64,000 nucleotides of DNA from a virus: positions 32,001 to 96,000 of the IMG/VR virus record IMGVR_UViG_3300010399_000033; one strand, 5' to 3'. A program made the position numbers and the translations under genes. The notes under the pieces are model-generated. The model had not been told where the DNA came from, ran no database searches, and was given only the letters and a program-made list of their open reading frames with translations. This document shows, in pieces, positions 1 to 64,000 of this stretch. Position 1 is the first letter of the stretch. Each line of letters opens with the position of its first letter.

Positions 1-262
1 GCGCCATGCTGATCAGCTCACGCATGGACTCGACGCCGCTGTAAACCGCAGCTGCCACCTCGACGATGGCGGACGGTTCCGCACCGAGCTGCTTCGCCGC
101 AATGCGTGCCAGCGTGGTCTTGCCGGTGCCTGACGGGCCTGCCAGCACGTAGGAGTGCGAACTGTCGTCCTCGATCATCCCCTGCAGCGCGCGGACGATG
201 TCCTCATGTCCGTAAACTTCAGTATATTCGCTCGGCCGGTATTTGTCATGCAACGCGCTCAA
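1..262 (-). CDS. Clamp-loader AAA+ subunit (DnaX/RFC-like), N-terminal part, runs off the window
   Basis: Not in the ORF track. A TTG at 262 overlaps the polymerase stop and translates MSALHDKYRPSEYTEVYGHEDIV...YVLAGPSGTGKTTLARI, which has the KYRP motif and Walker A typical of DnaX/RFC. Confidence 0.88.
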   Translation of the reverse strand, partial: MSALHDKYRPSEYTEVYGHEDIVRALQGMIEDDSSHSYVLAGPSGTGKTTLARIAAKQLGAEPSAIVEVAAAVYSGVESMRELISMA

Positions 263-2841
263 AATGGGATCTCCTCGTCGTCGATCTGAGTGGGCGGCGG
301 TGCCAGCTCCGCACGCTTCTTCGGCGGAGGCTTCTTGACCTTGCCGTCCCACGTGTCGGATTCGTACTTGCCTACATCCTCCATATCGAACCAGTCATCG
401 CCAACCGACATCTCGACTGAGATCGGCACGACATGCGCCCACTCGAATGGAACGTCGAGCATTTCGGCAATCACGATGGGCGCCAGCTTATCGATGTCCT
501 GTGGCTGCCACCAGAATGTCAGGTCGTCGTGGATCATCAGGTTGGGGATCAGCCGCTCGTCCTCTCGCCGGGTCAGCCGCACCATGGCATCGCCGACGAT
601 CAGGACTTCATCGCTTTGGATCGGTGTGTTGATGATCTCGGTCCATGCGACCGGCGCCCACCGGCGGAACTCTGACCGGCCCGTGACGTATCCGGTCTCG
701 TGATAGCTGTCACGTGTCTTGTCCTGCCAGTTCTTGACATGCGGAAACGCAGCCAAGAACATCTCGGACACTTTGTAGCCAATTTCCTCGGGGATGCCGA
801 GATATCCGGCAACGGACTTCCCAGTTGCACCGAAAAACGTGGGGAACACGAACTTGTTCTTGGTCTCCTGTCGATACCATTTGAACAGCTTTGGATCGGT
901 GGCCAGCTTTGCGGCGCCTTCCTTGATCCATCGCGGATATAGCCGCACGATCTGCTCGCACCATTCGGCGTGCGTGTCGGTGCGATCCCAGAACGACTGG
1001 ATCAGCGCCTCGTCAAGCGACTCCATCGCGACATTGCGCGCCTGGATCTGTCCATAGTCAAACGACACGCATTTGTACCCAAGCTTCCGCATCATCTTGC
1101 GGACTTTTTTGAATTCGTTGTGCTTGGAATAATTCTGCGTGTTGGGCTCGGCGCTTGACGTCCGCCAAGTGCGGGTTCTGATCAGCTGCAACAGCTGGTG
1201 CAGCAATCCGTCAGGCCAAACACACGACGTCTCGCTCCCGACCATTGCCGGCAGCACGTAGGTCGACAGCGCCTTGTTGATATGACGCCAATCCACGGTC
1301 AGCTTCGCAAGCGGGTGGTCGACCTGTTCCAGACCTTCCTCGTCACTCACCTTGCCGGGGAAGTTGAGCATGCTCCCAAACAGGATGCTGGCATCCTGCG
1401 GAGCGACAGGCCGGTATGGGTGCCCAGTTCGCGTTTTGAAGTCGGATACAATCTCGAAGCTGGCAATCTCATCGCCAATCGCTTCCCTTTTTCCATGTAG
1501 CTCGCCGTGTATCTCGCTGACAACGTCCTGGTCGACCGGCACGCCCTTGAGCTGACAGAGCACCGCGGCCCGCTGCCGCTCCATGTGGTGATTGTAGACG
1601 TCACCAAGGCTCTGCTTGATGATAATCGCCTCTTGCTTCAGGAACAACAGCCGGTGGAACTTGGAGTCCATACCGTTGTAGCGCAACACCAGATCCAACG
1701 GCGTCTCGTCGAGCCGGGTGACGTCGACGTTGTTTATAGCTTTGATGTTGATCCCAAAGTGCTGCAGACACAGAAAGTCCAAGCTGAGGGTGCCGGGACG
1801 TCCGTCGAGTAGGAACGCCTGCGCCTGCGCGTCGTCCCACACCGTGTTGATGCACTCCCATCCGTAGAAATAAGCCAGGAACTCCATTTCCAGCGGAGAG
1901 AAGCAGATCTTTGCGCAGTCCGGACTCAGCAGGTATTCGACCAGCGCGCGTTCGACGCGTGCCGTGTCTTTCTGCGACCAAGCGCAGTCCCTGTGATAGA
2001 GCGGGAATGCGAATGTGCCGTCCTCGCTCGAAATGGACGCAGACAGGATGCATGCGTTCTCGTCGTATGGACGTGTCCGCGTGGTTTCGAGGTCGACGCC
2101 GTGAACCCCGCCGACGTCGCGCAAGGTTTGCAGGACGTTGATGGCCTCGTCCGGACTGGTTATCAGCTCAATGTCAGCAAGCGCATCCTCACGCGTCCAT
2201 ACGACGGGTTCGGGGAGTCCGGCATCCATCGCGTCGATCGCGTTCCGGATGTCGAGCTGAAACAAGAACAGCTGTTGCTCGTATAGATGCGGATTGTCCC
2301 GCACGTGCAGGACTCCTGCCGGATGCAACATAGGGAAGAACCAGCAGACGTGCTCACCGACGCGGATCGGCAGGCGACGGCCGCGCCACTTGGCGATTCC
2401 GTTCTGTCGTGTCGCCCAGTGCAACGGAACGTTCCCCATGCCCCAAATGATTGGAGGCTTGGTTCTCTCGATATCGGCAGCTACGCTGGGTCGACAGCAT
2501 TCAACCTCGGTCTCAGTCGGCGTCCGGTTCTTTGGTGGGCGCGTGCGAACCGCGTTGTTCCACCTCATATTGTCAATGAGGTCTTGCGTCAGCTCGCCGC
2601 GGAAAAGACGACCGGACTCGCCGATGAACTGTCGTCCTTCCCGGTCTTCATCTGCTCCAGGAGCTTCGCCTAGCGAATAGATCCACGGCTCCTCCGAGCC
2701 TGTGGCTTCCATGTGTGGATTGCGGTTTCCCGGCACGTGATTGAGCGGACACACGCCGCACTGGTGGCGGTGCAGGAACTCCGGCGAATAGCCGCGTGAC
2801 AAAGGCGACTCAGGCTTGTCCCCAAATACGAAGAACCCCAT
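259..2841 (-). CDS. Family A DNA polymerase with N-terminal family-4 uracil-DNA glycosylase-like domain and 3'-5' exonuclease (SPO1-like architecture)
   Basis: UDG motifs CGVCPL, GEAPGADEDREGRQFIGESG, HPAGVL; exonuclease DLETT and YNGMD; polymerase RTSSAEPNTQN, DYGQIQAR, RQETKNKFVFPTFFG, IHDDL. Confidence 0.95.
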   Translation of the reverse strand: MGFFVFGDKPESPLSRGYSPEFLHRHQCGVCPLNHVPGNRNPHMEATGSEEPWIYSLGEAPGADEDREGRQFIGESGRLFRGELTQDLIDNMRWNNAVRTRPPKNRTPTETEVECCRPSVAADIERTKPPIIWGMGNVPLHWATRQNGIAKWRGRRLPIRVGEHVCWFFPMLHPAGVLHVRDNPHLYEQQLFLFQLDIRNAIDAMDAGLPEPVVWTREDALADIELITSPDEAINVLQTLRDVGGVHGVDLETTRTRPYDENACILSASISSEDGTFAFPLYHRDCAWSQKDTARVERALVEYLLSPDCAKICFSPLEMEFLAYFYGWECINTVWDDAQAQAFLLDGRPGTLSLDFLCLQHFGINIKAINNVDVTRLDETPLDLVLRYNGMDSKFHRLLFLKQEAIIIKQSLGDVYNHHMERQRAAVLCQLKGVPVDQDVVSEIHGELHGKREAIGDEIASFEIVSDFKTRTGHPYRPVAPQDASILFGSMLNFPGKVSDEEGLEQVDHPLAKLTVDWRHINKALSTYVLPAMVGSETSCVWPDGLLHQLLQLIRTRTWRTSSAEPNTQNYSKHNEFKKVRKMMRKLGYKCVSFDYGQIQARNVAMESLDEALIQSFWDRTDTHAEWCEQIVRLYPRWIKEGAAKLATDPKLFKWYRQETKNKFVFPTFFGATGKSVAGYLGIPEEIGYKVSEMFLAAFPHVKNWQDKTRDSYHETGYVTGRSEFRRWAPVAWTEIINTPIQSDEVLIVGDAMVRLTRREDERLIPNLMIHDDLTFWWQPQDIDKLAPIVIAEMLDVPFEWAHVVPISVEMSVGDDWFDMEDVGKYESDTWDGKVKKPPPKKRAELAPPPTQIDDEEIPF

Positions 2842-3348
2842 TCACAGCGCCTCCCTTCGTATGATGCTTCGCACGAACTCCTTGTCCAGACAGCTGATGG
2901 ATGGGACGCCGCAGATCCGCTGGTGCCCCTCTCGGATGTCCCGGCGCGTGACATAGGCCTTGTCTGGAATGGGCGGAAGACGCCTCGGACCGCTTTTGGA
3001 GATCGGGACAGGAGTCCTTCCCGGAGACACCCAGCCGAGCCCGCGCCCACACGCCCGTTTGATGAACGTGTCCGAATGCACGGCGAGCGCCGCACGCGTC
3101 GTCTTGCCATCCTGCTGGAATCCACCGTGCTCGACGAGGATGTCGTCGTCGGTGATCGGCCGCACGATCAGCGCCGGCACCTTACCATTACTGTCCGGCA
3201 GGGTGCCATTGAGCACCATGACGTCGATCTCGACACCGGGCGCCACCAGGCCCCGGTGTTGATGATCCAGCAGACATAGGATGCCATCAAGCAGGCATAC
3301 TAAGGACTTGCTGCGCCCGACAACGGGCGTGATTCGGAGCATCTTCAT
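2842..3348 (-). CDS. Hypothetical protein
   Basis: ATG at 3348 overlaps the upstream stop (ATGA); its stop abuts the polymerase start. Confidence 0.7.
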   Translation of the reverse strand: MKMLRITPVVGRSKSLVCLLDGILCLLDHQHRGLVAPGVEIDVMVLNGTLPDSNGKVPALIVRPITDDDILVEHGGFQQDGKTTRAALAVHSDTFIKRACGRGLGWVSPGRTPVPISKSGPRRLPPIPDKAYVTRRDIREGHQRICGVPSISCLDKEFVRSIIRREAL

Positions 3349-4406
3349 GTCCCGCAGTTGGCGACCATGTACACGGACGACGGGCCATCCGTCGCGCGTT
3401 TCAGCACCGCGCAGCTGGGACCGAACATGATGCGGTTGAAGCGTTGGCAGCCTGCGAGGAGCACGCTGGCGTAAATATCGGTCTCGATGTCGGGGTGCCC
3501 CTTCAGCTGAAGCTCGTCGCTTGCCGAGCCGCGCTTGGACTCGACGGCGAGTGTGCATTTGCCGGCACGGATCCGCACCTTGGTCCGTTCCTCGGCACCC
3601 TTGATCGAGCTGATGCGCGAGAGCACACCCAGCGCGACGTTGAGCCGCTCGGGGATGTCGATCATGCCGCGGTCGACGTTCTTTGGCATGTGCGTGCGTA
3701 CCGCCGCTGCGAAGTCGAGCGGAGCCTTGGACTCCACTAGCTTTCCGAACAGGCGGACGTCACCGGATTGGAACAGCGCGTAGTTTGCGCCAAACGCGAT
3801 CTTCTTGTTATCTCCGCCACGCAAGCGGAGCATCTGCTCACAGAATGTCGGATTGAGGATCATCCGGCGATCAGCAGCGGTGGCCAATGGCAGCCGTGCG
3901 TGCGCGATGGTCTTCTTGTCAGTTGTGTAGAGATCGACGTCGCCGTCGCTGATGACCATGGTGATTCCGAGCTGGTCTGGCACCACAGCATATTTGCTGA
4001 CCGCTTGCAGGCAGTCCTCGATCGCAGTGAAGAAGTCGTCGTTCTGGAGGGCGGTCGCTGCATTCATCGCCGGCATCTTGAACACCGACGTTATCCGCTC
4101 CAACGGCAGCATTGCTAGCTTGACATCGGTCTTGCCGGCGCGGATGCGTACCGACGTCCCAGCCGGCGTGAGGTCGACGCCGCGCGTAGCATGCGTCGAG
4201 ATCGACAGCAGGTCCATCAGGATCTTGCCCGGAACCAGCCCCTTGAATTCGGTCTGCAGCGGAACGGTCATGCCAACCTTCTCGGAGAAGGTCACGACAT
4301 GCGTTCCGGTGAACGCAAAGTGCGTGAGTGCCGGAAGCAAGTCGTTCTCGGCGAGCGCCGGTGCGACGGAATTAAGCTTTTCGATCAGCAGCTCGCGTTC
4401 AATCAT
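3345..4406 (-). CDS. DNA polymerase III beta-like sliding clamp
   Basis: 353 aa. N-terminus IERELLIEKLNSVAPALAENDLLPALTHF and internal LYTTDKKTIA resemble DnaN; it lies next to the polymerase and clamp loader. Confidence 0.8.
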   Translation of the reverse strand: MIERELLIEKLNSVAPALAENDLLPALTHFAFTGTHVVTFSEKVGMTVPLQTEFKGLVPGKILMDLLSISTHATRGVDLTPAGTSVRIRAGKTDVKLAMLPLERITSVFKMPAMNAATALQNDDFFTAIEDCLQAVSKYAVVPDQLGITMVISDGDVDLYTTDKKTIAHARLPLATAADRRMILNPTFCEQMLRLRGGDNKKIAFGANYALFQSGDVRLFGKLVESKAPLDFAAAVRTHMPKNVDRGMIDIPERLNVALGVLSRISSIKGAEERTKVRIRAGKCTLAVESKRGSASDELQLKGHPDIETDIYASVLLAGCQRFNRIMFGPSCAVLKRATDGPSSVYMVANCGT

Positions 4407-4606
4407 TTCGTCTCCTTGGACCTTTCGTATTCCGCGATCTCCTCATCGAGTTCTGCGATGATCCCGTCGAGGGCTTGGTACTCGGCTTCCCACAAGATTG
4501 GATGCACGTCGCTCGGTCGCACAGACCGCGCATGCTTTGAGCGGGCGTGTGCAAACTTGCGACGCTGCTCACGCGTGATATTGAGCTGATGGTCGTTCGC
4601 TATCAT
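4403..4606 (-). CDS. Small hypothetical protein
   Basis: 67 aa, ATGA-coupled to the clamp gene. Confidence 0.6.
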   Translation of the reverse strand: MIANDHQLNITREQRRKFAHARSKHARSVRPSDVHPILWEAEYQALDGIIAELDEEIAEYERSKETK

Positions 4607-4628
4607 GGCGAATCGCTGAAAAAGAAGG

Positions 4629-4701
4629 GGCCAGTTGCAGGAGTTGAACCTGCATCTTCTGCTTACAAGGCAGTTGCTCTATCCAATTGAGCTAAACCGG
4701 C
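4629..4701 (-). tRNA. tRNA-Thr(UGU), CCA not encoded
   Basis: Reverse complement GCCGGTTTAGCTCAATTGGATAGAGCAACTGCCTTGTAAGCAGAAGATGCAGGTTCAACTCCTGCAACTGGCC folds as a cloverleaf with anticodon TGT and a GTTCAAC T-loop. Confidence 0.9.
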
Positions 4702-4723
4702 ACCTTCGGCCCGCCGCTCCGGG

Positions 4724-5380
4724 TCAGAGGCTGATGCCCTTGAGGTGTCCGCGCTCCTTGAGCATGCGCAAGGTGCTCAGGGTGGCCGACCGAATGGACG
4801 AGACGGTCAGCGGGGAGCACTTGACGCCGCGCTGGCGCAGATCGGTGTTGATGTCGGCGGAGGTCACCTGCGGGTTCTCGATCACGGCACGCCGGATGAT
4901 GGTGGGCGCGCCTTCGCTCTCACCGCCGGACTTGGTGCGCGGCGCGGCAGCCGGCTTCGCCGCCTTGGGCGGAGCTGCAGCCTTCTTGTTGCCGGCCGGC
5001 GCGGCGCCGTTGGCCTTGGCAGCCGCCTTCGCGACGGCCTTGGCGGCGCCGGACTTCGGCGGCGCGGTTCCCTTCTTCGCAGGCTTTGCGGGCTTCGCAG
5101 TGGTGGTCACGGTATCCTCGCTGATTTCTTCGGGTTGCTCCTCCGGCTCAGTAGCAGTTTCGCTGACGTCGGGGAAGTCCGGGATTGCCTTCCCGTCATT
5201 GTAGAGCGGAGACGCGGCATTGAACCAGTTCTGTGCCGGTTCCGACAGCTGCTTCCACTTGTCGTCCGGAACGCCGTCAAGCGCGTGCAGCACGGCCTCC
5301 AGGAACTTGACGCGATCCTTTCGCAGCTTGACTCCGGTGACTGCGATGACTTCCTGCTCGATCGTCTGTGGAGTGGTCAT
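4724..5380 (-). CDS. Putative DNA-binding protein with histone H1-like Pro/Ala/Lys-rich linker
   Basis: AKPAKPAKKG...AAAPPKAAKPAAAP segment between two globular parts; AGGAG RBS. Confidence 0.7.
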   Translation of the reverse strand: MTTPQTIEQEVIAVTGVKLRKDRVKFLEAVLHALDGVPDDKWKQLSEPAQNWFNAASPLYNDGKAIPDFPDVSETATEPEEQPEEISEDTVTTTAKPAKPAKKGTAPPKSGAAKAVAKAAAKANGAAPAGNKKAAAPPKAAKPAAAPRTKSGGESEGAPTIIRRAVIENPQVTSADINTDLRQRGVKCSPLTVSSIRSATLSTLRMLKERGHLKGISL

Positions 5381-6110
5381 TTCGCTTGCTCTCCTGCTTC
5401 CTGAACATATCGGTGTATTCCGTGCCCTGCTGGTACAGCACTTCAGCTGACCAGCCTAGTCGATGACTCCCGGCGGTCCCCTTGATCGTTGAGAAGGGAA
5501 CGAATGGAAGCCAATCGGCGTCCGGGCCTTCACACACATGGACAAATCCCTTGCGGCTGCGACACCACGCAGCCAATGCGGCGTAATCGACCTCGTTGTG
5601 CTTGTAGTAACGCCCTGGCCGCCCTTGGTATGGCGGGTCGATATGCCAGTGCGCATCCGTATTGTCCATATCAGCATAGCTTCCATGGACGATTTTCCAG
5701 TGGCGGATCTTGTCCACCTGTGACGCGATCCGGCCGCGAGCACGCGGGCCCCAGAACCGCTCGCGAAAGGTCTTTCCCCATACCGACCGCGCATTGGCCG
5801 GCGCCGCGTTTCCATGGTTCAGGTTGAACCCGACCAGCCACTTCGCCTCCTGCGGCGTTCCTGCTGGCAGCTCGTTGACATGGTCGACAATGGGTAGCTT
5901 CATGATCTCGTCTGCTGACGTCCGATGCATGTACGCCCAAACGCCGTAGATTACCGGGTCGATCTCGACGATCGTGACCTGTCTCGGTTCCCAATAGCAG
6001 CTATAGCACGCTGATCCGGCGAAAGGCTCGATGACGTGGTCACGCTGCGGCGGGCCGAGGCGCCGCGCCATCTTGTACTTAGCTCCGTAGTAGTTCCACA
6101 TCGGTTTCAT
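5277..6110 (-). CDS. DNA N6-adenine methyltransferase (D12/Dam-like)
   Basis: YYGAK, IEPFAGSA (motif I), IDPPY (motif IV). The ATG at 6110 is coupled to the upstream stop. The C-terminus overlaps the next gene by about 100 nt. Confidence 0.85.
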   Translation of the reverse strand: MKPMWNYYGAKYKMARRLGPPQRDHVIEPFAGSACYSCYWEPRQVTIVEIDPVIYGVWAYMHRTSADEIMKLPIVDHVNELPAGTPQEAKWLVGFNLNHGNAAPANARSVWGKTFRERFWGPRARGRIASQVDKIRHWKIVHGSYADMDNTDAHWHIDPPYQGRPGRYYKHNEVDYAALAAWCRSRKGFVHVCEGPDADWLPFVPFSTIKGTAGSHRLGWSAEVLYQQGTEYTDMFRKQESKRNDHSTDDRAGSHRSHRSQAAKGSRQVPGGRAARA

Positions 6111-6532
6111 CGTGTTTTCCTGAAGTTCCCGTTGACGATGTTCCATACATGGACGGAGCTAACACCATATTTCTTCCCCAGCGCAATCACGCCTCGCCCG
6201 ACGACTCCCTTCTTATACTCACGACGAAGAGCTTTTACAATACTGATTGGCACACTTGGTCTGCGCCCCGACGTCGTACGTTGCTGCATGTTGGCTTTGT
6301 GCGTGATGATGATCACGTTTTCACGCGAGTACGGACCGACGTCCCCTCTCCGGGCCATCACGTAGCATCCAGAACGACACCCGCGCTTTTCCAGTTTCCC
6401 CGACTCCTGCCAGATCGATAGCCATTCCTCAAACGTGAGCAAGAACGGAATGTTTCGACGCCTTGCTGACTGCCGCTGCGCTTTGAACGCGTCGAGCAGT
6501 GGGTTGGCGGAGTCAGCGAGACGCGTAGTCAA
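6107..6532 (-). CDS. HNH-like homing endonuclease family protein with C-terminal HTH
   Basis: QRQSARRRNIPFLLTFEEWLSIW...MARRGDVGPYSRENV core; TTG start after GAGGAG; paralogue at 26235-26711. Confidence 0.65.
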   Translation of the reverse strand: MTTRLADSANPLLDAFKAQRQSARRRNIPFLLTFEEWLSIWQESGKLEKRGCRSGCYVMARRGDVGPYSRENVIIITHKANMQQRTTSGRRPSVPISIVKALRREYKKGVVGRGVIALGKKYGVSSVHVWNIVNGNFRKTR

Positions 6533-7224
6533 AGCGCAAGCTCCTCGCCTGGTCGCAGATGCGCGAGCAAGCGCGATCGCAGATCGAACTGGGTGGGATC
6601 GAGTCCGGCGATGCGACACAGCCACTCGTTCGTTGTCTCGCGCCGAGTCATCCGTGTCGGGCCAGCAGACCCGGATATCATCCTTGGGCGTCGGGGAGAC
6701 CCCGACATTCGGCGCCGGCATGGACTGCCGGTCAGTTCGGGGTGCTGCACGATCTCTACGATCAGCTTGCGAACGTCGACCGGCGCCTCGCTGATCAGGA
6801 TGGCCTCGTCGGCGGCGGGATCAACGTGCCCACCACCCGCGATGCTGACGTCCTCGACGCACTCCTCGGTGACGGCGATCTCCTCGCCGCATGCGTGCGA
6901 GAACCAGTGACCGGCGCTGCGCTTGTTGGCCATCTGGTGGACATGGTTGATGTATGTGCGCTGGAACAAGCTCATGATGTGCCGCATCTCGGCGATGTCG
7001 GCGTAGCGGCGTCGAACGTGCCACCAGCACATCAGCCCATCCTGGATCAGGTCATCCAGTTCGTACCATGCGGCGACCCGCCAGAAGTTTTTGCGTGCGT
7101 ATTTGATCATCCACCTGCGCGCGCTCTCATCGATGTCGAGCGCGGACGTCCGCTCCTGCGGACACACGGTGCCTGGGTTTTTCATGGAAGTGGGGAGCCC
7201 TCTACCCGGAAAGGATTTGTCCAT
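6529..7224 (-). CDS. Sigma70 region-2-like phage transcription factor
   Basis: IKYARKNFWRVAAWYELDDLIQDGLMCWW resembles sigma region 2 (DLIQEG). Confidence 0.55.
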   Translation of the reverse strand: MDKSFPGRGLPTSMKNPGTVCPQERTSALDIDESARRWMIKYARKNFWRVAAWYELDDLIQDGLMCWWHVRRRYADIAEMRHIMSLFQRTYINHVHQMANKRSAGHWFSHACGEEIAVTEECVEDVSIAGGGHVDPAADEAILISEAPVDVRKLIVEIVQHPELTGSPCRRRMSGSPRRPRMISGSAGPTRMTRRETTNEWLCRIAGLDPTQFDLRSRLLAHLRPGEELAL

Positions 7225-7232
7225 ATTGCCTG

Positions 7233-8231
7233 TTACGTGCGATTCGTCAAGCTGTAGCGTTGCGTAAATTGCAGGAAATTTTTTCGGCTGAAATCTCCGG
7301 GGTCCTTGATGTTACCTTGTAACGTCGCCACCTCGGCAAGGTGCGACAAAGCCGCATAAATCCGCATTGCTGTGGCGGTTGTGCCGCGATCAGTCAGGAT
7401 CATCCGGCGTTGGAATCGCGGAAGGATGTCGCAGAATAAGCCGATCTGCTCATCGCTCGGTTGGGCGGTGAAGAAGCACGTCGACACGATTCCGCACTCC
7501 TCCCCGAGAACGTTGACCTTCAGTGCGTCGAACGGGCCCTCGACCAGGATGATGGTATCGGCGTCTGTCTTACGCAGCCGGTCGAGCCACATCACGAAGT
7601 CGGTGACACGTGGCATGTCGTCGCCGTCTGACGCCTTATAGCGCAGCTCCTCGCCCTGAGCGATGGTGCGCCCGGTCCACCCGACAAGACGTCCTTCGTG
7701 CCGGACCGTGAACACGATCCGATAGCGCTGGTCGCCGAACAGCGCGTAGTAGATCCCGTAATCGTCGGTCATGCGCATGACCTGCGCGCGCGTGAATCCG
7801 CGCCCTCTCTGCTCGATCGGGCGGGTCAGGTAGTCGACGAATTTTGCCGCCATCGGGCTGCCGTCAAGCCTCCGGAAGTCGGACGGCAGCGCGATCTCGC
7901 GCCAAGGTTCCGGCGGAGGTGGTCGGAGGATCGCCGCGACCTTCGATGCCAGCGATTCGGACGCCACGCCTGCGTACGGACGCCCCACAATGCGCGAAGC
8001 GTCTTCGATGCTGCATCCTGCCAGCGCCGCCACCAGGCGCACCGGTGAGCGTCCTCGGTGCTCTGCGCTATTCCGCCAGCAATGCCACCCCCGTCCTTCC
8101 AGGTCGATCGCGAGCAGGAAGGACTCACTACCTGCGCACCATGGGCAGGAAACGCGGACCGTCCGCCTGCCCTCGGGCCGGTGGTCGATGCCGCGTTGCC
8201 GCAAAAAGTCGAGCCAGCTGAACTCAGGCAT
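7233..8231 (-). CDS. DNA primase (Zn finger plus TOPRIM)
   Basis: CPWC...HCWR zinc finger, VGWTGR, TOPRIM LVEGPFDAL, KDPGD. Confidence 0.88.
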   Translation of the reverse strand: MPEFSWLDFLRQRGIDHRPEGRRTVRVSCPWCAGSESFLLAIDLEGRGWHCWRNSAEHRGRSPVRLVAALAGCSIEDASRIVGRPYAGVASESLASKVAAILRPPPPEPWREIALPSDFRRLDGSPMAAKFVDYLTRPIEQRGRGFTRAQVMRMTDDYGIYYALFGDQRYRIVFTVRHEGRLVGWTGRTIAQGEELRYKASDGDDMPRVTDFVMWLDRLRKTDADTIILVEGPFDALKVNVLGEECGIVSTCFFTAQPSDEQIGLFCDILPRFQRRMILTDRGTTATAMRIYAALSHLAEVATLQGNIKDPGDFSRKNFLQFTQRYSLTNRT

Positions 8232-8643
8232 TTTTCTTGCGCTTGCGGAGTGCGGCTTTGATTTCCTTCAGCACTCCTGCATATCGTTTCTCATCGTAGT
8301 GGCACGGAAGTGAAAACCTTGCGCGCTGTATATTTGTGATGTCAGATTCGGTCAGCGATCTATCCCACTCTTCTGCGCTATGCGCCTTCTTGGTTTTCTC
8401 GACCACTCGTTGGCTCAGGGCGTTGACATCTGCAAAAGGATCGCCCTTATCATCAAGCCCCGCTGCGCGGAACAGGGCGATCTTGGCGACCTCCAGCTGT
8501 TTATTCTGCCGCTCGTATCGGTCCCACGCGCGTTTGGGCACATTGCGGATGAGTCCGTATTCATCGGTCGCTCTGGTTGGGAAAACTTGATAAGCTTCGC
8601 CATAATCGAAGCGCACAGCTACGGTTCCGATTTTCTTTGTCAT
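8224..8643 (-). CDS. Hypothetical protein
   Basis: ATG at 8643 (MTKKIG) with GAGGGG RBS, co-directional packing. Confidence 0.65.
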   Translation of the reverse strand: MTKKIGTVAVRFDYGEAYQVFPTRATDEYGLIRNVPKRAWDRYERQNKQLEVAKIALFRAAGLDDKGDPFADVNALSQRVVEKTKKAHSAEEWDRSLTESDITNIQRARFSLPCHYDEKRYAGVLKEIKAALRKRKKNA

Positions 8644-8653
8644 TGGTTCCCCC

Positions 8654-8950
8654 TCAGTCCATCCGGCAGATCTCGAACGAGCGATCCGGCTGCATGACCA
8701 TGACCCACGAACTCGGATAGAACAGGATCCGCTCGTCGCGCAGCTTTGTCTCCGCGAGCGGTGCCATACGCGGGTCGCCCGGGTATTTGATCGTGTCGTC
8801 GTCGCGCAGCTGGAAGCCCTGAAACGCCCTCCATCCATAATGTGCGTCGAACTGCTCGCGCGCCGAGCGCGGGTCGTCCTCGGACAGAAACCCCGGGAGA
8901 TATCCGAGATGTTCCATGGTCATCCGCGGGTCGTGGAATATCCAGATCAT
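8654..8950 (-). CDS. Hypothetical phage protein
   Basis: 98 aa, GGAGG RBS, protein-like composition (YPGDP). Confidence 0.7.
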   Translation of the reverse strand: MIWIFHDPRMTMEHLGYLPGFLSEDDPRSAREQFDAHYGWRAFQGFQLRDDDTIKYPGDPRMAPLAETKLRDERILFYPSSWVMVMQPDRSFEICRMD

Positions 8951-9048
8951 GACTTCCTCCGGGTTGGATATGTCCGCTCAAGCCAAAGGCCGAACGCAAC
9001 TCCAAAGGCGAAGCCACATATCCAGATGGAAACGATAAATTCGGTCAT
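8947..9048 (-). CDS. 33-aa single-TM peptide
   Basis: Not in the ORF track. MTEFIVSIWICGFAFGVAFGLWLERTYPTRRKS, with ATGA overlaps at both ends. Confidence 0.6.
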   Translation of the reverse strand: MTEFIVSIWICGFAFGVAFGLWLERTYPTRRKS

Positions 9049-10130
9049 GCCGCAACCTCCTCGGCGTCTTCGCCGCCCTCGAACGTGCACAATGCCTCGC
9101 TACGCATGCGCAGCTTGCTCTTGCGCCGGGAGTTGATGTGGTCGTGGAGCATGACGTAAAGCACGTCGCGCGACTTCCCTGATGAGGCGCACAAATGGCT
9201 GACGGCTGGGTCGGTGACGGGGAAACTGGCGATCTTGCGCCTCAGGTCAGCGTTGACGAACAGCTTCTTCTCGTCGCGGTCCTGCCAGAAGTCGTGAGCA
9301 TCTGACAGTATCTTGGCGAGCACCGCGAGGAACGTGGTCCGCATGTAGACCGCGCCCTCCTTGTACTGGACGGCACGTACTCCCCAGCACTCGTCGATCA
9401 GGCCAAAGAACGTATGCAGGTTCTGCCGCATGTGAGTCAAGCCGACATTGCTGGTGATCTTGACCATGCAGCGTGCGAGGTCTTCCATGGCGCCGGAGGA
9501 TCCGGGCCCCTTATGGCTGTGCAGCCGGCCGGCGATGCGCAGCAGGTTGAGCGCGGTCAGCAGGTCCTGCCGGCGCATGCGCTGATCCCACGAAATGCGG
9601 TCGCACATGATGAAGCTTTTGTCGTGCGACAGTCCGTACAGCATCAGCACGGCTTCGTTGTTGTCGCGCATATTCCGCAGCAGCACGTTCGGAGACAGCT
9701 TGTGTCGCCAGTTGTTTAGCTTGTGAAACCGGTCGCGTTCCCATTCCTTGGTGGTGTTGAGATGGACCGTCGCGCCGATGGTGATCGGCACGTCGGGACG
9801 AATGCCCGCGAAATAGATGATGGTCGATTGGCGCTGCAGACCATCGATGATGAACACGGGGTCGGTCAGCTCGAATGTGTCGCTTCCTGCCGCCGACGTG
9901 AAGTTCTGGCCGCGCATGCCGAGATCGAGGTCGGGCAGCCGGTCGCCCTTCTTCAGAGCGTCGAGGATGTTGTCCTGTGACGACAGCGGCTGGACGCTGC
10001 GCTGGTAGTCATCGGTGCGCAGATTGTGCAGGGTGCTGAGATCGATGGATCCGCGCACGACAATGCCGGCGGGGGAGTTCGCGACCTCGTCGAGCGCGGC
10101 ATGGAATAGCCGCACGGGTTGGATAGCCAT
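9045..10130 (-). CDS. DGQHR/DndB/ParB-like domain protein
   Basis: DYQR...FIIDGLQR motif pair typical of the DGQHR/ParB-Srx superfamily. Confidence 0.65.
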   Translation of the reverse strand: MAIQPVRLFHAALDEVANSPAGIVVRGSIDLSTLHNLRTDDYQRSVQPLSSQDNILDALKKGDRLPDLDLGMRGQNFTSAAGSDTFELTDPVFIIDGLQRQSTIIYFAGIRPDVPITIGATVHLNTTKEWERDRFHKLNNWRHKLSPNVLLRNMRDNNEAVLMLYGLSHDKSFIMCDRISWDQRMRRQDLLTALNLLRIAGRLHSHKGPGSSGAMEDLARCMVKITSNVGLTHMRQNLHTFFGLIDECWGVRAVQYKEGAVYMRTTFLAVLAKILSDAHDFWQDRDEKKLFVNADLRRKIASFPVTDPAVSHLCASSGKSRDVLYVMLHDHINSRRKSKLRMRSEALCTFEGGEDAEEVAA

Positions 10131-10215
10131 GGCCCTTTTCTCCTGGGATGTGGGCAGTGTTTATTTGCTACGGCCAACGGGGAAACCGTTTTCGCCGCCT
10201 ACGAAATTTCCGAGA

Positions 10216-10686
10216 TCACTTCAGCGAGTGCTTCGGATGCCACTTCGTTCCGATCTGCTGAAGCATTCCCTTGTCGCGCAGCACGTAAATGGCGCTGCTG
10301 ACGGCCCGCACCGCTCCGTCGACCTGGAGCATGAGCGCCTTGCGCGTGATGCCGCCGCTCGTGTCGGCGAGCACCACGGCATGGTAGACCTTCTCGGTGA
10401 CGCTGCCGACCTCGGGCTGGTATCCGTCCTTGCCCTTGATCTCGGCAAGCTTCCTGCGGAGAAGGGTCGTGTTGATGAATTCCTCCTCCTTCTTTTTGCT
10501 CAGCTTCCGCTCCCAGATCGGAATGCCGCCACCATTGTCGACCGGCTCGAACTCGGACGGCGCGGTGTCCGGAACGCGGGTAAGCTTGACCTCGACGTTG
10601 TCCGGGCTGGCGGCGATGATGGGAGGAATGAAGTCGACCGGGATCGGGCCGATGCTGACGATGACCAGGTTTTCCTTGAACGACAT
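10216..10686 (-). CDS. Hypothetical protein, possible C-terminal wHTH
   Basis: GAAAGGA RBS; high third-position GC in this frame. Confidence 0.65.
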   Translation of the reverse strand: MSFKENLVIVSIGPIPVDFIPPIIAASPDNVEVKLTRVPDTAPSEFEPVDNGGGIPIWERKLSKKKEEEFINTTLLRRKLAEIKGKDGYQPEVGSVTEKVYHAVVLADTSGGITRKALMLQVDGAVRAVSSAIYVLRDKGMLQQIGTKWHPKHSLK

Positions 10687-10725
10687 GGAATGTCCTTTCG
10701 ATTTTGGGTGTGGCTCTCGTGGGAG

Positions 10726-10944
10726 TCATATGTTAGCTACGATGACGTCCGGAGACTCGACGATACGCACAATGTCCGGATCGCCGCCGTAGCATATACG
10801 GGCCATTCTCTCGGCTTCTCCGCGGTCCGCGAAGCGGTACGGCTCGCTTTCAACAGAGCGGAATCGTGGATCATTGCTCGGACGTATGTCGCGCCACTCA
10901 AACTTGCCGGCGATATTCACCTTGACCTGCAATCCGTATTTCAT
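10726..10944 (-). CDS. Hypothetical protein
   Basis: 72 aa, part of the tightly packed operon. Confidence 0.6.
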   Translation of the reverse strand: MKYGLQVKVNIAGKFEWRDIRPSNDPRFRSVESEPYRFADRGEAERMARICYGGDPDIVRIVESPDVIVANI

Positions 10945-10947
10945 CGC

Positions 10948-11229
10948 TCAATCGAACCTGCCGAAGATGCCGGCGCGCGTGATCCGGCCGATATGGACGC
11001 CACGCACATTCGTTTCGGCTTCGCGCACTTCACGGCTGACGTCCTCCAGCTTGACCAGATTTCCGACATTGACTTTGCGCAGCTGCTTGCCGAATGCCAC
11101 ATGCGCGAGCCATCCGTCATCGATCTTTTTGACCGTGCCCACCGTCTCGGCGTGCTTATCAAAGCCGCCGATCGACCGCAAGAACAAAGCGGACAGTTTG
11201 ACCTTGTCGTTCTTCTTGATAGCAGTCAC
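10948..11229 (-). CDS. Hypothetical protein
   Basis: GTG at 11229 with GGAGG RBS. Confidence 0.55.
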   Translation of the reverse strand: MTAIKKNDKVKLSALFLRSIGGFDKHAETVGTVKKIDDGWLAHVAFGKQLRKVNVGNLVKLEDVSREVREAETNVRGVHIGRITRAGIFGRFD

Positions 11230-11375
11230 TTCTTGTCCTCCCATCGCGACGCTCGCCTTCCCACGCTGGGATGGCGGATCATGCGAACGGACACAAGTCC
11301 GGCGAATACCCATGCCGCGCCGACCAAAACTCCGGCAAGCTGCAAGTCGGTGGCGGTTTTCAGCCATTCGATCAC
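11226..11375 (-). CDS. 49-aa single-TM peptide
   Basis: Not in the ORF track. MIEWLKTATDLQLAGVLVGAAWVFAGLVSVRMIR..., with GTGA overlaps at both ends. Confidence 0.5.
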   Translation of the reverse strand: MIEWLKTATDLQLAGVLVGAAWVFAGLVSVRMIRHPSVGRRASRWEDKK

Positions 11376-11860
11376 TGGCGCGTTCCTCGCTGCGGCAGCA
11401 GTCCGATCATGCGGCCCTCAGACTCTGCCTTTGTAGGCATCTGCACCAACGGTCCAAGACTTGGCCGCTTTCCGGCATCGCGGATGATTTTGCGATACCA
11501 ACACAGCTGTCCGCATGTCTCGTCCTCCCCGGACATGAAAACTACCTCGAACCGCTTGGGGTGAGTCTTGACGCCGTCGCGCATGGCGGCATTCATTTCG
11601 TCCTCGGAGGCGGTCTCGTTCGACATCACCCAGGCCTCGTCGAGGTAGACGTAGCGCACCACGTCGAGTTCCTCGAACAGAACGCGGATGGCCATTATGG
11701 ACAGCTCCTTGTTCTCGGCGTATGGAGGTCGTATGATGGAGTGCTGCCCGGACCGCAGCACCACGTGGTACATGGCGCTGACGCCGCCATGCTCGCCGAA
11801 GTATCTGTCGCAGAACGTGGACATGAACTCGGAAATCTGTCGCAGATCCTTCTCGCTCAT
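11372..11860 (-). CDS. Hypothetical protein
   Basis: ATG at 11860 (MSEKDL), AAGGAG RBS, ATGA coupling. Confidence 0.7.
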   Translation of the reverse strand: MSEKDLRQISEFMSTFCDRYFGEHGGVSAMYHVVLRSGQHSIIRPPYAENKELSIMAIRVLFEELDVVRYVYLDEAWVMSNETASEDEMNAAMRDGVKTHPKRFEVVFMSGEDETCGQLCWYRKIIRDAGKRPSLGPLVQMPTKAESEGRMIGLLPQRGTRQ

Positions 11861-12255
11861 TTTGCAATCTCCTTGCGAACGTACCTCTCCGAGCGGTTGA
11901 CGAACCGCATGAATGGCTGCTTCCGTCTTCCACACTTGCCTGGCTTACGTTCCTGCATGGCGCGGTGATCGAACCACCAATCCAGATACATGTCGTGAAG
12001 CTCCTTGTCCTTCACGCTGTCCTTGAAATTGGGGTAGTCGAGCTTCAGCACACGGTCTGCCAGCAGCTTGGCGACGGTGACGCGCGGCACGATAGAGCGC
12101 CACCGGTAGTCATTGCTTTTGGTCTCGACAATGCCCTTCCGACTGGAAAGGAACGCCTCCAGATGCGCGCGGCGACGAGCGCGGACCATCAAGCACGTGG
12201 GGTCGTCCTTCAGCTCGACGATCGATATGAACCCGTCGTTTGATGCAATCCACAT
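11857..12255 (-). CDS. Conserved-looking phage hypothetical protein
   Basis: MWIASNDGFISIV...VRAR...DYRWR...DYPNFK; AAGGAG RBS. Confidence 0.72.
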   Translation of the reverse strand: MWIASNDGFISIVELKDDPTCLMVRARRRAHLEAFLSSRKGIVETKSNDYRWRSIVPRVTVAKLLADRVLKLDYPNFKDSVKDKELHDMYLDWWFDHRAMQERKPGKCGRRKQPFMRFVNRSERYVRKEIAK

Positions 12256-12282
12256 TTACCAATCTCCTTTTTCTTTCTGGGA

Positions 12283-12540
12283 TCAGTCGAACCACACCGT
12301 CTGTGGATCGTAATGGCCTGGATAGCAGGGACATGACCGCACCTCGAAGTCCGGCGCGTTGCCCCAGATCTGATGCAGCGTGCTCTCGTCAGTATTTTCC
12401 ATCACGGCATTGATCCATGCCTGCGCCTCCGCAAACTCGCTGTACGTGTAGCGTCCCTGTGCCGGGCGCATCAGCGTGCGCTCGCCATTCTTGTTCACGT
12501 AGGTTGGGACGTAGCGGATGACGTGCGGTCTGTCGGTCAT
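12283..12540 (-). CDS. Hypothetical protein
   Basis: ATG at 12540 with GAGGGG RBS. Confidence 0.65.
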   Translation of the reverse strand: MTDRPHVIRYVPTYVNKNGERTLMRPAQGRYTYSEFAEAQAWINAVMENTDESTLHQIWGNAPDFEVRSCPCYPGHYDPQTVWFD

Positions 12541-12553
12541 TTTCAATCCCCTC

Positions 12554-13804
12554 TCAAGTCCGGAGCGCGACGCGGGTGAGGACGGTTTCCTTGATGCCGT
12601 CCCGCTCCTTGTGCGCCTTGACCGTTCCATCGAACACCACGGAAGTTCCGGGGGTGATAACCCGATCGCCAGTGGCGAACCAAGTGAACACGTTGCCGTC
12701 GACCGTGACGAGCTTCACCAGCGTTGACGGGCCGTACATGGACTCCATCGGACGCGCCGTCGTGATGGTGGCAGCGATGTTGCGCAGGCGCTGCTTGATC
12801 TCGCCGACATGCGTGCTCGACGCCAGCTGCTTCCGCTTGATGTTCAGTTCGGCTTCCCGCTCCATGTGGCGCAGGTAGGCCTGAACACCGGAGCACACCA
12901 GCCCGAGATGCTTGGCCTCGGTGAGGTCGTTCACCACCAGCGTGACCAGGTTTTTCTCGTAGTCGCTGCGCGCGTGCTGCGCGAGCCATCCCTTGATCCA
13001 CGCGACCACTTCGCCGGCACGCTGCGCATGGACTGGGTTGGTTTCGATCTCATTGAGCGCCTTCGCCATGACAGTTCGCGCGTGCTCGTCCGCCTTGAAC
13101 CAGTAGTGCTTGTTCACCAGGCCTGCGGTCGCTTGTCCGATGCCGCTTCCTTCGGCGGCACGCGACACCCAGCCGTAAAGCGTGATGTACGCGGAGGTCA
13201 GCGTCAGCGCTTCCAGCGTGTCGCAGCGGTTCTCGAAATACCCGCGCCAGCAATGCTCGGAGCCCTCATGGATCTGCTCATAGGTGTGCAGACGCGAGGC
13301 AGCGGCGCCGATGAGGCGGGGATCGTTGATGCCGGTGAAATCGGCGAGGCACTGCCGGCCGACCTGCTTCTGTTCACCGTTCTCGACGCTGCGGATGATG
13401 AAGGTGTCGTTGCGGCGACGCCGCTTGTTGCAGTGCTCGCATGTGTCTGGGCTAAGCGCACGAAAACGGTCGTCGACCGTGGCGCCCGTGCTCGACGGAA
13501 CAGTGTGGAACAGCACCGATGCGCCATCGCTCAGGTACTCGACCCGTGCAAGGAATTCCCACCCATTGAGTCGCGGCGCTTCGCCGGTCAGCTCGATCAC
13601 CAGCGCATCGCACTGGTATTCGCGCGTGCGCTCGGTAGTGCTGTCGAAGATGATGGTGTGCGCGCGCGTCACCTTCTCGTGACGCAGAATGGAGACGGTA
13701 ATCTCCGGAGCGCCGAGCTTCACGGCGCGTCGATTGAGCTTCGCGATATCGGCCTGGAAATCAGCCCAGGCCGGCGCGGGGATGGTGAATTCGGTGGTCG
13801 TCAT
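12554..13804 (-). CDS. Early phage protein with Zn-binding motif and probable C-terminal OB fold
   Basis: CEHCNKRRRRN...QVGRQC; C-terminus HVGEIKQR...GTVKAHKERDGIKETVLTR; directly downstream of a sigma70-like promoter. Confidence 0.75.
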   Translation of the reverse strand: MTTTEFTIPAPAWADFQADIAKLNRRAVKLGAPEITVSILRHEKVTRAHTIIFDSTTERTREYQCDALVIELTGEAPRLNGWEFLARVEYLSDGASVLFHTVPSSTGATVDDRFRALSPDTCEHCNKRRRRNDTFIIRSVENGEQKQVGRQCLADFTGINDPRLIGAAASRLHTYEQIHEGSEHCWRGYFENRCDTLEALTLTSAYITLYGWVSRAAEGSGIGQATAGLVNKHYWFKADEHARTVMAKALNEIETNPVHAQRAGEVVAWIKGWLAQHARSDYEKNLVTLVVNDLTEAKHLGLVCSGVQAYLRHMEREAELNIKRKQLASSTHVGEIKQRLRNIAATITTARPMESMYGPSTLVKLVTVDGNVFTWFATGDRVITPGTSVVFDGTVKAHKERDGIKETVLTRVALRT

Positions 13805-13838
13805 TTGGGAAGTGCCCCTTCGCCGTTCGATGGGGAGC

Positions 13839-13867
13839 ATCATATCGGAGCTTAGCGCGCGATGCAA
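13839..13867 (-). promoter_or_regulatory. Sigma70-like early promoter
   Basis: TTGCAT-17 bp-TATGAT on the minus strand, upstream of 13804. Confidence 0.6.
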
Positions 13868-13949
13868 GAGCTATTCGGCACCTCGAGACGATTTTTCTCG
13901 GCAGTGTCCAGCTCCTCCCGGTGTTCCGCCCAATGGCATCCGCACTTAG

Positions 13950-14198
13950 TCATCGTACGATCTCGATCTCTGTCTCGAACGGAACATCACAGCCGTTATG
14001 CATGCTATCGCCGAACTCCTGCATGAGACGCCACAGCTGCCATGTCGACCAGCCGCCCGCGTCTTCCTCTGACGGCACGAACGGAAGATGCGGAACGAGC
14101 CTGTAGTGATTGAACTTCAGGACATCGCGCCCTTTGTCAGTGAGCCTGACGCGGACCTCGTCGTTTATGTTGATCCGGATTGACATGATCAAATCCAT
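13950..14198 (-). CDS. Hypothetical protein
   Basis: ININDEVRVRLTDKG...WQLWRLMQEFG; start at 14198 or 14186. Confidence 0.65.
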   Translation of the reverse strand: MDLIMSIRININDEVRVRLTDKGRDVLKFNHYRLVPHLPFVPSEEDAGGWSTWQLWRLMQEFGDSMHNGCDVPFETEIEIVR

Positions 14199-14620
14199 CT
14201 TGCTGGCGCGAGTGGCTCGCTTCCTTTGATGACCGGCGTGCCCCAACCCCTCCACACGAAGACGCCGTCGACCGGCTCGTAGATCGGTAGACGCATTCTG
14301 CGCCATTCCTTGCCGATGTACATGAATGCGCGATGGATCTCGTTGTTGCTGTCACGCACTTCGACCTCCTTGCGGTCGTAACTGCCCTCGATCCGGTCCA
14401 GTTCCGCGAACAGCAGGTCGGGGACCGAGTAAAGCTCGCCCGCCACAGGATGCTTATGGCTGCTTTCGGGATCGTAGCGCACGACCGGGAAGCCGAGATC
14501 GTGCATGACGAACTGCTCGATCGTCTGGCATTCGCCGAGGAACTGCTTGTCAGGACCGGACAGCATGCGGTTCAGGCTGTATCCGCGCTTGAGCGATCCG
14601 TAGACAAAAAGCAATGGCAT
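14189..14620 (-). CDS. Gamma-glutamylcyclotransferase (GGCT/AIG2-like)
   Basis: LFVYGSLKRG...GELY...LDRIEG.YDR signature. Confidence 0.88.
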   Translation of the reverse strand: MPLLFVYGSLKRGYSLNRMLSGPDKQFLGECQTIEQFVMHDLGFPVVRYDPESSHKHPVAGELYSVPDLLFAELDRIEGSYDRKEVEVRDSNNEIHRAFMYIGKEWRRMRLPIYEPVDGVFVWRGWGTPVIKGSEPLAPARWI

Positions 14621-14810
14621 GGTGGCATCCTTTTGTTTGATCATGGTTGCAGGTCGAGACGCCTGTCATTCAGGGTATCAGCCCTATATCCTGTCCACGG
14701 GGTTAGCGCCGCGAGTTGACAGGCGGAAGTTTGCCTTCCGTGACAGGCGTCCGGATCTGCATCCCGGAGAAAGACGCGCGCCCAGCTTTTGGACCGAGCG
14801 CGCGTCAGAC

Positions 14811-15344
14811 TCAGTAGTCCTCGTCGTCCGGGTCTCCGAGCGGATCGTCCTCCTCGTCCTCCTCGTCCACACCCAGGACCTGCATTGGCAGCGGCGCTGG
14901 GAGGATCTGCGCAGCCGATCGAGGCGTCGACGGTGCGGGCGAGGCGTCGATCGTGCGCCCCAGAAGGTTGAGCGTTTCGACGTAGGAGTCGTTGATCGGG
15001 TAGACCTTGATGCCGCGCCCGTCGGCGAAGCTGATGACCAGAACATCGGGGTTGGCGTTGCTCTGGTTCACCCCGGAGAGATGCGCTGGATAGACCGAGA
15101 TCCGCCGACCATCAGGACGCGTGAACTCGACCAGGGTGCCGCCAGCCTCGCGCAGGCGAGCGCAGACGTCAGTGTAGCTGACCGAGGTTTTGTAGCCACG
15201 ACCGTTCTGCATGCGGATGATTACGCAGTTGCGGTCGTCGGCGCCGGGGCTGGGGTCGGGAGCGTTCGGCTCCAAAACACCCGCCACGTAGCTCGGGTGG
15301 ACGTTCAGACGCGTCCCATCGGGACGATTGAATTCGACGAGCAT
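14811..15344 (-). CDS. Protein with tandem FlbD-like repeats and acidic tail
   Basis: Two copies of LVEF(N/T)RPDG-R---(H/Y)P----GV; GGAGG RBS. Confidence 0.6.
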   Translation of the reverse strand: MLVEFNRPDGTRLNVHPSYVAGVLEPNAPDPSPGADDRNCVIIRMQNGRGYKTSVSYTDVCARLREAGGTLVEFTRPDGRRISVYPAHLSGVNQSNANPDVLVISFADGRGIKVYPINDSYVETLNLLGRTIDASPAPSTPRSAAQILPAPLPMQVLGVDEEDEEDDPLGDPDDEDY

Positions 15345-15402
15345 GGTTGTTCCTCCTATCTGCGTCGAATGATGGTGCCGATCGCACCGCGAGCAGCTCC
15401 GC

Positions 15403-15675
15403 TTAGGAAGCTGCTGACGCTGCGGTCATGGCTAGTGCTTTGATCGCCTCTTTCAAATCGGCAGCCTCCTGCCGCCATGCTCTCGCCTCATGCTCCTTGT
15501 GGATAACCCAAAAACGAAGCTTGAGCGCAAGTGGATTGACAAGCTGCCCATTCACCCAGCAAGCCTCGAGACGCGGGCGAAAGTGCGTAGCAACCGCTTC
15601 GCTGCCCTCGGCGAGAAGCTCCAAACTGTCGACCTGCTCCTGCAGCTTGTCGGCCAATGATTTTTCCGTGCTCAT
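15403..15675 (-). CDS. Hypothetical coiled-coil protein
   Basis: ATG at 15675, coupled to the upstream small ORF. Confidence 0.55.
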   Translation of the reverse strand: MSTEKSLADKLQEQVDSLELLAEGSEAVATHFRPRLEACWVNGQLVNPLALKLRFWVIHKEHEARAWRQEAADLKEAIKALAMTAASAAS

Positions 15676-15821
15676 TTGTGGACCCATCCAATGTTGATCG
15701 AACCGTCGAGGCCTCGCGTGAACCGCACGCCGTTGCGAACGTAGCAGCAGGTGCCCTGCCGCCAATGGATCATCTTCCGGAACGTCTGAAACGCGCGTTG
15801 GTATTCGCCACGCCTGATCAT
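15672..15821 (-). CDS. 49-aa hypothetical protein
   Basis: Not in the ORF track. MIRRGEYQRAFQTFRK..., AAGGAG RBS, ATGA coupling. Confidence 0.55.
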   Translation of the reverse strand: MIRRGEYQRAFQTFRKMIHWRQGTCCYVRNGVRFTRGLDGSINIGWVHK

Positions 15822-15834
15822 GACTGGTCTCCTT

Positions 15835-16056
15835 TTACAGTCCATATGACTGCGCGAGCAACTCTGCTTGTCGGGGATCGCGGACCGCGGCGACGCTGCC
15901 GGCGATGGCGAGCACGCGAAAGCGGGTGGTGGATAAGCTGTCGAGCGTGCCGCCGCTTTCGCAGCGCATGTACGCCTCGACGTGGCGGGGGTCGATCTTG
16001 GGCAGTGGTGGGATGATGCCCAAGATCTGCTGCTGGTATGCCGATTTGTGTGCCAT
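15835..16056 (-). CDS. Hypothetical early protein
   Basis: MAHKSAY...DPRHVEAYMR...TLDSLS; TGATG coupling. Confidence 0.65.
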   Translation of the reverse strand: MAHKSAYQQQILGIIPPLPKIDPRHVEAYMRCESGGTLDSLSTTRFRVLAIAGSVAAVRDPRQAELLAQSYGL

Positions 16057-16256
16057 CACTGCACCGTCTCGTCGACGAAGGGGATGGAAAACCGCTTGGC
16101 GTATTTTGCGGCGTGCTTCCGCAAACCGGGGAGTGACTTGCCGGTTCGGTACGGAAAGCTCTCGATCACGGTGGATCCGCTCTTGGTCTCCGGAGCGAAC
16201 ACGCGCAATTGGATGTGCGTCGCTGTCCGCTGCAGCACGATTTTGGTGGGGGTCAT
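16056..16256 (-). CDS. Hypothetical early protein
   Basis: ATG at 16256 with GGAG RBS, first gene after the leftward promoter. Confidence 0.6.
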   Translation of the reverse strand: MTPTKIVLQRTATHIQLRVFAPETKSGSTVIESFPYRTGKSLPGLRKHAAKYAKRFSIPFVDETVQ

Positions 16257-16282
16257 TGCCGATCTCCATTTCGATGGAAACG

Positions 16283-16409
16283 AGCATAAGCTAGAGAAAA
16301 ATGGATTGCAAGAACTATTTTTGTGCATATTCCCATACCATGTCATTGATTTTGCTATGCTTTCGTGTCGCACAATTCCCTTGACATCCATTTCGTGAGC
16401 CGATATTCA
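16283..16409. promoter_or_regulatory. Divergent sigma70-like promoter pair
   Basis: AT-rich gap. Minus strand TTGCAA-17-TATGCT (16311-16283); plus strand TTGACA-17-TATTCA (16381-16409); both -35 boxes are followed by TCCATTT. Confidence 0.65.
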
Positions 16410-16456
16410 TTGCCACATCGGCTCAGACGGAGCCTTTTCCGAAGGGGCACTTCCCA

Positions 16457-16756
16457 ATGACAGACAATCGTCCCGGCATCGTCTTGTGGCGTGACCGCGA
16501 GGCGGGGTGTTGGATGCGGACCGATCGCGGCGCGTCCATCCGCGATGACGTCACATCCAATATGGCGTACTCCAGCGCTGAAAAGGCGGGAGACGTGGCG
16601 CGGATAGTGATGAGGGCCAATCCCGGAACGCGCGTGGGTATCAAGTCTTGTGAGTTCGGCCCGATGACTGTTGCTTATTGCATCCGCAATGGCTATGGCG
16701 ACGTTCTGTGGATGCAAGCACGCCAGCTGTTTGAGGCTATTCCCAATGTCCGATAA
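16457..16756 (+). CDS. Hypothetical early protein
   Basis: First gene after the rightward promoter; GAAGGGG RBS. Confidence 0.6.
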   Translation: MTDNRPGIVLWRDREAGCWMRTDRGASIRDDVTSNMAYSSAEKAGDVARIVMRANPGTRVGIKSCEFGPMTVAYCIRNGYGDVLWMQARQLFEAIPNVR

Positions 16757-17231
16757 AACCACATGCCAGATCTGCGCGCGGCGGATCAAGGCCGCCAAGG
16801 GCGTGATTGCTCACCATGGGTACAAGCGGCCCGGTGGTGGATGGCAGACCGGCTCATGCTTCGGCGCACGGCACCTTCCCTACGAGGTTTCGTGCGACGT
16901 CATTCCGCTTGCGATCGCAAATACTGAGCGGCAGCGGGAAAGGACGGTCGCCGCGTTGGAAAAGCTGCGCACGTCGCCGCCGGATAGGATGTCATACATC
17001 AAAAGGGGGTATGACGCGAGCTACCGACAGACTCAAACTCTGGTCGAGGTCCCTCGACCGGATGGCTTCGATCCCAAGACCTGTCGGAATAACTTCATTT
17101 CCGGGTCTTATGTGGGCCTCTATCTTAGCGCCATCAAGGACGATGAATTCGCTATCCAGGACATGACCGCATTTTTGAAGTATCTCAATGAGCGCCTCGC
17201 CAACTGGAAACCGGTGAGGACTGGGGGCTGA
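16746..17231 (+). CDS. Hypothetical protein with Zn-binding motif
   Basis: CQIC...HHGY...SCFG. Confidence 0.7.
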   Translation: MSDKTTCQICARRIKAAKGVIAHHGYKRPGGGWQTGSCFGARHLPYEVSCDVIPLAIANTERQRERTVAALEKLRTSPPDRMSYIKRGYDASYRQTQTLVEVPRPDGFDPKTCRNNFISGSYVGLYLSAIKDDEFAIQDMTAFLKYLNERLANWKPVRTGG

Positions 17232-17233
17232 CA

Positions 17234-18457
17234 ATGGCGAACACCACCCTTGGACGTACCTTCGGTGTCGAGATTGAGTGCGTCTCCAATCTGGCACGCA
17301 GCGAGTTGGCGCAACGCATCAGCCATGCCGGCGTCGACTGCCAATCAGAAAGCCTTTCGCATCACACGCGGGACTATTGGCGTGTGACCACTGACGGATC
17401 CGTGGGCGCGAGCGGAATAGAGATCGTATCTCCGGTGCTGAACTGGACGCGCGGGCCCGAGGAGATCATGCGAGTGTGCGAGGTGCTCCGCGCCGCCGGA
17501 TGCCGTGTCAATCCGCAGTGTGGACTGCATGTGCATGTCGGTGTTCGGCATCCGTCGACGTCGTGGTCCACTCCCATGGCAAAGCGGCTGCCGCTGGCAT
17601 ACGCGCGAGCAGAGCATGTGATCGACAAGTGGATGCCACCGTCTCGGCGCGGCGACAGCAACTACTACTGTCGCTCGCTGGCGCAGAGGCTGAAGCAGCA
17701 TAGGGTCCTGGAGGCGAACAGCCCTCGCGATGTCATTGTGGCGGCACGTATGATACACGACTACGCCAACCGCGGTAACCGGTATGTCAAGCTCAATATG
17801 ATACCGGTCTACGATTACGGCACTGTCGAGTTCCGGCAGCATAGCGGCACGCTCGACGACACGAAGGTGATCCAGTGGGCGAAGTTTTGCCTGCGCTTCG
17901 TGGACGCGGCGGCAAGCTACGTGCCGCCAGCGCAGACCGAGGCACCCGCGCCTGCAGCAGCTACTACGCAGACGCTGGCGGCTGGAACTACGCCGCGACG
18001 TCCACGTAGCGGCACCGCGCGTGCTGTCATATTCGACATGCTGACCCGTCCGGAGGGATGCACCACACGCGAGGTTCTCGACGCCACTGGGTGGCGACAG
18101 GTGTCGGTGCTTGGCACCGCTAACCAGATGGGCCTGACTGTCCGCACCGTGCGCGTGCGCGAGACTTACGGCGCGAGGACGCGCAGCGTTCTGCGGTTCT
18201 ATGCCGACTTGCTTGCGCCTATGTTCCAGGCCGCAGTGCAATCTACCCTGGAAATGGCTGTCGCTCCTCCGCTGCTGCCCATGACGTTCACGCAAGACGA
18301 GCTGTTTGAATACCTCGGAATGCCGGACGACGAGCGACTCTACTGGACAACACGAGCGCGGCGCCTGGCTACGATCGAGCAGGGAGCGTCAAACCCCTCG
18401 GCGGTTGGAATGACTGACGACAGTTACAGAGCATACGCACAGGAGGCGATGTCATGA
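17234..18457 (+). CDS. Putative amidoligase (COOH-NH2 ligase type 2) fused to a DUF3489-like wHTH
   Basis: TFGVEIE, DGSV, EIVSPVL, CGLHVHVG, TVEFRQHSGT; C-terminal VIFDMLTRPEGCTTREVLDATGW. Confidence 0.85.
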   Translation: MANTTLGRTFGVEIECVSNLARSELAQRISHAGVDCQSESLSHHTRDYWRVTTDGSVGASGIEIVSPVLNWTRGPEEIMRVCEVLRAAGCRVNPQCGLHVHVGVRHPSTSWSTPMAKRLPLAYARAEHVIDKWMPPSRRGDSNYYCRSLAQRLKQHRVLEANSPRDVIVAARMIHDYANRGNRYVKLNMIPVYDYGTVEFRQHSGTLDDTKVIQWAKFCLRFVDAAASYVPPAQTEAPAPAAATTQTLAAGTTPRRPRSGTARAVIFDMLTRPEGCTTREVLDATGWRQVSVLGTANQMGLTVRTVRVRETYGARTRSVLRFYADLLAPMFQAAVQSTLEMAVAPPLLPMTFTQDELFEYLGMPDDERLYWTTRARRLATIEQGASNPSAVGMTDDSYRAYAQEAMS

Positions 18458-19167
18458 GCAAGGTGATCATCCGGCGCGGCGCCAAGACAACCAGCAAAAC
18501 AAAGAAGCGTCCCACCACAGAGTTCAGGCGAACGTTGAACGCTCCTGCGGTGAAGCGGCCGAAGCCAACTATCCTGTATATGGCCTACGGATCCAACCTG
18601 CACATTCGCAGCATGATGCGGAGGTGCCCCGACGCCGAACCGATCGGGACACGCATGCTCAACAATGCGCGCCTGGTGTTCCGTGGCGTCGCGGATTTGG
18701 CATTCGAGCCTGACCACTTGGCGCCCGTGGCGCTGTGGAATATCTCGACACGCGATGAAGCATCGCTCGACGGATACGAGGGCGTGTCGGCTGGGATCTA
18801 TGGGCGCTACTGGATCCCGCTTGGCGGCGGATACCGCGGCCGCAGGGCGCTGGTCTATCTGATGCACGACACCGGGATCTTCCCGCCGTCTGCACACTAC
18901 GTGTCAACGATCCGCGATGGATACCGCAACTTCCGTCTGGATCAAAGCTTTCTGGACGAGGCGATCGCGCACAGCTATGACCAAAAGACCCCAACGACTC
19001 ACACACGAGATCGACGCGGGCGGCAGCGCGCACTGCGCCAACCGCTGGTCGAGATGCCGGAGGAGGTCGCGCTGGCGCGGTTGGACAGTGTCCAGCTGTT
19101 CCAGCAGACGCAGAAGTTCCCGTTCCAACTGACGTATGATGCTGCAGTCGAGATCATAGAGGAGTGA
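18454..19167 (+). CDS. Gamma-glutamylcyclotransferase-like protein
   Basis: LYMAYGSNL...RCPDA...LDGYEG; coupled to the amidoligase. Confidence 0.85.
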   Translation: MSKVIIRRGAKTTSKTKKRPTTEFRRTLNAPAVKRPKPTILYMAYGSNLHIRSMMRRCPDAEPIGTRMLNNARLVFRGVADLAFEPDHLAPVALWNISTRDEASLDGYEGVSAGIYGRYWIPLGGGYRGRRALVYLMHDTGIFPPSAHYVSTIRDGYRNFRLDQSFLDEAIAHSYDQKTPTTHTRDRRGRQRALRQPLVEMPEEVALARLDSVQLFQQTQKFPFQLTYDAAVEIIEE

Positions 19168-19172
19168 CGTCC

Positions 19173-19499
19173 ATGTCCGATCGAACCAAAAGGATGACCG
19201 AGCCGCCCCCGTGCATGCTGCCTGACGGCACGCTGAACGTGGTGGATCCGCTCGACGTCGCAATACACATGTGCGAGAACTGGGAAAAGCAGCGCCGCAC
19301 AACCAAGAAGGAGAAAGTCATGGATCCGAATGCATGCCTTCTGCAGCTGCTGCAGGCAATCGAGGCGCGTAGGTGGGGCGAGGCGCGTGAGTCTCTTTCC
19401 CACATGGAGCAGTGGATCCAGAACGGCGGGTTTCAGGGGGCTGGCATCGCTGCAGCATCAGCCGCAGTCTATAAAGTGATTTGGGATAAGAAAGGATGA
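19173..19499 (+). CDS. Hypothetical protein with possible internal start at 19320 (MDPNACL)
   Basis: GAGGAG RBS, plus an internal AAGGAG RBS; N-terminal peptide shared with the 46745 gene. Confidence 0.6.
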   Translation: MSDRTKRMTEPPPCMLPDGTLNVVDPLDVAIHMCENWEKQRRTTKKEKVMDPNACLLQLLQAIEARRWGEARESLSHMEQWIQNGGFQGAGIAAASAAVYKVIWDKKG

Positions 19500-19502
19500 C
19501 TT

Positions 19503-19811
19503 ATGTCGGAGGAACGACAGAAGGTGCTGAACCGGGCGCGGCGTGTGCTGGCGCTGATTGAAGCGAACGCAAAACAAGCCACGCCGGGCCCGTGGGATAT
19601 CAGCCATGGGCACGTCTTCAAAGGCGAGGAAAAGAATGGAAAGTGGCATGCGTATGACATCGCGTGTCAGCCATGGGAGCGCAGCCAGTGCGTTTACGGC
19701 GTGAACCCGGACAACAAGCGCGACCGCAATGTGCGGCACATCGCGACCTGTCATCCCAAGGCCATGCAGCAGTTGGGTCGACGATCTGCGCGAGCTGCTG
19801 CCCCGAACTGA
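19503..19811 (+). CDS. Hypothetical protein, possible frameshift near 19775
   Basis: ATPGPW motif common in small phage proteins. Confidence 0.6.
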   Translation: MSEERQKVLNRARRVLALIEANAKQATPGPWDISHGHVFKGEEKNGKWHAYDIACQPWERSQCVYGVNPDNKRDRNVRHIATCHPKAMQQLGRRSARAAAPN

Positions 19812-19830
19812 AACTGGAGGAAAAGAAGTC

Positions 19831-20142
19831 ATGAGCCGATTGTTTGGATGGAGCCTGCCACCGGGGTGCTCGACGCTCCCCGGCGAGGAGGACGAGGGCC
19901 CCTGCGACGTCTGCAAGAAGGCTGTCGACGATTGCATCTGCGATGAGTGTCCGACGTGCGAGGCACAGGGCGATCCGAAGTGTTTTCGCGAGCATGGTCT
20001 GCGCCTGACGCGCGAGCAAGTGGTGTCCCGTCTTGAGGCCGAGGCGTACGAACTGCAGGAACGCCTTGACGGCGTTCGGGCGGAGGCAAGCCGTGTGCGT
20101 AATGGCGGAGAGTTCCTCGACTGGCTTCCGCGGTCGGGGTGA
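19831..20142 (+). CDS. Cys-rich Zn-binding hypothetical protein
   Basis: FGWSLPPGC...CDVC...CICDECPTC...CFREH; GGAGG RBS. Confidence 0.65.
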   Translation: MSRLFGWSLPPGCSTLPGEEDEGPCDVCKKAVDDCICDECPTCEAQGDPKCFREHGLRLTREQVVSRLEAEAYELQERLDGVRAEASRVRNGGEFLDWLPRSG

Positions 20143-20145
20143 GTC

Positions 20146-20391
20146 ATGCGGTTCGTGTGCAAGGGACTGCGTACGGTCCGAGCGGGACCGAGTGTCCGCA
20201 ACGCAGATGACGCCGGCCGGGTGTTCGCTCACCGGCTGGCGTCCAAGATGTTCGGACGCCATGCGCGCTGCCTGTCGATTTCACGGGTGCGGGGAATGCG
20301 CCCCGCCACTTACATGGTGGAGATCGGAAACAGCCGAATGCGCGCGACCGAGATCATTCGCGTCGAGGTGCGATACGGGAGGGAAGAATGA
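20146..20391 (+). CDS. Hypothetical protein
   Basis: Co-directional, coupled to the next gene. Confidence 0.5.
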   Translation: MRFVCKGLRTVRAGPSVRNADDAGRVFAHRLASKMFGRHARCLSISRVRGMRPATYMVEIGNSRMRATEIIRVEVRYGREE

Positions 20392-20672
20392 AAGTCTATG
20401 AGATGATGAACCTGGACGGAGTGAACGCCTGCATGGTGGCTGCGAAAAATCTGAAAGAAGCGGCCGAGCTTATGGACATTACGCCGTATCAAATGCGCCG
20501 CATGGGCTGGAGGTACGCGTCAGACGCCACCACTGATCAGAGCACGCTTGACGCCGCGTCCACTGCTCTGGCCAAGCCAGGTGTGCGCTTGTATCGACCG
20601 GTCACGCCCCGCGCCGAACCGTGGCGCGAGGAGCGCTACTTGCGCGAGGAGCTGTATCGCCGTCCAAGATAG
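20388..20672 (+). CDS. Hypothetical protein, HTH-like
   Basis: NLKEAAELMDITPYQMR; GGAGG RBS. Confidence 0.6.
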   Translation: MKVYEMMNLDGVNACMVAAKNLKEAAELMDITPYQMRRMGWRYASDATTDQSTLDAASTALAKPGVRLYRPVTPRAEPWREERYLREELYRRPR

Positions 20673-22194
20673 CGTGCATCTGCTCCTGGCCCTCGCGCAC
20701 GAACTCCAGCACCTTCTCGTCATTGGTGTCCTCGGTGACCAAGTCGTACAAGAACACGTGCTCATGTGCGGAGCCCTGCCGCCGGATGCGGCCTTCGCAC
20801 TGCGCACGGACCGTGCTCGACACCGGCGACTCATAGAAGAAACCGTACTTCGCAATCTGGATGTTCAGGCCGGCGCCGAACAAGTTCTGCAGCAGCATGA
20901 CCCGGCGCCGATCGTCGTTGACAAAGGACAGCAGCTCCTGATCGCTGCGTTTCGCCCTTCCCGCCAGATGGCTATATCCGATCTTCAGTCGTTTGAGCTG
21001 CTCGGCGATCCGCGCCGCGGACCAGGTGAACTCGTAGAAGATTACACACTTGTGCTCGTCGACGACGCCCTCCACCAGCGACATCAGCATTTCAAGCTTC
21101 GGGTTCTCGTCGAAGGCAAACTGCGCTCGCGTCCCCGTATCGTCGTCGCTGTAGCCGACAAATCCGGACGAGATCTGCCGCAGGCGTAGGAACGCGTTCT
21201 TGCTCTCCTGAATACTGCCGCGCCCGTTCTTCCACAGCTCCCAGGCGCGTTTGTAATGCGTCTGCGCATCGGTCGGCAGCTGGATGTATTTCTTGATCAT
21301 GCTGCATGCCGGAAGATCGGCTTCGTTGGCGCGGATGCGGATGGACCGGTGATTCAGGACCCGGCGCAGTTCCGGCATCATCTGCTTTCGGAAATTGTAC
21401 TCGCGTCCGCCCCAATAGTTGTCCTTGGCTGAGAAGAACACGTCGCGGAAGAACCCGAGCGTCTTGCCCAAAGTCTCGCCGTTGTCGACCAGGAACATCT
21501 GCGACCACACCCGCTCGACGTTTCGACCGAACGGCGTTCCTGACAGAGCGAAGACCAATTGCGCGGTCTGGCCCAGCTTGCGGCTGATGCGGAAGGGAAG
21601 CGTCTTCTTGTTGGCGCAGTTCTGCGACTCGTCGATCACCAGCCCGGACGTCAGTCGAGAAAGCTTAGTGATCTTGCCGCGCTTCGGAACCACACGCAGC
21701 TTCTTGCTCTTGCTTTTGCCCTTTCGTCCGTCGCGGCCGAGGTCGCCCACCAGCCGCGCCATGCCGCCGTAAGTCTCAATCATCAGGAGCGCATCATCGC
21801 CGTGCTCCTCGATCTGTGCCCACTTGTCGCGAGACGAGCCGCGAAGCACCAGGTATGGCAGGTGAGGCATGTGCTTCTCGATCTCACGCTGCCACTCGGC
21901 CTTGTTTGGCTTGCGCGGGACGAGCACGATCACTGGGATGCGCAGATGGTTGACTAGCGCCAGCATGACGAAAGTTTTGCCCGTTCCCGTCGCCGCCCAT
22001 AGGGCGAACCGGCGTGTGCGCAGGCAGATGAGGAACATGACCTTCTGGTGCCGGCGCATGCGGCGCCACACATCGGGGTCGACCTTATGCTTTCGCGCCA
22101 GCCGGTCGAGCTGGACGGCGCTGAGTCGCTGGTAGACTCGCCAGTCGTCGCGCTCCTTCTCCAGGAACGCGCGGATGATGCGCTCTGGTGTCAT
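20602..22194 (-). CDS. SF2 (SNF2-like) helicase
   Basis: ATGTGKT, VIDESQ, ALSGTP, GAGLNIQ, QCEGRIRRQG. Confidence 0.92.
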   Translation of the reverse strand: MTPERIIRAFLEKERDDWRVYQRLSAVQLDRLARKHKVDPDVWRRMRRHQKVMFLICLRTRRFALWAATGTGKTFVMLALVNHLRIPVIVLVPRKPNKAEWQREIEKHMPHLPYLVLRGSSRDKWAQIEEHGDDALLMIETYGGMARLVGDLGRDGRKGKSKSKKLRVVPKRGKITKLSRLTSGLVIDESQNCANKKTLPFRISRKLGQTAQLVFALSGTPFGRNVERVWSQMFLVDNGETLGKTLGFFRDVFFSAKDNYWGGREYNFRKQMMPELRRVLNHRSIRIRANEADLPACSMIKKYIQLPTDAQTHYKRAWELWKNGRGSIQESKNAFLRLRQISSGFVGYSDDDTGTRAQFAFDENPKLEMLMSLVEGVVDEHKCVIFYEFTWSAARIAEQLKRLKIGYSHLAGRAKRSDQELLSFVNDDRRRVMLLQNLFGAGLNIQIAKYGFFYESPVSSTVRAQCEGRIRRQGSAHEHVFLYDLVTEDTNDEKVLEFVREGQEQMHAILDGDTAPRASSAPRATVRRGA

Positions 22195-22665
22195 CAGTGA
22201 TGCGTCGCCACGCTGGCGACGGGGCCTTCCAGCGCCTCGCATATGAGCACCAAGGGCCCGCCGCGGTGTGTCCGGATGGTGATCGGCCTTTTGGTCTCTG
22301 TGATCGCAACTCTGATCGGATTCCTCATTTCGCGCTCCACCAGGCATGCACCTGCTCGGTAATCAGGTGCCCGCGCAGACCAAGAGCATGCAGCTTGGCG
22401 CGGAAGACATGGAGCGAAATCTCCCGCGCGTTGAACTGCCGACCGGCTTCGGCAATCCGCGCCTCGATGATCTCCCGCCGCTCCGGATCATCGCGGTTCA
22501 CTGACGTTTTCCTGACTTCTTTGCGCCTAAGCGTTCAAGCCACACACCGAACTGGAACCCACCCATCGCGGCCTGCAGCGCGATCATCCATGGCTCACTC
22601 AGCACAGTTGCAGCTAGGATTATCAGAGCTGTAGCAATGACTAGGCGGATGCGTTCATGGTTCAT
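22194..22665 (-). CDS. Three small coupled ORFs: 22498-22665 (55-aa membrane protein), 22325-22501 and 22194-22328
   Basis: Not in the ORF track. ATGA/GTGA/TGATG overlaps fill the gap between thyX and the helicase exactly. Confidence 0.55.
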
Positions 22666-23576
22666 TGGCACTCACCGGGCAGCGACTTGCGAAATTGGCG
22701 CCAGCCGCGGAGGTTGCCGTGAAGGTGCGGGCACTCCCAGGCGGTTCTGGTGCAGGCCGCGTCGACCCACACCTGCGTGTCAGGCGTCGCCTGATGCTCG
22801 CACGGTGAGGCGTGGAGCGGGACGGAGGCCACCAGCCGGTCGTAGAGCGCGAGGTCCTGCTCGACCGTCGGCACCTTGCCGTCCTGGGTCAGGTATGAGA
22901 CGCGAGCACAGCGCGCCACCGACACCTTGATGACCTGCTCCAGGTTCATGGGGACCTCGTCGGCACCGCTCTCGTGCTGGCGGGGTGTCACATAGGGCAG
23001 ATGCCACTCGCCGGGCTGCAGCACCCGCGGGGTTGCGCCAGCGATCGCGTCCCGCACAGCCTCGGCGAGCGCACGCATCTCTGGCTGCGCGTCGGGATGG
23101 CAGCGCAGCGCGAAGAAGTTGGACCACTCGGTCGCGGTCACGACCACGTTGATGTGCAGCCACGGTTCCAGCAGGCGGTTGACGATCTGCTTGTGATATT
23201 TGGCCTTGGCGAAAGCCCCCGCCGCATCGACCATCTGATCTCGCGCACGCAGCCACGCGTGCAAACGATCGCAGACCATGTGAGTGCGGTCATCACGGTC
23301 GGACATCGGCATCAGCACCGGCTCGTCGCACTCCTCCCGCGCCTGCATGCCGGGCTGGTTCTTGCCCCAGTGCATTGGGATGACCGGGTCGTCCAGCACG
23401 TCCTGGATCATGCGTTCGACCGGGATCGCGCGGGACGACGAGGCGTTGCGCGAAAATACGCGGTGCGTCATCAGCTCGCCGTGGATGAGCTTGGGGTAGC
23501 GGAGCTGCAGAGTGTAGAGCGGCGGGCCGCCGTGCGGGTGGGCGGATGCCGCGATGATCTTTGCCGTGATGGTCAT
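22662..23576 (-). CDS. thyX: FAD-dependent thymidylate synthase (ThyX/Thy1)
   Basis: ELMTHRVFSRNASSSRAIP, HKQIVNRLLEP, FFALRCHPDAQPEM, HASPCEHQA. Confidence 0.92.
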   Translation of the reverse strand: MTITAKIIAASAHPHGGPPLYTLQLRYPKLIHGELMTHRVFSRNASSSRAIPVERMIQDVLDDPVIPMHWGKNQPGMQAREECDEPVLMPMSDRDDRTHMVCDRLHAWLRARDQMVDAAGAFAKAKYHKQIVNRLLEPWLHINVVVTATEWSNFFALRCHPDAQPEMRALAEAVRDAIAGATPRVLQPGEWHLPYVTPRQHESGADEVPMNLEQVIKVSVARCARVSYLTQDGKVPTVEQDLALYDRLVASVPLHASPCEHQATPDTQVWVDAACTRTAWECPHLHGNLRGWRQFRKSLPGECQ

Positions 23577-23920
23577 GTGTTCCGTCTCCTACTTATTACC
23601 AAACAAAGATGCTGAATGCCGATTAGAGTGAACCCCCAACGCGGCGCGAGCGATAGCATTAGCAAGAACAACAGCCATGCCGGCACCTGTACGATCTCCG
23701 TCCACATGTAAGTTTCCCCGAACAGCACAGCGAAGGCGCTGACTATAACTGCCCCCACGCACAAGGTAGCTAGCAGTTCTTTGTTATTGGCAGCCTCTAT
23801 TAGTATCCCGCCGAGCCACCAAACAGGGAACGCGAGCAGGCCAAATTCGCTAGGGATCAGCCCGGCGAGGATTAGCGTGACCGCCAGGATCGGGAAACCG
23901 ATCAGCCATCCGACGTACAT
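23573..23920 (-). CDS. Multi-pass membrane protein
   Basis: About four hydrophobic segments; lower GC than its neighbours. Confidence 0.55.
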   Translation of the reverse strand: MYVGWLIGFPILAVTLILAGLIPSEFGLLAFPVWWLGGILIEAANNKELLATLCVGAVIVSAFAVLFGETYMWTEIVQVPAWLLFLLMLSLAPRWGFTLIGIQHLCLVISRRRNT

Positions 23921-24321
23921 GGGTTTACCCCTAGGTTTTGCCGACGTTCGTAGTCGGCGTAGTAGTTGAGATACCACTGCGCCTTGGCAATGTCCTCGCT
24001 CCCGCCCTTCTTCTTGGCGCGGGCAAGGTATTTGTGGATGTTGAACTTGAGCGCGCCGCGGAATTCTTCGGGCGTCAGCCATGCTTCCAATACCTTGATG
24101 ACCTCGTACGGGTTGTCTGCACCGCCGTAGTGGTCAGGATGGTTCACAGCTTCCTCGGAAGTGCCGCCTTCGAGCAACTCGACGGTCAGGTCGATCTTTG
24201 ACGGATCTGTGCAATCAAGCCCTTCCAGAATTATTTCGCGCATCTCATATGCCACGTTCTCGTCACCTACTTCGGTGAAGCAGAACTGCGGCAGTGTGAC
24301 ACGAAATGAATGGCTGGTCAT
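23902..24321 (-). CDS. DUF3310 family protein (T7 gp1.7-like nucleotide kinase family)
   Basis: VNHPDHY...EVIKV...NIHKYLARAKKK...EDIAKAQWYL. Confidence 0.85.
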   Translation of the reverse strand: MTSHSFRVTLPQFCFTEVGDENVAYEMREIILEGLDCTDPSKIDLTVELLEGGTSEEAVNHPDHYGGADNPYEVIKVLEAWLTPEEFRGALKFNIHKYLARAKKKGGSEDIAKAQWYLNYYADYERRQNLGVNPCTSDG

Positions 24322-24809
24322 GAAGTAGCATCCTTCTGTCGGCGACGGATCTCGCTCTCGGCTAGCCTAGACAGCTCGTGGGTCAATGTAGGCCCACCCG
24401 CTGCCACCAGCATGTCGCACGCGCGACATTCTTGCAAAGTCAGATTCGGTCGACGCGCACCAAAGTGTTTGAGGTAGTACGCGAACATGATCTGCGCGGC
24501 GGCATAGTCGACGCCATGATCGTGAACGAAGTGCATAACCGGGAAAGCTCCAGTGCGCTGCGCCACATCGGATTTGTGCAAGGCATTGTAGACAGCCTCG
24601 GCTTCGCTGCGGTGCTCGGGCGTATGCTTGGCAACGTCCGCCTCGAACCTTTCCACTGAATACCCGGGACGTCCGGGTTCTCCGATCTTGATGCCCAATC
24701 GATCGAGACTGGCGTGCATGGCGTGCCGCGACAACGCCTCGGCGATCAGAGCGATGGTCTCGTCCTTCGACATCGGATCAATCTCCCGGAACCCCGTTGT
24801 CCTCTTCAT
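24318..24809 (-). CDS. Hypothetical protein
   Basis: 163 aa, co-directional. Confidence 0.55.
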   Translation of the reverse strand: MKRTTGFREIDPMSKDETIALIAEALSRHAMHASLDRLGIKIGEPGRPGYSVERFEADVAKHTPEHRSEAEAVYNALHKSDVAQRTGAFPVMHFVHDHGVDYAAAQIMFAYYLKHFGARRPNLTLQECRACDMLVAAGGPTLTHELSRLAESEIRRRQKDATS

Positions 24810-26238
24810 ATGTCTCAGCTACGCCGTTCGTCGGCATCAGCGTGTCGAAATAGTCGTCAGGCAACACTACCGAGTCGGTGCAGAACTGCCCTCGGTCGAG
24901 GTGCTGGGTAATCAACAGACCGAACTTGTCCTTTTTCGATCGCGCGTGCTCGACATACACGCGCGCCAAGCCGAATTGCCTTTCCGGACGAGTCGCCGAG
25001 TAGGTCAGGACGATATCCGCCGTCTGGATCTGGCTGATGTCCTCGCCGATGTCGGTGGAGCGAGCCACCTCGTTTTCGTTACCTTTCCTGTTGAGCTGAT
25101 CAACCACAACCAGTGCAAGATTGCGCTCGAACGCCAACGCGCGCAGCCGTTCCAGATTATGCCCAAGACTGATCCGGTAGTCGCTCGCCGACCGTGCGTT
25201 CTGTTTCATCAGCTTGGGATAGTCCAGGACCATCAGGTCGGGGATGAAGCCATCAACCATCTCAATGCTGTCGAGGTAAGCTGACAGCATCTCGACACTC
25301 AGCGCGCGGTTGGGGAACTGCTTGATGATCAGATTGGACTCCTTGCCGCGCAGCTGTTCCATTCGCGCCGCAAGTTCCTCGGCGAGCACCGGGCTGTTGA
25401 GGTCAAACTGAACCGGGACGTCCTCGTGCTCGATCGCGCGGATGTCGCCGTTGCCGTCGCGGAGGATGATTGGCGCGCGCGTCATCTCAGCTGATTGCTG
25501 CGGCACGCCGAACAGCGACTGGTAGTAGCGCATCCGCGTTTCGTTTTCCGAGTTCTCCAAGCTGATATGCAGGACGCGCAGTCGGCGCAGCAATGCGGCC
25601 TTGGCAACGCCGACCAGGAACCACGACTTGCCACCACCCTTAGGTCCGATCAGCAGGAAAATACGTTTCCGCGCCGGGACGATTCCGCGCCGGTCCAGGA
25701 CCGCAATTCCTGTCGAGAACTCACGATTGTCATTGCGCAGCCATTCGATGAATTCCTCAAGTGGATCGTCTAGCTTGACGCCGCGCTCGAACATCTGGTT
25801 CCGCGCGCGCATGATGTCGGCAAGGATTTCCTCGACATCCTCGATCGAGCTGTCGCCCTGCCGCGTAATGATTTCAGCGGAGCGAAGGATTGCTTCCTTG
25901 AGCTGACCTTCACGGTTCTTCCGCTGCAGCGTGTCGACCACGTATTTGGCATTGATGCCCTCGGAGAGCATCGCCATCTGCATCAGGATGCGGCGGATCA
26001 GACTGGCGCGACGGTTCGTCGGATCCTCGAGGATATCCGCGAACAGATCAGCCGTGTGTGCCTTCGGCGCGTGCCCATACTGCCGCCAGTAAGTCACGCA
26101 CCGCTCGGCGATCAGGCGGTACTCGCCGTCGAGCGCCTCGACGTCGAGCGCAGAGGCGACGATCCGACCGTTCTGGTCGTCGTGAGCTAGGATCGTGATA
26201 ATATTCTCACATTGGGCGCCAGATGGTTTCTCAGTCAT
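24778..26238 (-). CDS. DnaB-like replicative helicase
   Basis: STGIAVLD, GPKGGGKS, HISLEN, VLDYP, QLNR, DIGEDISQIQTAD. Confidence 0.92.
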   Translation of the reverse strand: MTEKPSGAQCENIITILAHDDQNGRIVASALDVEALDGEYRLIAERCVTYWRQYGHAPKAHTADLFADILEDPTNRRASLIRRILMQMAMLSEGINAKYVVDTLQRKNREGQLKEAILRSAEIITRQGDSSIEDVEEILADIMRARNQMFERGVKLDDPLEEFIEWLRNDNREFSTGIAVLDRRGIVPARKRIFLLIGPKGGGKSWFLVGVAKAALLRRLRVLHISLENSENETRMRYYQSLFGVPQQSAEMTRAPIILRDGNGDIRAIEHEDVPVQFDLNSPVLAEELAARMEQLRGKESNLIIKQFPNRALSVEMLSAYLDSIEMVDGFIPDLMVLDYPKLMKQNARSASDYRISLGHNLERLRALAFERNLALVVVDQLNRKGNENEVARSTDIGEDISQIQTADIVLTYSATRPERQFGLARVYVEHARSKKDKFGLLITQHLDRGQFCTDSVVLPDDYFDTLMPTNGVAETYEEDNGVPGD

Positions 26239-26711
26239 TTTTTGAGCCCCTTGTTCCAAGCAACTCTCCCCATTGTAGCGAATGATATTTTTCGGCGATG
26301 CTCCTCAGATTTAGGAATACCCTTAGTTTTCCCACGAAGACCCTTCGATATCTTTTTCTTGTGGGCGGATGTTAGCTTCCTTCCCCTCATTGCTATTGAT
26401 TGCTTTTCCTTATGCTCCTGTGTTTTTGGAATACCTCGCATTCTGGGAGCTGCGTCGATATGATTTTGCTCGCATCTGGTTATGATTACATTTCCGACTT
26501 CGTATGAGCCGACGTCCCCTGGCCGCGCCATAACGAACTGACCAAGCATGCGTCCTCGATTTTTCAAATGCCCTGAATCCTGCCAAATACTAAGCCAATC
26601 CTCGAATGTCAGCGTGAATGCGATTCCACGCCTCTTAGCGGAGGAGCGTTGGGTGCACCAGGCTCTTCTCCACTTCCTTATTTGCGCGGCAGTCGGCATT
26701 GCTGAAGTCAT
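26235..26711 (-). CDS. HNH-like homing endonuclease with NUMOD3 repeats
   Basis: Same core as 6107-6532, plus EHKEKQS / HKKKIS / EEHRRKIS...AWNKG NUMOD3-type repeats; AT-richer than its flanks. Confidence 0.75.
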   Translation of the reverse strand: MTSAMPTAAQIRKWRRAWCTQRSSAKRRGIAFTLTFEDWLSIWQDSGHLKNRGRMLGQFVMARPGDVGSYEVGNVIITRCEQNHIDAAPRMRGIPKTQEHKEKQSIAMRGRKLTSAHKKKISKGLRGKTKGIPKSEEHRRKISFATMGRVAWNKGLKK

Positions 26712-26719
26712 GGTTGTTG

Positions 26720-27196
26720 TTAACTCTCCCTGATACGGACGATCCATTGCATCATGCCGCCGCGCGCGTATCCGGGGAATGCTCGATTGATCGCGGCCGG
26801 CAGGCGGTGGATGTGTCCCATCAGCGTCCGCGCGGTGACGGGATATCCCGCGTTGGTCATATCCTTGTAGAGAAGCTCAACCCCCATGCGCAGCACGACG
26901 ATCTGTCCTTGTCGCTGCGGGTGAGCATTCCGCAGATAGGTTAGCAGTCCGGGCAGCTTCTGCCGAAACCTGGAATCGATCGCCCGCATCAGCACGCCGG
27001 CATGCGGACACTCGACGCCCATGCCGGTCAGCGTTCGCGCGATCGCGTCAACCACCATGACTTCGCCGGACTCCGCCTCCTCGGTGCCGTCTATGGAAAG
27101 CTGCAGCAGTGCGCGAGCGCGGGCGATCAATCGCGTCAGCTGCTCGTGCGTCAGCTGTGGCAGCAGTGCGTTGATCTGCTCAGCTGGCGTGGTCAT
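26720..27196 (-). CDS. Hypothetical protein
   Basis: ATG at 27196; ...AFPGYARGG... Confidence 0.65.
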   Translation of the reverse strand: MTTPAEQINALLPQLTHEQLTRLIARARALLQLSIDGTEEAESGEVMVVDAIARTLTGMGVECPHAGVLMRAIDSRFRQKLPGLLTYLRNAHPQRQGQIVVLRMGVELLYKDMTNAGYPVTARTLMGHIHRLPAAINRAFPGYARGGMMQWIVRIRES

Positions 27197-27342
27197 GACT
27201 TCTTGCGCTCTTGTCGTTTCTTTGCCCGGCGCTGATGGCGATTGGTTGGATGCTCCCACGGGCGTTGCTTGTTCGGTTTATCTGATGGACCGCGACCGAT
27301 TGGAGCGATGGTCGCTTTGGTGATTCCACGTCGAGCCTTCAT
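27193..27342 (-). CDS. 49-aa basic protein
   Basis: Not in the ORF track. ATGA overlaps at both ends; NRHQRRA basic tail. Confidence 0.5.
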   Translation of the reverse strand: MKARRGITKATIAPIGRGPSDKPNKQRPWEHPTNRHQRRAKKRQERKKS

Positions 27343-27788
27343 ACTCGTTTCCCCTCCAGGCATGCGGCGCAGATGTCCAGACCGCGCGTGTCGCGGCGGA
27401 TCTCAGGATTGCTGAGTTGGGAGGCGACGAGCAGGCCGCACGCCGAGCCGCTGTCGGTCCACACATGCGCGAGCAGCGCGTACTGGTTCCGGATGATGTA
27501 GCGCGGGCCCAGTCGCTTGCGCGGTGGAGGATTGCAAGCAGGTCGTGCGGCTGTGCTTGCTTGCCGAGATGATTCGGCTGGCGGGAGTACCTTAAGCCTG
27601 TCGGCCGGGACGTTCAGCGTCATCAGCTCGCCGCAACGGATGCAACGAAACCGCGTGGTGGGTTTGACCCGCTCGCGATCGACGAGGCCTAGGCTGCCGC
27701 ACTTGAGGCAGAGCACGGCCCGCTTGTTCGGCGGAACGAACACAGCCTTCGCTTTGCGTGGCACAGCGTTGTACGTATTCTTACTCAT
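27339..27788 (-). CDS. Zn-finger hypothetical protein
   Basis: CLKC...CIRC and H...C...CAAC motifs. Confidence 0.55.
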   Translation of the reverse strand: MSKNTYNAVPRKAKAVFVPPNKRAVLCLKCGSLGLVDRERVKPTTRFRCIRCGELMTLNVPADRLKVLPPAESSRQASTAARPACNPPPRKRLGPRYIIRNQYALLAHVWTDSGSACGLLVASQLSNPEIRRDTRGLDICAACLEGKRV

Positions 27789-27808
27789 CCCCTGCCCATC
27801 TGTGGTGC

Positions 27809-28430
27809 CCACCGGTGCGCGCGAGCGCGCGGAGCATGGGTTCTACTGCCTCATATCGCCCGGCGCACCGGTGGCGACCGCACGAGCATGGCGGAGCATT
27901 CCAGGGATTGACAAGGGCGGGGATTATCGGGGACAAAAGAAATGCCCCGGCGATGCGTGTCACATCCCGGGGCGGAGATCCGTGTTTAGGGCTGGCAGGC
28001 CTCACGGAAACTGCGAAGACGGTACACGAAGTTGCCTCTCCGCGCAATCCCTCCCCCGCCAGAAAATCGGACACGACATGCCCATCCCGGGTGAACCCGG
28101 GGTCCACCAGCAGGAAGCTCGGGAGACGAGCGACCGGACGGGCCACCCAATCAGTCCGAGGTCGTGCGCCACTTCCGCGTGGGGGACCGAGAGACCCGCA
28201 GGTCATTGAACCTGACCGGGAGTGGGGAACAGCGCCGCGTGGATGCGCTGTCTCTCCTGCCGTCGAGAACTTAGCCATGGGGAGTCACGAGGCGCCACAG
28301 CTCGACCCGCCTCAAGATGACTGTCCTTCCTCTGGGAAGGTTTAGGGCTCCCACCCACGCTCAGCCAAAGTGACCAGGCTCCGCCAGTTGCAAAAGCTCA
28401 TACCATGGTCCTTGCTAGGCCATGGTATGC
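27809..28430. other. Hairpin-rich non-coding strand-switch region (origin, regulatory region or ncRNA candidate)
   Basis: No credible ORF. Inverted repeats CCACCGGTGCGC/GCGCACCGGTGG, GCCCCGG/CCGGGGC, ACAGCGC/GCGCTGT, CATACCATGG/CCATGGTATG. Confidence 0.5.
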
Positions 28431-28557
28431 CTGCTTCCCTCACCTGCCGTTGCAAACCAGTTCAGGTTTTCCTCATTGTCCTGGCCAGCCCTGGAAGGAT
28501 TTTAAGCTAGCGGAGATATGACCAGCTGTGATGGAAAAATCCTGGCGGAGAACTCAG

Positions 28558-28776
28558 ATGTCGAGGAAATGGGAATACTATACAGAGACTTTGACTGGTG
28601 GCCCTGACGGATGGGTCAAGGACCTGGACCAGCTAGGCCAGGAGGGGTGGGAGCTGGTCCAGGTGGACTTTACTTCATTTCCTCACGTAGCTGTGCTGAA
28701 GCGGCCAGCAGATGTGTCGGATGATCTTGGAATGGGGGATCTTGCAGACCGGGACTTGGACAAGGAGCGGCGATGA
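28558..28776 (+). CDS. DUF4177-like protein
   Basis: KWEYY...LDQLGQEGWELVQV. Confidence 0.7.
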   Translation: MSRKWEYYTETLTGGPDGWVKDLDQLGQEGWELVQVDFTSFPHVAVLKRPADVSDDLGMGDLADRDLDKERR

Positions 28777-29006
28777 AGCGAGCGCGCAAGAAGCTGAATG
28801 TGTGGGGTGGGCTCGTCATGCTTCCCGAAGGCCAAACGCGCGTGCTGGTTGCGACCAAGACACAGGCCGAGGCCGCGCAACTGTTTGGCGAGTCCGTCTA
28901 TCACTTTCGAGAACACATGACGCAGACGTTCAACAAGGACGAGATCGCGCTGGCGCTGGGATCTCACGGCGTCCGGCTTTATCCGAAAGGAAGGGGAAAC
29001 CGATGA
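28773..29006 (+). CDS. Hypothetical protein
   Basis: AAGGAG RBS, ATGA coupling. Confidence 0.6.
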   Translation: MKRARKKLNVWGGLVMLPEGQTRVLVATKTQAEAAQLFGESVYHFREHMTQTFNKDEIALALGSHGVRLYPKGRGNR

Positions 29007-29263
29007 TTTTTGAAGCCAAGGCTGAGCATGAAGTCGCTTACCAGGAACTCGCGGAGCTGATTCACCGACATGCCGACAGCATGACTGCACTGGAAGTGTT
29101 GGCGGTTGCTGCAAATATTGTTGGCAAGCTGGTGGCACTGCAGGACCAACGCACAATCACTGCTGAGCAGGCGCTGGAAGTCGTAGCGCGCAACATCGAA
29201 CTCGGCAATCGCCAAGTGCTCGGCCATCAGCAGGAACTTGTGGGAGGCAAAGTAAATCGATGA
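29003..29263 (+). CDS. Hypothetical protein
   Basis: ATGA coupling, helical composition. Confidence 0.65.
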   Translation: MIFEAKAEHEVAYQELAELIHRHADSMTALEVLAVAANIVGKLVALQDQRTITAEQALEVVARNIELGNRQVLGHQQELVGGKVNR

Positions 29264-29481
29264 GCAGCAGCGTTTCCGACAAGCTGAAGGCGCTCAAGTG
29301 CGCGCACAAAGCGCTTCGTGCGATGTCAATCATCTCTGGGAGCAGCTCCGCCGATCAGCATCTCACAGTACTTTCCGAGGTCGTCGATGAGTACGAGGAA
29401 AAAGCCGAGGCCGAGGAAGCAGCCAATCTGGCAGAATTGGAAAGAGTGACCGCGGATTTGAAACGGAGGAAAAACCAATGA
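29260..29481 (+). CDS. Hypothetical protein
   Basis: ATGA coupling. Confidence 0.55.
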   Translation: MSSSVSDKLKALKCAHKALRAMSIISGSSSADQHLTVLSEVVDEYEEKAEAEEAANLAELERVTADLKRRKNQ

Positions 29482-30464
29482 GCAGAAAACCGAACGAGCA
29501 ACTGGCCCGAACCATTCTTGACGGACCGCAGGGCCAGCTTATCCGCACGCTGGTGCTGCAGGAGCAGTCGCCGGTTTCGGATGCGGAGCTGGCAGAACTG
29601 ATCAAGCAGCTGAAGGATTACGGCGACACTCTGCAGAAGATCGGCGAGCGCAATGTCTCAAGCCATTATCAAGACGTGGCAAGGGCCGGGCAGCAGAGAC
29701 TGGACTGGGCGGCGATGGTCAAGAAGGCCGCCGACATCCTCGCCGCTCAGGACGCCACGATTTTGGGCGTGCGGGGGAGAGCAGCTGTACTTCAGGGGCA
29801 ACTTGATGGCGCCAATGAAAAGATTGAGCAGATGAATGCCATCGACCGTGAGGCCGCCGAGCACGTCGAAAGCGTGATCTGCATGCGCAGCGCGCACTTC
29901 ACCGGAGAGGATCCGTATGTGGGATGGAAGGGTCTAGGACTTGCTCTGACGCAGGACTACGATGACCTCGCGATCAAGGAAGCACAGCTTACCGCGGCTC
30001 GCGCCCTGCTCGACGATGTCTTGCGGAAGCATTCCGATGTCAATAAGCAGCTGGAGCATGTCCTGTCCGACTATGTGCATTGGTTGGACGCACGCATGCA
30101 GCGCGCCGGCCGGTCGAGTACAACGCCGGATCAACGTATTGAGGCGGCCAAGCGGAAAATCGTGGATACGTCACACCTTCCGGGCCACACGAACCTGGTG
30201 CATGTCGAACTGAAGAAGGTCGTTCCCACTTCAGACAAGGAAGCGTCGGCGCTGACGGACAGGGAGATTCAGATAGATTACACGCTTCACTGTCAGCTGT
30301 GGGACGCAAGAAGCGCGGACGACGACGGATACAGCGGATCCCCCGGCGAATGGATCGTCGAGCGCCTCGACGAGCTGAAGACCGCAGCCAAGGAACGCGG
30401 CATCACGCTGGTCGAACCGCCTCATGTCGTGTCGGCGCTGGACAAAAATGACGAGGTCGATTGA
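29478..30464 (+). CDS. Coiled-coil hypothetical protein
   Basis: 328 aa, GGAGG RBS, FTGEDPYVGWKGLGLAL segment. Confidence 0.65.
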   Translation: MSRKPNEQLARTILDGPQGQLIRTLVLQEQSPVSDAELAELIKQLKDYGDTLQKIGERNVSSHYQDVARAGQQRLDWAAMVKKAADILAAQDATILGVRGRAAVLQGQLDGANEKIEQMNAIDREAAEHVESVICMRSAHFTGEDPYVGWKGLGLALTQDYDDLAIKEAQLTAARALLDDVLRKHSDVNKQLEHVLSDYVHWLDARMQRAGRSSTTPDQRIEAAKRKIVDTSHLPGHTNLVHVELKKVVPTSDKEASALTDREIQIDYTLHCQLWDARSADDDGYSGSPGEWIVERLDELKTAAKERGITLVEPPHVVSALDKNDEVD

Positions 30465-30523
30465 CTTCGTCTGCGGTACGTGTTGTATCGTGTGTGGAAC
30501 AACTGCTGACTCGCGGGCGGAAC

Positions 30524-30751
30524 ATGTCAGTGAAATCAGAGCCATCTGTCGCATGGGCACGACTCGCTCGCGAGTTGCGAGCGGATCGCGATGAAATGCA
30601 GCGTTCCTTCCGCGATACGGCACGTCTCGCCGGTGTGAGTCTGGCAGCGTATCAGCGTGCCGAGACTGGACGTCCCGTCGACAGCCGAAACTTCCTCCTG
30701 CTGTGCGATTGGATCGATGCCGATCCTCGCTCCTTCCTGGAAAAGACGTGA
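30524..30751 (+). CDS. XRE-family HTH protein
   Basis: SFRDTARLAGVSLAAYQRAETG. Confidence 0.7.
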   Translation: MSVKSEPSVAWARLARELRADRDEMQRSFRDTARLAGVSLAAYQRAETGRPVDSRNFLLLCDWIDADPRSFLEKT

Positions 30752-30803
30752 CCCCTCCCTCCAATATGACCAATGCGTGTGGGAAAAGCAGGAGACGCGT
30801 CAG

Positions 30804-31283
30804 ATGAGAACGTGGCTTCACGCCAAGACCGGGCGCCGGTACATCGAGATTGGACGAGGTCCGCTATCCGTATCGGCCGGGCCCGGACTGCAGGAGAATG
30901 ATCGTGTCGTTGCCTACCGGCCCGAGGCCCCGGCCGGCGAGGACATCTACTTTCGAGGCGAGCGCGAGTTCGACGACGGCCGGTTCGTTTTGCTGGACAG
31001 TCGTCCCGATGACGATGGCATCGCAGTCAAGGTCGATGTGATCGCGGCAGCCGACGCTGGACACCGCCTCGACGAGGCGCGCGGCGAGTTCATCAAGTGG
31101 GTGCTGCACAGTGCATTCATCTCAGGTGTGGCGGGAAACGATATCGGGCAAAAGATTGTTCACAAGGCAATTGATCTTGGAGTGGCTCGCAAGGAGCACT
31201 ACGATTCGGTGAATGATCATTCCGGACGACCGTTCACTGAACCGCATGGAACTCCATGGATTGTCGTGATGGTGACAGAATGA
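30804..31283 (+). CDS. DUF1653-like domain protein
   Basis: WLHAKTGRRY...VVAYR...YFRGEREFDDGRF. Confidence 0.6.
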   Translation: MRTWLHAKTGRRYIEIGRGPLSVSAGPGLQENDRVVAYRPEAPAGEDIYFRGEREFDDGRFVLLDSRPDDDGIAVKVDVIAAADAGHRLDEARGEFIKWVLHSAFISGVAGNDIGQKIVHKAIDLGVARKEHYDSVNDHSGRPFTEPHGTPWIVVMVTE

Positions 31284-31423
31284 CCAAGCAACGCATGTCG
31301 GGGAGCGAGGTGGATGCCGTGTCCCGCTGGGGACGTCGCTATCTGCGCTGGCGTGCCGGCCAGCGCGCGTGGTGGAAACGCAAACTGCGGCGCCGCATCC
31401 GGCGCGGAAGGATCGAGCAATGA
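31280..31423 (+). CDS. 47-aa Arg/Trp-rich basic protein
   Basis: Not in the ORF track. MTKQRMSGSEVDAVSRWGRRYLRWRAGQRAWWKRKLRRRIRR, ATGA overlaps. Confidence 0.55.
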   Translation: MTKQRMSGSEVDAVSRWGRRYLRWRAGQRAWWKRKLRRRIRRGRIEQ

Positions 31424-31623
31424 CGCAAGCAGTGAAACGCGATACCGGCCCGTGGACTTTTGAGCTGCAAGGAACCAGCGTGGTGATCATGTTCGATTGC
31501 GGCTCGGATCAAGGCGCTGCGGAGATGTATGAAGCGTTTTGTCAGGCAGCTGCGACAGGGTCCGTGGTCCATTTTGAGCTGAATGGTGCCGAGATCACGC
31601 CACCCGGGACGATTGTCCAATGA
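31420..31623 (+). CDS. Hypothetical protein
   Basis: ATGA coupling at both ends. Confidence 0.55.
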   Translation: MTQAVKRDTGPWTFELQGTSVVIMFDCGSDQGAAEMYEAFCQAAATGSVVHFELNGAEITPPGTIVQ

Positions 31624-32046
31624 CCGCGATCACCTGGTTTCGAGGCCGTTACGGCTTCCTGTCGAACTTCTTTCCAGCGAAGATCCGTTACGGGGAGCAC
31701 GAATACCCGACCGTGGAGCACGCCTACCAGGCGATGAAGTCGCTTTCGCCTGTGGAGCGACACGCCATATGGATGGCGTTGACGCCGGGAAAGGCGAAGC
31801 GCCTCGGCCATCGGGTGCAATATCCGCGTCCGGACTGGCATGAATACAAGCTCCCCGCTGATGAATGAGCTTGTGCGGATCAAGTTCGAGGATCCTAAGC
31901 TTGCGGCGCTGCTCGTCGCAACATCGCCGCTCGACCTGATCGAAGGCAATGAGCATGGTGACGTGTTCTGGGGACAATGCCCGATCGGCGACGGCGAGAA
32001 CCATCTTGGCCGCATTCTCATGCGCGTTCGCGCGTCGTTGGGGTGA
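31620..32046 (+). pseudogene. NADAR (YbiA-like) family protein split by a +1 frameshift
   Basis: FLSNF...YPTVEHAYQAMK...AKRLG...RPDW in one frame; MNELVRIKF...LIEGN...DVFWG...GENHLGRILMRVR in the next; the break is at the CCCC run 31853-31856. Confidence 0.88.
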
Positions 32047-32048
32047 GC

Positions 32049-32672
32049 ATGATCATCATTCCGGAAATCGAGCGAGTCGTCTTGCTGGTCCCGCGCACCG
32101 GCTCGGGGTCGTTGCGTAGGGCGATCGCCGAGAAGTACCCGCGCTCGTTCATGCTCTACCGCCACATGGAAGCCGACGGCGTGCCGCAGGGATACGATCG
32201 TTGGCCCCGGCTGGGCGTGGTGCGCAATCCGGTCGCACGCCTGTGGTCGCTCTACAAATTCCTGCCGCATGTCCATCGCTACGGCGACGGGCCGATTGAG
32301 CGGGCGTGGGAAGCGGCGCAACACGCCAGCGTTCGTGGAAAGGCGTTTGAGGAATGGATGCTCACCAATGAGACGCCGTTTGTCGGCACCGGGATATTTG
32401 CGATCACTGACTGTCGGCACGCGATGCCCGAGAACCGCAAAAGCCAGTGGGTCTATCTGCGTCCGGATCTTGGAACGAAGATCATCAAGTATCCGGAGCT
32501 TGCTCGACAGATCAAGGTTCATCTGGATGTCGACTTGACGGATCGACGTGAGAATGCGAGCAGATGCGACGCGGAGATGCCTGAACTGTCGGCGGAGGGC
32601 TGGTTCCACGTCGCCCAGATGTTCAGATGGGATATGCGGATGTGCGATGATGAGCTGGGAGTGCGCGCATGA
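32049..32672 (+). CDS. Sulfotransferase family-2-like protein
   Basis: LLVPRTGSGSL (5'-PSB loop) and VVRNPVARLWSLY (3'-PB motif). Confidence 0.75.
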   Translation: MIIIPEIERVVLLVPRTGSGSLRRAIAEKYPRSFMLYRHMEADGVPQGYDRWPRLGVVRNPVARLWSLYKFLPHVHRYGDGPIERAWEAAQHASVRGKAFEEWMLTNETPFVGTGIFAITDCRHAMPENRKSQWVYLRPDLGTKIIKYPELARQIKVHLDVDLTDRRENASRCDAEMPELSAEGWFHVAQMFRWDMRMCDDELGVRA

Positions 32673-33169
32673 CCGATGAGGAACCGCAGTGGATCTTGGC
32701 TCGTACCAAGGCGCGGCGCGAGCAGTACGCCGCCGAGAACATTCAGCGACAGGGCCTCCCTTTCTACTTGCCTTTCGCAGTAGATGCGCGGGACAAGATA
32801 GTCCCGATGTTCCCCAGCTACATTTTTGTTCGGATCACCGGCCGCTGGCGCTTTCTGGAGTCCACCTATGGCGTGGTCAGCGTGGTGAAACGTAGCGGGA
32901 CTCCGGAAATCGTGCCTCTGCCGATCATTCTGGAGCTGCAGGCGCGAGCTAACAGGAAGGGGATGATTGAGCTTCCGGACCCGGAGTTCACGCTCGGTCA
33001 GACTCTACTCGTCCGAACAGGACTATTGCAAGGCGAGACTTGCTGGTATAAAGGCATGACAGGGACGAGTCGCGTGGCTGTGCTGATGGAGATCCTGGGA
33101 GCAACCAGGGCTGTGACACTGCCCCTCGACGCCGTCGAAGCTGCGCCCGCGCCACTCCGGGTGCGGTAG
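32669..33169 (+). CDS. NusG/RfaH-like transcription antiterminator
   Basis: W...TK..RE..A..NI..QG..FYLP...PMFPSYIFV...STYGV NGN domain; KOW-like FTLGQTLLVRTGLLQG. Confidence 0.85.
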   Translation: MTDEEPQWILARTKARREQYAAENIQRQGLPFYLPFAVDARDKIVPMFPSYIFVRITGRWRFLESTYGVVSVVKRSGTPEIVPLPIILELQARANRKGMIELPDPEFTLGQTLLVRTGLLQGETCWYKGMTGTSRVAVLMEILGATRAVTLPLDAVEAAPAPLRVR

Positions 33170-33175
33170 CTTTAG

Positions 33176-33424
33176 ATGAGCACACCAGACCAAGAGATTC
33201 TTTCGCCGCGCGAGTCCGAGCCGCTCGTCCTTCCACACAAGGGGATGCAGCGCAGCGAGGTCGAAGGCTTCCTTTACGGTGTCGCCTGGATCCTGGCCGA
33301 GAACGGCGTGCCGCGCGAACGCATCAGCAAGATCATCCATGGACCAGCTGTTCAAAAAGCGAAGGAGCTTTGGCCTGACTTCGATATGACTACAGTGAGC
33401 AAACAAAAACGGGATGGTCCGTGA
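33176..33424 (+). CDS. Hypothetical protein
   Basis: Co-directional ORF. Confidence 0.5.
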   Translation: MSTPDQEILSPRESEPLVLPHKGMQRSEVEGFLYGVAWILAENGVPRERISKIIHGPAVQKAKELWPDFDMTTVSKQKRDGP

Positions 33425-34013
33425 AATGTTGAAGCTGTATCCGCGCGAGAACGACGTGGCTCAGTTGCTGATGCGAGGCATGTCGTCGAAGCAGATCGCC
33501 AAGGAACTGAATATCTCGTACTACACTGCTCGCTCGTATCGAGAACGTCTCTACCGGAAGCTCGGCGTCAGAAAGATCACACAGTTGATCCGTATCCTGT
33601 TGCAGGAGCCGAAGATCCTGGTCGACCGCTACGGACGCTCCGACACCGGAGGAATCAATTTGCACTTCTCGACCGTCTCGCAGCTGAAGGGGTCCGGAGG
33701 CCCGCCGACGCATCCGATCCCGTGCGAGGGAACGCACCGCCGGGAGATCTACGACAAGCTGCAGCAGAATCGCGGATGCCCTGTTCAGTTCAGCGGACGC
33801 AGCCTGCATAGCGTCATGCGCTCGCTGCGTGACGAATATGGGCTGGACATTCGCTGCACCCGCAAGGGCAATCAGCACAATCAGCCATCGTACATCCTTG
33901 TTGGCGAATGGTTCGGCGAGCGATATGAGGACTATGTGGCGGCGCGGATGGACGCGCCGAATGCGCCGGTAGCCCAATTGGCAGAGGCGGCGGGCCCAAA
34001 ATCCGTGCAATGA
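33414..34013 (+). CDS. LuxR-type HTH protein with C-terminal extra domain
   Basis: LYPRENDVAQLLMRGMSSKQIAKELNISYYTARSYRERLYRKLGV. Confidence 0.8.
   Translation: MVREMLKLYPRENDVAQLLMRGMSSKQIAKELNISYYTARSYRERLYRKLGVRKITQLIRILLQEPKILVDRYGRSDTGGINLHFSTVSQLKGSGGPPTHPIPCEGTHRREIYDKLQQNRGCPVQFSGRSLHSVMRSLRDEYGLDIRCTRKGNQHNQPSYILVGEWFGERYEDYVAARMDAPNAPVAQLAEAAGPKSVQ
33963..34006 (+). pseudogene. Partial (5' part) copy of tRNA-Leu(CAA)
   Basis: GCGCCGGTAGCCCAATTGGCAGAGGCGGCGGGCCCAAAATCCGT matches the acceptor, D and anticodon arms of the tRNA at 34166; the T-arm is missing. Confidence 0.75.
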
Positions 34014-34165
34014 GCTACCGCGATCCGCTAGAAGCCAAAGCATATGCTAGAAGGCACTATCAAAAGCATAAAGCTTTGTATAAAGCGAGATCGAAAGAAA
34101 ACAACAAGCGATCCAGGAAAATAGCTAGAGAGTTTATCAACATATACAAAGCTGGGCTGGGTTGT
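34010..34165 (+). pseudogene. N-terminal remnant of an HNH endonuclease
   Basis: AT-rich segment MSYRDPLEAKAYARRHYQKHK...FINIYKAGLGC, cut where CxxC would be expected. Confidence 0.55.
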
Positions 34166-34242
34166 GCGTCGGTAGCCCAATTGGTAGAGGCACTGCCCTC
34201 AAAAAGCAGTAAGTGGGAGTTCGAGTCTCTCCCGGCGCACCA
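34166..34242 (+). tRNA. tRNA-Leu(CAA), short variable loop, CCA encoded
   Basis: GCGTCGG TA GCCCAATTGGTAGAGGC A CTGCC CTCAAAA AGCAG TAAGT GGGAG TTCGAGT CTCTC CCGGCGC A CCA. Confidence 0.9.
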
Positions 34243-34247
34243 ACTGA

Positions 34248-34426
34248 TCGCGGCAGATGCCCTGGGCCGTTCCCGCTCGCGGTCGGTCTTGTCGACTAGG
34301 CATCTCGTTAAGCCCTCGGGAGGGGCCGCGACAAATGGAGTTCCAGCGGTGGCGAAAAGCCATGTGTGCGCCGCAAGACAGTCGGATGAGGCGTTGCGGT
34401 CCTGGTCGCCCTTCGGCCCGCTGGAA
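34248..34426 (+). ncRNA. Candidate structured RNA(s) downstream of tRNA-Leu
   Basis: Three-way junction TCGCGGC/GCCGCGA, AGATGCC/GGCATCT, CCCTC/GAGGG; second domain TTCCAGCGG/CCGCTGGAA. Confidence 0.4.
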
Positions 34427-34459
34427 TGGGGAATTCACTCGAAACCGGGAACTTGAGCT

Positions 34460-34873
34460 ATGAAGCACCAGGACATCAAGCAGCTCGACGGCGTGATCGC
34501 AGGCATGCCCACCCGCAAGGAGAAGCTGGATAGGTGGGCGGGGCTGGTGAGTTTGTACGATGGAGACCTTACTCCGCTGCATGCGGTGGAGTATACCGCG
34601 GTGACCACCCTGCGTTACGAGGGAGTCCTTAGTCAATGGGCTGGAAGGGTCGCCTACGAGGACCCGCTGTTTCGTGTCATGGGGCTCAAGTCGGCATCCG
34701 CCTGGGACGTGGTCGAGTTCTTCGAGCTGACGCGCCATGAACTGCACGAGATCAGCTGCGATTGCCAGCAGAAAGCCACGGCGGAGCGGACGGTCAAGGC
34801 CATTCAGGAAGCGCAGAACGCCGGAAGGATCAGCCAGGTCCGTGGGCGGCTGTGGCGGTGGTGGAACAGATGA
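34460..34873 (+). CDS. Hypothetical protein
   Basis: AYEDPLFRVMGL...FFELTRHELHEISCDC; codon usage fits the genome. Confidence 0.65.
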   Translation: MKHQDIKQLDGVIAGMPTRKEKLDRWAGLVSLYDGDLTPLHAVEYTAVTTLRYEGVLSQWAGRVAYEDPLFRVMGLKSASAWDVVEFFELTRHELHEISCDCQQKATAERTVKAIQEAQNAGRISQVRGRLWRWWNR

Positions 34874-35013
34874 GCTGACTCGCTGGCTCGCGCGTGCCGG
34901 CAAATGGCCATGTCAGTCCTTGCGAAGAACGGAGGGCGGGTCGGCCAGGATCGTGGCCCCGTGATCAAGGACGAAACGGGGCGCCTAATTCCTCTAGAAT
35001 AGTGAGCTGGGAG

Positions 35014-35175
35014 ATGAGCAGATTTCAGTGGTTTGTGGCGGTGACGCTTGGCTTGGGGCTTGGTCTGGCCTGCATCGCGCTGGTGAATATCCTGGTTTCG
35101 GACGTTCCTGCAGGACGTCGGATTGCGCCCAAGACTTGGCCGACCCAGGCGCGGATGATGGTGGGTCTGAGATGA
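35014..35175 (+). CDS. Small single-TM protein
   Basis: FQWFVAVTLGLGLGLACIALVNIL. Confidence 0.45.
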   Translation: MSRFQWFVAVTLGLGLGLACIALVNILVSDVPAGRRIAPKTWPTQARMMVGLR

Positions 35176-35393
35176 GCGTCGCACCCATCACCCAGCTGCT
35201 GATTCCCTGGGCCAGCATGGCGCCGCATGCGCGCTACTTCGTTGTCGCGTTGCACGATCGGATCACCTTCTGCGACTATAGTGTCGCGGAGCTTGTCGAC
35301 GACAGGTGGCAGGTCACGCAGCATGGTCGGAGCGCCTTCGGAGAGGCACATCGCTTTGTCTCCATGACGATGGCAGCTAAGCTAAGCGAATAA
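35172..35393 (+). CDS. Hypothetical protein
   Basis: ATGA coupling. Confidence 0.5.
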   Translation: MSVAPITQLLIPWASMAPHARYFVVALHDRITFCDYSVAELVDDRWQVTQHGRSAFGEAHRFVSMTMAAKLSE

Positions 35394-35430
35394 GCTAACA
35401 GGTTTTTTCCAACTTAGATTAGTAACCGCA

Positions 35431-35931
35431 ATGCAACGCAGAGCAATCCGACAGAGGCCTATCACCACTGAGCCAGAACCCGATGTCAGGGATGGCCGGA
35501 AGAATAACAAGGGCAATCCCAATTGGCATAAGGGCATGACTAAGCCGGAGGGATCCGGACGTAAGCCTGGCCAGGGGAATCGTGTGACCTCCAACCTGAA
35601 GACCGCGCTGATGATGGCAGCGGAACAGATTGGAGAGGATGGTGAGGGGCTGAACGGGCTGGTGGGGTTCCTCAAGCGATTGGAGATGCGGCACCCGCCG
35701 TCATTCGCCAGACTGCTTGCCATGCTCCTGCCGCTGCATATCCGTGGCGACTTCACGGAGCGGCCGGTGGAGGAGATCGACGAGAACACCAGTGTCCAGG
35801 ACGCGCTGGAACGCTACCTGCAGACCTTGCGTGCCCCGCCGGGCCAGCTGCCGGCACCGCGCGTGATCGAGCACGAGCCCGTGGATATGGCCAATGTGCG
35901 CCCTGAGAGGGCGAACGGGAGGACGCACTGA
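35431..35931 (+). CDS. Terminase small subunit (putative)
   Basis: NPNWHKGMTKPEGSGRKPGQGNRVT...P.SFARLLAMLLP; lies upstream of TerL. Confidence 0.72.
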   Translation: MQRRAIRQRPITTEPEPDVRDGRKNNKGNPNWHKGMTKPEGSGRKPGQGNRVTSNLKTALMMAAEQIGEDGEGLNGLVGFLKRLEMRHPPSFARLLAMLLPLHIRGDFTERPVEEIDENTSVQDALERYLQTLRAPPGQLPAPRVIEHEPVDMANVRPERANGRTH

Positions 35932-36389
35932 TGGCCACGGAACTGGAAACACTTCGCATACTCACTCTGCTGGACGCATTCCCTGACTCGCTCCCCGGAG
36001 GTCTTTCCGGCGCCCAGATCGGGAAGATACTCGACATGGGGCCCGGGACGCTCTACCCGGCATTGATGCGGCTGGAGATCGATAGAAAGGTCGTCAGCGA
36101 GTGGGCACAAGAGCCGTACCCACGACGGCGCCTCTATCGGATCTGCCGGGATGCCCAGAAAGCGGACAAGATCACACGGCTGCGTATCAGCATGGAGGGC
36201 GACCAGTTCATGGTCGACGATCCCAGCCTGACCGGCTCGCCGCCTGTCGGACGCGGCAAGACGATGATCGAGGCCATCGGCTCATTCGTTCACAATAACC
36301 AGGACCGTTTCGGCTTTGTTTTCGACGTCGATCCGTCAGCGGAGCACGCCGAGGAGGAACGCCGGGAAAGGGAGTTGGCGCGGCGATGA
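35931..36389 (+). CDS. PadR-like wHTH protein
   Basis: GAQIGKILDMGPGTLYPALMRLE...RRRLYRI. Confidence 0.75.
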   Translation: MATELETLRILTLLDAFPDSLPGGLSGAQIGKILDMGPGTLYPALMRLEIDRKVVSEWAQEPYPRRRLYRICRDAQKADKITRLRISMEGDQFMVDDPSLTGSPPVGRGKTMIEAIGSFVHNNQDRFGFVFDVDPSAEHAEEERRERELARR

Positions 36390-36718
36390 GGGCCACCGGA
36401 GCAATTCCCGCGATGGCGAGCAGCATGTCAGACCCCGAGGTGCTGGACGTTGTGGTGCGTGGCGGCGCCTGGCCGCAGCGCCGTACGTTCACGTTCGTCA
36501 CTGAGCGGACGTATCAGGGCGAGTCAGTCAAGCTGCGCGGCATTGCGCTCGTGCTCGGCGAATACGACATGCCCGACCTGCTGATCCCGGACGGCGCGCG
36601 CGGCTTTGTGGACGGCGACAACGGCAGCCGCTACGTCTATGTCCGCTTCCCGGTCTACCGTGGTGTGCGGGCGTCGGTACTGCGATCGCGCCTGATCTAC
36701 AGCTCAGATGTGCATTGA
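36386..36718 (+). CDS. Hypothetical protein
   Basis: ATGA coupling. Confidence 0.55.
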   Translation: MRATGAIPAMASSMSDPEVLDVVVRGGAWPQRRTFTFVTERTYQGESVKLRGIALVLGEYDMPDLLIPDGARGFVDGDNGSRYVYVRFPVYRGVRASVLRSRLIYSSDVH

Positions 36719-36763
36719 TGCGAGTCCTCGATCATTCGTGGTTTGATGAAGGGAAATGGTACG

Positions 36764-37006
36764 ATGAAGCACGCACGAGCTGATTACGATCCAATCCAGG
36801 ATCCACGCGGACTGATCCCGGACGACGAGCCGGTGATGTTGTTCCGTGCCCAGGACGAGAACTTCGGGGACGTCTGTATGTTCTATGCGGCGCGTTTGGA
36901 GAGCAAGGGCGGGGATCCCGAGATGATCCGGCGAGTGCGTGCGCACGCCAAGCTTGGCGCAGCGTGGCCGAACAAGAAGAAGCCTGATCTTGCGTCGAAT
37001 AGCTGA
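36764..37006 (+). CDS. Hypothetical phage protein
   Basis: IPDDEPVMLFRAQD motif. Confidence 0.7.
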   Translation: MKHARADYDPIQDPRGLIPDDEPVMLFRAQDENFGDVCMFYAARLESKGGDPEMIRRVRAHAKLGAAWPNKKKPDLASNS

Positions 37007-37039
37007 GAACGTGCCGTATATGATCGAGGTGTGAAGGCC

Positions 37040-37425
37040 TGCAAGTCCCCTGCCGATCTGCTGTGGGTTGGCATCGCTCAGTTGGTCGGCAGGGGTTTTC
37101 CCAAAGTTTCGTTGCGAGGCGTTTGTCGGCTGCCGTTAGCCCCCCGACACCCGAAGCCGGCAGGCGCCTCCAAAGGATCCGCCCGGGAGAGTCCGAACGT
37201 TCCGTGCCTACACCCCGGACGTTCTTGTGTGGGAAGCCAATGCCCCTTGCGCTTCCCCCGTCCCCCACTCCCGGGCGGATCCGTTCTTTTCGGATGGCAA
37301 TGACTGCGGCACCCGTCCAGGTAATGCGTACCCGCCGCAAAGCTTTGTCTCCGAGGTGTGGTCGGAGGGTCAGAATCCTCCCGGAGGCCCTCCGACCCAC
37401 TCCCCCTTCTCGCACCCGGAGCTTT
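37040..37425 (+). ncRNA. Candidate ~400-nt multi-domain structured RNA
   Basis: Consecutive 10-16 bp stems, including one with three G-U pairs on the plus strand; no credible ORF. Confidence 0.5.
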
Positions 37426-37507
37426 TGGCAATGCCACTCGCCGATTCTCCGATCTTCTCCGACAAGAAGCCGCCGTCCGCGCCTGAGACAGGTCGGGAGC
37501 ATGTGAC

Positions 37508-37785
37508 ATGAGCCAAGAGTTCGAGACTTGTGGCGGCTGTCCGACGCCCACGATCTGCTCGGCGTGGGGACGTCGCTCGTGCTCGGCAGCGCCAGTCGTC
37601 GACTTGGCCAAGTTCCGCGAGGCACGCAATGTGGTGATCGAGAAGTCGCGTGTGATGGGCGCGACCTGGGCGCGCAAGCAATCCCTCAAGGCGATCGCAG
37701 TCGGATCTATGACAAGCCAGCGCTCAAGTCGAGCACCAGCGTGTCGATGACCTATTTCGACGAGATCGAGTCCGAGGACGATTGA
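37508..37785 (+). CDS. Small Cys-rich protein carrying a terminase-like Walker A (and Walker B-like) peptide, apparent frameshift near 37703
   Basis: VIEKSRVMGATW versus TerL LVEKSREMGATW; the downstream frame ends ...MTYFDEIESEDD and overlaps the next start. Confidence 0.55.
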
Positions 37786-38012
37786 AGGCTCTGTGTGTCG
37801 AAGTGATCGGCGACATCTACGATGGAGCTGAGGTGGTGCTGACCGCGCCGATCCAGACCTTCTTTTCCGGACAGCCGAGAGAACTGCTCCCCGAGGGGAC
37901 GCGCGGTGTCTTCGTTGCGCGCAATGACGTTGACATCCAGGAAGTGGCGCCGGTGCGGATTGGAACATCGATCATTCTGGTGCCGTGGGCTCAGCTGGAG
38001 TGGGTGCAGTGA
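37782..38012 (+). CDS. Hypothetical protein
   Basis: TTG start after GAGGA. Confidence 0.55.
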   Translation: MKALCVEVIGDIYDGAEVVLTAPIQTFFSGQPRELLPEGTRGVFVARNDVDIQEVAPVRIGTSIILVPWAQLEWVQ

Positions 38013-38014
38013 GC

Positions 38015-38407
38015 ATGCGCTTTAAGCTGGGAGACAAGGTGCGGCTGATCGATGGTGGGCCCGGAGGCGAAGGCCTGGGCCCGGTCATGGAAGTAATTGT
38101 CCTGCATGCCGACAGCTTATACACATGCATTTGGAATAGCCCTGAGGGTGGTATGTTCAAGTCCGTGTACCACCATGACAGACTGGTGAGCGGCCCATAT
38201 CCCGCGCCAGCATGTATCGCGCCCATGCCCTGTCCGTCGACGCAGCACTTGGGTCCGTTCTCAGATGTTAGGCGAGCTAATGGAGAGCATGCGTTTCGCT
38301 GCGACTGTTGTCAGCAGACTGTCGGGCCGGAGTCTCCGACATTCGACGTGACGCGTCGGGCGATCATTCGTCTGTGCGCGCTCAAGCTGCACGCGAAAGC
38401 GTCGTAG
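38015..38407 (+). CDS. YodC/DUF2158-like protein
   Basis: FKLGDKVRLIDGGP...GPVMEV...YTCIW. Confidence 0.55.
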   Translation: MRFKLGDKVRLIDGGPGGEGLGPVMEVIVLHADSLYTCIWNSPEGGMFKSVYHHDRLVSGPYPAPACIAPMPCPSTQHLGPFSDVRRANGEHAFRCDCCQQTVGPESPTFDVTRRAIIRLCALKLHAKAS

Positions 38408-38567
38408 ATGACTCTGCCCGAATCCGTGCTTGTCGGCATACTGCTTGTGATCTTCCTGGTCGGATTGGGCCTGGTGCTTTCCGGACGTAGACGCTGATGT
38501 GGGACATGGCCATGGTGCTGGTTGTGCTTGTCGTGATCCTGTTCCTGTTGGGGCGTTGAAGCTTCCT

Positions 38568-38780
38568 ATGCCCGCACAGAAACGTGAGTGGTACGACCTC
38601 AAGCGCGTTTCACAATCGCCACTCGGTCCAGGAATGTCATGGCTCACGACTGCGGCGGTTCGCAGCTGCAATCTGTGCGGTGAGGCAATCGACGGCATGG
38701 GCGGCCCTGGTCGTTCGATCTGCATCGCTTGTGGCGACGATTTGCTGGCTGGTCGCTTGCGTGGTCTGGTGAAGCGATGA
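38568..38780 (+). CDS. Small Zn-finger protein
   Basis: CNLC...CIAC; coupled to TerL. Confidence 0.55.
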   Translation: MPAQKREWYDLKRVSQSPLGPGMSWLTTAAVRSCNLCGEAIDGMGGPGRSICIACGDDLLAGRLRGLVKR

Positions 38781-40531
38781 CCATTCGCCAGCGCATATCG
38801 CTCGACCCGCCGCGTACCGTGTGGGAGCGCGGCGACTGGCCGCCGGATTATGTCAAGGTGCTGGCATGGCGGCAGCAACAGCTTGTGCTGATCCGCGAGA
38901 ACGAGGAACTGAAGGAAGGCGCCCTCGCCTATTACAGCGACGAGGACCACATCTGCGACTTCATCAACCATTGGGCCGTGACCTATGACCCGCGGTTGGC
39001 GATGGACTTGAACCGACTGACCACAATGCCGTTCATCCTGTTCGGGCGACAGGAGCAGCTGGTCCAGTTCCTGGTCGAATGCCTGATGCTCCAGGAATCG
39101 GGGCTGGTCGAGAAGTCGCGCGAGATGGGTGCGACTTGGGTGTGCATCTGGGTGACCATCTGGCTATGGCGCTTCCGTCCTGGGTCAGCGACCGGCTGGG
39201 GCTCACGTGATCAGGACACGGTCGACCACATCGGAGACCCTGACTCAATCTTCGAGAAGATCCGCCGTAGCCTCGGCTATCTGCCGACTGAGTTCCTGCC
39301 ACGTGGGTTCAGCTTCCGCGACCACTGCTCGTTCATGCGGATCATCAATCCGGAGAACGAGGCGACCATCACCGGAGACTGCGGCGACAACATCGGCCGC
39401 GGCGGCCGCAAGCTCTGGTATCTGAAGGACGAGAGCAGCCATTACGTCCACCCCGAGAAGATCGAGTCGGCGCTGTCGGAGAACACGCGCTGTCAGATCG
39501 ACATCTCGTCGGTGGGCCCGCTGGGCAACGTGTTCAACCGTCGCCGCGAAGCTGGGTCGGACTGGGCGCCTGGAGTGCAGATCGAACATGGCCGCACGCG
39601 TGTGTTCGTCATGGACTGGCGCGACCATCCCGAGAAGGATCAGGCGTGGTACGATACCAAGCGGCAGAAGGCGGAGGCCGAGGGCCTGCTGCACGTCTTC
39701 GCTCGCGAGATCGACCGTGACTACGCCGGCTCGGTCGAAAGCGTCATCATCCCGGCTGAGTGGGTCAGGGCCTGCGTCGATGCGCACCTCAAGCTTGGAA
39801 TCGACGTCACAGGCGATCCGTGGCGCGCTGCACTCGATGTCGCTGACGGTGGCGGCGACACCAATGCGCTGAGCTTGGAGGAAGGCATCGTCCTGCGTCA
39901 GGTCAAGGAATGGGCTGCGCGCGATGTCGGCGTCACCACCCGCCATGTCGCCGAAGTGTGCGGTCCGTACGCGCCGATCGACGTGCAGTACGACTCGGTC
40001 AGCATCGGCGCAGCGGTCAAGGCAGAGATCAACCGGCTGATCGACGAGAACCAGCTGCCGAAGAACGTCCGCTTTGTGCCGTGGAACGGCGGACTCCCTC
40101 CAATCGATCCCGAGGGATATGTGATCCAGCTACCGAACGGGCAGCCCGACAAGAAATCGCCGAAGTGGAAAAGCTTCGCGCACAATCTCAAGGCTCAGGG
40201 TTGGTGGAAGATGCGGCGTCGCTGCCAGATCACTTTCCGCGCGGTGACCGAGCCTGGTTTCACCTGGGACCGCGAGGACCTGTTCTCGATTGACTCGCGC
40301 ATTCCCCTGCTGCAGAAGATCATCAAAGAGCTGTCGCAACCCACGCATGGTCTGTCGGCGACCATGAAGATGATCGTGAACAAGCAGCCCGAAGGCACCA
40401 AGTCGCCCAACATCGGCGACTCGGTCATGATGTGCAATCACCCGATCACCTCGGCCGGCATCAGGCAGATCCCCGACGCTGCGTTGAAATGGGCTGCCAT
40501 CGCCGGTGTAGCGCGCAGGGCAATCCGATGA
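38777..40531 (+). CDS. terL: Terminase large subunit
   Basis: KSREMGATW (Walker A), GRGGR...LKDE (Walker B), DISS, ALDVADGGGD, KSPNIGDSV nuclease motifs. Confidence 0.93.
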   Translation: MTIRQRISLDPPRTVWERGDWPPDYVKVLAWRQQQLVLIRENEELKEGALAYYSDEDHICDFINHWAVTYDPRLAMDLNRLTTMPFILFGRQEQLVQFLVECLMLQESGLVEKSREMGATWVCIWVTIWLWRFRPGSATGWGSRDQDTVDHIGDPDSIFEKIRRSLGYLPTEFLPRGFSFRDHCSFMRIINPENEATITGDCGDNIGRGGRKLWYLKDESSHYVHPEKIESALSENTRCQIDISSVGPLGNVFNRRREAGSDWAPGVQIEHGRTRVFVMDWRDHPEKDQAWYDTKRQKAEAEGLLHVFAREIDRDYAGSVESVIIPAEWVRACVDAHLKLGIDVTGDPWRAALDVADGGGDTNALSLEEGIVLRQVKEWAARDVGVTTRHVAEVCGPYAPIDVQYDSVSIGAAVKAEINRLIDENQLPKNVRFVPWNGGLPPIDPEGYVIQLPNGQPDKKSPKWKSFAHNLKAQGWWKMRRRCQITFRAVTEPGFTWDREDLFSIDSRIPLLQKIIKELSQPTHGLSATMKMIVNKQPEGTKSPNIGDSVMMCNHPITSAGIRQIPDAALKWAAIAGVARRAIR

Positions 40532-40716
40532 GCGCTGAGGGGCGATACAAGAAGCTGTTGGAGGCATTTAGCGAACTGCAGGCCGCAGCTCAGAAGGTCG
40601 TGGACGAGACTGACCGAATCCATGACAGCAGCCCATTTCCCGCGAAGTACCGGGCCCCTTATGGGGCGATTGTCGAGTTGCGGAAGCTTTTAGCAAAGCA
40701 GTATGGCGCGAGATGA
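40528..40716 (+). CDS. Hypothetical protein
   Basis: ATGA coupling. Confidence 0.55.
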   Translation: MSAEGRYKKLLEAFSELQAAAQKVVDETDRIHDSSPFPAKYRAPYGAIVELRKLLAKQYGAR

Positions 40717-40922
40717 GCACTGAGCCAAAGATCAGCGTTCGTGTGTCCGATGGCATTCCATCAGGGATGGTCGTGCTGACGCACAAGACGTGCGTACTGG
40801 CGGTGTGGACCGTGACCCATCTACACGAGCGCGGCCTTCCGGAGCTGTGCGACACTATCCATTATTCGGGCGCTGACATCAGCCTGGCCGAGGTCCAGCG
40901 TGTCATCCTGGAGATCGCATGA
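40713..40922 (+). CDS. Hypothetical protein
   Basis: ATGA coupling. Confidence 0.55.
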   Translation: MSTEPKISVRVSDGIPSGMVVLTHKTCVLAVWTVTHLHERGLPELCDTIHYSGADISLAEVQRVILEIA

Positions 40923-41335
40923 GCGGGCAGTTCGACGCGAAAGGCTTTCAGGAGTTCAAGGCGTCGCTTGCCGACAACGTTACGATGGGCGAAGCATGCG
41001 CCCGCTGGTATCGAATGTCCTATGGCGGCCGGCTTGCCTGGGGCGCGCGTGCGATCGGCGCTGTGAATGCCCCAGAACCGGAGGACGTGGTCATGGATGA
41101 CGAGAAGTGGACCCATGTGACGGTGCGTCTGCGTCCTGAGGAGCGCGCCTACCTTGAATCCGTGGCGGACCGGAACAGCATCAGCCTGTCGGCGCTCGGC
41201 CGCTCGATCATGGTGGACGCGATCGCCGAGGAGCGCGAGCGCGACAAGCGACTCGCTTCGCGAAAGTCGGCTGCCCCGGCGACCCCGGATGCACCCAAGG
41301 ACGTCCCCTCCCCTGTCGGTTCTACCGCAGATTAG
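40919..41335 (+). CDS. Ribbon-helix-helix-like protein
   Basis: THVTVRLRPEERAYLESVADRNSISLSALGRSIM. Confidence 0.6.
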   Translation: MSGQFDAKGFQEFKASLADNVTMGEACARWYRMSYGGRLAWGARAIGAVNAPEPEDVVMDDEKWTHVTVRLRPEERAYLESVADRNSISLSALGRSIMVDAIAEERERDKRLASRKSAAPATPDAPKDVPSPVGSTAD

Positions 41336-41459
41336 CATCGCCCGAGACGCCGCGCCCGTTGGCGCTGGCGGTCGCGCCTCACAATCCCCCATCCTCGACC
41401 CGAAAACGCACCAGCGGCGCCCGTAGCGCGCCCACGGGGCGGTTCGGTGGGAGTGCAAG

Positions 41460-44400
41460 ATGCTCGATCTCACCAAGGCAGCGAAGCGGCGCATACGCAG
41501 GCGTGCAATGCCTGCGATCTCGCGCACGCTGGTTGCGAGGGTCGCACAGCGCCGGAACGACGAGGTCGCGAGTGCGCGAGAGGCTGCGTACAAGACGATC
41601 TTCGCGCCGGCAGTTCACCCGCCGGGGTCGACGCCTGACAAGACATTGGCGCAGGACGAAGCCATCGGCGAGTCGCTGGCGTGGTCGGCGGGCAATGCTG
41701 TAGCCGCAGCTGGTGCGATCGCAATGTCCTCGGCTTACGCCGAGGGGATGGCATTCCCCGGTTACGCCTACTTGTCGATGCTGGCGCAGCGGCCCGAATA
41801 CCGCCGGATGTCGGAGATCCTGGCGCAGGAGATGACGCGTAAGTGGATCCGCCTGACCTCGTCCGCGTCGGACGACGACAAGCAGCGTGAGGTCAAGATC
41901 CGCCAGTTGGCTGACCTGATGGATCGAGTCAAGCTGCGCGATGCCTTCTGCACTGCTGCCGAGCATGACGGATACTTCGGACGAGGTCACCTGTTCATCG
42001 ACACCGGCACCGAGGACGACAACGAGCTGAAGACGTCGATTGGTGATGGTCGCTCGGAGCAGTCCAAGACCAGGGTCGGAACCAAGAACCCGGTCCGCGC
42101 GATCCGTCCGGTCGAGCCGGTGTGGGCCTATCCGATCGATTACAACAGCAACAATCCACTCAGCGCCAACTGGTATACGCCGAGCCGTTGGTACGTCATG
42201 GGCACTGAGACGCACGCCACGCGTCTGCTGACCTTCGCGAGCAGGCCGGTCCCCGACATGCTCAAGCCCGCCTATTCGTTCGGCGGACTCAGCCTGTCGC
42301 AGATGGCCAAGCCGTACGTCGACAATTGGCTGCGCACGCGCCAGTCGGTGTCGGACCTTGTCCACTCGTTCTCGGTTCAGGGGGTGAAGACCAATCTGCA
42401 GGATCTGCTGATGGCCGATGGCGATCAGCTGATGCGGCGGATCGAGCTGTTCAACCTGTGCCGCGACAACCGCGGTGCCATGCTGCTCGACAAGGAGACC
42501 GAGGAGTTCTTCAATGTCGTGACCCCGCTGGGCACGCTCGACCACCTGCAGGCACAGGCGCAGGAGCAGATGTCGTCGGTGTCCGGCATTCCGGTGGTCA
42601 AGCTGTTCGGCATTACGCCGTCAGGCTTGAACGCTAGCTCAGACGGCGAAGTGCGCACGTTTTACGACACCATCCTAGCCAAGCAGGAGCGGGTGTTCAG
42701 CTCACACCTGCGCACGGTGCTGTATTTCCTGCAGCTGTCGCTGTGGGACGAGGTCGATCCGTCGATCACCTTCAGCTGGGTGCCGCTGTGGTCGCTCGAC
42801 GCAGCCGGCGAGGCCGGCGTGCGTGAGACCGAGGCGCGTACCGACGCGACGCTGATCGATGCCGGTGTCATCCGTCCCGAGGAAAGCCGCAAGCGTGTGG
42901 CGTCCGATCCGTCCACGCCATACGCCTCGCTCGACGTCGACGACGTGCCGATCGACCCGGCCAATGTCCCCGACCTGGAGGAGATTCCGCCGGACCTCGA
43001 CGCCGCGGCTGGCGGTGGTGGCGGCAAGTCTGCGCCGGGCGGGAAAGGCAAAGGCGCGGGCGGAAAGCCGGCAGGGTCGCCGCAGGGCCCAGTCGACCAT
43101 GACGAGGCGGTGCCGGAGCTTGGGGACGACGACGAGGAAGAACTCGACGATCTGTCCGACATCATCCCCAAGACGCCGCGCGAGCTGCGCGAGCAGCGCC
43201 GGCCCATCCCGCCGGAGGACCGCACCGGTCTGCGCGCGACCCGCCCCCGCCCTCCCCGCGACGTGACCGCGCGCGATCTCCGCAATGACCGGCGTGCTGC
43301 CCGAGGCGCGAACCCGCGCGCTGCGATGGATGCCGAATTCAAGGAGTCGGACCACCCGCGGAAGGATGACGGTAAGTTTGGCTCTGGCAGCGGTGGAAGC
43401 GCCTCGGAACAAAAGAAGCACTACGTTCAGGACATCCCGACCACACGTGAGCTTGATGCCTACCAGAAAAGCGTCGATGCGCGGGTGGGAGAAATCGAGG
43501 CGGCTGGTGAGGATCACCCGGACAACAGGGAATACGCAGCGCTTGCGCACATGGCGACGGTGCTGGATGACTACAAAGCCACGCCATTGTCGCAGAAAGC
43601 CAACACGCGTGCTGCGTTCCTCGCGGGCAATGGCGGTGTCTTGGCCGCTGCCGGCATCATGCGCAATGTGAAGAAGGGCGGCACTGCGGAGATCACCAAT
43701 GTCGGAAGCCTGGAGAAGGGTGGCGGCACTCTGGTCATGCAGAAGCTGGTGTCGGCAGCACGTGAGAAAGGTGTGCGCGCGATCGATCTGACATCGGAAG
43801 CGCGCGAGTTCTACACGAAGCTTGGCTTCAAGCCGGTGGGCGGTGAGGGCAGCAGCAAGATGCGCCTGGCCCTAGACGAATCCAAGTTCAACGAGATGGA
43901 CCATCCGCGTGATGCAGACGGCAAGTTCACCTCGGGCGGCGGCGGTGGCAAATCCGGCGGAGCTGATCCCGACGAGGTCAGCGCAGTCTCCAAGCTGGGA
44001 AAGACTATCCTGAGCAAAGCCAAGTCAGCTAAGACGGGCAATGAATTCTGGGAATCGTTGACCCAGTCCGAGACAGACCATATTGCGGACCATCCGGTGC
44101 TTGGGCCGATGCCTGTCGATGCGATATTCAAGCATGCACAGAAGGTGGATGTTGCATCCGTCAGCCAGTCGATCATTGACAAGGCCAAATTGGCCAAGAC
44201 GGGAACGGAGTTTGCACAACAGCTGACCAGTGCCGAGATCCAGGAGCTTGTAGAGGATCCTAAGTACGAAAAGATGGACTGGCATGACATCATGGCGGAC
44301 CTTGGCGCGGGGTCCAAGCCGGCGGTCAGCCAGGGGATCATGGATAAGGTCGCGGCGGCGAGCAGCTGGAAGCAGTTTGCGAACTCGCTGAGCGACGAGC

Positions 44401-46748
44401 AGATGAACGAGATCGACGCAACGTTCGGCAAGGAGATGCCAACGAAGGAGATCTTCGCGAAGCTTGGAGGCTCGACCGAGGACAAGCTCTCTCTCAGCCA
44501 GTCCATCATCGACAAGGCTAATGAGGAGGATAATGTCACCGGCTTTTTGAATTCGCTGACTGGGGAAGAGTTGACTGAGCTGGAAAAGAAGATTCCCGAC
44601 TATGACAACATAAGCGGCGGGGAGATCCTGGCCCACGCGAAAAACGCGATTGGCGAAGGCGCGAAGGAAGCTGCGGAGAGCATCAATCCGGACATCATGA
44701 ACAGCACGCTCGGCTTCAAGAGTGTCAATGGGTGGACGTCGGCGCTGACCGATCAGGAGATCGATGAGCTGAAGAAGTTCTATCCGGACACGGCGACCGG
44801 CAGCCCCGAGTCAATCAAGGCTGTATTCGAGGACCTTAAGAAGAAGGCCGAGGCGGCGCAGGTGCCTCATACTGAGCAGGCAGGCGAGCAGCTTGTGGGT
44901 GGCAGCAAGGTGGCCGAGGAGGAGCCGGCCAAGAAGTACAGCTTCACATTCTCGTCTCCGGAGATGTATCAGCCGTCGTCCAACAAGCACGAGCACCTTG
45001 CCAAGTTCGAGAAGGTCATCAGTTCTGCAGCCAAGAACGATGGAAAGTACCGCGCTCTGCTCAAGAAGCTAATCGACGAGGCGCCGAAGTTTGGCAATGA
45101 CGGACTGATCGATGGCCTCAAAGGCAAGATGATCGAGTCGTTCGAGAAGCTGAGTCAGTATTACAGCAACAAGGGCGACGCCGCGCAGGCGGACAAGATC
45201 AACGCCAAGGTCGCGCAGATGAAGGCTGCGCATACCAACGAGGCGGCGAAGTCTAAGCTGAACGCGGAAGTCGCCGCGATCCAGAATACGGAGAAAGCCG
45301 CGAAGCCTGCACCGGCCCCCGCGACGTTTGTTAAACCAAACTCGGCGGCGTTCAAGACCGATTTGGACACGATCGATGCCTCCGGCGGTAGCCACCATTA
45401 CAAGGGCTTGGCGAAGGCGGTTGCCGGCGCGAGTCATGGCCTGAGCTTTGCGGACGTGCATGACTCGCTGACCAGCGAGGAGATCAAGGCGGTCAGTGAG
45501 AAGTTCGGTAGCGTGGAAACTGCATTTTACAGCGCGATCGACAATCCAATTTCCATGTCAAAGGCGGTGCAGGCGTATGCGCCGAAGGGCGAGAAACCTG
45601 CCGCTGCTGAGACGAATAAGGCGGCCGAGAGCAGCGCGCCGAAAGTTCCGGCACCCAAGCTTAGTCAGGGTATCGTCGACAAAGCTAAGGAGATTAGCAA
45701 TCCGAACAATTGGTACGTGCTGCTGAATGCCGCGCAGAAAAATGAGGTGTGGGCGAAGTACACCGATGCAGACGGTGACATGACCCCGGCGATGAAGGTG
45801 CAGGCGCACGCGGATGCGGTTGCTGCATCGAAGGCGACATCGCAGCCTGAGGCGCCCGCGGAAGCTGCGAAGATTGAGGAGAAGAAGCCCGAACCCAAGA
45901 AGCCGTCCGGTATCGACCCTGAGCACATTCAGAGCAGCGTCGAATCCTGGAAAGCCAACGAACTCAAGGGCGGCAATTGGGAAAAGGAGCAGATGAACAA
46001 CCTGCTCAAGCAGGTCAAGGATCCGGCCAATAAGGCTGCCCTCGAGCAGAAGCTCAAGGACTCGCACGAGCTGACCGAGAAGAAGAAGAAGGCGAAGGAA
46101 GCCGAGATCCAGGAAGCACAGAAGAAGTATGCGGAGGAGCAGAAAGCTTCCAATGAGAAGAAGAAGAAAGAAGCTGAGAAGGCTCTGGCCGCGTACAGCA
46201 GCGACCCGATCGTTCATCGCCAGCTGAAAGCGGTTGCTGCCATTGCCGGGCATGAGAATGTCGCGTCGATGATTGGATATGTGGAGCAGGCACACGCCAA
46301 AGCTAAGGGGGCCGGATACGAGGATATGAGCGGCCCCGAGGCAATGGCGGTTCAGCTGTACAGTGAGTCGCACTATGCATCGCTCAATGAACAGCTGCGC
46401 CAAGGCGCAATGAATGAGAAGAACTACGAATTCAAGCTTGCGCTGTCATCGGCATTGCAGAAAATGCCGATCCATGCCGGAACGGTCAAGCGTGGAGCTT
46501 CTTTGAGTGCACAAGCTTTTGGGCTTTACAAGCCGGGCATGATCATTGAAGAACGCGGATTCATGTCCACCTCGACTAACAAGCCGTTCAGTGGTAATTA
46601 CCAATTCCATGTCGAGAGCAAGACCGGGCGGAATATCAAGAAGCTTTCTTCCCACTCTAGCGAGAACGAAGTCCTGTTCCCTGCTGGGACTCATTTCAAG
46701 GTGACCGAGATCGAAGGCACCACAATTCATATGGAGGAAATGACATGA
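41460..46748 (+). CDS. DUF1073-type portal protein with ~1250-aa extension containing GNAT, helical repeats and a C-terminal ADP-ribosyltransferase
   Basis: Portal: FPGYAYLSMLAQRPEYR, PDMLKPAYSFGGLS, GIPVVKLFGITPSGLNAS. GNAT: EKGGGTLVM...AREFYTKLGF. ART: VKRG, GFMSTS, ENEVLFPAGTHFKV. Confidence 0.9.
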   Translation: MLDLTKAAKRRIRRRAMPAISRTLVARVAQRRNDEVASAREAAYKTIFAPAVHPPGSTPDKTLAQDEAIGESLAWSAGNAVAAAGAIAMSSAYAEGMAFPGYAYLSMLAQRPEYRRMSEILAQEMTRKWIRLTSSASDDDKQREVKIRQLADLMDRVKLRDAFCTAAEHDGYFGRGHLFIDTGTEDDNELKTSIGDGRSEQSKTRVGTKNPVRAIRPVEPVWAYPIDYNSNNPLSANWYTPSRWYVMGTETHATRLLTFASRPVPDMLKPAYSFGGLSLSQMAKPYVDNWLRTRQSVSDLVHSFSVQGVKTNLQDLLMADGDQLMRRIELFNLCRDNRGAMLLDKETEEFFNVVTPLGTLDHLQAQAQEQMSSVSGIPVVKLFGITPSGLNASSDGEVRTFYDTILAKQERVFSSHLRTVLYFLQLSLWDEVDPSITFSWVPLWSLDAAGEAGVRETEARTDATLIDAGVIRPEESRKRVASDPSTPYASLDVDDVPIDPANVPDLEEIPPDLDAAAGGGGGKSAPGGKGKGAGGKPAGSPQGPVDHDEAVPELGDDDEEELDDLSDIIPKTPRELREQRRPIPPEDRTGLRATRPRPPRDVTARDLRNDRRAARGANPRAAMDAEFKESDHPRKDDGKFGSGSGGSASEQKKHYVQDIPTTRELDAYQKSVDARVGEIEAAGEDHPDNREYAALAHMATVLDDYKATPLSQKANTRAAFLAGNGGVLAAAGIMRNVKKGGTAEITNVGSLEKGGGTLVMQKLVSAAREKGVRAIDLTSEAREFYTKLGFKPVGGEGSSKMRLALDESKFNEMDHPRDADGKFTSGGGGGKSGGADPDEVSAVSKLGKTILSKAKSAKTGNEFWESLTQSETDHIADHPVLGPMPVDAIFKHAQKVDVASVSQSIIDKAKLAKTGTEFAQQLTSAEIQELVEDPKYEKMDWHDIMADLGAGSKPAVSQGIMDKVAAASSWKQFANSLSDEQMNEIDATFGKEMPTKEIFAKLGGSTEDKLSLSQSIIDKANEEDNVTGFLNSLTGEELTELEKKIPDYDNISGGEILAHAKNAIGEGAKEAAESINPDIMNSTLGFKSVNGWTSALTDQEIDELKKFYPDTATGSPESIKAVFEDLKKKAEAAQVPHTEQAGEQLVGGSKVAEEEPAKKYSFTFSSPEMYQPSSNKHEHLAKFEKVISSAAKNDGKYRALLKKLIDEAPKFGNDGLIDGLKGKMIESFEKLSQYYSNKGDAAQADKINAKVAQMKAAHTNEAAKSKLNAEVAAIQNTEKAAKPAPAPATFVKPNSAAFKTDLDTIDASGGSHHYKGLAKAVAGASHGLSFADVHDSLTSEEIKAVSEKFGSVETAFYSAIDNPISMSKAVQAYAPKGEKPAAAETNKAAESSAPKVPAPKLSQGIVDKAKEISNPNNWYVLLNAAQKNEVWAKYTDADGDMTPAMKVQAHADAVAASKATSQPEAPAEAAKIEEKKPEPKKPSGIDPEHIQSSVESWKANELKGGNWEKEQMNNLLKQVKDPANKAALEQKLKDSHELTEKKKKAKEAEIQEAQKKYAEEQKASNEKKKKEAEKALAAYSSDPIVHRQLKAVAAIAGHENVASMIGYVEQAHAKAKGAGYEDMSGPEAMAVQLYSESHYASLNEQLRQGAMNEKNYEFKLALSSALQKMPIHAGTVKRGASLSAQAFGLYKPGMIIEERGFMSTSTNKPFSGNYQFHVESKTGRNIKKLSSHSSENEVLFPAGTHFKVTEIEGTTIHMEEMT

Positions 46749-47137
46749 GCAAACCCAGGGACGAGTTCGTTGATCGGACGGATGAGGCGCCACCTCCCGG
46801 CATGCTGCCCGACGGCACGCTGAACGTGGTGGAGGAAGGTCCTCCCTCGCAGGAGGAGGTTGATGCTGATGACCTCAACGAGTACGACGAGCTGTTCGGT
46901 ATCGGCGCAGGAGCAGAGACTAAGAAGGAACAGAACGAGGTCGGCTACGTTGGTCCGGACGGCGACCGGCCGAATGGACAGCGTTGCGATAAGTGCACGA
47001 TGTTCGTTCGTGCAGCTGAGGATGCCTCCGATGATCCCGGCACATGCACCGCAGTCAATGGTCCGATCGACCCGGCCGGGTGGTGTGAGCTATACAAAGC
47101 CGAAAGTGAGAATGTGGGCGGGCTCCAAGAGGAGTGA
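46745..47137 (+). CDS. Acidic protein with C-terminal HiPIP-like 4-Cys domain
   Basis: VGY...GQRCDKCTMF...CTAVNGPIDPAGWCELY. Confidence 0.7.
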   Translation: MSKPRDEFVDRTDEAPPPGMLPDGTLNVVEEGPPSQEEVDADDLNEYDELFGIGAGAETKKEQNEVGYVGPDGDRPNGQRCDKCTMFVRAAEDASDDPGTCTAVNGPIDPAGWCELYKAESENVGGLQEE

Positions 47138-47574
47138 CGTCAATGGCTGCTGCTTTCATGGACTTCCTTATCGTGGTCGTCGGCCTGGGTATCATCGTTG
47201 GGCTGATGTGGATCGCGCTCGATAAGATCGGAGGGTTCGATCCCTTCTTCGTGCAGATAGGCCGCTACGCTGTCGGCGGTGCAGCCGTCCCGCTGTTCCT
47301 GTACGCACTCAAGGGCGTGCTGTTCAGCGGCGGCCACGGCGTCACCGTCACCCCCGGTGGGGTGTTGGAGTTTGGCATCGGCCTGATTATCATCCTTCTC
47401 GTCGTCTACCTGCTGTTCCTGCTGATCGATGCCTTCGTTCCGGCACCGTTCCAGGGTCCGGTGCGCTATATCGCCGGTGCGCTGGCCCTGATCGCTCTGA
47501 TGTACGTCGCTGAGCAGGTGCTGGTTGGCGGCGGTCTGGGTCTGGGCCTGCAGCCCTTTCGACTCAGCCGCTGA
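47134..47574 (+). CDS. Four-TM membrane protein (internal duplication of a two-TM unit)
   Basis: Hydrophobic helices; repeated I(G/V)...ID...PF...RY..GA pattern. Confidence 0.7.
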   Translation: MTSMAAAFMDFLIVVVGLGIIVGLMWIALDKIGGFDPFFVQIGRYAVGGAAVPLFLYALKGVLFSGGHGVTVTPGGVLEFGIGLIIILLVVYLLFLLIDAFVPAPFQGPVRYIAGALALIALMYVAEQVLVGGGLGLGLQPFRLSR

Positions 47575-47619
47575 CCCTGTTCCGTCAATCTGTCACGGAT
47601 GCTAGAGAGGAGAACGAAT

Positions 47620-48003
47620 ATGGACTTGGACTCTGATCTGAAGAGGCTGAATAATCGCGTCGCCGCGTTGGAAGCTGCGGCCATCGCGCCGGCAGCCGAG
47701 CTTCCGATGGTTCCCAAAACAGGAGTGGCGGCAACTTCGCCATTCGACGATCGACTCGCGCAGCTAGAAGGTATGGTAGAGATGCTGGCCACGCATGTTC
47801 AGTCGCTGCAGGCTGAGCGGAGCGGGGTTGACGCGTTGGCCGATCGCGTCACGGCGTTGGAGGAAGCGCGGAACGCTGTGGCGGCCGATGACGATGACAC
47901 TGGCGAGGATCCCCTTGGGCTCGAAGCCGGGCCCGAGGGCGAAGGCGAGCCGCATGAGCGCGAGCACCTCAAGAAATCGAAGACGAAGAAGCACGGGAAG
48001 TAA
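47620..48003 (+). CDS. Coiled-coil hypothetical protein
   Basis: RVAALE / RLAQLE / RVTALE heptads; GAGGAG RBS. Confidence 0.6.
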   Translation: MDLDSDLKRLNNRVAALEAAAIAPAAELPMVPKTGVAATSPFDDRLAQLEGMVEMLATHVQSLQAERSGVDALADRVTALEEARNAVAADDDDTGEDPLGLEAGPEGEGEPHEREHLKKSKTKKHGK

Positions 48004-48008
48004 TTCCC

Positions 48009-48521
48009 ATGCTGTCCGACGCGGCGTCCGTCGCCCTGTTTGGGACCATCGCAGGATTGGCGACTACTGTGTCGCCAATCATCCTGGCTGTTCTCATGGG
48101 ACGGCAGCGGCGTCGTGAAAAGGCGGATGACTACGCGCGACAGGACCAGGTCGCGGAGAAGGCGGCAGCTGCCAACTCGGCGGCTGCTGCGAAGGCCGCG
48201 GAAGTGGCTAGCTTGCTGCTGGCCGCAAATGAGCGGGTAGCGCGTCAGACGTCCGACTTGGCTGCAAAGACGAACTCCAAGATTGATCAGGTTCATGTAT
48301 TGGTCAATTCCAACTACACACAGGAGATGGAAGCTCGGTTGGTTGCGCTTGATGCCCTGGTGGGGATGACCGAGGAGGTCGCACGTCTCAATCTGGCGGC
48401 AGGTGCGGAACCAACAGAAGCTTCTAAGATCGCATTGGAAAACCTGAAACGCACGGCTGAGGGGCTGAGGAAGTCTCTTGCTGAGCGATCGTTGGCCACT
48501 GTGGCGGCGCAATTGCAATGA
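48009..48521 (+). CDS. Membrane-anchored coiled-coil protein
   Basis: N-terminal TM; IDQVHVLVNS motif. Confidence 0.65.
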   Translation: MLSDAASVALFGTIAGLATTVSPIILAVLMGRQRRREKADDYARQDQVAEKAAAANSAAAAKAAEVASLLLAANERVARQTSDLAAKTNSKIDQVHVLVNSNYTQEMEARLVALDALVGMTEEVARLNLAAGAEPTEASKIALENLKRTAEGLRKSLAERSLATVAAQLQ

Positions 48522-49300
48522 AGAATCCCAAGACACTGCGACCAGTGCAGCCGTCGGCGGGGATCCGCATCGACTATCAGCGCCGGCTGAAGAAACTGAT
48601 CGACAAGATGCACGAAAGTGTAATTTATTGGCTTAGAGCGGCATACCGCGCGGACACACCTCACCTCGCACGTGACGCCTCGCCGGCAACCGAGCTGCAG
48701 GCGGCAGTGAGACGTCTGGCCAGGCGGTGGATTAGGAACTGGAATGACGCCGCGCCGAAGCTCGCCAAATGGTTCCTGCTCAGTGTGCAGCAGCGGTCGG
48801 ATAGCACGCTGCATCGTATCCTCAAGGACCACGGCTTCAGCGTTCAATTCAAGATGACGCCGGAAATGCAGGACGCGTCCACGGCCGTGGTCAAGGCTAA
48901 CGTGGCTTTGATCAAGTCGATCCCGCAAAAGTACTTCGGACAAATCGAGCAGATCGTCATGCGGTCGGTGATGACCGGCCGCGACCTGCAGCAGGCGACG
49001 CGCGATTTGCAGCAGCAGTTTGGAGTAGCGCGTCGCCGCGCTGAGCTGATCGCTACTGACCAGAACAACAAGGCACACTCCGCACTCCAGCACATCAGGC
49101 AGCTACAACTGGGGATGACCGAGGGGATCTGGATCCATTCCGGCGGTGGACGTGAGCCACGGCCCGAACACGTTAAGATGGATGGCAAGCGTTACAAGCT
49201 TGCGGAAGGCATGTGGGATCCACATGAACGGAAGTACGTACAGCCAGGTGAGCTTATCCGGTGCAGATGCGTCCATAAAGCTGTGATCCCGGGGCTGTGA
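48518..49300 (+). CDS. MuF / SPP1 gp7-like head morphogenesis protein (short form, no toxin extension)
   Basis: NVALIKSIP, RAELIATDQNNK, W.HSGGGREPRPEH, PGELIRCRC. Confidence 0.9.
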   Translation: MKNPKTLRPVQPSAGIRIDYQRRLKKLIDKMHESVIYWLRAAYRADTPHLARDASPATELQAAVRRLARRWIRNWNDAAPKLAKWFLLSVQQRSDSTLHRILKDHGFSVQFKMTPEMQDASTAVVKANVALIKSIPQKYFGQIEQIVMRSVMTGRDLQQATRDLQQQFGVARRRAELIATDQNNKAHSALQHIRQLQLGMTEGIWIHSGGGREPRPEHVKMDGKRYKLAEGMWDPHERKYVQPGELIRCRCVHKAVIPGL

Positions 49301-49303
49301 GCA

Positions 49304-49513
49304 ATGCGATGCAGCTACTGTGGATCTAGGCGTCATTCTCTGGCGTTGTGTCCGAAGACTCATGAGGGCTCTGCTGCCCGCCTTCATCTTCGCTGCGATT
49401 ATTGTGGTGCTCGCGACCACGATTGTGCAGCATGCCCGAAAACAGCGGGCGGTACGGATCGCCGTTCGGGGAAAGTAGACGATCACTTCGTTCTGGATAG
49501 AGGACGACGTTGA
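49304..49513 (+). CDS. Double CCHC zinc-knuckle protein
   Basis: CSYCGSRRHSLALC and CDYCGARDHDCAAC (C-x2-C-x4-H-x4-C twice). Confidence 0.7.
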   Translation: MRCSYCGSRRHSLALCPKTHEGSAARLHLRCDYCGARDHDCAACPKTAGGTDRRSGKVDDHFVLDRGRR

Positions 49514-50037
49514 TGGGACTCATGATTGAGGCTCCGGACCGTGGTCCAATTCCACGTCACTCCGTTCTCACACTGCGGTGCGACGTTCATCCAGGCGGCT
49601 TTTTCTCAGCACCGCGTGAGCAGACGTTCACGCGCGGCTGTTTCACGGATCAGTACAGCGATGCGATGCAGGCGGGGTGGAAGGAAGTCTTCAGAAGTGA
49701 TCGATTGTTCCTCTGCCCTGAATGTAGCGGCAAGCCGGGAGATGGAGCTGTACGACAGTCTGCACCGACGCAGCAGGGAAGCTCTGGACAACATGCCCGT
49801 AGGCATCGCGTTGGGAAGCTTGCCAGCAACCGTCATGTTTTGGGGGCGGAAAGCGCCGACACGGTTCGTCGGATGGATCGAAAAGAAGCTACAAGATCGC
49901 GACGACGCTAGAACGCTGTACGGACGCGCAGGACTGGACCCACATCGTTGTGCAGGGCTGATGCGATCGCGCGTTGATTACGCGGCCATCGTGCCTCGTC
50001 GCCAAATCCCGATTTCCCTGAAGAAGGAGAGGCTGTC

Positions 50038-50364
50038 GTGACACCTCGGCTATTCCCTATCCTGTACCCCAGTCACGAGCTGAAGGACGACGTGTCGCGC
50101 TTGTGTCGAGCCGGTCACGCGTTTCTTCTGACCGGCTTTCCATGGGATCTGCTGGCCGCGCATGAGGAGCAGGCAATCAAGAATCACGGCCAATCGTTGG
50201 CACGCCTTGCTGAGCGCGGTGGACTTGATCCTGAGGAAATGCTGGCTGTGATGCAGGATCGTGGCGTGCGCTGGCACGGCCTATCAGTGGTCGAGGCGCA
50301 GACAGAGCTGTTGAAGATCCTGGTGCGTTCCGGCATGGTGCCGAGCATCTTCTCTCCTGCATAA
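50038..50364 (+). CDS. Hypothetical phage protein
   Basis: PWDLLAAHEEQAIKNHGQSLARLAERGGL; AAGGAG RBS. Confidence 0.65.
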   Translation: MTPRLFPILYPSHELKDDVSRLCRAGHAFLLTGFPWDLLAAHEEQAIKNHGQSLARLAERGGLDPEEMLAVMQDRGVRWHGLSVVEAQTELLKILVRSGMVPSIFSPA

Positions 50365-50450
50365 ATGAAACGGTGGAAAACGTGCATAGCTCTGCTATCG
50401 GAAGATTCATTATTGGTCTGTCCCCCATTTCGGGCAGTGAGGAGAAGTCC

Positions 50451-50732
50451 ATGACTACGGTTTACACGGGCCAGACAGTAATGAGCATGGTCACCCTATC
50501 TGGTACTGCGGGAACCGCCCTGACGGCGCCGGGGACGCTTGCGGGCGATGCGGTGATGCAGGCTTTCGACCTGGTCTCGGGTGCGGATGTGCAGGCTGTG
50601 TTGGCGCCTCGCGTACCGGCAGATGGAAAGCTAATGCAGTTGACGGCGGACGAGTCTGGTCATTTGGCTCTGGTATTGCTTCGTCGCATGGTGCCGGTTG
50701 AGCAGGTGATTGAGCTGGTTCCGGCGATCTGA
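50451..50732 (+). CDS. Hypothetical beta-rich, possibly structural protein
   Basis: GAGGAG RBS before the ATG at 50451. Confidence 0.55.
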   Translation: MTTVYTGQTVMSMVTLSGTAGTALTAPGTLAGDAVMQAFDLVSGADVQAVLAPRVPADGKLMQLTADESGHLALVLLRRMVPVEQVIELVPAI

Positions 50733-50747
50733 TCCTTCGGGACTTCA

Positions 50748-52286
50748 ATGAAGATCGATGATCTGTACAGGGTCCTCGCGCGGGACGCCGATCCTTTGAT
50801 TGCGGCAGGGCTGGCGCTTGTCTCGCCGGCCGGCCGTGTGCTTTTTTTGAAGCGCAGTGGAGCCAAGAAGTTCAACGGCGGAATGTGGTGTCTTCCGGGC
50901 GGGAAGGCCGAACGCGGCGAGACACCGGTGCATGCCGCCCTGCGCGAGACCGAGGAAGAAACCGGGTGGACGGCCGGTCCGGATGATAAGCCGCAACGCG
51001 CGGGCGCTGTACAGTACTATGAAGTGACCTACATCGTGTTTCGGCTAAATGTCGCCGAGGAGTTCGTTGCAGATCTGTCGGACGGCGAGCACACCGAGTA
51101 TGCGTGGGCATCCCCCGACGATCCGCCGCAGCCGCTGCATCCGGGATTGGGCGAGGTGCTCCCGCAGCTGGCGGCAGACGAGGACTTCCGCGCCAGTCGC
51201 GACAAGATGGCGAACGCGGCACGCGATCTGATTGAGCGCAAGGTTGCAGCTCAGGATGCGAAGGGCGAGTCCGAGCACCGTATCGTGATCGAGTTCAATG
51301 GCGACTTCGCCATGGGTGAATTCATTCGTACCCTGCAAGCTTTGGGATCATGGGGCGCATCGCGCAATGTCGATATTTCTGTGGAGGATGTTGGAACACG
51401 CCAAGAGCTGGAGGGTAAGGGATTCCGGACCAAGTTTGGCTGGGACGGCGATGGTGCGGACAAGATCGTCTCTGCTGAGCTGGATGGACAAGACCTCCTC
51501 GCGATGGATGCGGACTTCGACGAAAGCAAGCATCCACGCGACCACGGGAAGTTCTCGTCTACATCTGGTGGAAGCGGCGAGGAACCGACGCCGAAGGCCA
51601 AGAAGCAACAGGCAATCGATCCAGCCAAGATGAAGAAGGTCGGGTCGCAGATGGGCTCCAATCCCGGAGGAGTTTATGAGGATGCGGATGGGACCCGCTT
51701 CTACGTCAAGAAGGGCAAGTCTCCCGAGCATGTGAAGAACGAGCTTGCTGCGGCCGATCTCTACGCCCTCGCTGGATCCCCGACGCTGGAATACACGCCC
51801 ACCACCAGCGGTGACTACATCGCGACCAAAATGTCGAAGCTCGACAAGCCGCGCGCCGATCAGTTCTCCCCGGATGAAAAGAAGAAAGCGCAGGAAGACT
51901 TCGCCACGCATGCTTGGCTGGCAAATTGGGATGCAGCGGGACTTGACTTTGACAATGTTGGCACGGTTAGCGGAAAGCCGACGGCCCTTGATCTTGGCGG
52001 CGCGATGCTCTACCGCGGAATGGGTGCCCCCAAGGGCGACAAGTTCTCGGCGCAAGCTGGCGAGTGGGACAGCATGCGCAATTCGCAGGTCAACCCGCAA
52101 AACGCGAAGCTGTTTGGAGGCATGTCTCCGGAAGCTTTGAAGAAGTCAGCCAGCAAGGTCGCCAAGATTCCCGATGACGCGATCCGTTCTGTGGTTCAGA
52201 AACGCGGTCTTCCCGCAGCGGTGGCTGACAAGTTGATCTCGCGCAAGAACGATATTGCAAAACGTGCCGGACTTGGGAGTGTGTGA
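50748..52286 (+). CDS. Nudix hydrolase fused to a small domain and an atypical (HipA/PI3-PI4K-like) kinase domain
   Basis: Nudix box [24 protein letters not shown]; kinase-like GSNPGGVY...FYVK...NELAAADLY...NWDAAG..DN...LDLGG. Confidence 0.8.
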
Positions 52287-53932
52287 TGGCTACCTTGGCG
52301 ATGGATGAGGGCATGGCTCGGATCTTCCGTCGACCGAATGACCAACTGGCATTTGATCGGAAGTCGGTTCGCACGATTGATGCTGATGGGCGCCTGCATG
52401 TCAGTGTAGCCAATATCAGCAAGGCTTGCGTCAACCCGTACATCGGACGTGAGATCCCCGGATGGAAGGAGCTTGGACTCGATTCGAGCAAGATCTATTA
52501 CCTGCTGCGCGATCCCAAAGAGCTGGAAAAGGGCGCAGCCACATTCAACAATCTGCCGCTGCTCGACGAGCATAAGCCAGTCACCGCCGACGATCATGAC
52601 AAGGAAAGGACTGTGGGGTCGACTGGCACTGATGCGGTCTTCAATTATCCGTATTTGCAGAACTCGTTGGTGGTGTGGACACGTGAGGCCATTCAGGGAG
52701 TCACGTCAAAGAAGCAGAGACAGCTATCGTCAGCATACCGCTACAAACCTGACATGACGCCGGGTGTGTGGGAGCCGACTGGTGAGCGTTACGACGGCGT
52801 CATGCGCGATATCATCGGAAATCACGTCTGCCTCGTGGAGGAAGGGCGTGCAGGAGCCGACGTTGTGGTCGGCGATAGTGCAGAGGAGCTAGCCAAGATG
52901 GCGAAGGCAAGCAAGAAGGCGACTGCGACGCGGCTGGGCCTCATGGCGTCGGCCACGATCGCGTACACGGCGCTGCCGTACACGCTCGCACAGGATGCGA
53001 AGCCGCTGACGGCCATGGATATCATGCCGTGCTTCAACGGCGTGACGGCGAAGAACTGGAAGGACAAGAAGCCCGAGGTGGCCAAGAAGCTGGCAGCGCT
53101 GCTCAAGCCGCGCTACAGCAATTACGCGCAGGACGAGGGCGCGACTCCGGACGACGTGACATTGAAGCTGCTCGACATGCTCGATGGCGGCCAGCCCGAT
53201 GCGATGGGTGAGTCGATCGACGAGTCGGTCAGTGAGCCGCAACACAATGCTATGGAAGCGGCGGCGGAAGGTCACTCGAACCTCGGAATTCCGCAGGAGA
53301 CCGGCAAGGAATTCGTCAAGAAGGACGCGGCCAAAGATGAAGGCGGTGTCGAAGCGGAAATCCTCAAGTTTCTGTCTGACAAGCTCACCCCCGAGGATTT
53401 GGAGCTGATCAAGGGGATGTTGGCGAAGGAGGACGAGGCCGAGGAAGCGGCCGGCGGTGAGGGTGAAGGTGACCCTGTCGTCAATGAAAACCCCGACGAG
53501 GAGAAGGCTCAGGACGAGCCGCCGCCGTTCAAGGGACGTCCCAATCCCGGCGGCGCGATGGACAATGAGGAGAAGGAGAAGGACATGGTCACGAAGACCG
53601 CGATGGATGCGGCTATCGAGGATGCGGTGAAGAAGGAGCGTGTTCGGCAGGGCAAGATCCGCGAGGCGTTCGATGCGGTCGCCCCGTATGTCGGCCGGCT
53701 GCAGATCGCGGCCGACTCCGCTGACGATGTGTACGGCGCTGCGCTCAAGAGCCTGGGCGAGGACATCAAGGACATCCCCCCGGCGGCGTTTCCGCATATT
53801 CTCAAGCATTACCCGCGTCTCGATGCCCGGCGCACCGGTACGCGTCAGATCGCGCAGGATAAGGCTGAGGGCGCGACCAAGTCTTACGGCGAGATGTTCC
53901 CGCAGGCGGGCCGCATCACGCGCGTGGGCTGA
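52283..53932 (+). CDS. DUF2213 prohead protease/scaffold-like protein
   Basis: [13 protein letters not shown]...[33 protein letters not shown]; acidic scaffold-like C-terminus. Confidence 0.88.
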
Positions 53933-53982
53933 TCCGAACCTATCCCGAAAAAGCCGTTCCATCGAAGAAAGGACCCAAACTC

Positions 53983-55005
53983 ATGGAACTGATCCGAAAG
54001 GCGCTGCTCAGCAGCTCCGATCCTCGGGCGATGGCGTTGTACATGGCTGGCGGATTCCAGACCAGCGTGTCGACGCAGCCGGCCCCGGCTGTCGAAGGTG
54101 ACTTCGCCTCGAACAACCCGTATTTCACTGTGGATGCGGGCCCGGGCGCGTTGGTTGCCGGCGCTTCTGGTGTCACCATCGGCCGGTTTGCCTGGATTGT
54201 GCCCCCGCACGACCCGGACGGGACCGCGTCGATTGTCAACAGCTTCGGCACCGGTCCGGTGGCGGGGTTCGTTCACCGCGAGCAGCAGGGCTTGATCACG
54301 GCATTCCTCGACAATGCCGAGATGACGATCCCGAAGGGCTTCCCCGTGACGCTTCACAACGGCGGCGACTTCTGGGTCAAGAACAACGGTACGACCCAGG
54401 CCCTCCCCGGCCAGAAGGCCTACGCGAACTACTCCAATGGAGCCGTTACCTTCGCCGCGACGGGGTCGCTCACCAACGCTACCGTTACCGGCTCGATCGG
54501 CCCGCAGTCTGCCACCATCACCGGCTCGATCTCGGGCGACGTTCTCACCGTCACCGCGGTGGTGGGCGCGACGCTCGTCCCGGGAGCCGTCCTGTCCGGC
54601 ACCGGCGGTGGCGGTGTGGCGTCCGGAACCAAGATCACGTCGCAGATCTCGGGGACGGTTGGCGGTGTCGGCACCTACTACGTCGATCCCGGCAATCAGA
54701 CGGTTACGTCGACCTCGATCACCGCTGCTTACGGACTGCTCACCATCGCCTCGGTGTCCTCGGGCACTTTGGGTGTCGGTGACGTCCTGTCTGGCACCGG
54801 CGGCGGCGGCGTGACTTCCGGCACGTTCATCTCGGGCCTCGGCACCGGCTCGGGCGGCACTGGCACATACTACGTGTCGCCGTCGCAGACTGTGGCTGTC
54901 GGCACTGTGATCACTGCCGGACTCAACGTCGAGACCAAGTGGATCGCGATGTCCGCCGGTCTTGCTGGCGAGCTGGTCAAGATCTCGGATCACGCTAACG
55001 GCTAA
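53983..55005 (+). CDS. Capsid cement/decoration protein with two Gly/Thr-rich beta repeats
   Basis: [32 protein letters not shown]; duplicated [21 protein letters not shown]...GTYYV..QTV. Confidence 0.75.
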
Positions 55006-55075
55006 AAGCCGCTAGCTTTCTCTCCCTTCAATTTCTCCAACCTCCCGGCTGGGCCGGAACAAAGGAGCGATCCAA

Positions 55076-56191
55076 ATGAACCTTCAGGAAGCCAGGGACC
55101 TGTGGGAGGCTCACCGGCCCCTTCACGAGAGCCGCGGTGCATACATGCGTGGCGTTCGGATGTATGTGCCCGACGAGTGGAAGCACAACTACGATCTCGC
55201 CTGTGACGCGATGCCTGAGTTGGCCATGGATGCGCAGGCGACGATGCAGACCGATGCGAACTCGGCTGTGCCGCTGATCCTCACCACCATGATCGACCCG
55301 TCGGTGTTCAAGGTGCTGTTCGCACCCAACAGGGCGGCCGAGATCTTCGGCGAGCAGCGCAAGGGGACATGGCTCGACGAGACCGCGATGTTCCCGCAGG
55401 TCGAGCACACCGGCGAGGTCTCCAGCTACGGAGACTTCAACAACAACGGCCGTGCTGGCGTCAACACCAACTGGCCCCAACGCCAGAGCTATCTGTTCCA
55501 GGTGATCAAGAAGTACGGCGAGCGTGAGCTTGAGCGCGCCGGACTCGCCCGCATCAACTGGGTCAGCGAGATCGACGAAGCTGCCGCGACCGTGATGAAC
55601 AAGTTCAGCAACTACACCTATTTCTTCGGGGTGTTGGGGCTGCAGAATTACGGTCTGTTGAATGACCCTGGTCTGTCGGCGGCACTCACTCCGGCAACCA
55701 AGGCGGCCACCGGCACTGCATGGCTCAATGCTGCCGGAATTCCTGTCGCCACCGCGAATGAAATCTATGCCGACATCCAGGCCATGTTTTGGCAGATGCA
55801 GGTACAGACCGCGGGCCTGGTCACCGCCGAAGACAAGATCGTCCTGGCGATGGCTCCGACCACCAGCGTGGCGCTGAAGACCACCAACAGCTTCAACGTC
55901 AACGTCTACGACTTGCTGAAGAAAAACTTCCCCAATATCCGCTTTGAGACGGCGGTGCAGTACGGGGCGCAGACGGCCGGCAATCCGCAGGGAGTTGCGG
56001 CCGGCAACATGGTGCAGATGTTCGTGGAGTCCATCGAAGGACAGGACACGGGCTACTGCGCCTTCAACGAGAAGGCACGCTCGCACCCGATCATCCGGCA
56101 AGTTTCCTCCTTCGAGCAGAAGCAGACGGCCGGAACGTGGGGAGCGATCATCCGTATGCCGTTCGCCCTGGTCCAGATGATCGGCGTTTGA
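55076..56191 (+). CDS. Major capsid protein (DUF2184-like)
   Basis: AMDAQ...E.TGEVSSYGD.NN.G, YFFGV.GLQNYGLLNDP.L, AGTWGAIIR.P. Confidence 0.9.
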   Translation: MNLQEARDLWEAHRPLHESRGAYMRGVRMYVPDEWKHNYDLACDAMPELAMDAQATMQTDANSAVPLILTTMIDPSVFKVLFAPNRAAEIFGEQRKGTWLDETAMFPQVEHTGEVSSYGDFNNNGRAGVNTNWPQRQSYLFQVIKKYGERELERAGLARINWVSEIDEAAATVMNKFSNYTYFFGVLGLQNYGLLNDPGLSAALTPATKAATGTAWLNAAGIPVATANEIYADIQAMFWQMQVQTAGLVTAEDKIVLAMAPTTSVALKTTNSFNVNVYDLLKKNFPNIRFETAVQYGAQTAGNPQGVAAGNMVQMFVESIEGQDTGYCAFNEKARSHPIIRQVSSFEQKQTAGTWGAIIRMPFALVQMIGV

Positions 56192-56207
56192 TCATCTGGA
56201 TTGACGC

Positions 56208-56253
56208 TCCCGCAGTGCGGGTAAGACCCGCCTGCGGGTGAAACCTTTTCTTT
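56208..56253 (+). terminator. Possible terminator/attenuator hairpin after the capsid gene
   Basis: CCCGCAG-GCGGGT...ACCCGC-CTGCGGG followed by CTTTTCTTT. Confidence 0.45.
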
Positions 56254-56268
56254 GGAGCAGTGACTACA

Positions 56269-56757
56269 ATGACTGAGCGAGTTCGTACCCGACTCAACGC
56301 GCCGTCCGGCACCGTGACCGTGGCCTGCAAGCTTCCGCACGGCTTTGTGCTCAAGGTTTATGACATGGTCGAGACCAATGAGGTCGCGCCGCAGGGCTAC
56401 AAAACTGTCAAGGTGGCGCAACAGCGTGGCGAGCCTATCACCATCAATGGATGGTGGTCGGATCACCAGAAGCAGCAGGCGCGGCGCCGCACCAAGACGC
56501 CGCCGATCGCGATGGAGGGTGGATACGCCCTTACGCACAATGTTCCCGAGGACGTCTGGAACAAGTGGCTGGAGGACAATAAGAGCAGCGACCTGGTCAA
56601 GAAGCGCCTTGTGTTCGCGGCGACCACGGCCGACCGTGTGGATGGTATGATCGACGACAATGCACAGACCATGAGCGGACTGGAGCCGATCGACCCCGAC
56701 AAGCCGCCGACTGACGTCCGCCGTGTCCAGCCCGCGAGCGAGGACGCTCGTCCGTAA
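56269..56757 (+). CDS. Head-associated hypothetical structural protein
   Basis: TVTVACKLPHG...GYALTHNVP...SGLEPIDP; lies between the MCP and the adaptor. Confidence 0.75.
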   Translation: MTERVRTRLNAPSGTVTVACKLPHGFVLKVYDMVETNEVAPQGYKTVKVAQQRGEPITINGWWSDHQKQQARRRTKTPPIAMEGGYALTHNVPEDVWNKWLEDNKSSDLVKKRLVFAATTADRVDGMIDDNAQTMSGLEPIDPDKPPTDVRRVQPASEDARP

Positions 56758-56775
56758 AAGGAAAGGGATGGTCCG

Positions 56776-57186
56776 ATGGCTGGCCCCGTCACATTCGACT
56801 TCACCGCGTGGACAACGCTCTATCCGGAGTTCGCGTCGGTGAGTCCTGTGCTCGCGCAAAGCTACTTCAACCGGGCGACGCTGTACTGCCGGAATGACGG
56901 CCGGCACCCAGCGTCGACCGACGCCATCCTGAGCGAGCTGCTCTACATGCTGACTTCGCACATCGCCAAGATGAGCGCGCCGGCTGGAGGGCAGGCGCCC
57001 ACGCTGACTGGACGTGTGTCCTCGGTCAGCGAGGGTTCGGTGTCGATCTCGACTGAGCTGCCGATGCAAGCAAATGCCGCGTGGTTCCAGCAGACGACAT
57101 ATGGCTTCAACTACTGGACTGCGACGGCGCAGTACCGCACCATGCACTATGTGCCGGGGATCCGCCGCGTATTCTTCCCTGGCTGA
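56776..57186 (+). CDS. DUF4054 head-tail adaptor
   Basis: YPEF...LLYMLTSH...GRVSSVSEGSVS...WFQQTTYG..YW. Confidence 0.85.
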   Translation: MAGPVTFDFTAWTTLYPEFASVSPVLAQSYFNRATLYCRNDGRHPASTDAILSELLYMLTSHIAKMSAPAGGQAPTLTGRVSSVSEGSVSISTELPMQANAAWFQQTTYGFNYWTATAQYRTMHYVPGIRRVFFPG

Positions 57187-57229
57187 TATATGATCCTGAC
57201 GTGAGAAGCAGGATTAACAAAGGAGCGTT

Positions 57230-58159
57230 TTGATGTGGGGACCCGACGATATCCCTCCGCAGCGCCCCGAACACGAGGGAATGCCGGTGACGTATAAAGC
57301 GGATGGAAACGGATTGGTGCATGAGGTTCCGGCTGCGAGGACTGCGGCGCATGGGCCGGGGGCCGCTACGTATAATAATCTCTACATCGGCGAGAAGGAA
57401 TCCGACCGACTGGTGCCTCGCGACGCGCCGCCCGTGCGGAATGTCGACGGTGTCTCGGTGGAGTTGCGCGGAACCGTGTTCGTTCCGGATCATAGGTCAG
57501 CTTCTGGAATGCGTCTGCGCGAAATGAGCACGCCGGTTACAGCGGAGGAGCTGGCTGACATTGTGGCGCATGACACGCTGAGCGGCGGCGAGCTGACCGA
57601 GGACGATCTGCTTCGGGGACTGGAGGATCTGTATCCACGTGTCGACGACCCGCTTCTGGAGGGGGCTATCGAGGCGCTGCGACAGGGCCCCATCCATATC
57701 GAGATGAAGCATGATGAGCGCCAGTGGCAGTGGCTGCCGACTTTGGCGGAGCTGGTCGACTGCATGGTGATCTGCCGACTGAAGGCGGTTTTCGTCGAGG
57801 GCAGCAAAGATGCCTATGAGCGCGAGATCGCCGACATCCGCCATGACATCGATCTGATCCTCGACCAGAAGTCCGGCAATGGCTTTGTGTTTGGCGCCGA
57901 GGCGATTCATGCGGCGGTGGTCATCACGTTGGCCAACCGCTACATCTGGGAGAATGAGGCGAAGGCGCGGGCCGGCGGCTCCGAGCAGGACCACCTGCTC
58001 AAGCTGACACACAGCATCAATGGCGTGCGCAATACCGCCAAGAATGTGCTGTCGAAGCTTGCTGGCGACCGTATCGACCTCAAGATCGACTGTTTCGCCG
58101 CCGACCTTGCGGCTGAGTTCGGCAACTGGAATATTTTTGGATCGACAGGGGCGGCCTGA
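57230..58159 (+). CDS. Hypothetical protein with helical C-terminal domain
   Basis: AAGGAG RBS; C-terminal LPTLAELVD...LTHSINGVRN.AKN domain. Confidence 0.65.
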   Translation: MMWGPDDIPPQRPEHEGMPVTYKADGNGLVHEVPAARTAAHGPGAATYNNLYIGEKESDRLVPRDAPPVRNVDGVSVELRGTVFVPDHRSASGMRLREMSTPVTAEELADIVAHDTLSGGELTEDDLLRGLEDLYPRVDDPLLEGAIEALRQGPIHIEMKHDERQWQWLPTLAELVDCMVICRLKAVFVEGSKDAYEREIADIRHDIDLILDQKSGNGFVFGAEAIHAAVVITLANRYIWENEAKARAGGSEQDHLLKLTHSINGVRNTAKNVLSKLAGDRIDLKIDCFAADLAAEFGNWNIFGSTGAA

Positions 58160-58238
58160 TTCTCCTTGGGCGGTTGAACGTTGGTGCGCCGCCTACGTTT
58201 CGGAAAAGCACCAACTTTTATTCGGAGCTAGAACCCGG

Positions 58239-58391
58239 ATGAGTGACCTGAACGATAAAGTCAATAAGCTGATCGACAAAGCGGTCTCCGCCTCCAAGTC
58301 GGAGGACGCTTTGCGGTTTTCTCAAGCGGCATTGAATGCGGCGCACACCAAGCACGCGCTTGACACGCTATATCCGCCGAAGCAAAGCTGA
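58239..58391 (+). CDS. Small hypothetical protein
   Basis: SEDALRFSQAALNAAH. Confidence 0.55.
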   Translation: MSDLNDKVNKLIDKAVSASKSEDALRFSQAALNAAHTKHALDTLYPPKQS

Positions 58392-58410
58392 AACAAAAGG
58401 AGTTGTTGGG

Positions 58411-58638
58411 ATGCCTGCAGCACAAGCCCTCGCCAATCGCGTTCAGAAGACGCTCGCTGTCGTCGCCGCCACGAGCGGCGCTCCCGTGGTCGCAACCCTG
58501 GACGCGATGGCCGTGAACGACCTCGTTCGCTTTGGCTATGCGACCCGCGTGTGGGATGGACGGCAGTACGTCGTCTATCCGACGGCTGCGGGGAATGCCG
58601 CGGCTGGTTTTGCAGGCATCCCACGCCCCGGGCGGTGA
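58411..58638 (+). CDS. Small hypothetical protein
   Basis: AAGGAG RBS. Confidence 0.55.
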   Translation: MPAAQALANRVQKTLAVVAATSGAPVVATLDAMAVNDLVRFGYATRVWDGRQYVVYPTAAGNAAAGFAGIPRPGR

Positions 58639-58714
58639 GTAGCTCACGCCATGCCGTCTATATGATGTAGATTGACGGCGGCAGGCGCCGCTACCATAGC
58701 GAAAGGGTAGGAAG

Positions 58715-59104
58715 ATGACGAAGAAGCGTTCCGGAGATCCGGTTGACGTCTACGTGGGCAAGCAGATCAGCATCGCCCGCAAGATGTCCGGCCTGTCCCA
58801 GACGGACCTGGGCGCCGCGCTGAGCGTCACGTTCCAGCAGATCCAGAAGTACGAGAAGGGATCGAACCGATGCGCACCGGGCCGCCTGGTCGTCGTGGCG
58901 CATAAGCTGGGTCAGCCGGTCACATTCTTCCTGCCCGAGGATATTCGGCAGATCGTGGCACAGCCCAATCTGCTGACCGACATGATGACGACGCATCATG
59001 GTTTCAACATCGCGCGCGACTTTGCGCGAGTGCCGGAGGCCAAGCGTGAGCCGTTGGCGCGGGCGTTCTCGACGATCGTCGACGCCATGTTGAGCGTGGC
59101 CTGA
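58715..59104 (+). CDS. XRE-family HTH regulator (alphaproteobacterial type)
   Basis: DPVDVYVGKQI...SQTDLGAALSVTFQQIQKYEKGSNR. Confidence 0.88.
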   Translation: MTKKRSGDPVDVYVGKQISIARKMSGLSQTDLGAALSVTFQQIQKYEKGSNRCAPGRLVVVAHKLGQPVTFFLPEDIRQIVAQPNLLTDMMTTHHGFNIARDFARVPEAKREPLARAFSTIVDAMLSVA

Positions 59105-59388
59105 TCTTCGGGACGAAGCTACCAAAAACCAGCAGCGGAGGTTGTCCAGATGAGTATGGCCTAATCCACATGCGATAAAAATGGTTGATGAGCTATAAAA
59201 AGTTGAGAACTTGTGAACGAAACTGGGGCTTATGCGTCACCTGCGTGTCGATCTTCAAAAACGCTAGCTTCCGGTCCGAATCCTGCGGCGTGACCGCGGG
59301 ACGGATTGAAGATAGGTCTGGGTTTTTGCTGATGAGTGGTGAGCGAGGCTGGGCGGCTACCCAGCCATAAAATTCAGGAACTTGATCA

Positions 59389-59688
59389 ATGAGCCATGCG
59401 GCGACCTCGATCCTCTCTCTGCCTGTGCATATGAGCGCGCATCTGATCCACAATGAGCACAAGATGAGCTACGGAACAGTAGCGGATTCGGTAGCGATGC
59501 AGGAGCATGGTTACGCAGACGACGCGTGGGTCAGTCCGGAGCAGCGCCAAAAGGCGATCGATAGCAACGAGTGCTGGTCGCTTCAGTGGTATCCCAAAAA
59601 CCCGGACGGGTTTCACATCCGATCGGCGGCCGATCTGGATGTGCTGCTGTCGGATGCGCTTATGTTGGAAATGCAGCAGAACACATGA
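59389..59688 (+). CDS. Hypothetical phage protein
   Basis: HNEHK.Y...WVS.EQRQKAI...WSLQWYP..P.GF. Confidence 0.65.
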   Translation: MSHAATSILSLPVHMSAHLIHNEHKMSYGTVADSVAMQEHGYADDAWVSPEQRQKAIDSNECWSLQWYPKNPDGFHIRSAADLDVLLSDALMLEMQQNT

Positions 59689-59890
59689 GCCACGTGATCC
59701 CAATACTCGAGCATGTGAAGCTCCATCTTGGGATGCCATGGTCAATGCTGCCAACAGCAGCGCAGAAACATTTCAAAGATCTGTGCACCGAGATTCATTT
59801 TTACGATGGGGGTCGCGTTGTGAAGAATCACGGTGAGTGGGGCCCTTGTGATCAGGGCCGATCCGATGAGGCCGTGGGGTTCCTGGGGAG

Positions 59891-60532
59891 ATGATCACCA
59901 ATCACACACCTGGGTCACTGAAGGCATTCGAGCAGCGGGTTGCCGAGGCGTTCAACGCCGGCAAGATCCGAGCGCCGGTGCATCTGTCCGGCGGCAATGA
60001 GCATGAGCTGATCGAGATTTTCAGACAGGTGCGGTCCGATGACTGGGTGTGCGGCGCGTGGCGCATGCATTATCAGTGCCTGCTCAAGGGCGTGCCCGAG
60101 GACAAGCTGTTCGATGACATCGTCGCCGGCAAGTCGATCGCGCTGTGCTATCCCGAGTATCGCGTGATCTCGTCGGCGATTGTCGGCGGCATTCTGCCGA
60201 TCGCTGTTGGCCTTGCTATGGCGATCGTTCGCAAGGCGCGCGAGGCGCCATTGCGTCAGGCGACCCCGTCGGTTTCACCCGAACCGCGCGAGCCTGTTGT
60301 GTGGGCCTTCTGCGGTGACATGACTGCTCGCACCGGGATCTACCATGAGTGCTTGCAGTATGCCGTCGGCCATTCGCTGCCGATCCGCTTCGTGACCGAG
60401 GACAATCGCAAATCGGTCTGTACCCCAACTGCGGATGTGTGGGGACATGGACACGCTTTCCCGCTGGAGTCCCGCTACCGCTATGAGCTTCCGTGGCCTC
60501 ATGCAGGAGCGGGAAAGCGTGTCCAGTTCTGA
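59891..60532 (+). CDS. TPP-dependent dehydrogenase E1 alpha-like subunit
   Basis: IRAPVHLSGGNE, SAIVGG, TPP motif GDM...EDN. Confidence 0.88.
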   Translation: MITNHTPGSLKAFEQRVAEAFNAGKIRAPVHLSGGNEHELIEIFRQVRSDDWVCGAWRMHYQCLLKGVPEDKLFDDIVAGKSIALCYPEYRVISSAIVGGILPIAVGLAMAIVRKAREAPLRQATPSVSPEPREPVVWAFCGDMTARTGIYHECLQYAVGHSLPIRFVTEDNRKSVCTPTADVWGHGHAFPLESRYRYELPWPHAGAGKRVQF

Positions 60533-60718
60533 CATCCATCCTCTGCTGCGTTCTCGGAAGTTTCATCCGCTACGCCTGATCTTGGTTGCCATGTGCTTGG
60601 CTTCTGGGGCGCTCGACGTGCTTTACCCACATCCAAGTATTGGTTTGCGAGACTCGCGTTCTCAGCTCTGGTATGTAGTTGACAGGACCCACAAGGGCCG
60701 ACCAATTGGACGTGAGGC

Positions 60719-61109
60719 GATGATGTCAACTGTTCATGTACTTCCATCCGCTGCAATGGAGCTGTTGCGCGCTCTGTTCTTTCATGGCCCGACGGCTGAT
60801 GGTGATCTCGTTTCCAAGCCCGCGCGCACCAGGATGGTCGAGATGGGCTATGTCGTGCGCGACAACGGATGGAACACGTTGACGCAAAGCGGGCTGGCGC
60901 TTTCTCTCAGCTTTGGCTACGACCGCGAAAAGGAGAAGTGGGACCGTGCTCGACGGGAACTTTCATACCGGCAGCACCGCGCATATTCCGCATTGGGCAC
61001 TGCGCTCTGCATGCTCCTGACGGACGGCGAGGCATCGGACTCGGTGCGTGCCATGGGCACCGAAACACTGGATAAGATCTTTCGGCATGAGAAGGCGTCC
61101 GGAGCATGA
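60719..61109 (+). CDS. Hypothetical protein inserted between the E1 subunits
   Basis: GAGG RBS; GPTADGDLVSK.AR; the ORF can be extended upstream. Confidence 0.55.
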
Positions 61110-61627
61110 GCGGCTATCTCTCCGAGCTGAAGCGCGCGATGCATGCGTGCGCGTGCTATCCTCGCTCTGTATTTATGGGGCAGGCGGTCGCATTCCCCGG
61201 CACCGCGATGTCGCAGACTTTTGAGGGCGTCGATTCCTCCCAGCTCATCGAGATGCCGGTGGCCGAGGACATGCAAATGGGCATGGCGATCGGCATGTCG
61301 CTTGCCGGCTACCTTCCGATCTGTGTCTACCCACGCTGGAACTTCCTTCTGCTCGCGACGAACCAGCTCGTCCTGCATCTGGACAAGCTGCCGGTGTATT
61401 CGGACTACTGCCCGAAGGTGATCATTCGGGTCGCGACCGCAACTCACGAGCCGATGGACCCAGGTCCGCAACATCTCGGTGATTACCACGGACAGTTCAA
61501 TAGGATGCTCAGGACTGTTGACGTTGTGCCGCTTCGCCACACCGATATGATCGAGCCGGCGTATGAGGCTGCGCTCGCCAGCCCGCGCTCGACAATCCTT
61601 GCTGAGTATGCGGAGCTTTACGCCTGA
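61106..61627 (+). CDS. TPP-dependent E1 beta/transketolase pyrimidine-binding domain (C-terminal domain absent)
   Basis: FMGQAV, IEMPVAEDMQMGMAIG, NQLV.HLDK, GPQH. Confidence 0.88.
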   Translation: MSGYLSELKRAMHACACYPRSVFMGQAVAFPGTAMSQTFEGVDSSQLIEMPVAEDMQMGMAIGMSLAGYLPICVYPRWNFLLLATNQLVLHLDKLPVYSDYCPKVIIRVATATHEPMDPGPQHLGDYHGQFNRMLRTVDVVPLRHTDMIEPAYEAALASPRSTILAEYAELYA

Positions 61628-61800
61628 TGGTTGCGATCGTTGACGATATCAAGGACATCAAGCGCCGGCTTCGCGGTGACGACTGGTGGACCGCTCGGAA
61701 GGATCAGGCGCTGCTGCAGCCGTCGAAGACGTATGCGCCGACAATCAAGCGGGACTACACGCCCTCGCCATATGACCTTGTTGATGGCGGCGCTGATTGA
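61627..61800 (+). CDS. 57-aa hypothetical protein
   Basis: Not in the ORF track. TGATG coupling; MVAIVDDIKDIKRRLRGDDWW... Confidence 0.5.
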   Translation: MVAIVDDIKDIKRRLRGDDWWTARKDQALLQPSKTYAPTIKRDYTPSPYDLVDGGAD

Positions 61801-61811
61801 AGGAGGCGTGT

Positions 61812-62942
61812 GTGAACTTTTATTATCCGACAGCTTTTCGGCGTTGGAATGACGACGAACTCTACGCGATTGAGCGCGTGCTCGTGTCCGGCAATCTCAC
61901 CATGGGTCAGGAGGTCAAAGCGTTTGAGGTTGAGTTCGCCGCGTATCACGGCCGGCGTCACGGCATCATGGTCAATTCCGGATCGTCAGCCAATCTGATC
62001 GCTGTTGCCGCGGCTTGTGCGGGTGGGTTCATGCATCGGGGAGATAGGATCGCGGTCCCTGCTGTGGCATGGTCTACGACGTATGCGCCACTGGTTCAGC
62101 ATGGGCTGGAGCTGGATGTCGTCGATATCGACAGCTCGTGGAATATGGATCCGTCCTTGCTTCGCATGGTGCGTGATCGTACCGGTGCCCGGCATGTGCT
62201 GATCTGTCCTGTGCTTGGCAATCCGATGAACATGGAGGAATATCCGCAAGCGATCATCGAGGACTGCTGTGAGTCGCTCGGGGCGGTGACGGCATCGGGA
62301 CGCAAGTGTGGAACGTTTGGCTTGATGTCGACATTCTCGTTCTTCCACTCGCACCAGATCAGCGCCGTTGAGGGCGGCATGATCCTGACTGACAGTGACG
62401 ATCTGGCCAACCTGTGCCGCATGCTGCGCGCGCATGGGTGGACGCGAGATACGGGTCGCCGTGAGGGGTTCGATTTCGAGTATGACTTCCGCGTCATGGG
62501 ATACAACGTGCGCCCGACAGAGATCTATGCGGCGGTGGCGCGTGAGCAGCTGAAGAAGCTTCCGGAGTTTGTCGATATGCGTCGCCGCAATCTCGAATGC
62601 TTCTGGGAGCTTGTGGCGCAGAAGAACGTGGCGGTTTTCGGGCCGGTTCATCCAGCCGGCAGTGTGCCGTCCCCCTTCGGCATCGCGTTTGACTTCGACT
62701 TCAGAGTCGATACCGATCGCGCCCGCGTTGTGGATGCCCTGCGTCAGCATGGGATTGATGCGCGTCCCCCGACAGGCGGATCGTTCCTGAAGCACTGTTA
62801 TGGAGAGCCGTATCGCGAGCGTTGTGCCACACCACAAGCGGATTGGCTGCACGATCACGCGTTGTTCATCGGCAATGCGCCATATGTCATTTCCGACAAG
62901 ATCGCGGTAGCGGTCGAGACTCTGGCGGAGGCTCTCAGCTGA
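61812..62942 (+). CDS. DegT/DnrJ-family PLP enzyme, ColD-like sugar 3-dehydratase (His in place of the Schiff-base Lys)
   Basis: MVNSGSSANL, IEDCCESLG, FSFFHSHQISAVEGG, RAHGWTR, GYNVRP. Confidence 0.85.
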   Translation: MNFYYPTAFRRWNDDELYAIERVLVSGNLTMGQEVKAFEVEFAAYHGRRHGIMVNSGSSANLIAVAAACAGGFMHRGDRIAVPAVAWSTTYAPLVQHGLELDVVDIDSSWNMDPSLLRMVRDRTGARHVLICPVLGNPMNMEEYPQAIIEDCCESLGAVTASGRKCGTFGLMSTFSFFHSHQISAVEGGMILTDSDDLANLCRMLRAHGWTRDTGRREGFDFEYDFRVMGYNVRPTEIYAAVAREQLKKLPEFVDMRRRNLECFWELVAQKNVAVFGPVHPAGSVPSPFGIAFDFDFRVDTDRARVVDALRQHGIDARPPTGGSFLKHCYGEPYRERCATPQADWLHDHALFIGNAPYVISDKIAVAVETLAEALS

Positions 62943-63874
62943 TGAAAATTTTGGTCACGGGCGGCGCCGGATATATCGGCAGTGTGCTGACCCCTTATCT
63001 GCTGGCGCGCGGCTGGTCGGTGACGGTGCTTGAAAACTTCGTACATGGAGTGCCGTCTCTGGCTCATATCGCGCATGACAGGAGACTGCGGATCGTGCGT
63101 GGCGATGCCCGATCCAGGGACTTGATGCGATCGTTGTTGCCGCAACATGACGTCCTGATCCCGCTGGCTGCGGTGGTGGGCGCGCCTGCTTGTGATGCCG
63201 ATCCGATCGGCGCCACTTCCACAAATTACGAAGCCATCGATATGGCTTTGTCGCTGATGTCTCCGGAGCAGTGGGTTGTGTATCCGAACACGAACAGCGG
63301 CTATGGGACCACGGCCCCCGGCACGATGTGCGACGAGACGACGCCGCTCGCGCCTATCAGCCTGTACGGCAAGCTGAAGTGTCTGGCCGAGTCACTGGTG
63401 ATGGCGCGCGACAACTCTATAACGCTGCGGCTGGCGACCGTCTTCGGTTGGTCGCCGCGCATGCGGTTGGACCTGATGGTCAACGACTTTACCTACCGGG
63501 CCGTCACTGACAGGACGCTTGTTCTGTTCGAGGGCGGTTTTCGGCGCAACTTCATCCACGTGCGCGACGTCGTGCGGGCATTCGTCTGGGCGCTGTCGAA
63601 GCGGCCCTACCCTGCCGGTTTGGTGTTTAACGTCGGCGACGACGCGGCCAACATGACGAAGGCCGAGCTGTGCAAACGTATCGCATGCCACACCAAGTTC
63701 AACTGGATCGAGCACCCGTCCGCCACTGACCCCGACAGGCGCGACTACGTGGTGTCGACCGCCAGGATCAGGGCCCTGGGCTGGCGGACCACCCGCGACT
63801 TCGACGAGGGGATCGGCGAGCTTGTGCAAGGCTATGCCATGCTTGGCGGGTCGGGCGGACTCCGCAATGCCTGA
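62942..63874 (+). CDS. NAD-dependent sugar epimerase/dehydratase/reductase (extended SDR)
   Basis: ILVTGGAGYIGS, YGKLK (YxxxK), RLATVFG, RNFIHVRDV. Confidence 0.92.
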   Translation: MKILVTGGAGYIGSVLTPYLLARGWSVTVLENFVHGVPSLAHIAHDRRLRIVRGDARSRDLMRSLLPQHDVLIPLAAVVGAPACDADPIGATSTNYEAIDMALSLMSPEQWVVYPNTNSGYGTTAPGTMCDETTPLAPISLYGKLKCLAESLVMARDNSITLRLATVFGWSPRMRLDLMVNDFTYRAVTDRTLVLFEGGFRRNFIHVRDVVRAFVWALSKRPYPAGLVFNVGDDAANMTKAELCKRIACHTKFNWIEHPSATDPDRRDYVVSTARIRALGWRTTRDFDEGIGELVQGYAMLGGSGGLRNA

Positions 63875-64000
63875 CCAGCTCCAGATGGTGGTGCTGGATG
63901 GACCTCGTGTTGGTGCTATGATCCGTGTGGGTTGGATGTGGCCATGTGTTGATTCCTCGCTTGTCGGAGTGTGGGCTCGTTTATGACAGGTACGTGGTGC

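Follow-up and report, generated by a model that had tools for sequence, protein, structure and literature searches.

Phages are known to inject a few proteins together with their DNA. What is understood of the choice, loading and release of such diverse enzymes comes mainly from T4. This phage loads enzymes, including the ADP-ribosyltransferase (ART) Alt, into its prohead, trims them at a short consensus site and injects them with the DNA. Its protease gp21 (S77) cuts at [LI]-x-E, removing an N-terminal targeting peptide.

Three other systems are relevant here. Polyvalent proteins have been proposed to be processed by a zincin-like MPTase (Iyer, Burroughs, Anand, de Souza, Aravind 2017; PMC5512222); the words "HPR" and "linker" do not occur in that paper, nor is the tag described below mentioned. 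The MuF polymorphic toxins of temperate phages place a variable toxin on a conserved head protein, and no junction motif is described for them (Jamet et al. 2017; PMC5576092). Among PB1-like Pseudomonas phages, the mature capsid protein of KPP12 begins directly after A-M-D, as established by Edman sequencing (PMC3474789), while the capsid proteins of E217 and Pa193 are visible only from residue 66. The portal of E217, a homologue of the portal studied here, has a C-terminal barrel that projects into the head (PMC10329688), and a DUF2213 homologue in Pa193 was named a scaffolding protein by the authors of that work.

Here, we describe a locus of an uncultured phage in which one short peptide cassette precedes three different cargo segments. 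The stretch of DNA analysed (hereafter the window) comprises 64,000 nucleotides, i.e. positions 32,001 to 96,000 of the 110,243-bp virus record IMGVR_UViG_3300010399_000033. Using a 21-position profile, we find exactly three copies of the cassette (E 3e-14 to 1e-12) and no fourth site in the whole record; a looser regular expression, run in six frames, adds only three chance matches, none of which is true to the cassette. Two copies lie at residues 622 and 804 of a 1762-aa portal fusion (41460-46748), and the third at residue 252 of a 512-aa Nudix protein (50748-52286). Translation at these sites reproduces the three peptides quoted in a preliminary description of this DNA (Table 1).

The codons for the H, P, R, G, and F residues vary at synonymous positions among the three DNA copies, with a mean column identity of 76%. 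As such, the cassette is kept as a peptide and not as DNA, which agrees with the earlier view that its conservation is at the peptide level. A Pfam scan of the three cassettes alone returns no family at E<=10. In an AF2 model, cassette 3 has a pLDDT of 38-58 and thus appears to be a linear motif within a disordered stretch. Sequence comparisons indicate that the cassette consists of two parts—i.e. a widespread tag and, in front of it, a lineage-specific A-x-D. The consensus initially proposed, A-x-D-x(1-3)-F-x-E-x-x-H-P-R-x(2-3)-G-K-F plus a Gly/Ser linker, is valid for the lineage of the window, but its leading A-x-D is unconserved across the wider tag family.

Table 1. Cassettes, cargo modules and neighbouring head genes, with positions in the window.
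Feature	Position	Strand	Basis
Portal domain, residues 1-520 of the 1762-aa fusion; anchor for modules 1 and 2	41460..43020	+	Pfam, PHROG
Low-complexity R/G/P/D-rich linker, portal to cassette 1	43021..43322	+	R 15%, G 14%, P 14%, D 12%
Cassette 1: A-M-D + tag A-E-F-K-E-S-D-H-P-R-K-D-D-G-K-F + G/S linker	43323..43397	+	Profile E 3e-14
Module 1: probable GNAT acetyltransferase (weak match)	43398..43868	+	Pfam, PDB
Cassette 2: A-L-D + tag E-S-K-F-N-E-M-D-H-P-R-D-A-D-G-K-F + poly-G linker	43869..43952	+	Translation, profile
Module 2a: helical repeat arm, A/K/E-rich	43953..46259	+	Composition
Module 2b: putative arginine-type ADP-ribosyltransferase	46260..46748	+	Pfam ART E 4e-11, ADPrib_exo_Tox E 1e-9
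Short MuF head protein, 260 aa, stand-alone, without toxin domain	48518..49300	+	Pfam Phage_Mu_F E 2e-14
Nudix hydrolase + small middle domain; front of second cargo protein	50748..51500	+	Pfam NUDIX E 2e-19
Cassette 3: A-M-D + tag (15 protein letters not shown; rare x2 spacer) + S/T/G linker	51501..51575	+	Translation, profile
Module 3: predicted protein-kinase-like (CtkA/HipA-like) domain, 236 aa	51576..52286	+	AlphaFold, Foldseek
DUF2213 protein: candidate head-maturation protease + scaffold-like tail	52283..53932	+	Pfam DUF2213 E 3e-46
Cement/decoration protein	53983..55005	+	Pfam XM1_gp53_minor_capsid, Phage_cement
Major capsid protein; A50-M51-D52 = nt 55223-55231	55076..56191	+	Alignment with PB1-like maturation site

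The preliminary description held that each cassette opens an enzyme-bearing segment, and our analyses bear this out with support that differs among the three modules. The portal that anchors the first two belongs to Pfam Phage_portal_3 (PF06381; E 1e-72 over residues 103-462) and PHROG 146 (portal; E 2e-98). Module 1 (157 aa) is probably a GNAT acetyltransferase, as earlier claimed, based on a marginal Pfam match to Acetyltransf_1 (21.9 bits vs a cut-off of 20.7) that covers only the C-terminal half of the profile; support is weak, and the best PDB match is 3GY9 (E 0.019). Cassette 2 precedes a repeat arm of ~780 aa that includes four S-Q-[SG]-I-[IMV]-D-K repeats and for which a Pfam scan returns no family. 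The ART placed at the end of this long arm is upheld by both Pfam families, each above its cut-off, and by a match to Tre1 (6DRE/6DRH; E 1e-13) in which the K-R-G, S-T-S, and E-N-E motifs are aligned. By sequence, module 2b thus has the Arg, Ser-Thr-Ser, and Glu-x-Glu elements of R-S-E arginine ADP-ribosyltransferases. Tre1, a Serratia T6SS Arg-ART, is its closest solved relative and is used by another delivery system.

The segment behind cassette 3 had been called an atypical kinase, and the structural model agrees. Specifically, its AF2 model (pLDDT 96.1, pTM 0.91) has as best Foldseek match the atypical kinase CtkA of H. pylori (3AKL; TMq 0.58), followed by many protein kinases and aminoglycoside phosphotransferases. 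Sequence identity to CtkA, which again serves another delivery system, is only about 13%. Among 41 homologues, residues K45, N117-W118-D119, N127, and G141-G142 are invariant, and D139 of the D-L-G-G motif is conserved in at least 90%. Together, the modelled fold and these residues point to a CtkA/HipA-like member of the protein-kinase-like fold, whose hallmarks are two lobes, a Gly-rich loop, a Lys, a catalytic Asp/Asn, and a metal-binding Asp; eukaryotic kinases are among the Foldseek matches. In relatives, the Nudix domain and the kinase-like module are fused to DUF2213.

The window shares features with each of the systems above. Like polyvalent proteins (PMC5512222), it combines unrelated effector domains (ART, a probable GNAT, Nudix, kinase-like) on single polypeptides whose genes lie beside those for portal and terminase and for which packaging and injection are predicted, and its tag-bearing relatives carry ART-PolyVal and InPase, signature domains of that class. 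Both cargo proteins have at least two unrelated effector or enzymatic domains (portal, GNAT with weak support, and ART in one; Nudix and kinase-like in the other), and both are encoded next to virion genes of a portal-terminase phage. By contrast, the junction in the window is a head-protease-type site plus a tag. The MPTase or assemblin-like peptidase is a common theme of polyvalent proteins rather than a strict requirement, and MPTase was rejected as the processing enzyme here, as PF18818 is absent from the genome.

The differences from T4 concern both the protease and the signal. The window genome lacks S77, its likely site is A-[ML]-D instead of [LI]-x-E, and loading would occur by fusion to the portal or to a neighbour of the protease. 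The conserved peptide lies downstream of the predicted cut, and would thus be exposed rather than discarded. As with MuF toxins, a conserved head protein from the packaging module carries variable effectors, but the anchor is the portal, and MuF itself is a short separate gene whereas MuF toxins combine an N-terminal MuF with a C-terminal toxin of at least 100 aa. We identified no immunity gene beside the effectors of the window.

The closest resemblance in head-gene organisation is to PB1-like phages. A putative TerL and the portal, MuF, DUF2213, cement, and capsid genes follow one another in this order on one strand, and the capsid gene has A-M-D at the position where the mature N-terminus of the KPP12 capsid begins. 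The TerL is a 600-aa ORF assigned by position and by homology to other loci, with no Pfam match. KPP12 likewise encodes a PF06381 portal with a C-terminal cargo domain, DUF2213, cement, and capsid (Pfam), and a MuF homologue (phmmer). Unlike the window, KPP12, E217, and Pa193 have a single portal cargo domain (InPase) that lacks the H-P-R tag.

This resemblance bears on the residues in front of the tag. The A50-M51-D52 of the window capsid aligns with A62-M63-D64 of KPP12 and Pa193, and A-M-D is present in 10 of 10 related capsid genes, shifted by a few columns in Bcep781. Head proteins of the window phage contain AMD 8 times against 1.1 expected (~7-fold), a count reached by 0 of 2000 shuffles. 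The enrichment is confined to A-M-D and A-[MLQ]-D; no overall A-x-D enrichment is found in the two cargo proteins (8 observed vs 14.5 expected, and 8 vs 5.9). Within the lineage, Asp occupies the cut position in 35 of 42 tags, and the full A-x-D in only 19 of 42. In the wider family A-x-D is not conserved, and elsewhere the residues just upstream of the tag are again particular to each lineage. A-x-D is a lineage-specific addition that matches a real maturation site and is not part of the general tag. Experimental support for this site is indirect, as it comes by analogy from the KPP12 capsid, i.e. the capsid of a distant relative rather than a cassette.

The DUF2213 protein is the most likely candidate for the head-maturation protease, based on its PHROG annotation and on the exclusion of other proteases. 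It matches PHROG 2229 (head maturation protease; E 4e-116) and Pa193 gp24 (scaffolding protein; E 4e-69), it has an invariant His and Ser, and it contains four A-M-D sites and one A-F-D directly ahead of the DUF2213 domain. The S78, S77 (PF03420), ClpP, and S49 proteases were rejected as the prohead protease, all being absent from the genome. A comparison of DUF2213 with the HK97 protease gp4 by hhalign detects no similarity, and an ESM Atlas search with the DUF2213 protein returns no protease neighbour; the protease role is thus a proposal.

Beyond the window, the core of the tag is [AS]-[ED]-[FW]-x-E-x-x-H-P-R-x2-3-G-[KRQ]-F, 16-17 residues long and followed by a Gly linker. Its profile retrieves 3,537 protein clusters at E<=1e-3, of which 341 reach E<=1e-10. 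Hundreds of instances on unrelated contigs all keep the H, P, R, G, and F. Proteins with multiple copies have 2-18 of them, with a median spacing of 260 aa and a median tail of 321 aa beyond the last copy (5th percentile 115). The first copy is found either at residues 10-60 or behind an anchor of 420-700 aa. A tblastn search of phages and plasmids with the short tag was too insensitive. Full-text literature searches of incomplete coverage (on the motif, DUF2213, capsid targeting, and polyvalent-protein proteomics) recovered no description of the tag.

Pfam annotation of 67 profile matches includes TopoIB, ARTs, Nudix, Zeta, InPase, GNAT, three portal families, DUF2213, and a Mu-like protease. 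The majority of modules behind the tag belong to no Pfam family. The position of the tag follows a simple rule: it always precedes a module, or stands at the N-terminus of small proteins in head gene clusters. Gene context was drawn from 43 viral loci. Homologues of the head module of the window are found in 24 of 33 viral loci, and the tag lies inside the portal ORF in about 20. Its carriers are portals from three Pfam families, fusions with DUF2213 or Nudix, and separate genes located between those for portal and capsid. Cultured carriers with the same head module include the Burkholderia phages phiE131 and phiE058, whose portal tag lies at residue 552 behind S-V-D and whose capsid protein has A-M-D; the tag also occurs in Xanthomonas PhiXhv-5 and Pseudomonas Orimi01. 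The proposed link of the motif to domain boundaries and head genes therefore stands. The expectation that a profile scan would find it opening swappable enzyme domains in portal, MuF, DUF2213 or Nudix genes is borne out for portal, DUF2213, and Nudix proteins but not for MuF, which is absent from the sampled tag-bearing families. Some stand-alone proteins open directly with the tag (e.g. M-S-K followed by F-N-E-S-D-H-P-R), which fits a tag that may work at the N-terminus. The PB1-like InPase portals and Dolphis gp117, which has kinase and ART modules, are untagged, so the tag is not required for cargo as such; the portal-Nudix fusion of Bcep781 also has no tag.

Considering these features, we favour, at slightly better than even confidence, a composite junction from which modules would be freed in the head by a protease and delivered with the DNA. 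Its first piece, A-[ML]-D followed by a small or acidic residue, would be the cut site of the maturation protease of the lineage; the second is the widespread tag, and the third the flexible Gly/Ser linker. Cargo would enter the procapsid through covalent fusion to a head protein. Specifically, 12 copies of the GNAT and arm-ART would hang from the inward-facing C-terminus of the portal, and the kinase-like module would ride behind the Nudix domain, whose gene is translationally coupled to that of DUF2213. As the head matures, the protease, for which the DUF2213 protein is the likeliest candidate, would cut after Asp with the same chemistry as in capsid trimming. The predicted fragments are ~182 aa (GNAT), ~956 aa (arm-ART), and ~258 aa (kinase), each starting with the tag like the stand-alone tagged cargo of other phages. 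The freed enzymes would then exit with the DNA and modify host proteins or nucleotides ahead of phage gene expression. We infer that the cassettes are cleaved by this protease, that the modules are packaged and injected, and that the tag has a partner; its favoured role is that of an N-terminal handle by which a module is positioned inside the head or leaves through the tail.

The modules could instead stay uncut on the 12 portal copies and on the Nudix protein, with the tag serving for docking or as a hinge that holds each module on DNA, the capsid wall or a head protein, and A-x-D belonging to the motif in its local form. Docking peptides are indeed typically linear motifs that are conserved within disordered sequence and precede a flexible linker. 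In the general tag, no cut-site residues are conserved upstream of position -3, and the portal C-terminal extension of E217 and Pa193 is simply invisible rather than demonstrably cleaved. We nonetheless consider tethering improbable, given that one tag per module and stand-alone proteins that begin with the tag fit separate polypeptides better, and that the residues before the tag copy the proven capsid cut site of the lineage and change with the lineage. In addition, 1,100 extra residues per portal subunit seem awkward during DNA packaging and ejection.

We put forward a wider idea only tentatively. The H-P-R peptide may be a general N-terminal address label for proteins travelling with phage DNA, with a recognition partner that widely differing tailed phages have in common (e.g. 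the packaged DNA or the exit channel) and exposed by the head protease of each lineage. Alternatively, the tag could act in the host, where after delivery, cut or uncut, it would steer effectors to a common host factor or the entering DNA, or control their activity or turnover. In favour of this reading, the same tag is found with three or more portal families and with different types of protease, which suggests a partner that very different phages share, e.g. DNA or a conserved component of the host. We rate this possibility somewhat lower than tethering: the tag resembles no known host-binding motif, a role in the capsid would account just as well for its strong association with head-gene neighbourhoods, and the cut-site-like residues in front of it would be left unexplained. 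A PDB search with the tag profile gives no match, hence no structure shows the tag bound to anything.

The distribution of the tag places one short peptide ahead of thousands of unrelated modules in phage head gene clusters, and the lineage of the window pairs it with a cut site that is experimentally backed in a cultured relative. The vague idea of polyvalent-protein processing can thus be turned into precise predictions of cut bonds, new N-termini, and fragment sizes in the virion. The tag also offers a means of searching metagenomes by sequence for injected enzymes of anti-defence or host takeover. Should it suffice for loading or delivery, proteins could be packed into phage particles with a simple tool; if the address-label reading is true, the tag would be the phage counterpart of a secretion signal, able to load and deliver chosen proteins.

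Modules are also gained or lost at the cassette. The portal of a related locus (L005) is 98-99% identical to that of the window but has one extra cassette-bounded module. The crossover between the two lies inside cassette 2, i.e. a precise gain or loss of one module, and a core of 35 identical nt is common to two of the L005 cassettes. By sequence comparison, the difference between these portals is a whole module gained or lost by recombination within the cassette. The crossover and the identical core could suggest that the cassette is mainly an evolutionary joint—i.e. a linker conserved for module exchange by homologous recombination and with little function as a protein. Of the explanations considered, we give this one the least weight. 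Most copies are too dissimilar in DNA to recombine efficiently, and the synonymous sites of the three copies in the window diverge while the peptide is kept and H, P, R, G, and F stay invariant, which argues for selection on the peptide.

Translation confirms the three cassette peptides at 43323, 43869 and 51501, and a profile of the three returns those 3 sites only from the whole genome (E 1e-12 to 3e-14). As proposed in the preliminary description, conservation lies in the peptide and not in the DNA, with copies differing at synonymous codon positions, and all three copies mark the start of a module. The enzymes assigned to these modules hold up to different degrees. The 157-aa segment behind cassette 1 is present, with only a marginal match to GNAT acetyltransferases, while the A/K/E-rich repeat arm behind cassette 2 does end in an Arg-type ADP-ribosyltransferase (ART); among solved structures, the T6SS effector Tre1 is nearest to it (E 1e-13). 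The atypical kinase placed behind cassette 3 is recovered as a 236-aa domain without a Pfam family and with a predicted protein-kinase-like fold, for which Foldseek gives H. pylori CtkA as the closest structure; the domain's AlphaFold model, with 40 homologues as input, has a pLDDT of 96. This domain is a mobile module in its own right: other phages have it joined to ART, Nudix, TopoIB, DUF2213, MuF or GGDEF domains. It is also matched in genes annotated as ADP-ribosyltransferase in the cultured phages Dolphis, Jeremy, fHe-Yen8-01 and ST4 (86–95 kb). In the model of the whole Nudix protein, cassette 3 has a pLDDT of 38–58, which makes the cassette a linear motif within disordered sequence and not a piece of a folded domain.

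The window covers bases 32001–96000 of a 110,243-bp IMG/VR virus record with a completeness rating of 99%, and its head module occupies 38.7–56.2 kb with all genes in the same orientation. The HiPIP-like ORF also adjoins the portal gene in two related viral loci (L005 and L015). Translational coupling links the Nudix-kinase gene to the DUF2213 gene, and relatives have the two as a fusion. At the N-terminus of the Nudix protein (50748–50790), a short helix ends in L-A-R-D (residues 10–13), with the Nudix fold starting from about residue 17; this helix could be a removable leader.

Genes of the head module, in order, with the matches on which they are assigned
Feature	Coordinates	Basis and remarks
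Candidate large terminase (TerL), 600 aa	38729–40531	Position, and homologous ORFs that precede the portal in related loci; Pfam gives nothing at E ≤ 0.01
Portal fusion, 1762 aa	41460–46748	PF06381 (E 1e-72, residues 103–462); marginal GNAT 720–790; ART 1623–1752
HiPIP-like ORF	46745–47137	Overlaps portal stop codon (ATGA); Pfam HIPIP 21.9 bits against a cut-off of 22
Four small ORFs		Between HiPIP-like ORF and MuF
Short MuF	48518–49300	
Three small ORFs		Between MuF and Nudix protein
Nudix protein, 512 aa	50748–52286	
DUF2213 protein	52283–53932	
Cement protein		Follows DUF2213 protein
Major capsid protein		Follows cement protein

The A-x-D of the cassette consensus, put forward as a maturation cut site, is a feature of this lineage, where an Asp precedes [AS]-[ED]-[FW] in 35 of 42 tag instances and the full A-x-D is found in 19 of the 42; the general tag lacks it. 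The capsid protein supplies independent evidence on the cut site. In the window it is a homologue (E 3e-21) of the capsid proteins of the Pbunaviruses E217 and Pa193, and its A50-M51-D52 aligns with their A62-M63-D64. In cryo-EM of both phages, the capsid protein is visible from residue 66 only (PMC10329688, PMC11456595), and the E217 authors suggest either cleavage or disorder of the unseen N-terminal part (PMC10329688). The N-terminus of the KPP12 major capsid protein was determined by Edman sequencing (PMC3474789, Fig. 1 legend), and we find that this sequence begins at residue 65 of the capsid gene product, right behind A-M-D. The KPP12 head module matches that of the window by Pfam (PF06381 portal with C-terminal InPase, DUF2213, cement, capsid), and its ORF18 is a MuF homologue (phmmer). 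All 10 capsid genes aligned from related loci contain A-M-D; in that of cultured Bcep781, MAFFT sets it a few columns upstream. The capsid protein of phiE131 has it as well.

Across the 16 head-module proteins of the window, A-M-D occurs 8 times against 1.1 expected, a count reached in 0 of 2000 shuffles: at cassettes 1 and 3, at the capsid site, four times in the DUF2213 protein and once in TerL. In four lineages (window 52283–52360; L050 5686–5730; L001 11431–11470; L008), the DUF2213 domain has a conserved A-F-D plus R or K immediately before it, also in protein P0012 with its N-terminal fusion of Nudix-kinase cargo. This motif may serve for self-processing. Among the portals, that of the window has L-A-Q-D at residues 63–66, and that of KPP12 (L039, 2056–4353), which is PB1-like, has V-A-M-D at residues 69–72 and a C-terminal InPase at residues 635–753 with no H-P-R tag. 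The first 93 residues of the Pa193 portal are without density and without LC-MS peptides.

As to the protease, homologues of S78, S77, ClpP, S49 and MPTase are absent from the 110,243-bp genome. We infer that the DUF2213 protein is a candidate head-maturation protease: its gene sits where protease-scaffold genes do, its family is labelled 'head maturation protease' in PHROGs, a His and a Ser are invariant, and it holds many of the A-M-D sites. Against this role, DUF2213 has no similarity to the HK97 protease, and the Pa193 homologue was treated by its authors as a scaffolding protein (PMC11456595).

A narrow back-translated pattern recovered 33 viral contigs. A tag profile built from 42 instances, searched against 1.84 billion cluster representatives, matches 3,537 proteins at E ≤ 1e-3, of which 341 reach E ≤ 1e-10; it has no match in the PDB. 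The logo of 436 instances reads [AD]-A-[ED]-[WF]-[DN]-E-S-x-H-P-R-x3-G-[KRQ]-F-[GTA]-x-G-G-G, with no conservation upstream of tag position −3. The first copy lies near the N-terminus or behind an anchor of 420–700 aa, successive copies are one domain apart (median 260 aa), and a domain always lies downstream of the last (median 321 aa, 5th percentile 115). Some stand-alone tagged proteins have only 3–7 residues before the tag, others a helical leader of 16–70 aa. The expectation that the tag opens varied domains is borne out for portal, DUF2213 and Nudix proteins; MuF, also expected, is absent from the families that Pfam lists among 67 tag matches. These include enzymes (TopoIB, ARTs including ART-PolyVal, Nudix, Zeta toxin, InPase, and GNAT) and head families (portals PF06381, PF06074, and PF04860, DUF2213, and a Mu-like protease).

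Homologues of the window's head module occur in 24 of the 33 viral loci, and the tag lies inside the portal ORF in about 20. In a different lineage with a PF04860 portal (L040, IMGVR_UViG_3300021519_000049; 2384–13072), seven tags are spread over four genes between portal and MuF, each preceded by [LM]-A-K-x-[FW] or K-x-[FW], not Asp. Outside the window's lineage, agreement in the residues immediately before the tag is 2–2.7 times more frequent within a protein than between proteins, and there are distinct local signatures such as V-A-A-G-D-F, L-I-E-K-S-A-A-E-W, and L-A-K-x-W. A universal tag combined with protease sites particular to each lineage would produce this pattern; common descent of paralogous cassettes could also play a part.

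Giant tag-punctuated proteins (P0091, P0079, P0051, and P0075; 2,500–7,300 aa) carry 6–18 copies, the maximum of 18 being in one of 7,334 aa. They include ART-PolyVal, InPase, C39-type papain-like peptidase and FtsK/SpoIIIE domains, and most of their inter-tag modules have no Pfam family. They fall among the polyvalent proteins described by Iyer et al. (2017), a group to which the window's system also belongs. Cargo also exists untagged, as in Dolphis gp117 and the InPase domain of the KPP12 portal. In the former (L038, 5060–8728; 1,222 aa), kinase-like and ART parts lie behind helical repeats.

The C-terminus of this portal family points into the head (E217, PMC10329688), so the portal fusion would hold 12 copies each of the GNAT and arm-ART modules inside the capsid. 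Cutting after Asp would then release all three modules, each starting with the tag and mimicking stand-alone tagged proteins. Such a system would work like the protease-processed internal proteins of T4. Neither the tag nor a cut site with a tag retained on the product was found in the literature searched.

New here are the A-M-D site anchored by experiment in the capsid of the relative KPP12, and module gain or loss at the cassette. The portal of L005 (IMGVR_UViG_3300005467_000044) is 98% identical to that of the window over residues 1–823 and about 99% over the arm and ART, and has one extra 184-aa unit, i.e. a cassette plus a 156-aa module without a Pfam family (L005:4104–4571). Window cassette 2 matches one L005 cassette in the upstream flank and the next one in the downstream flank, and those two L005 cassettes have an identical 35-nt core in common. 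The difference is a recent gain or loss of one module through recombination inside the cassette.
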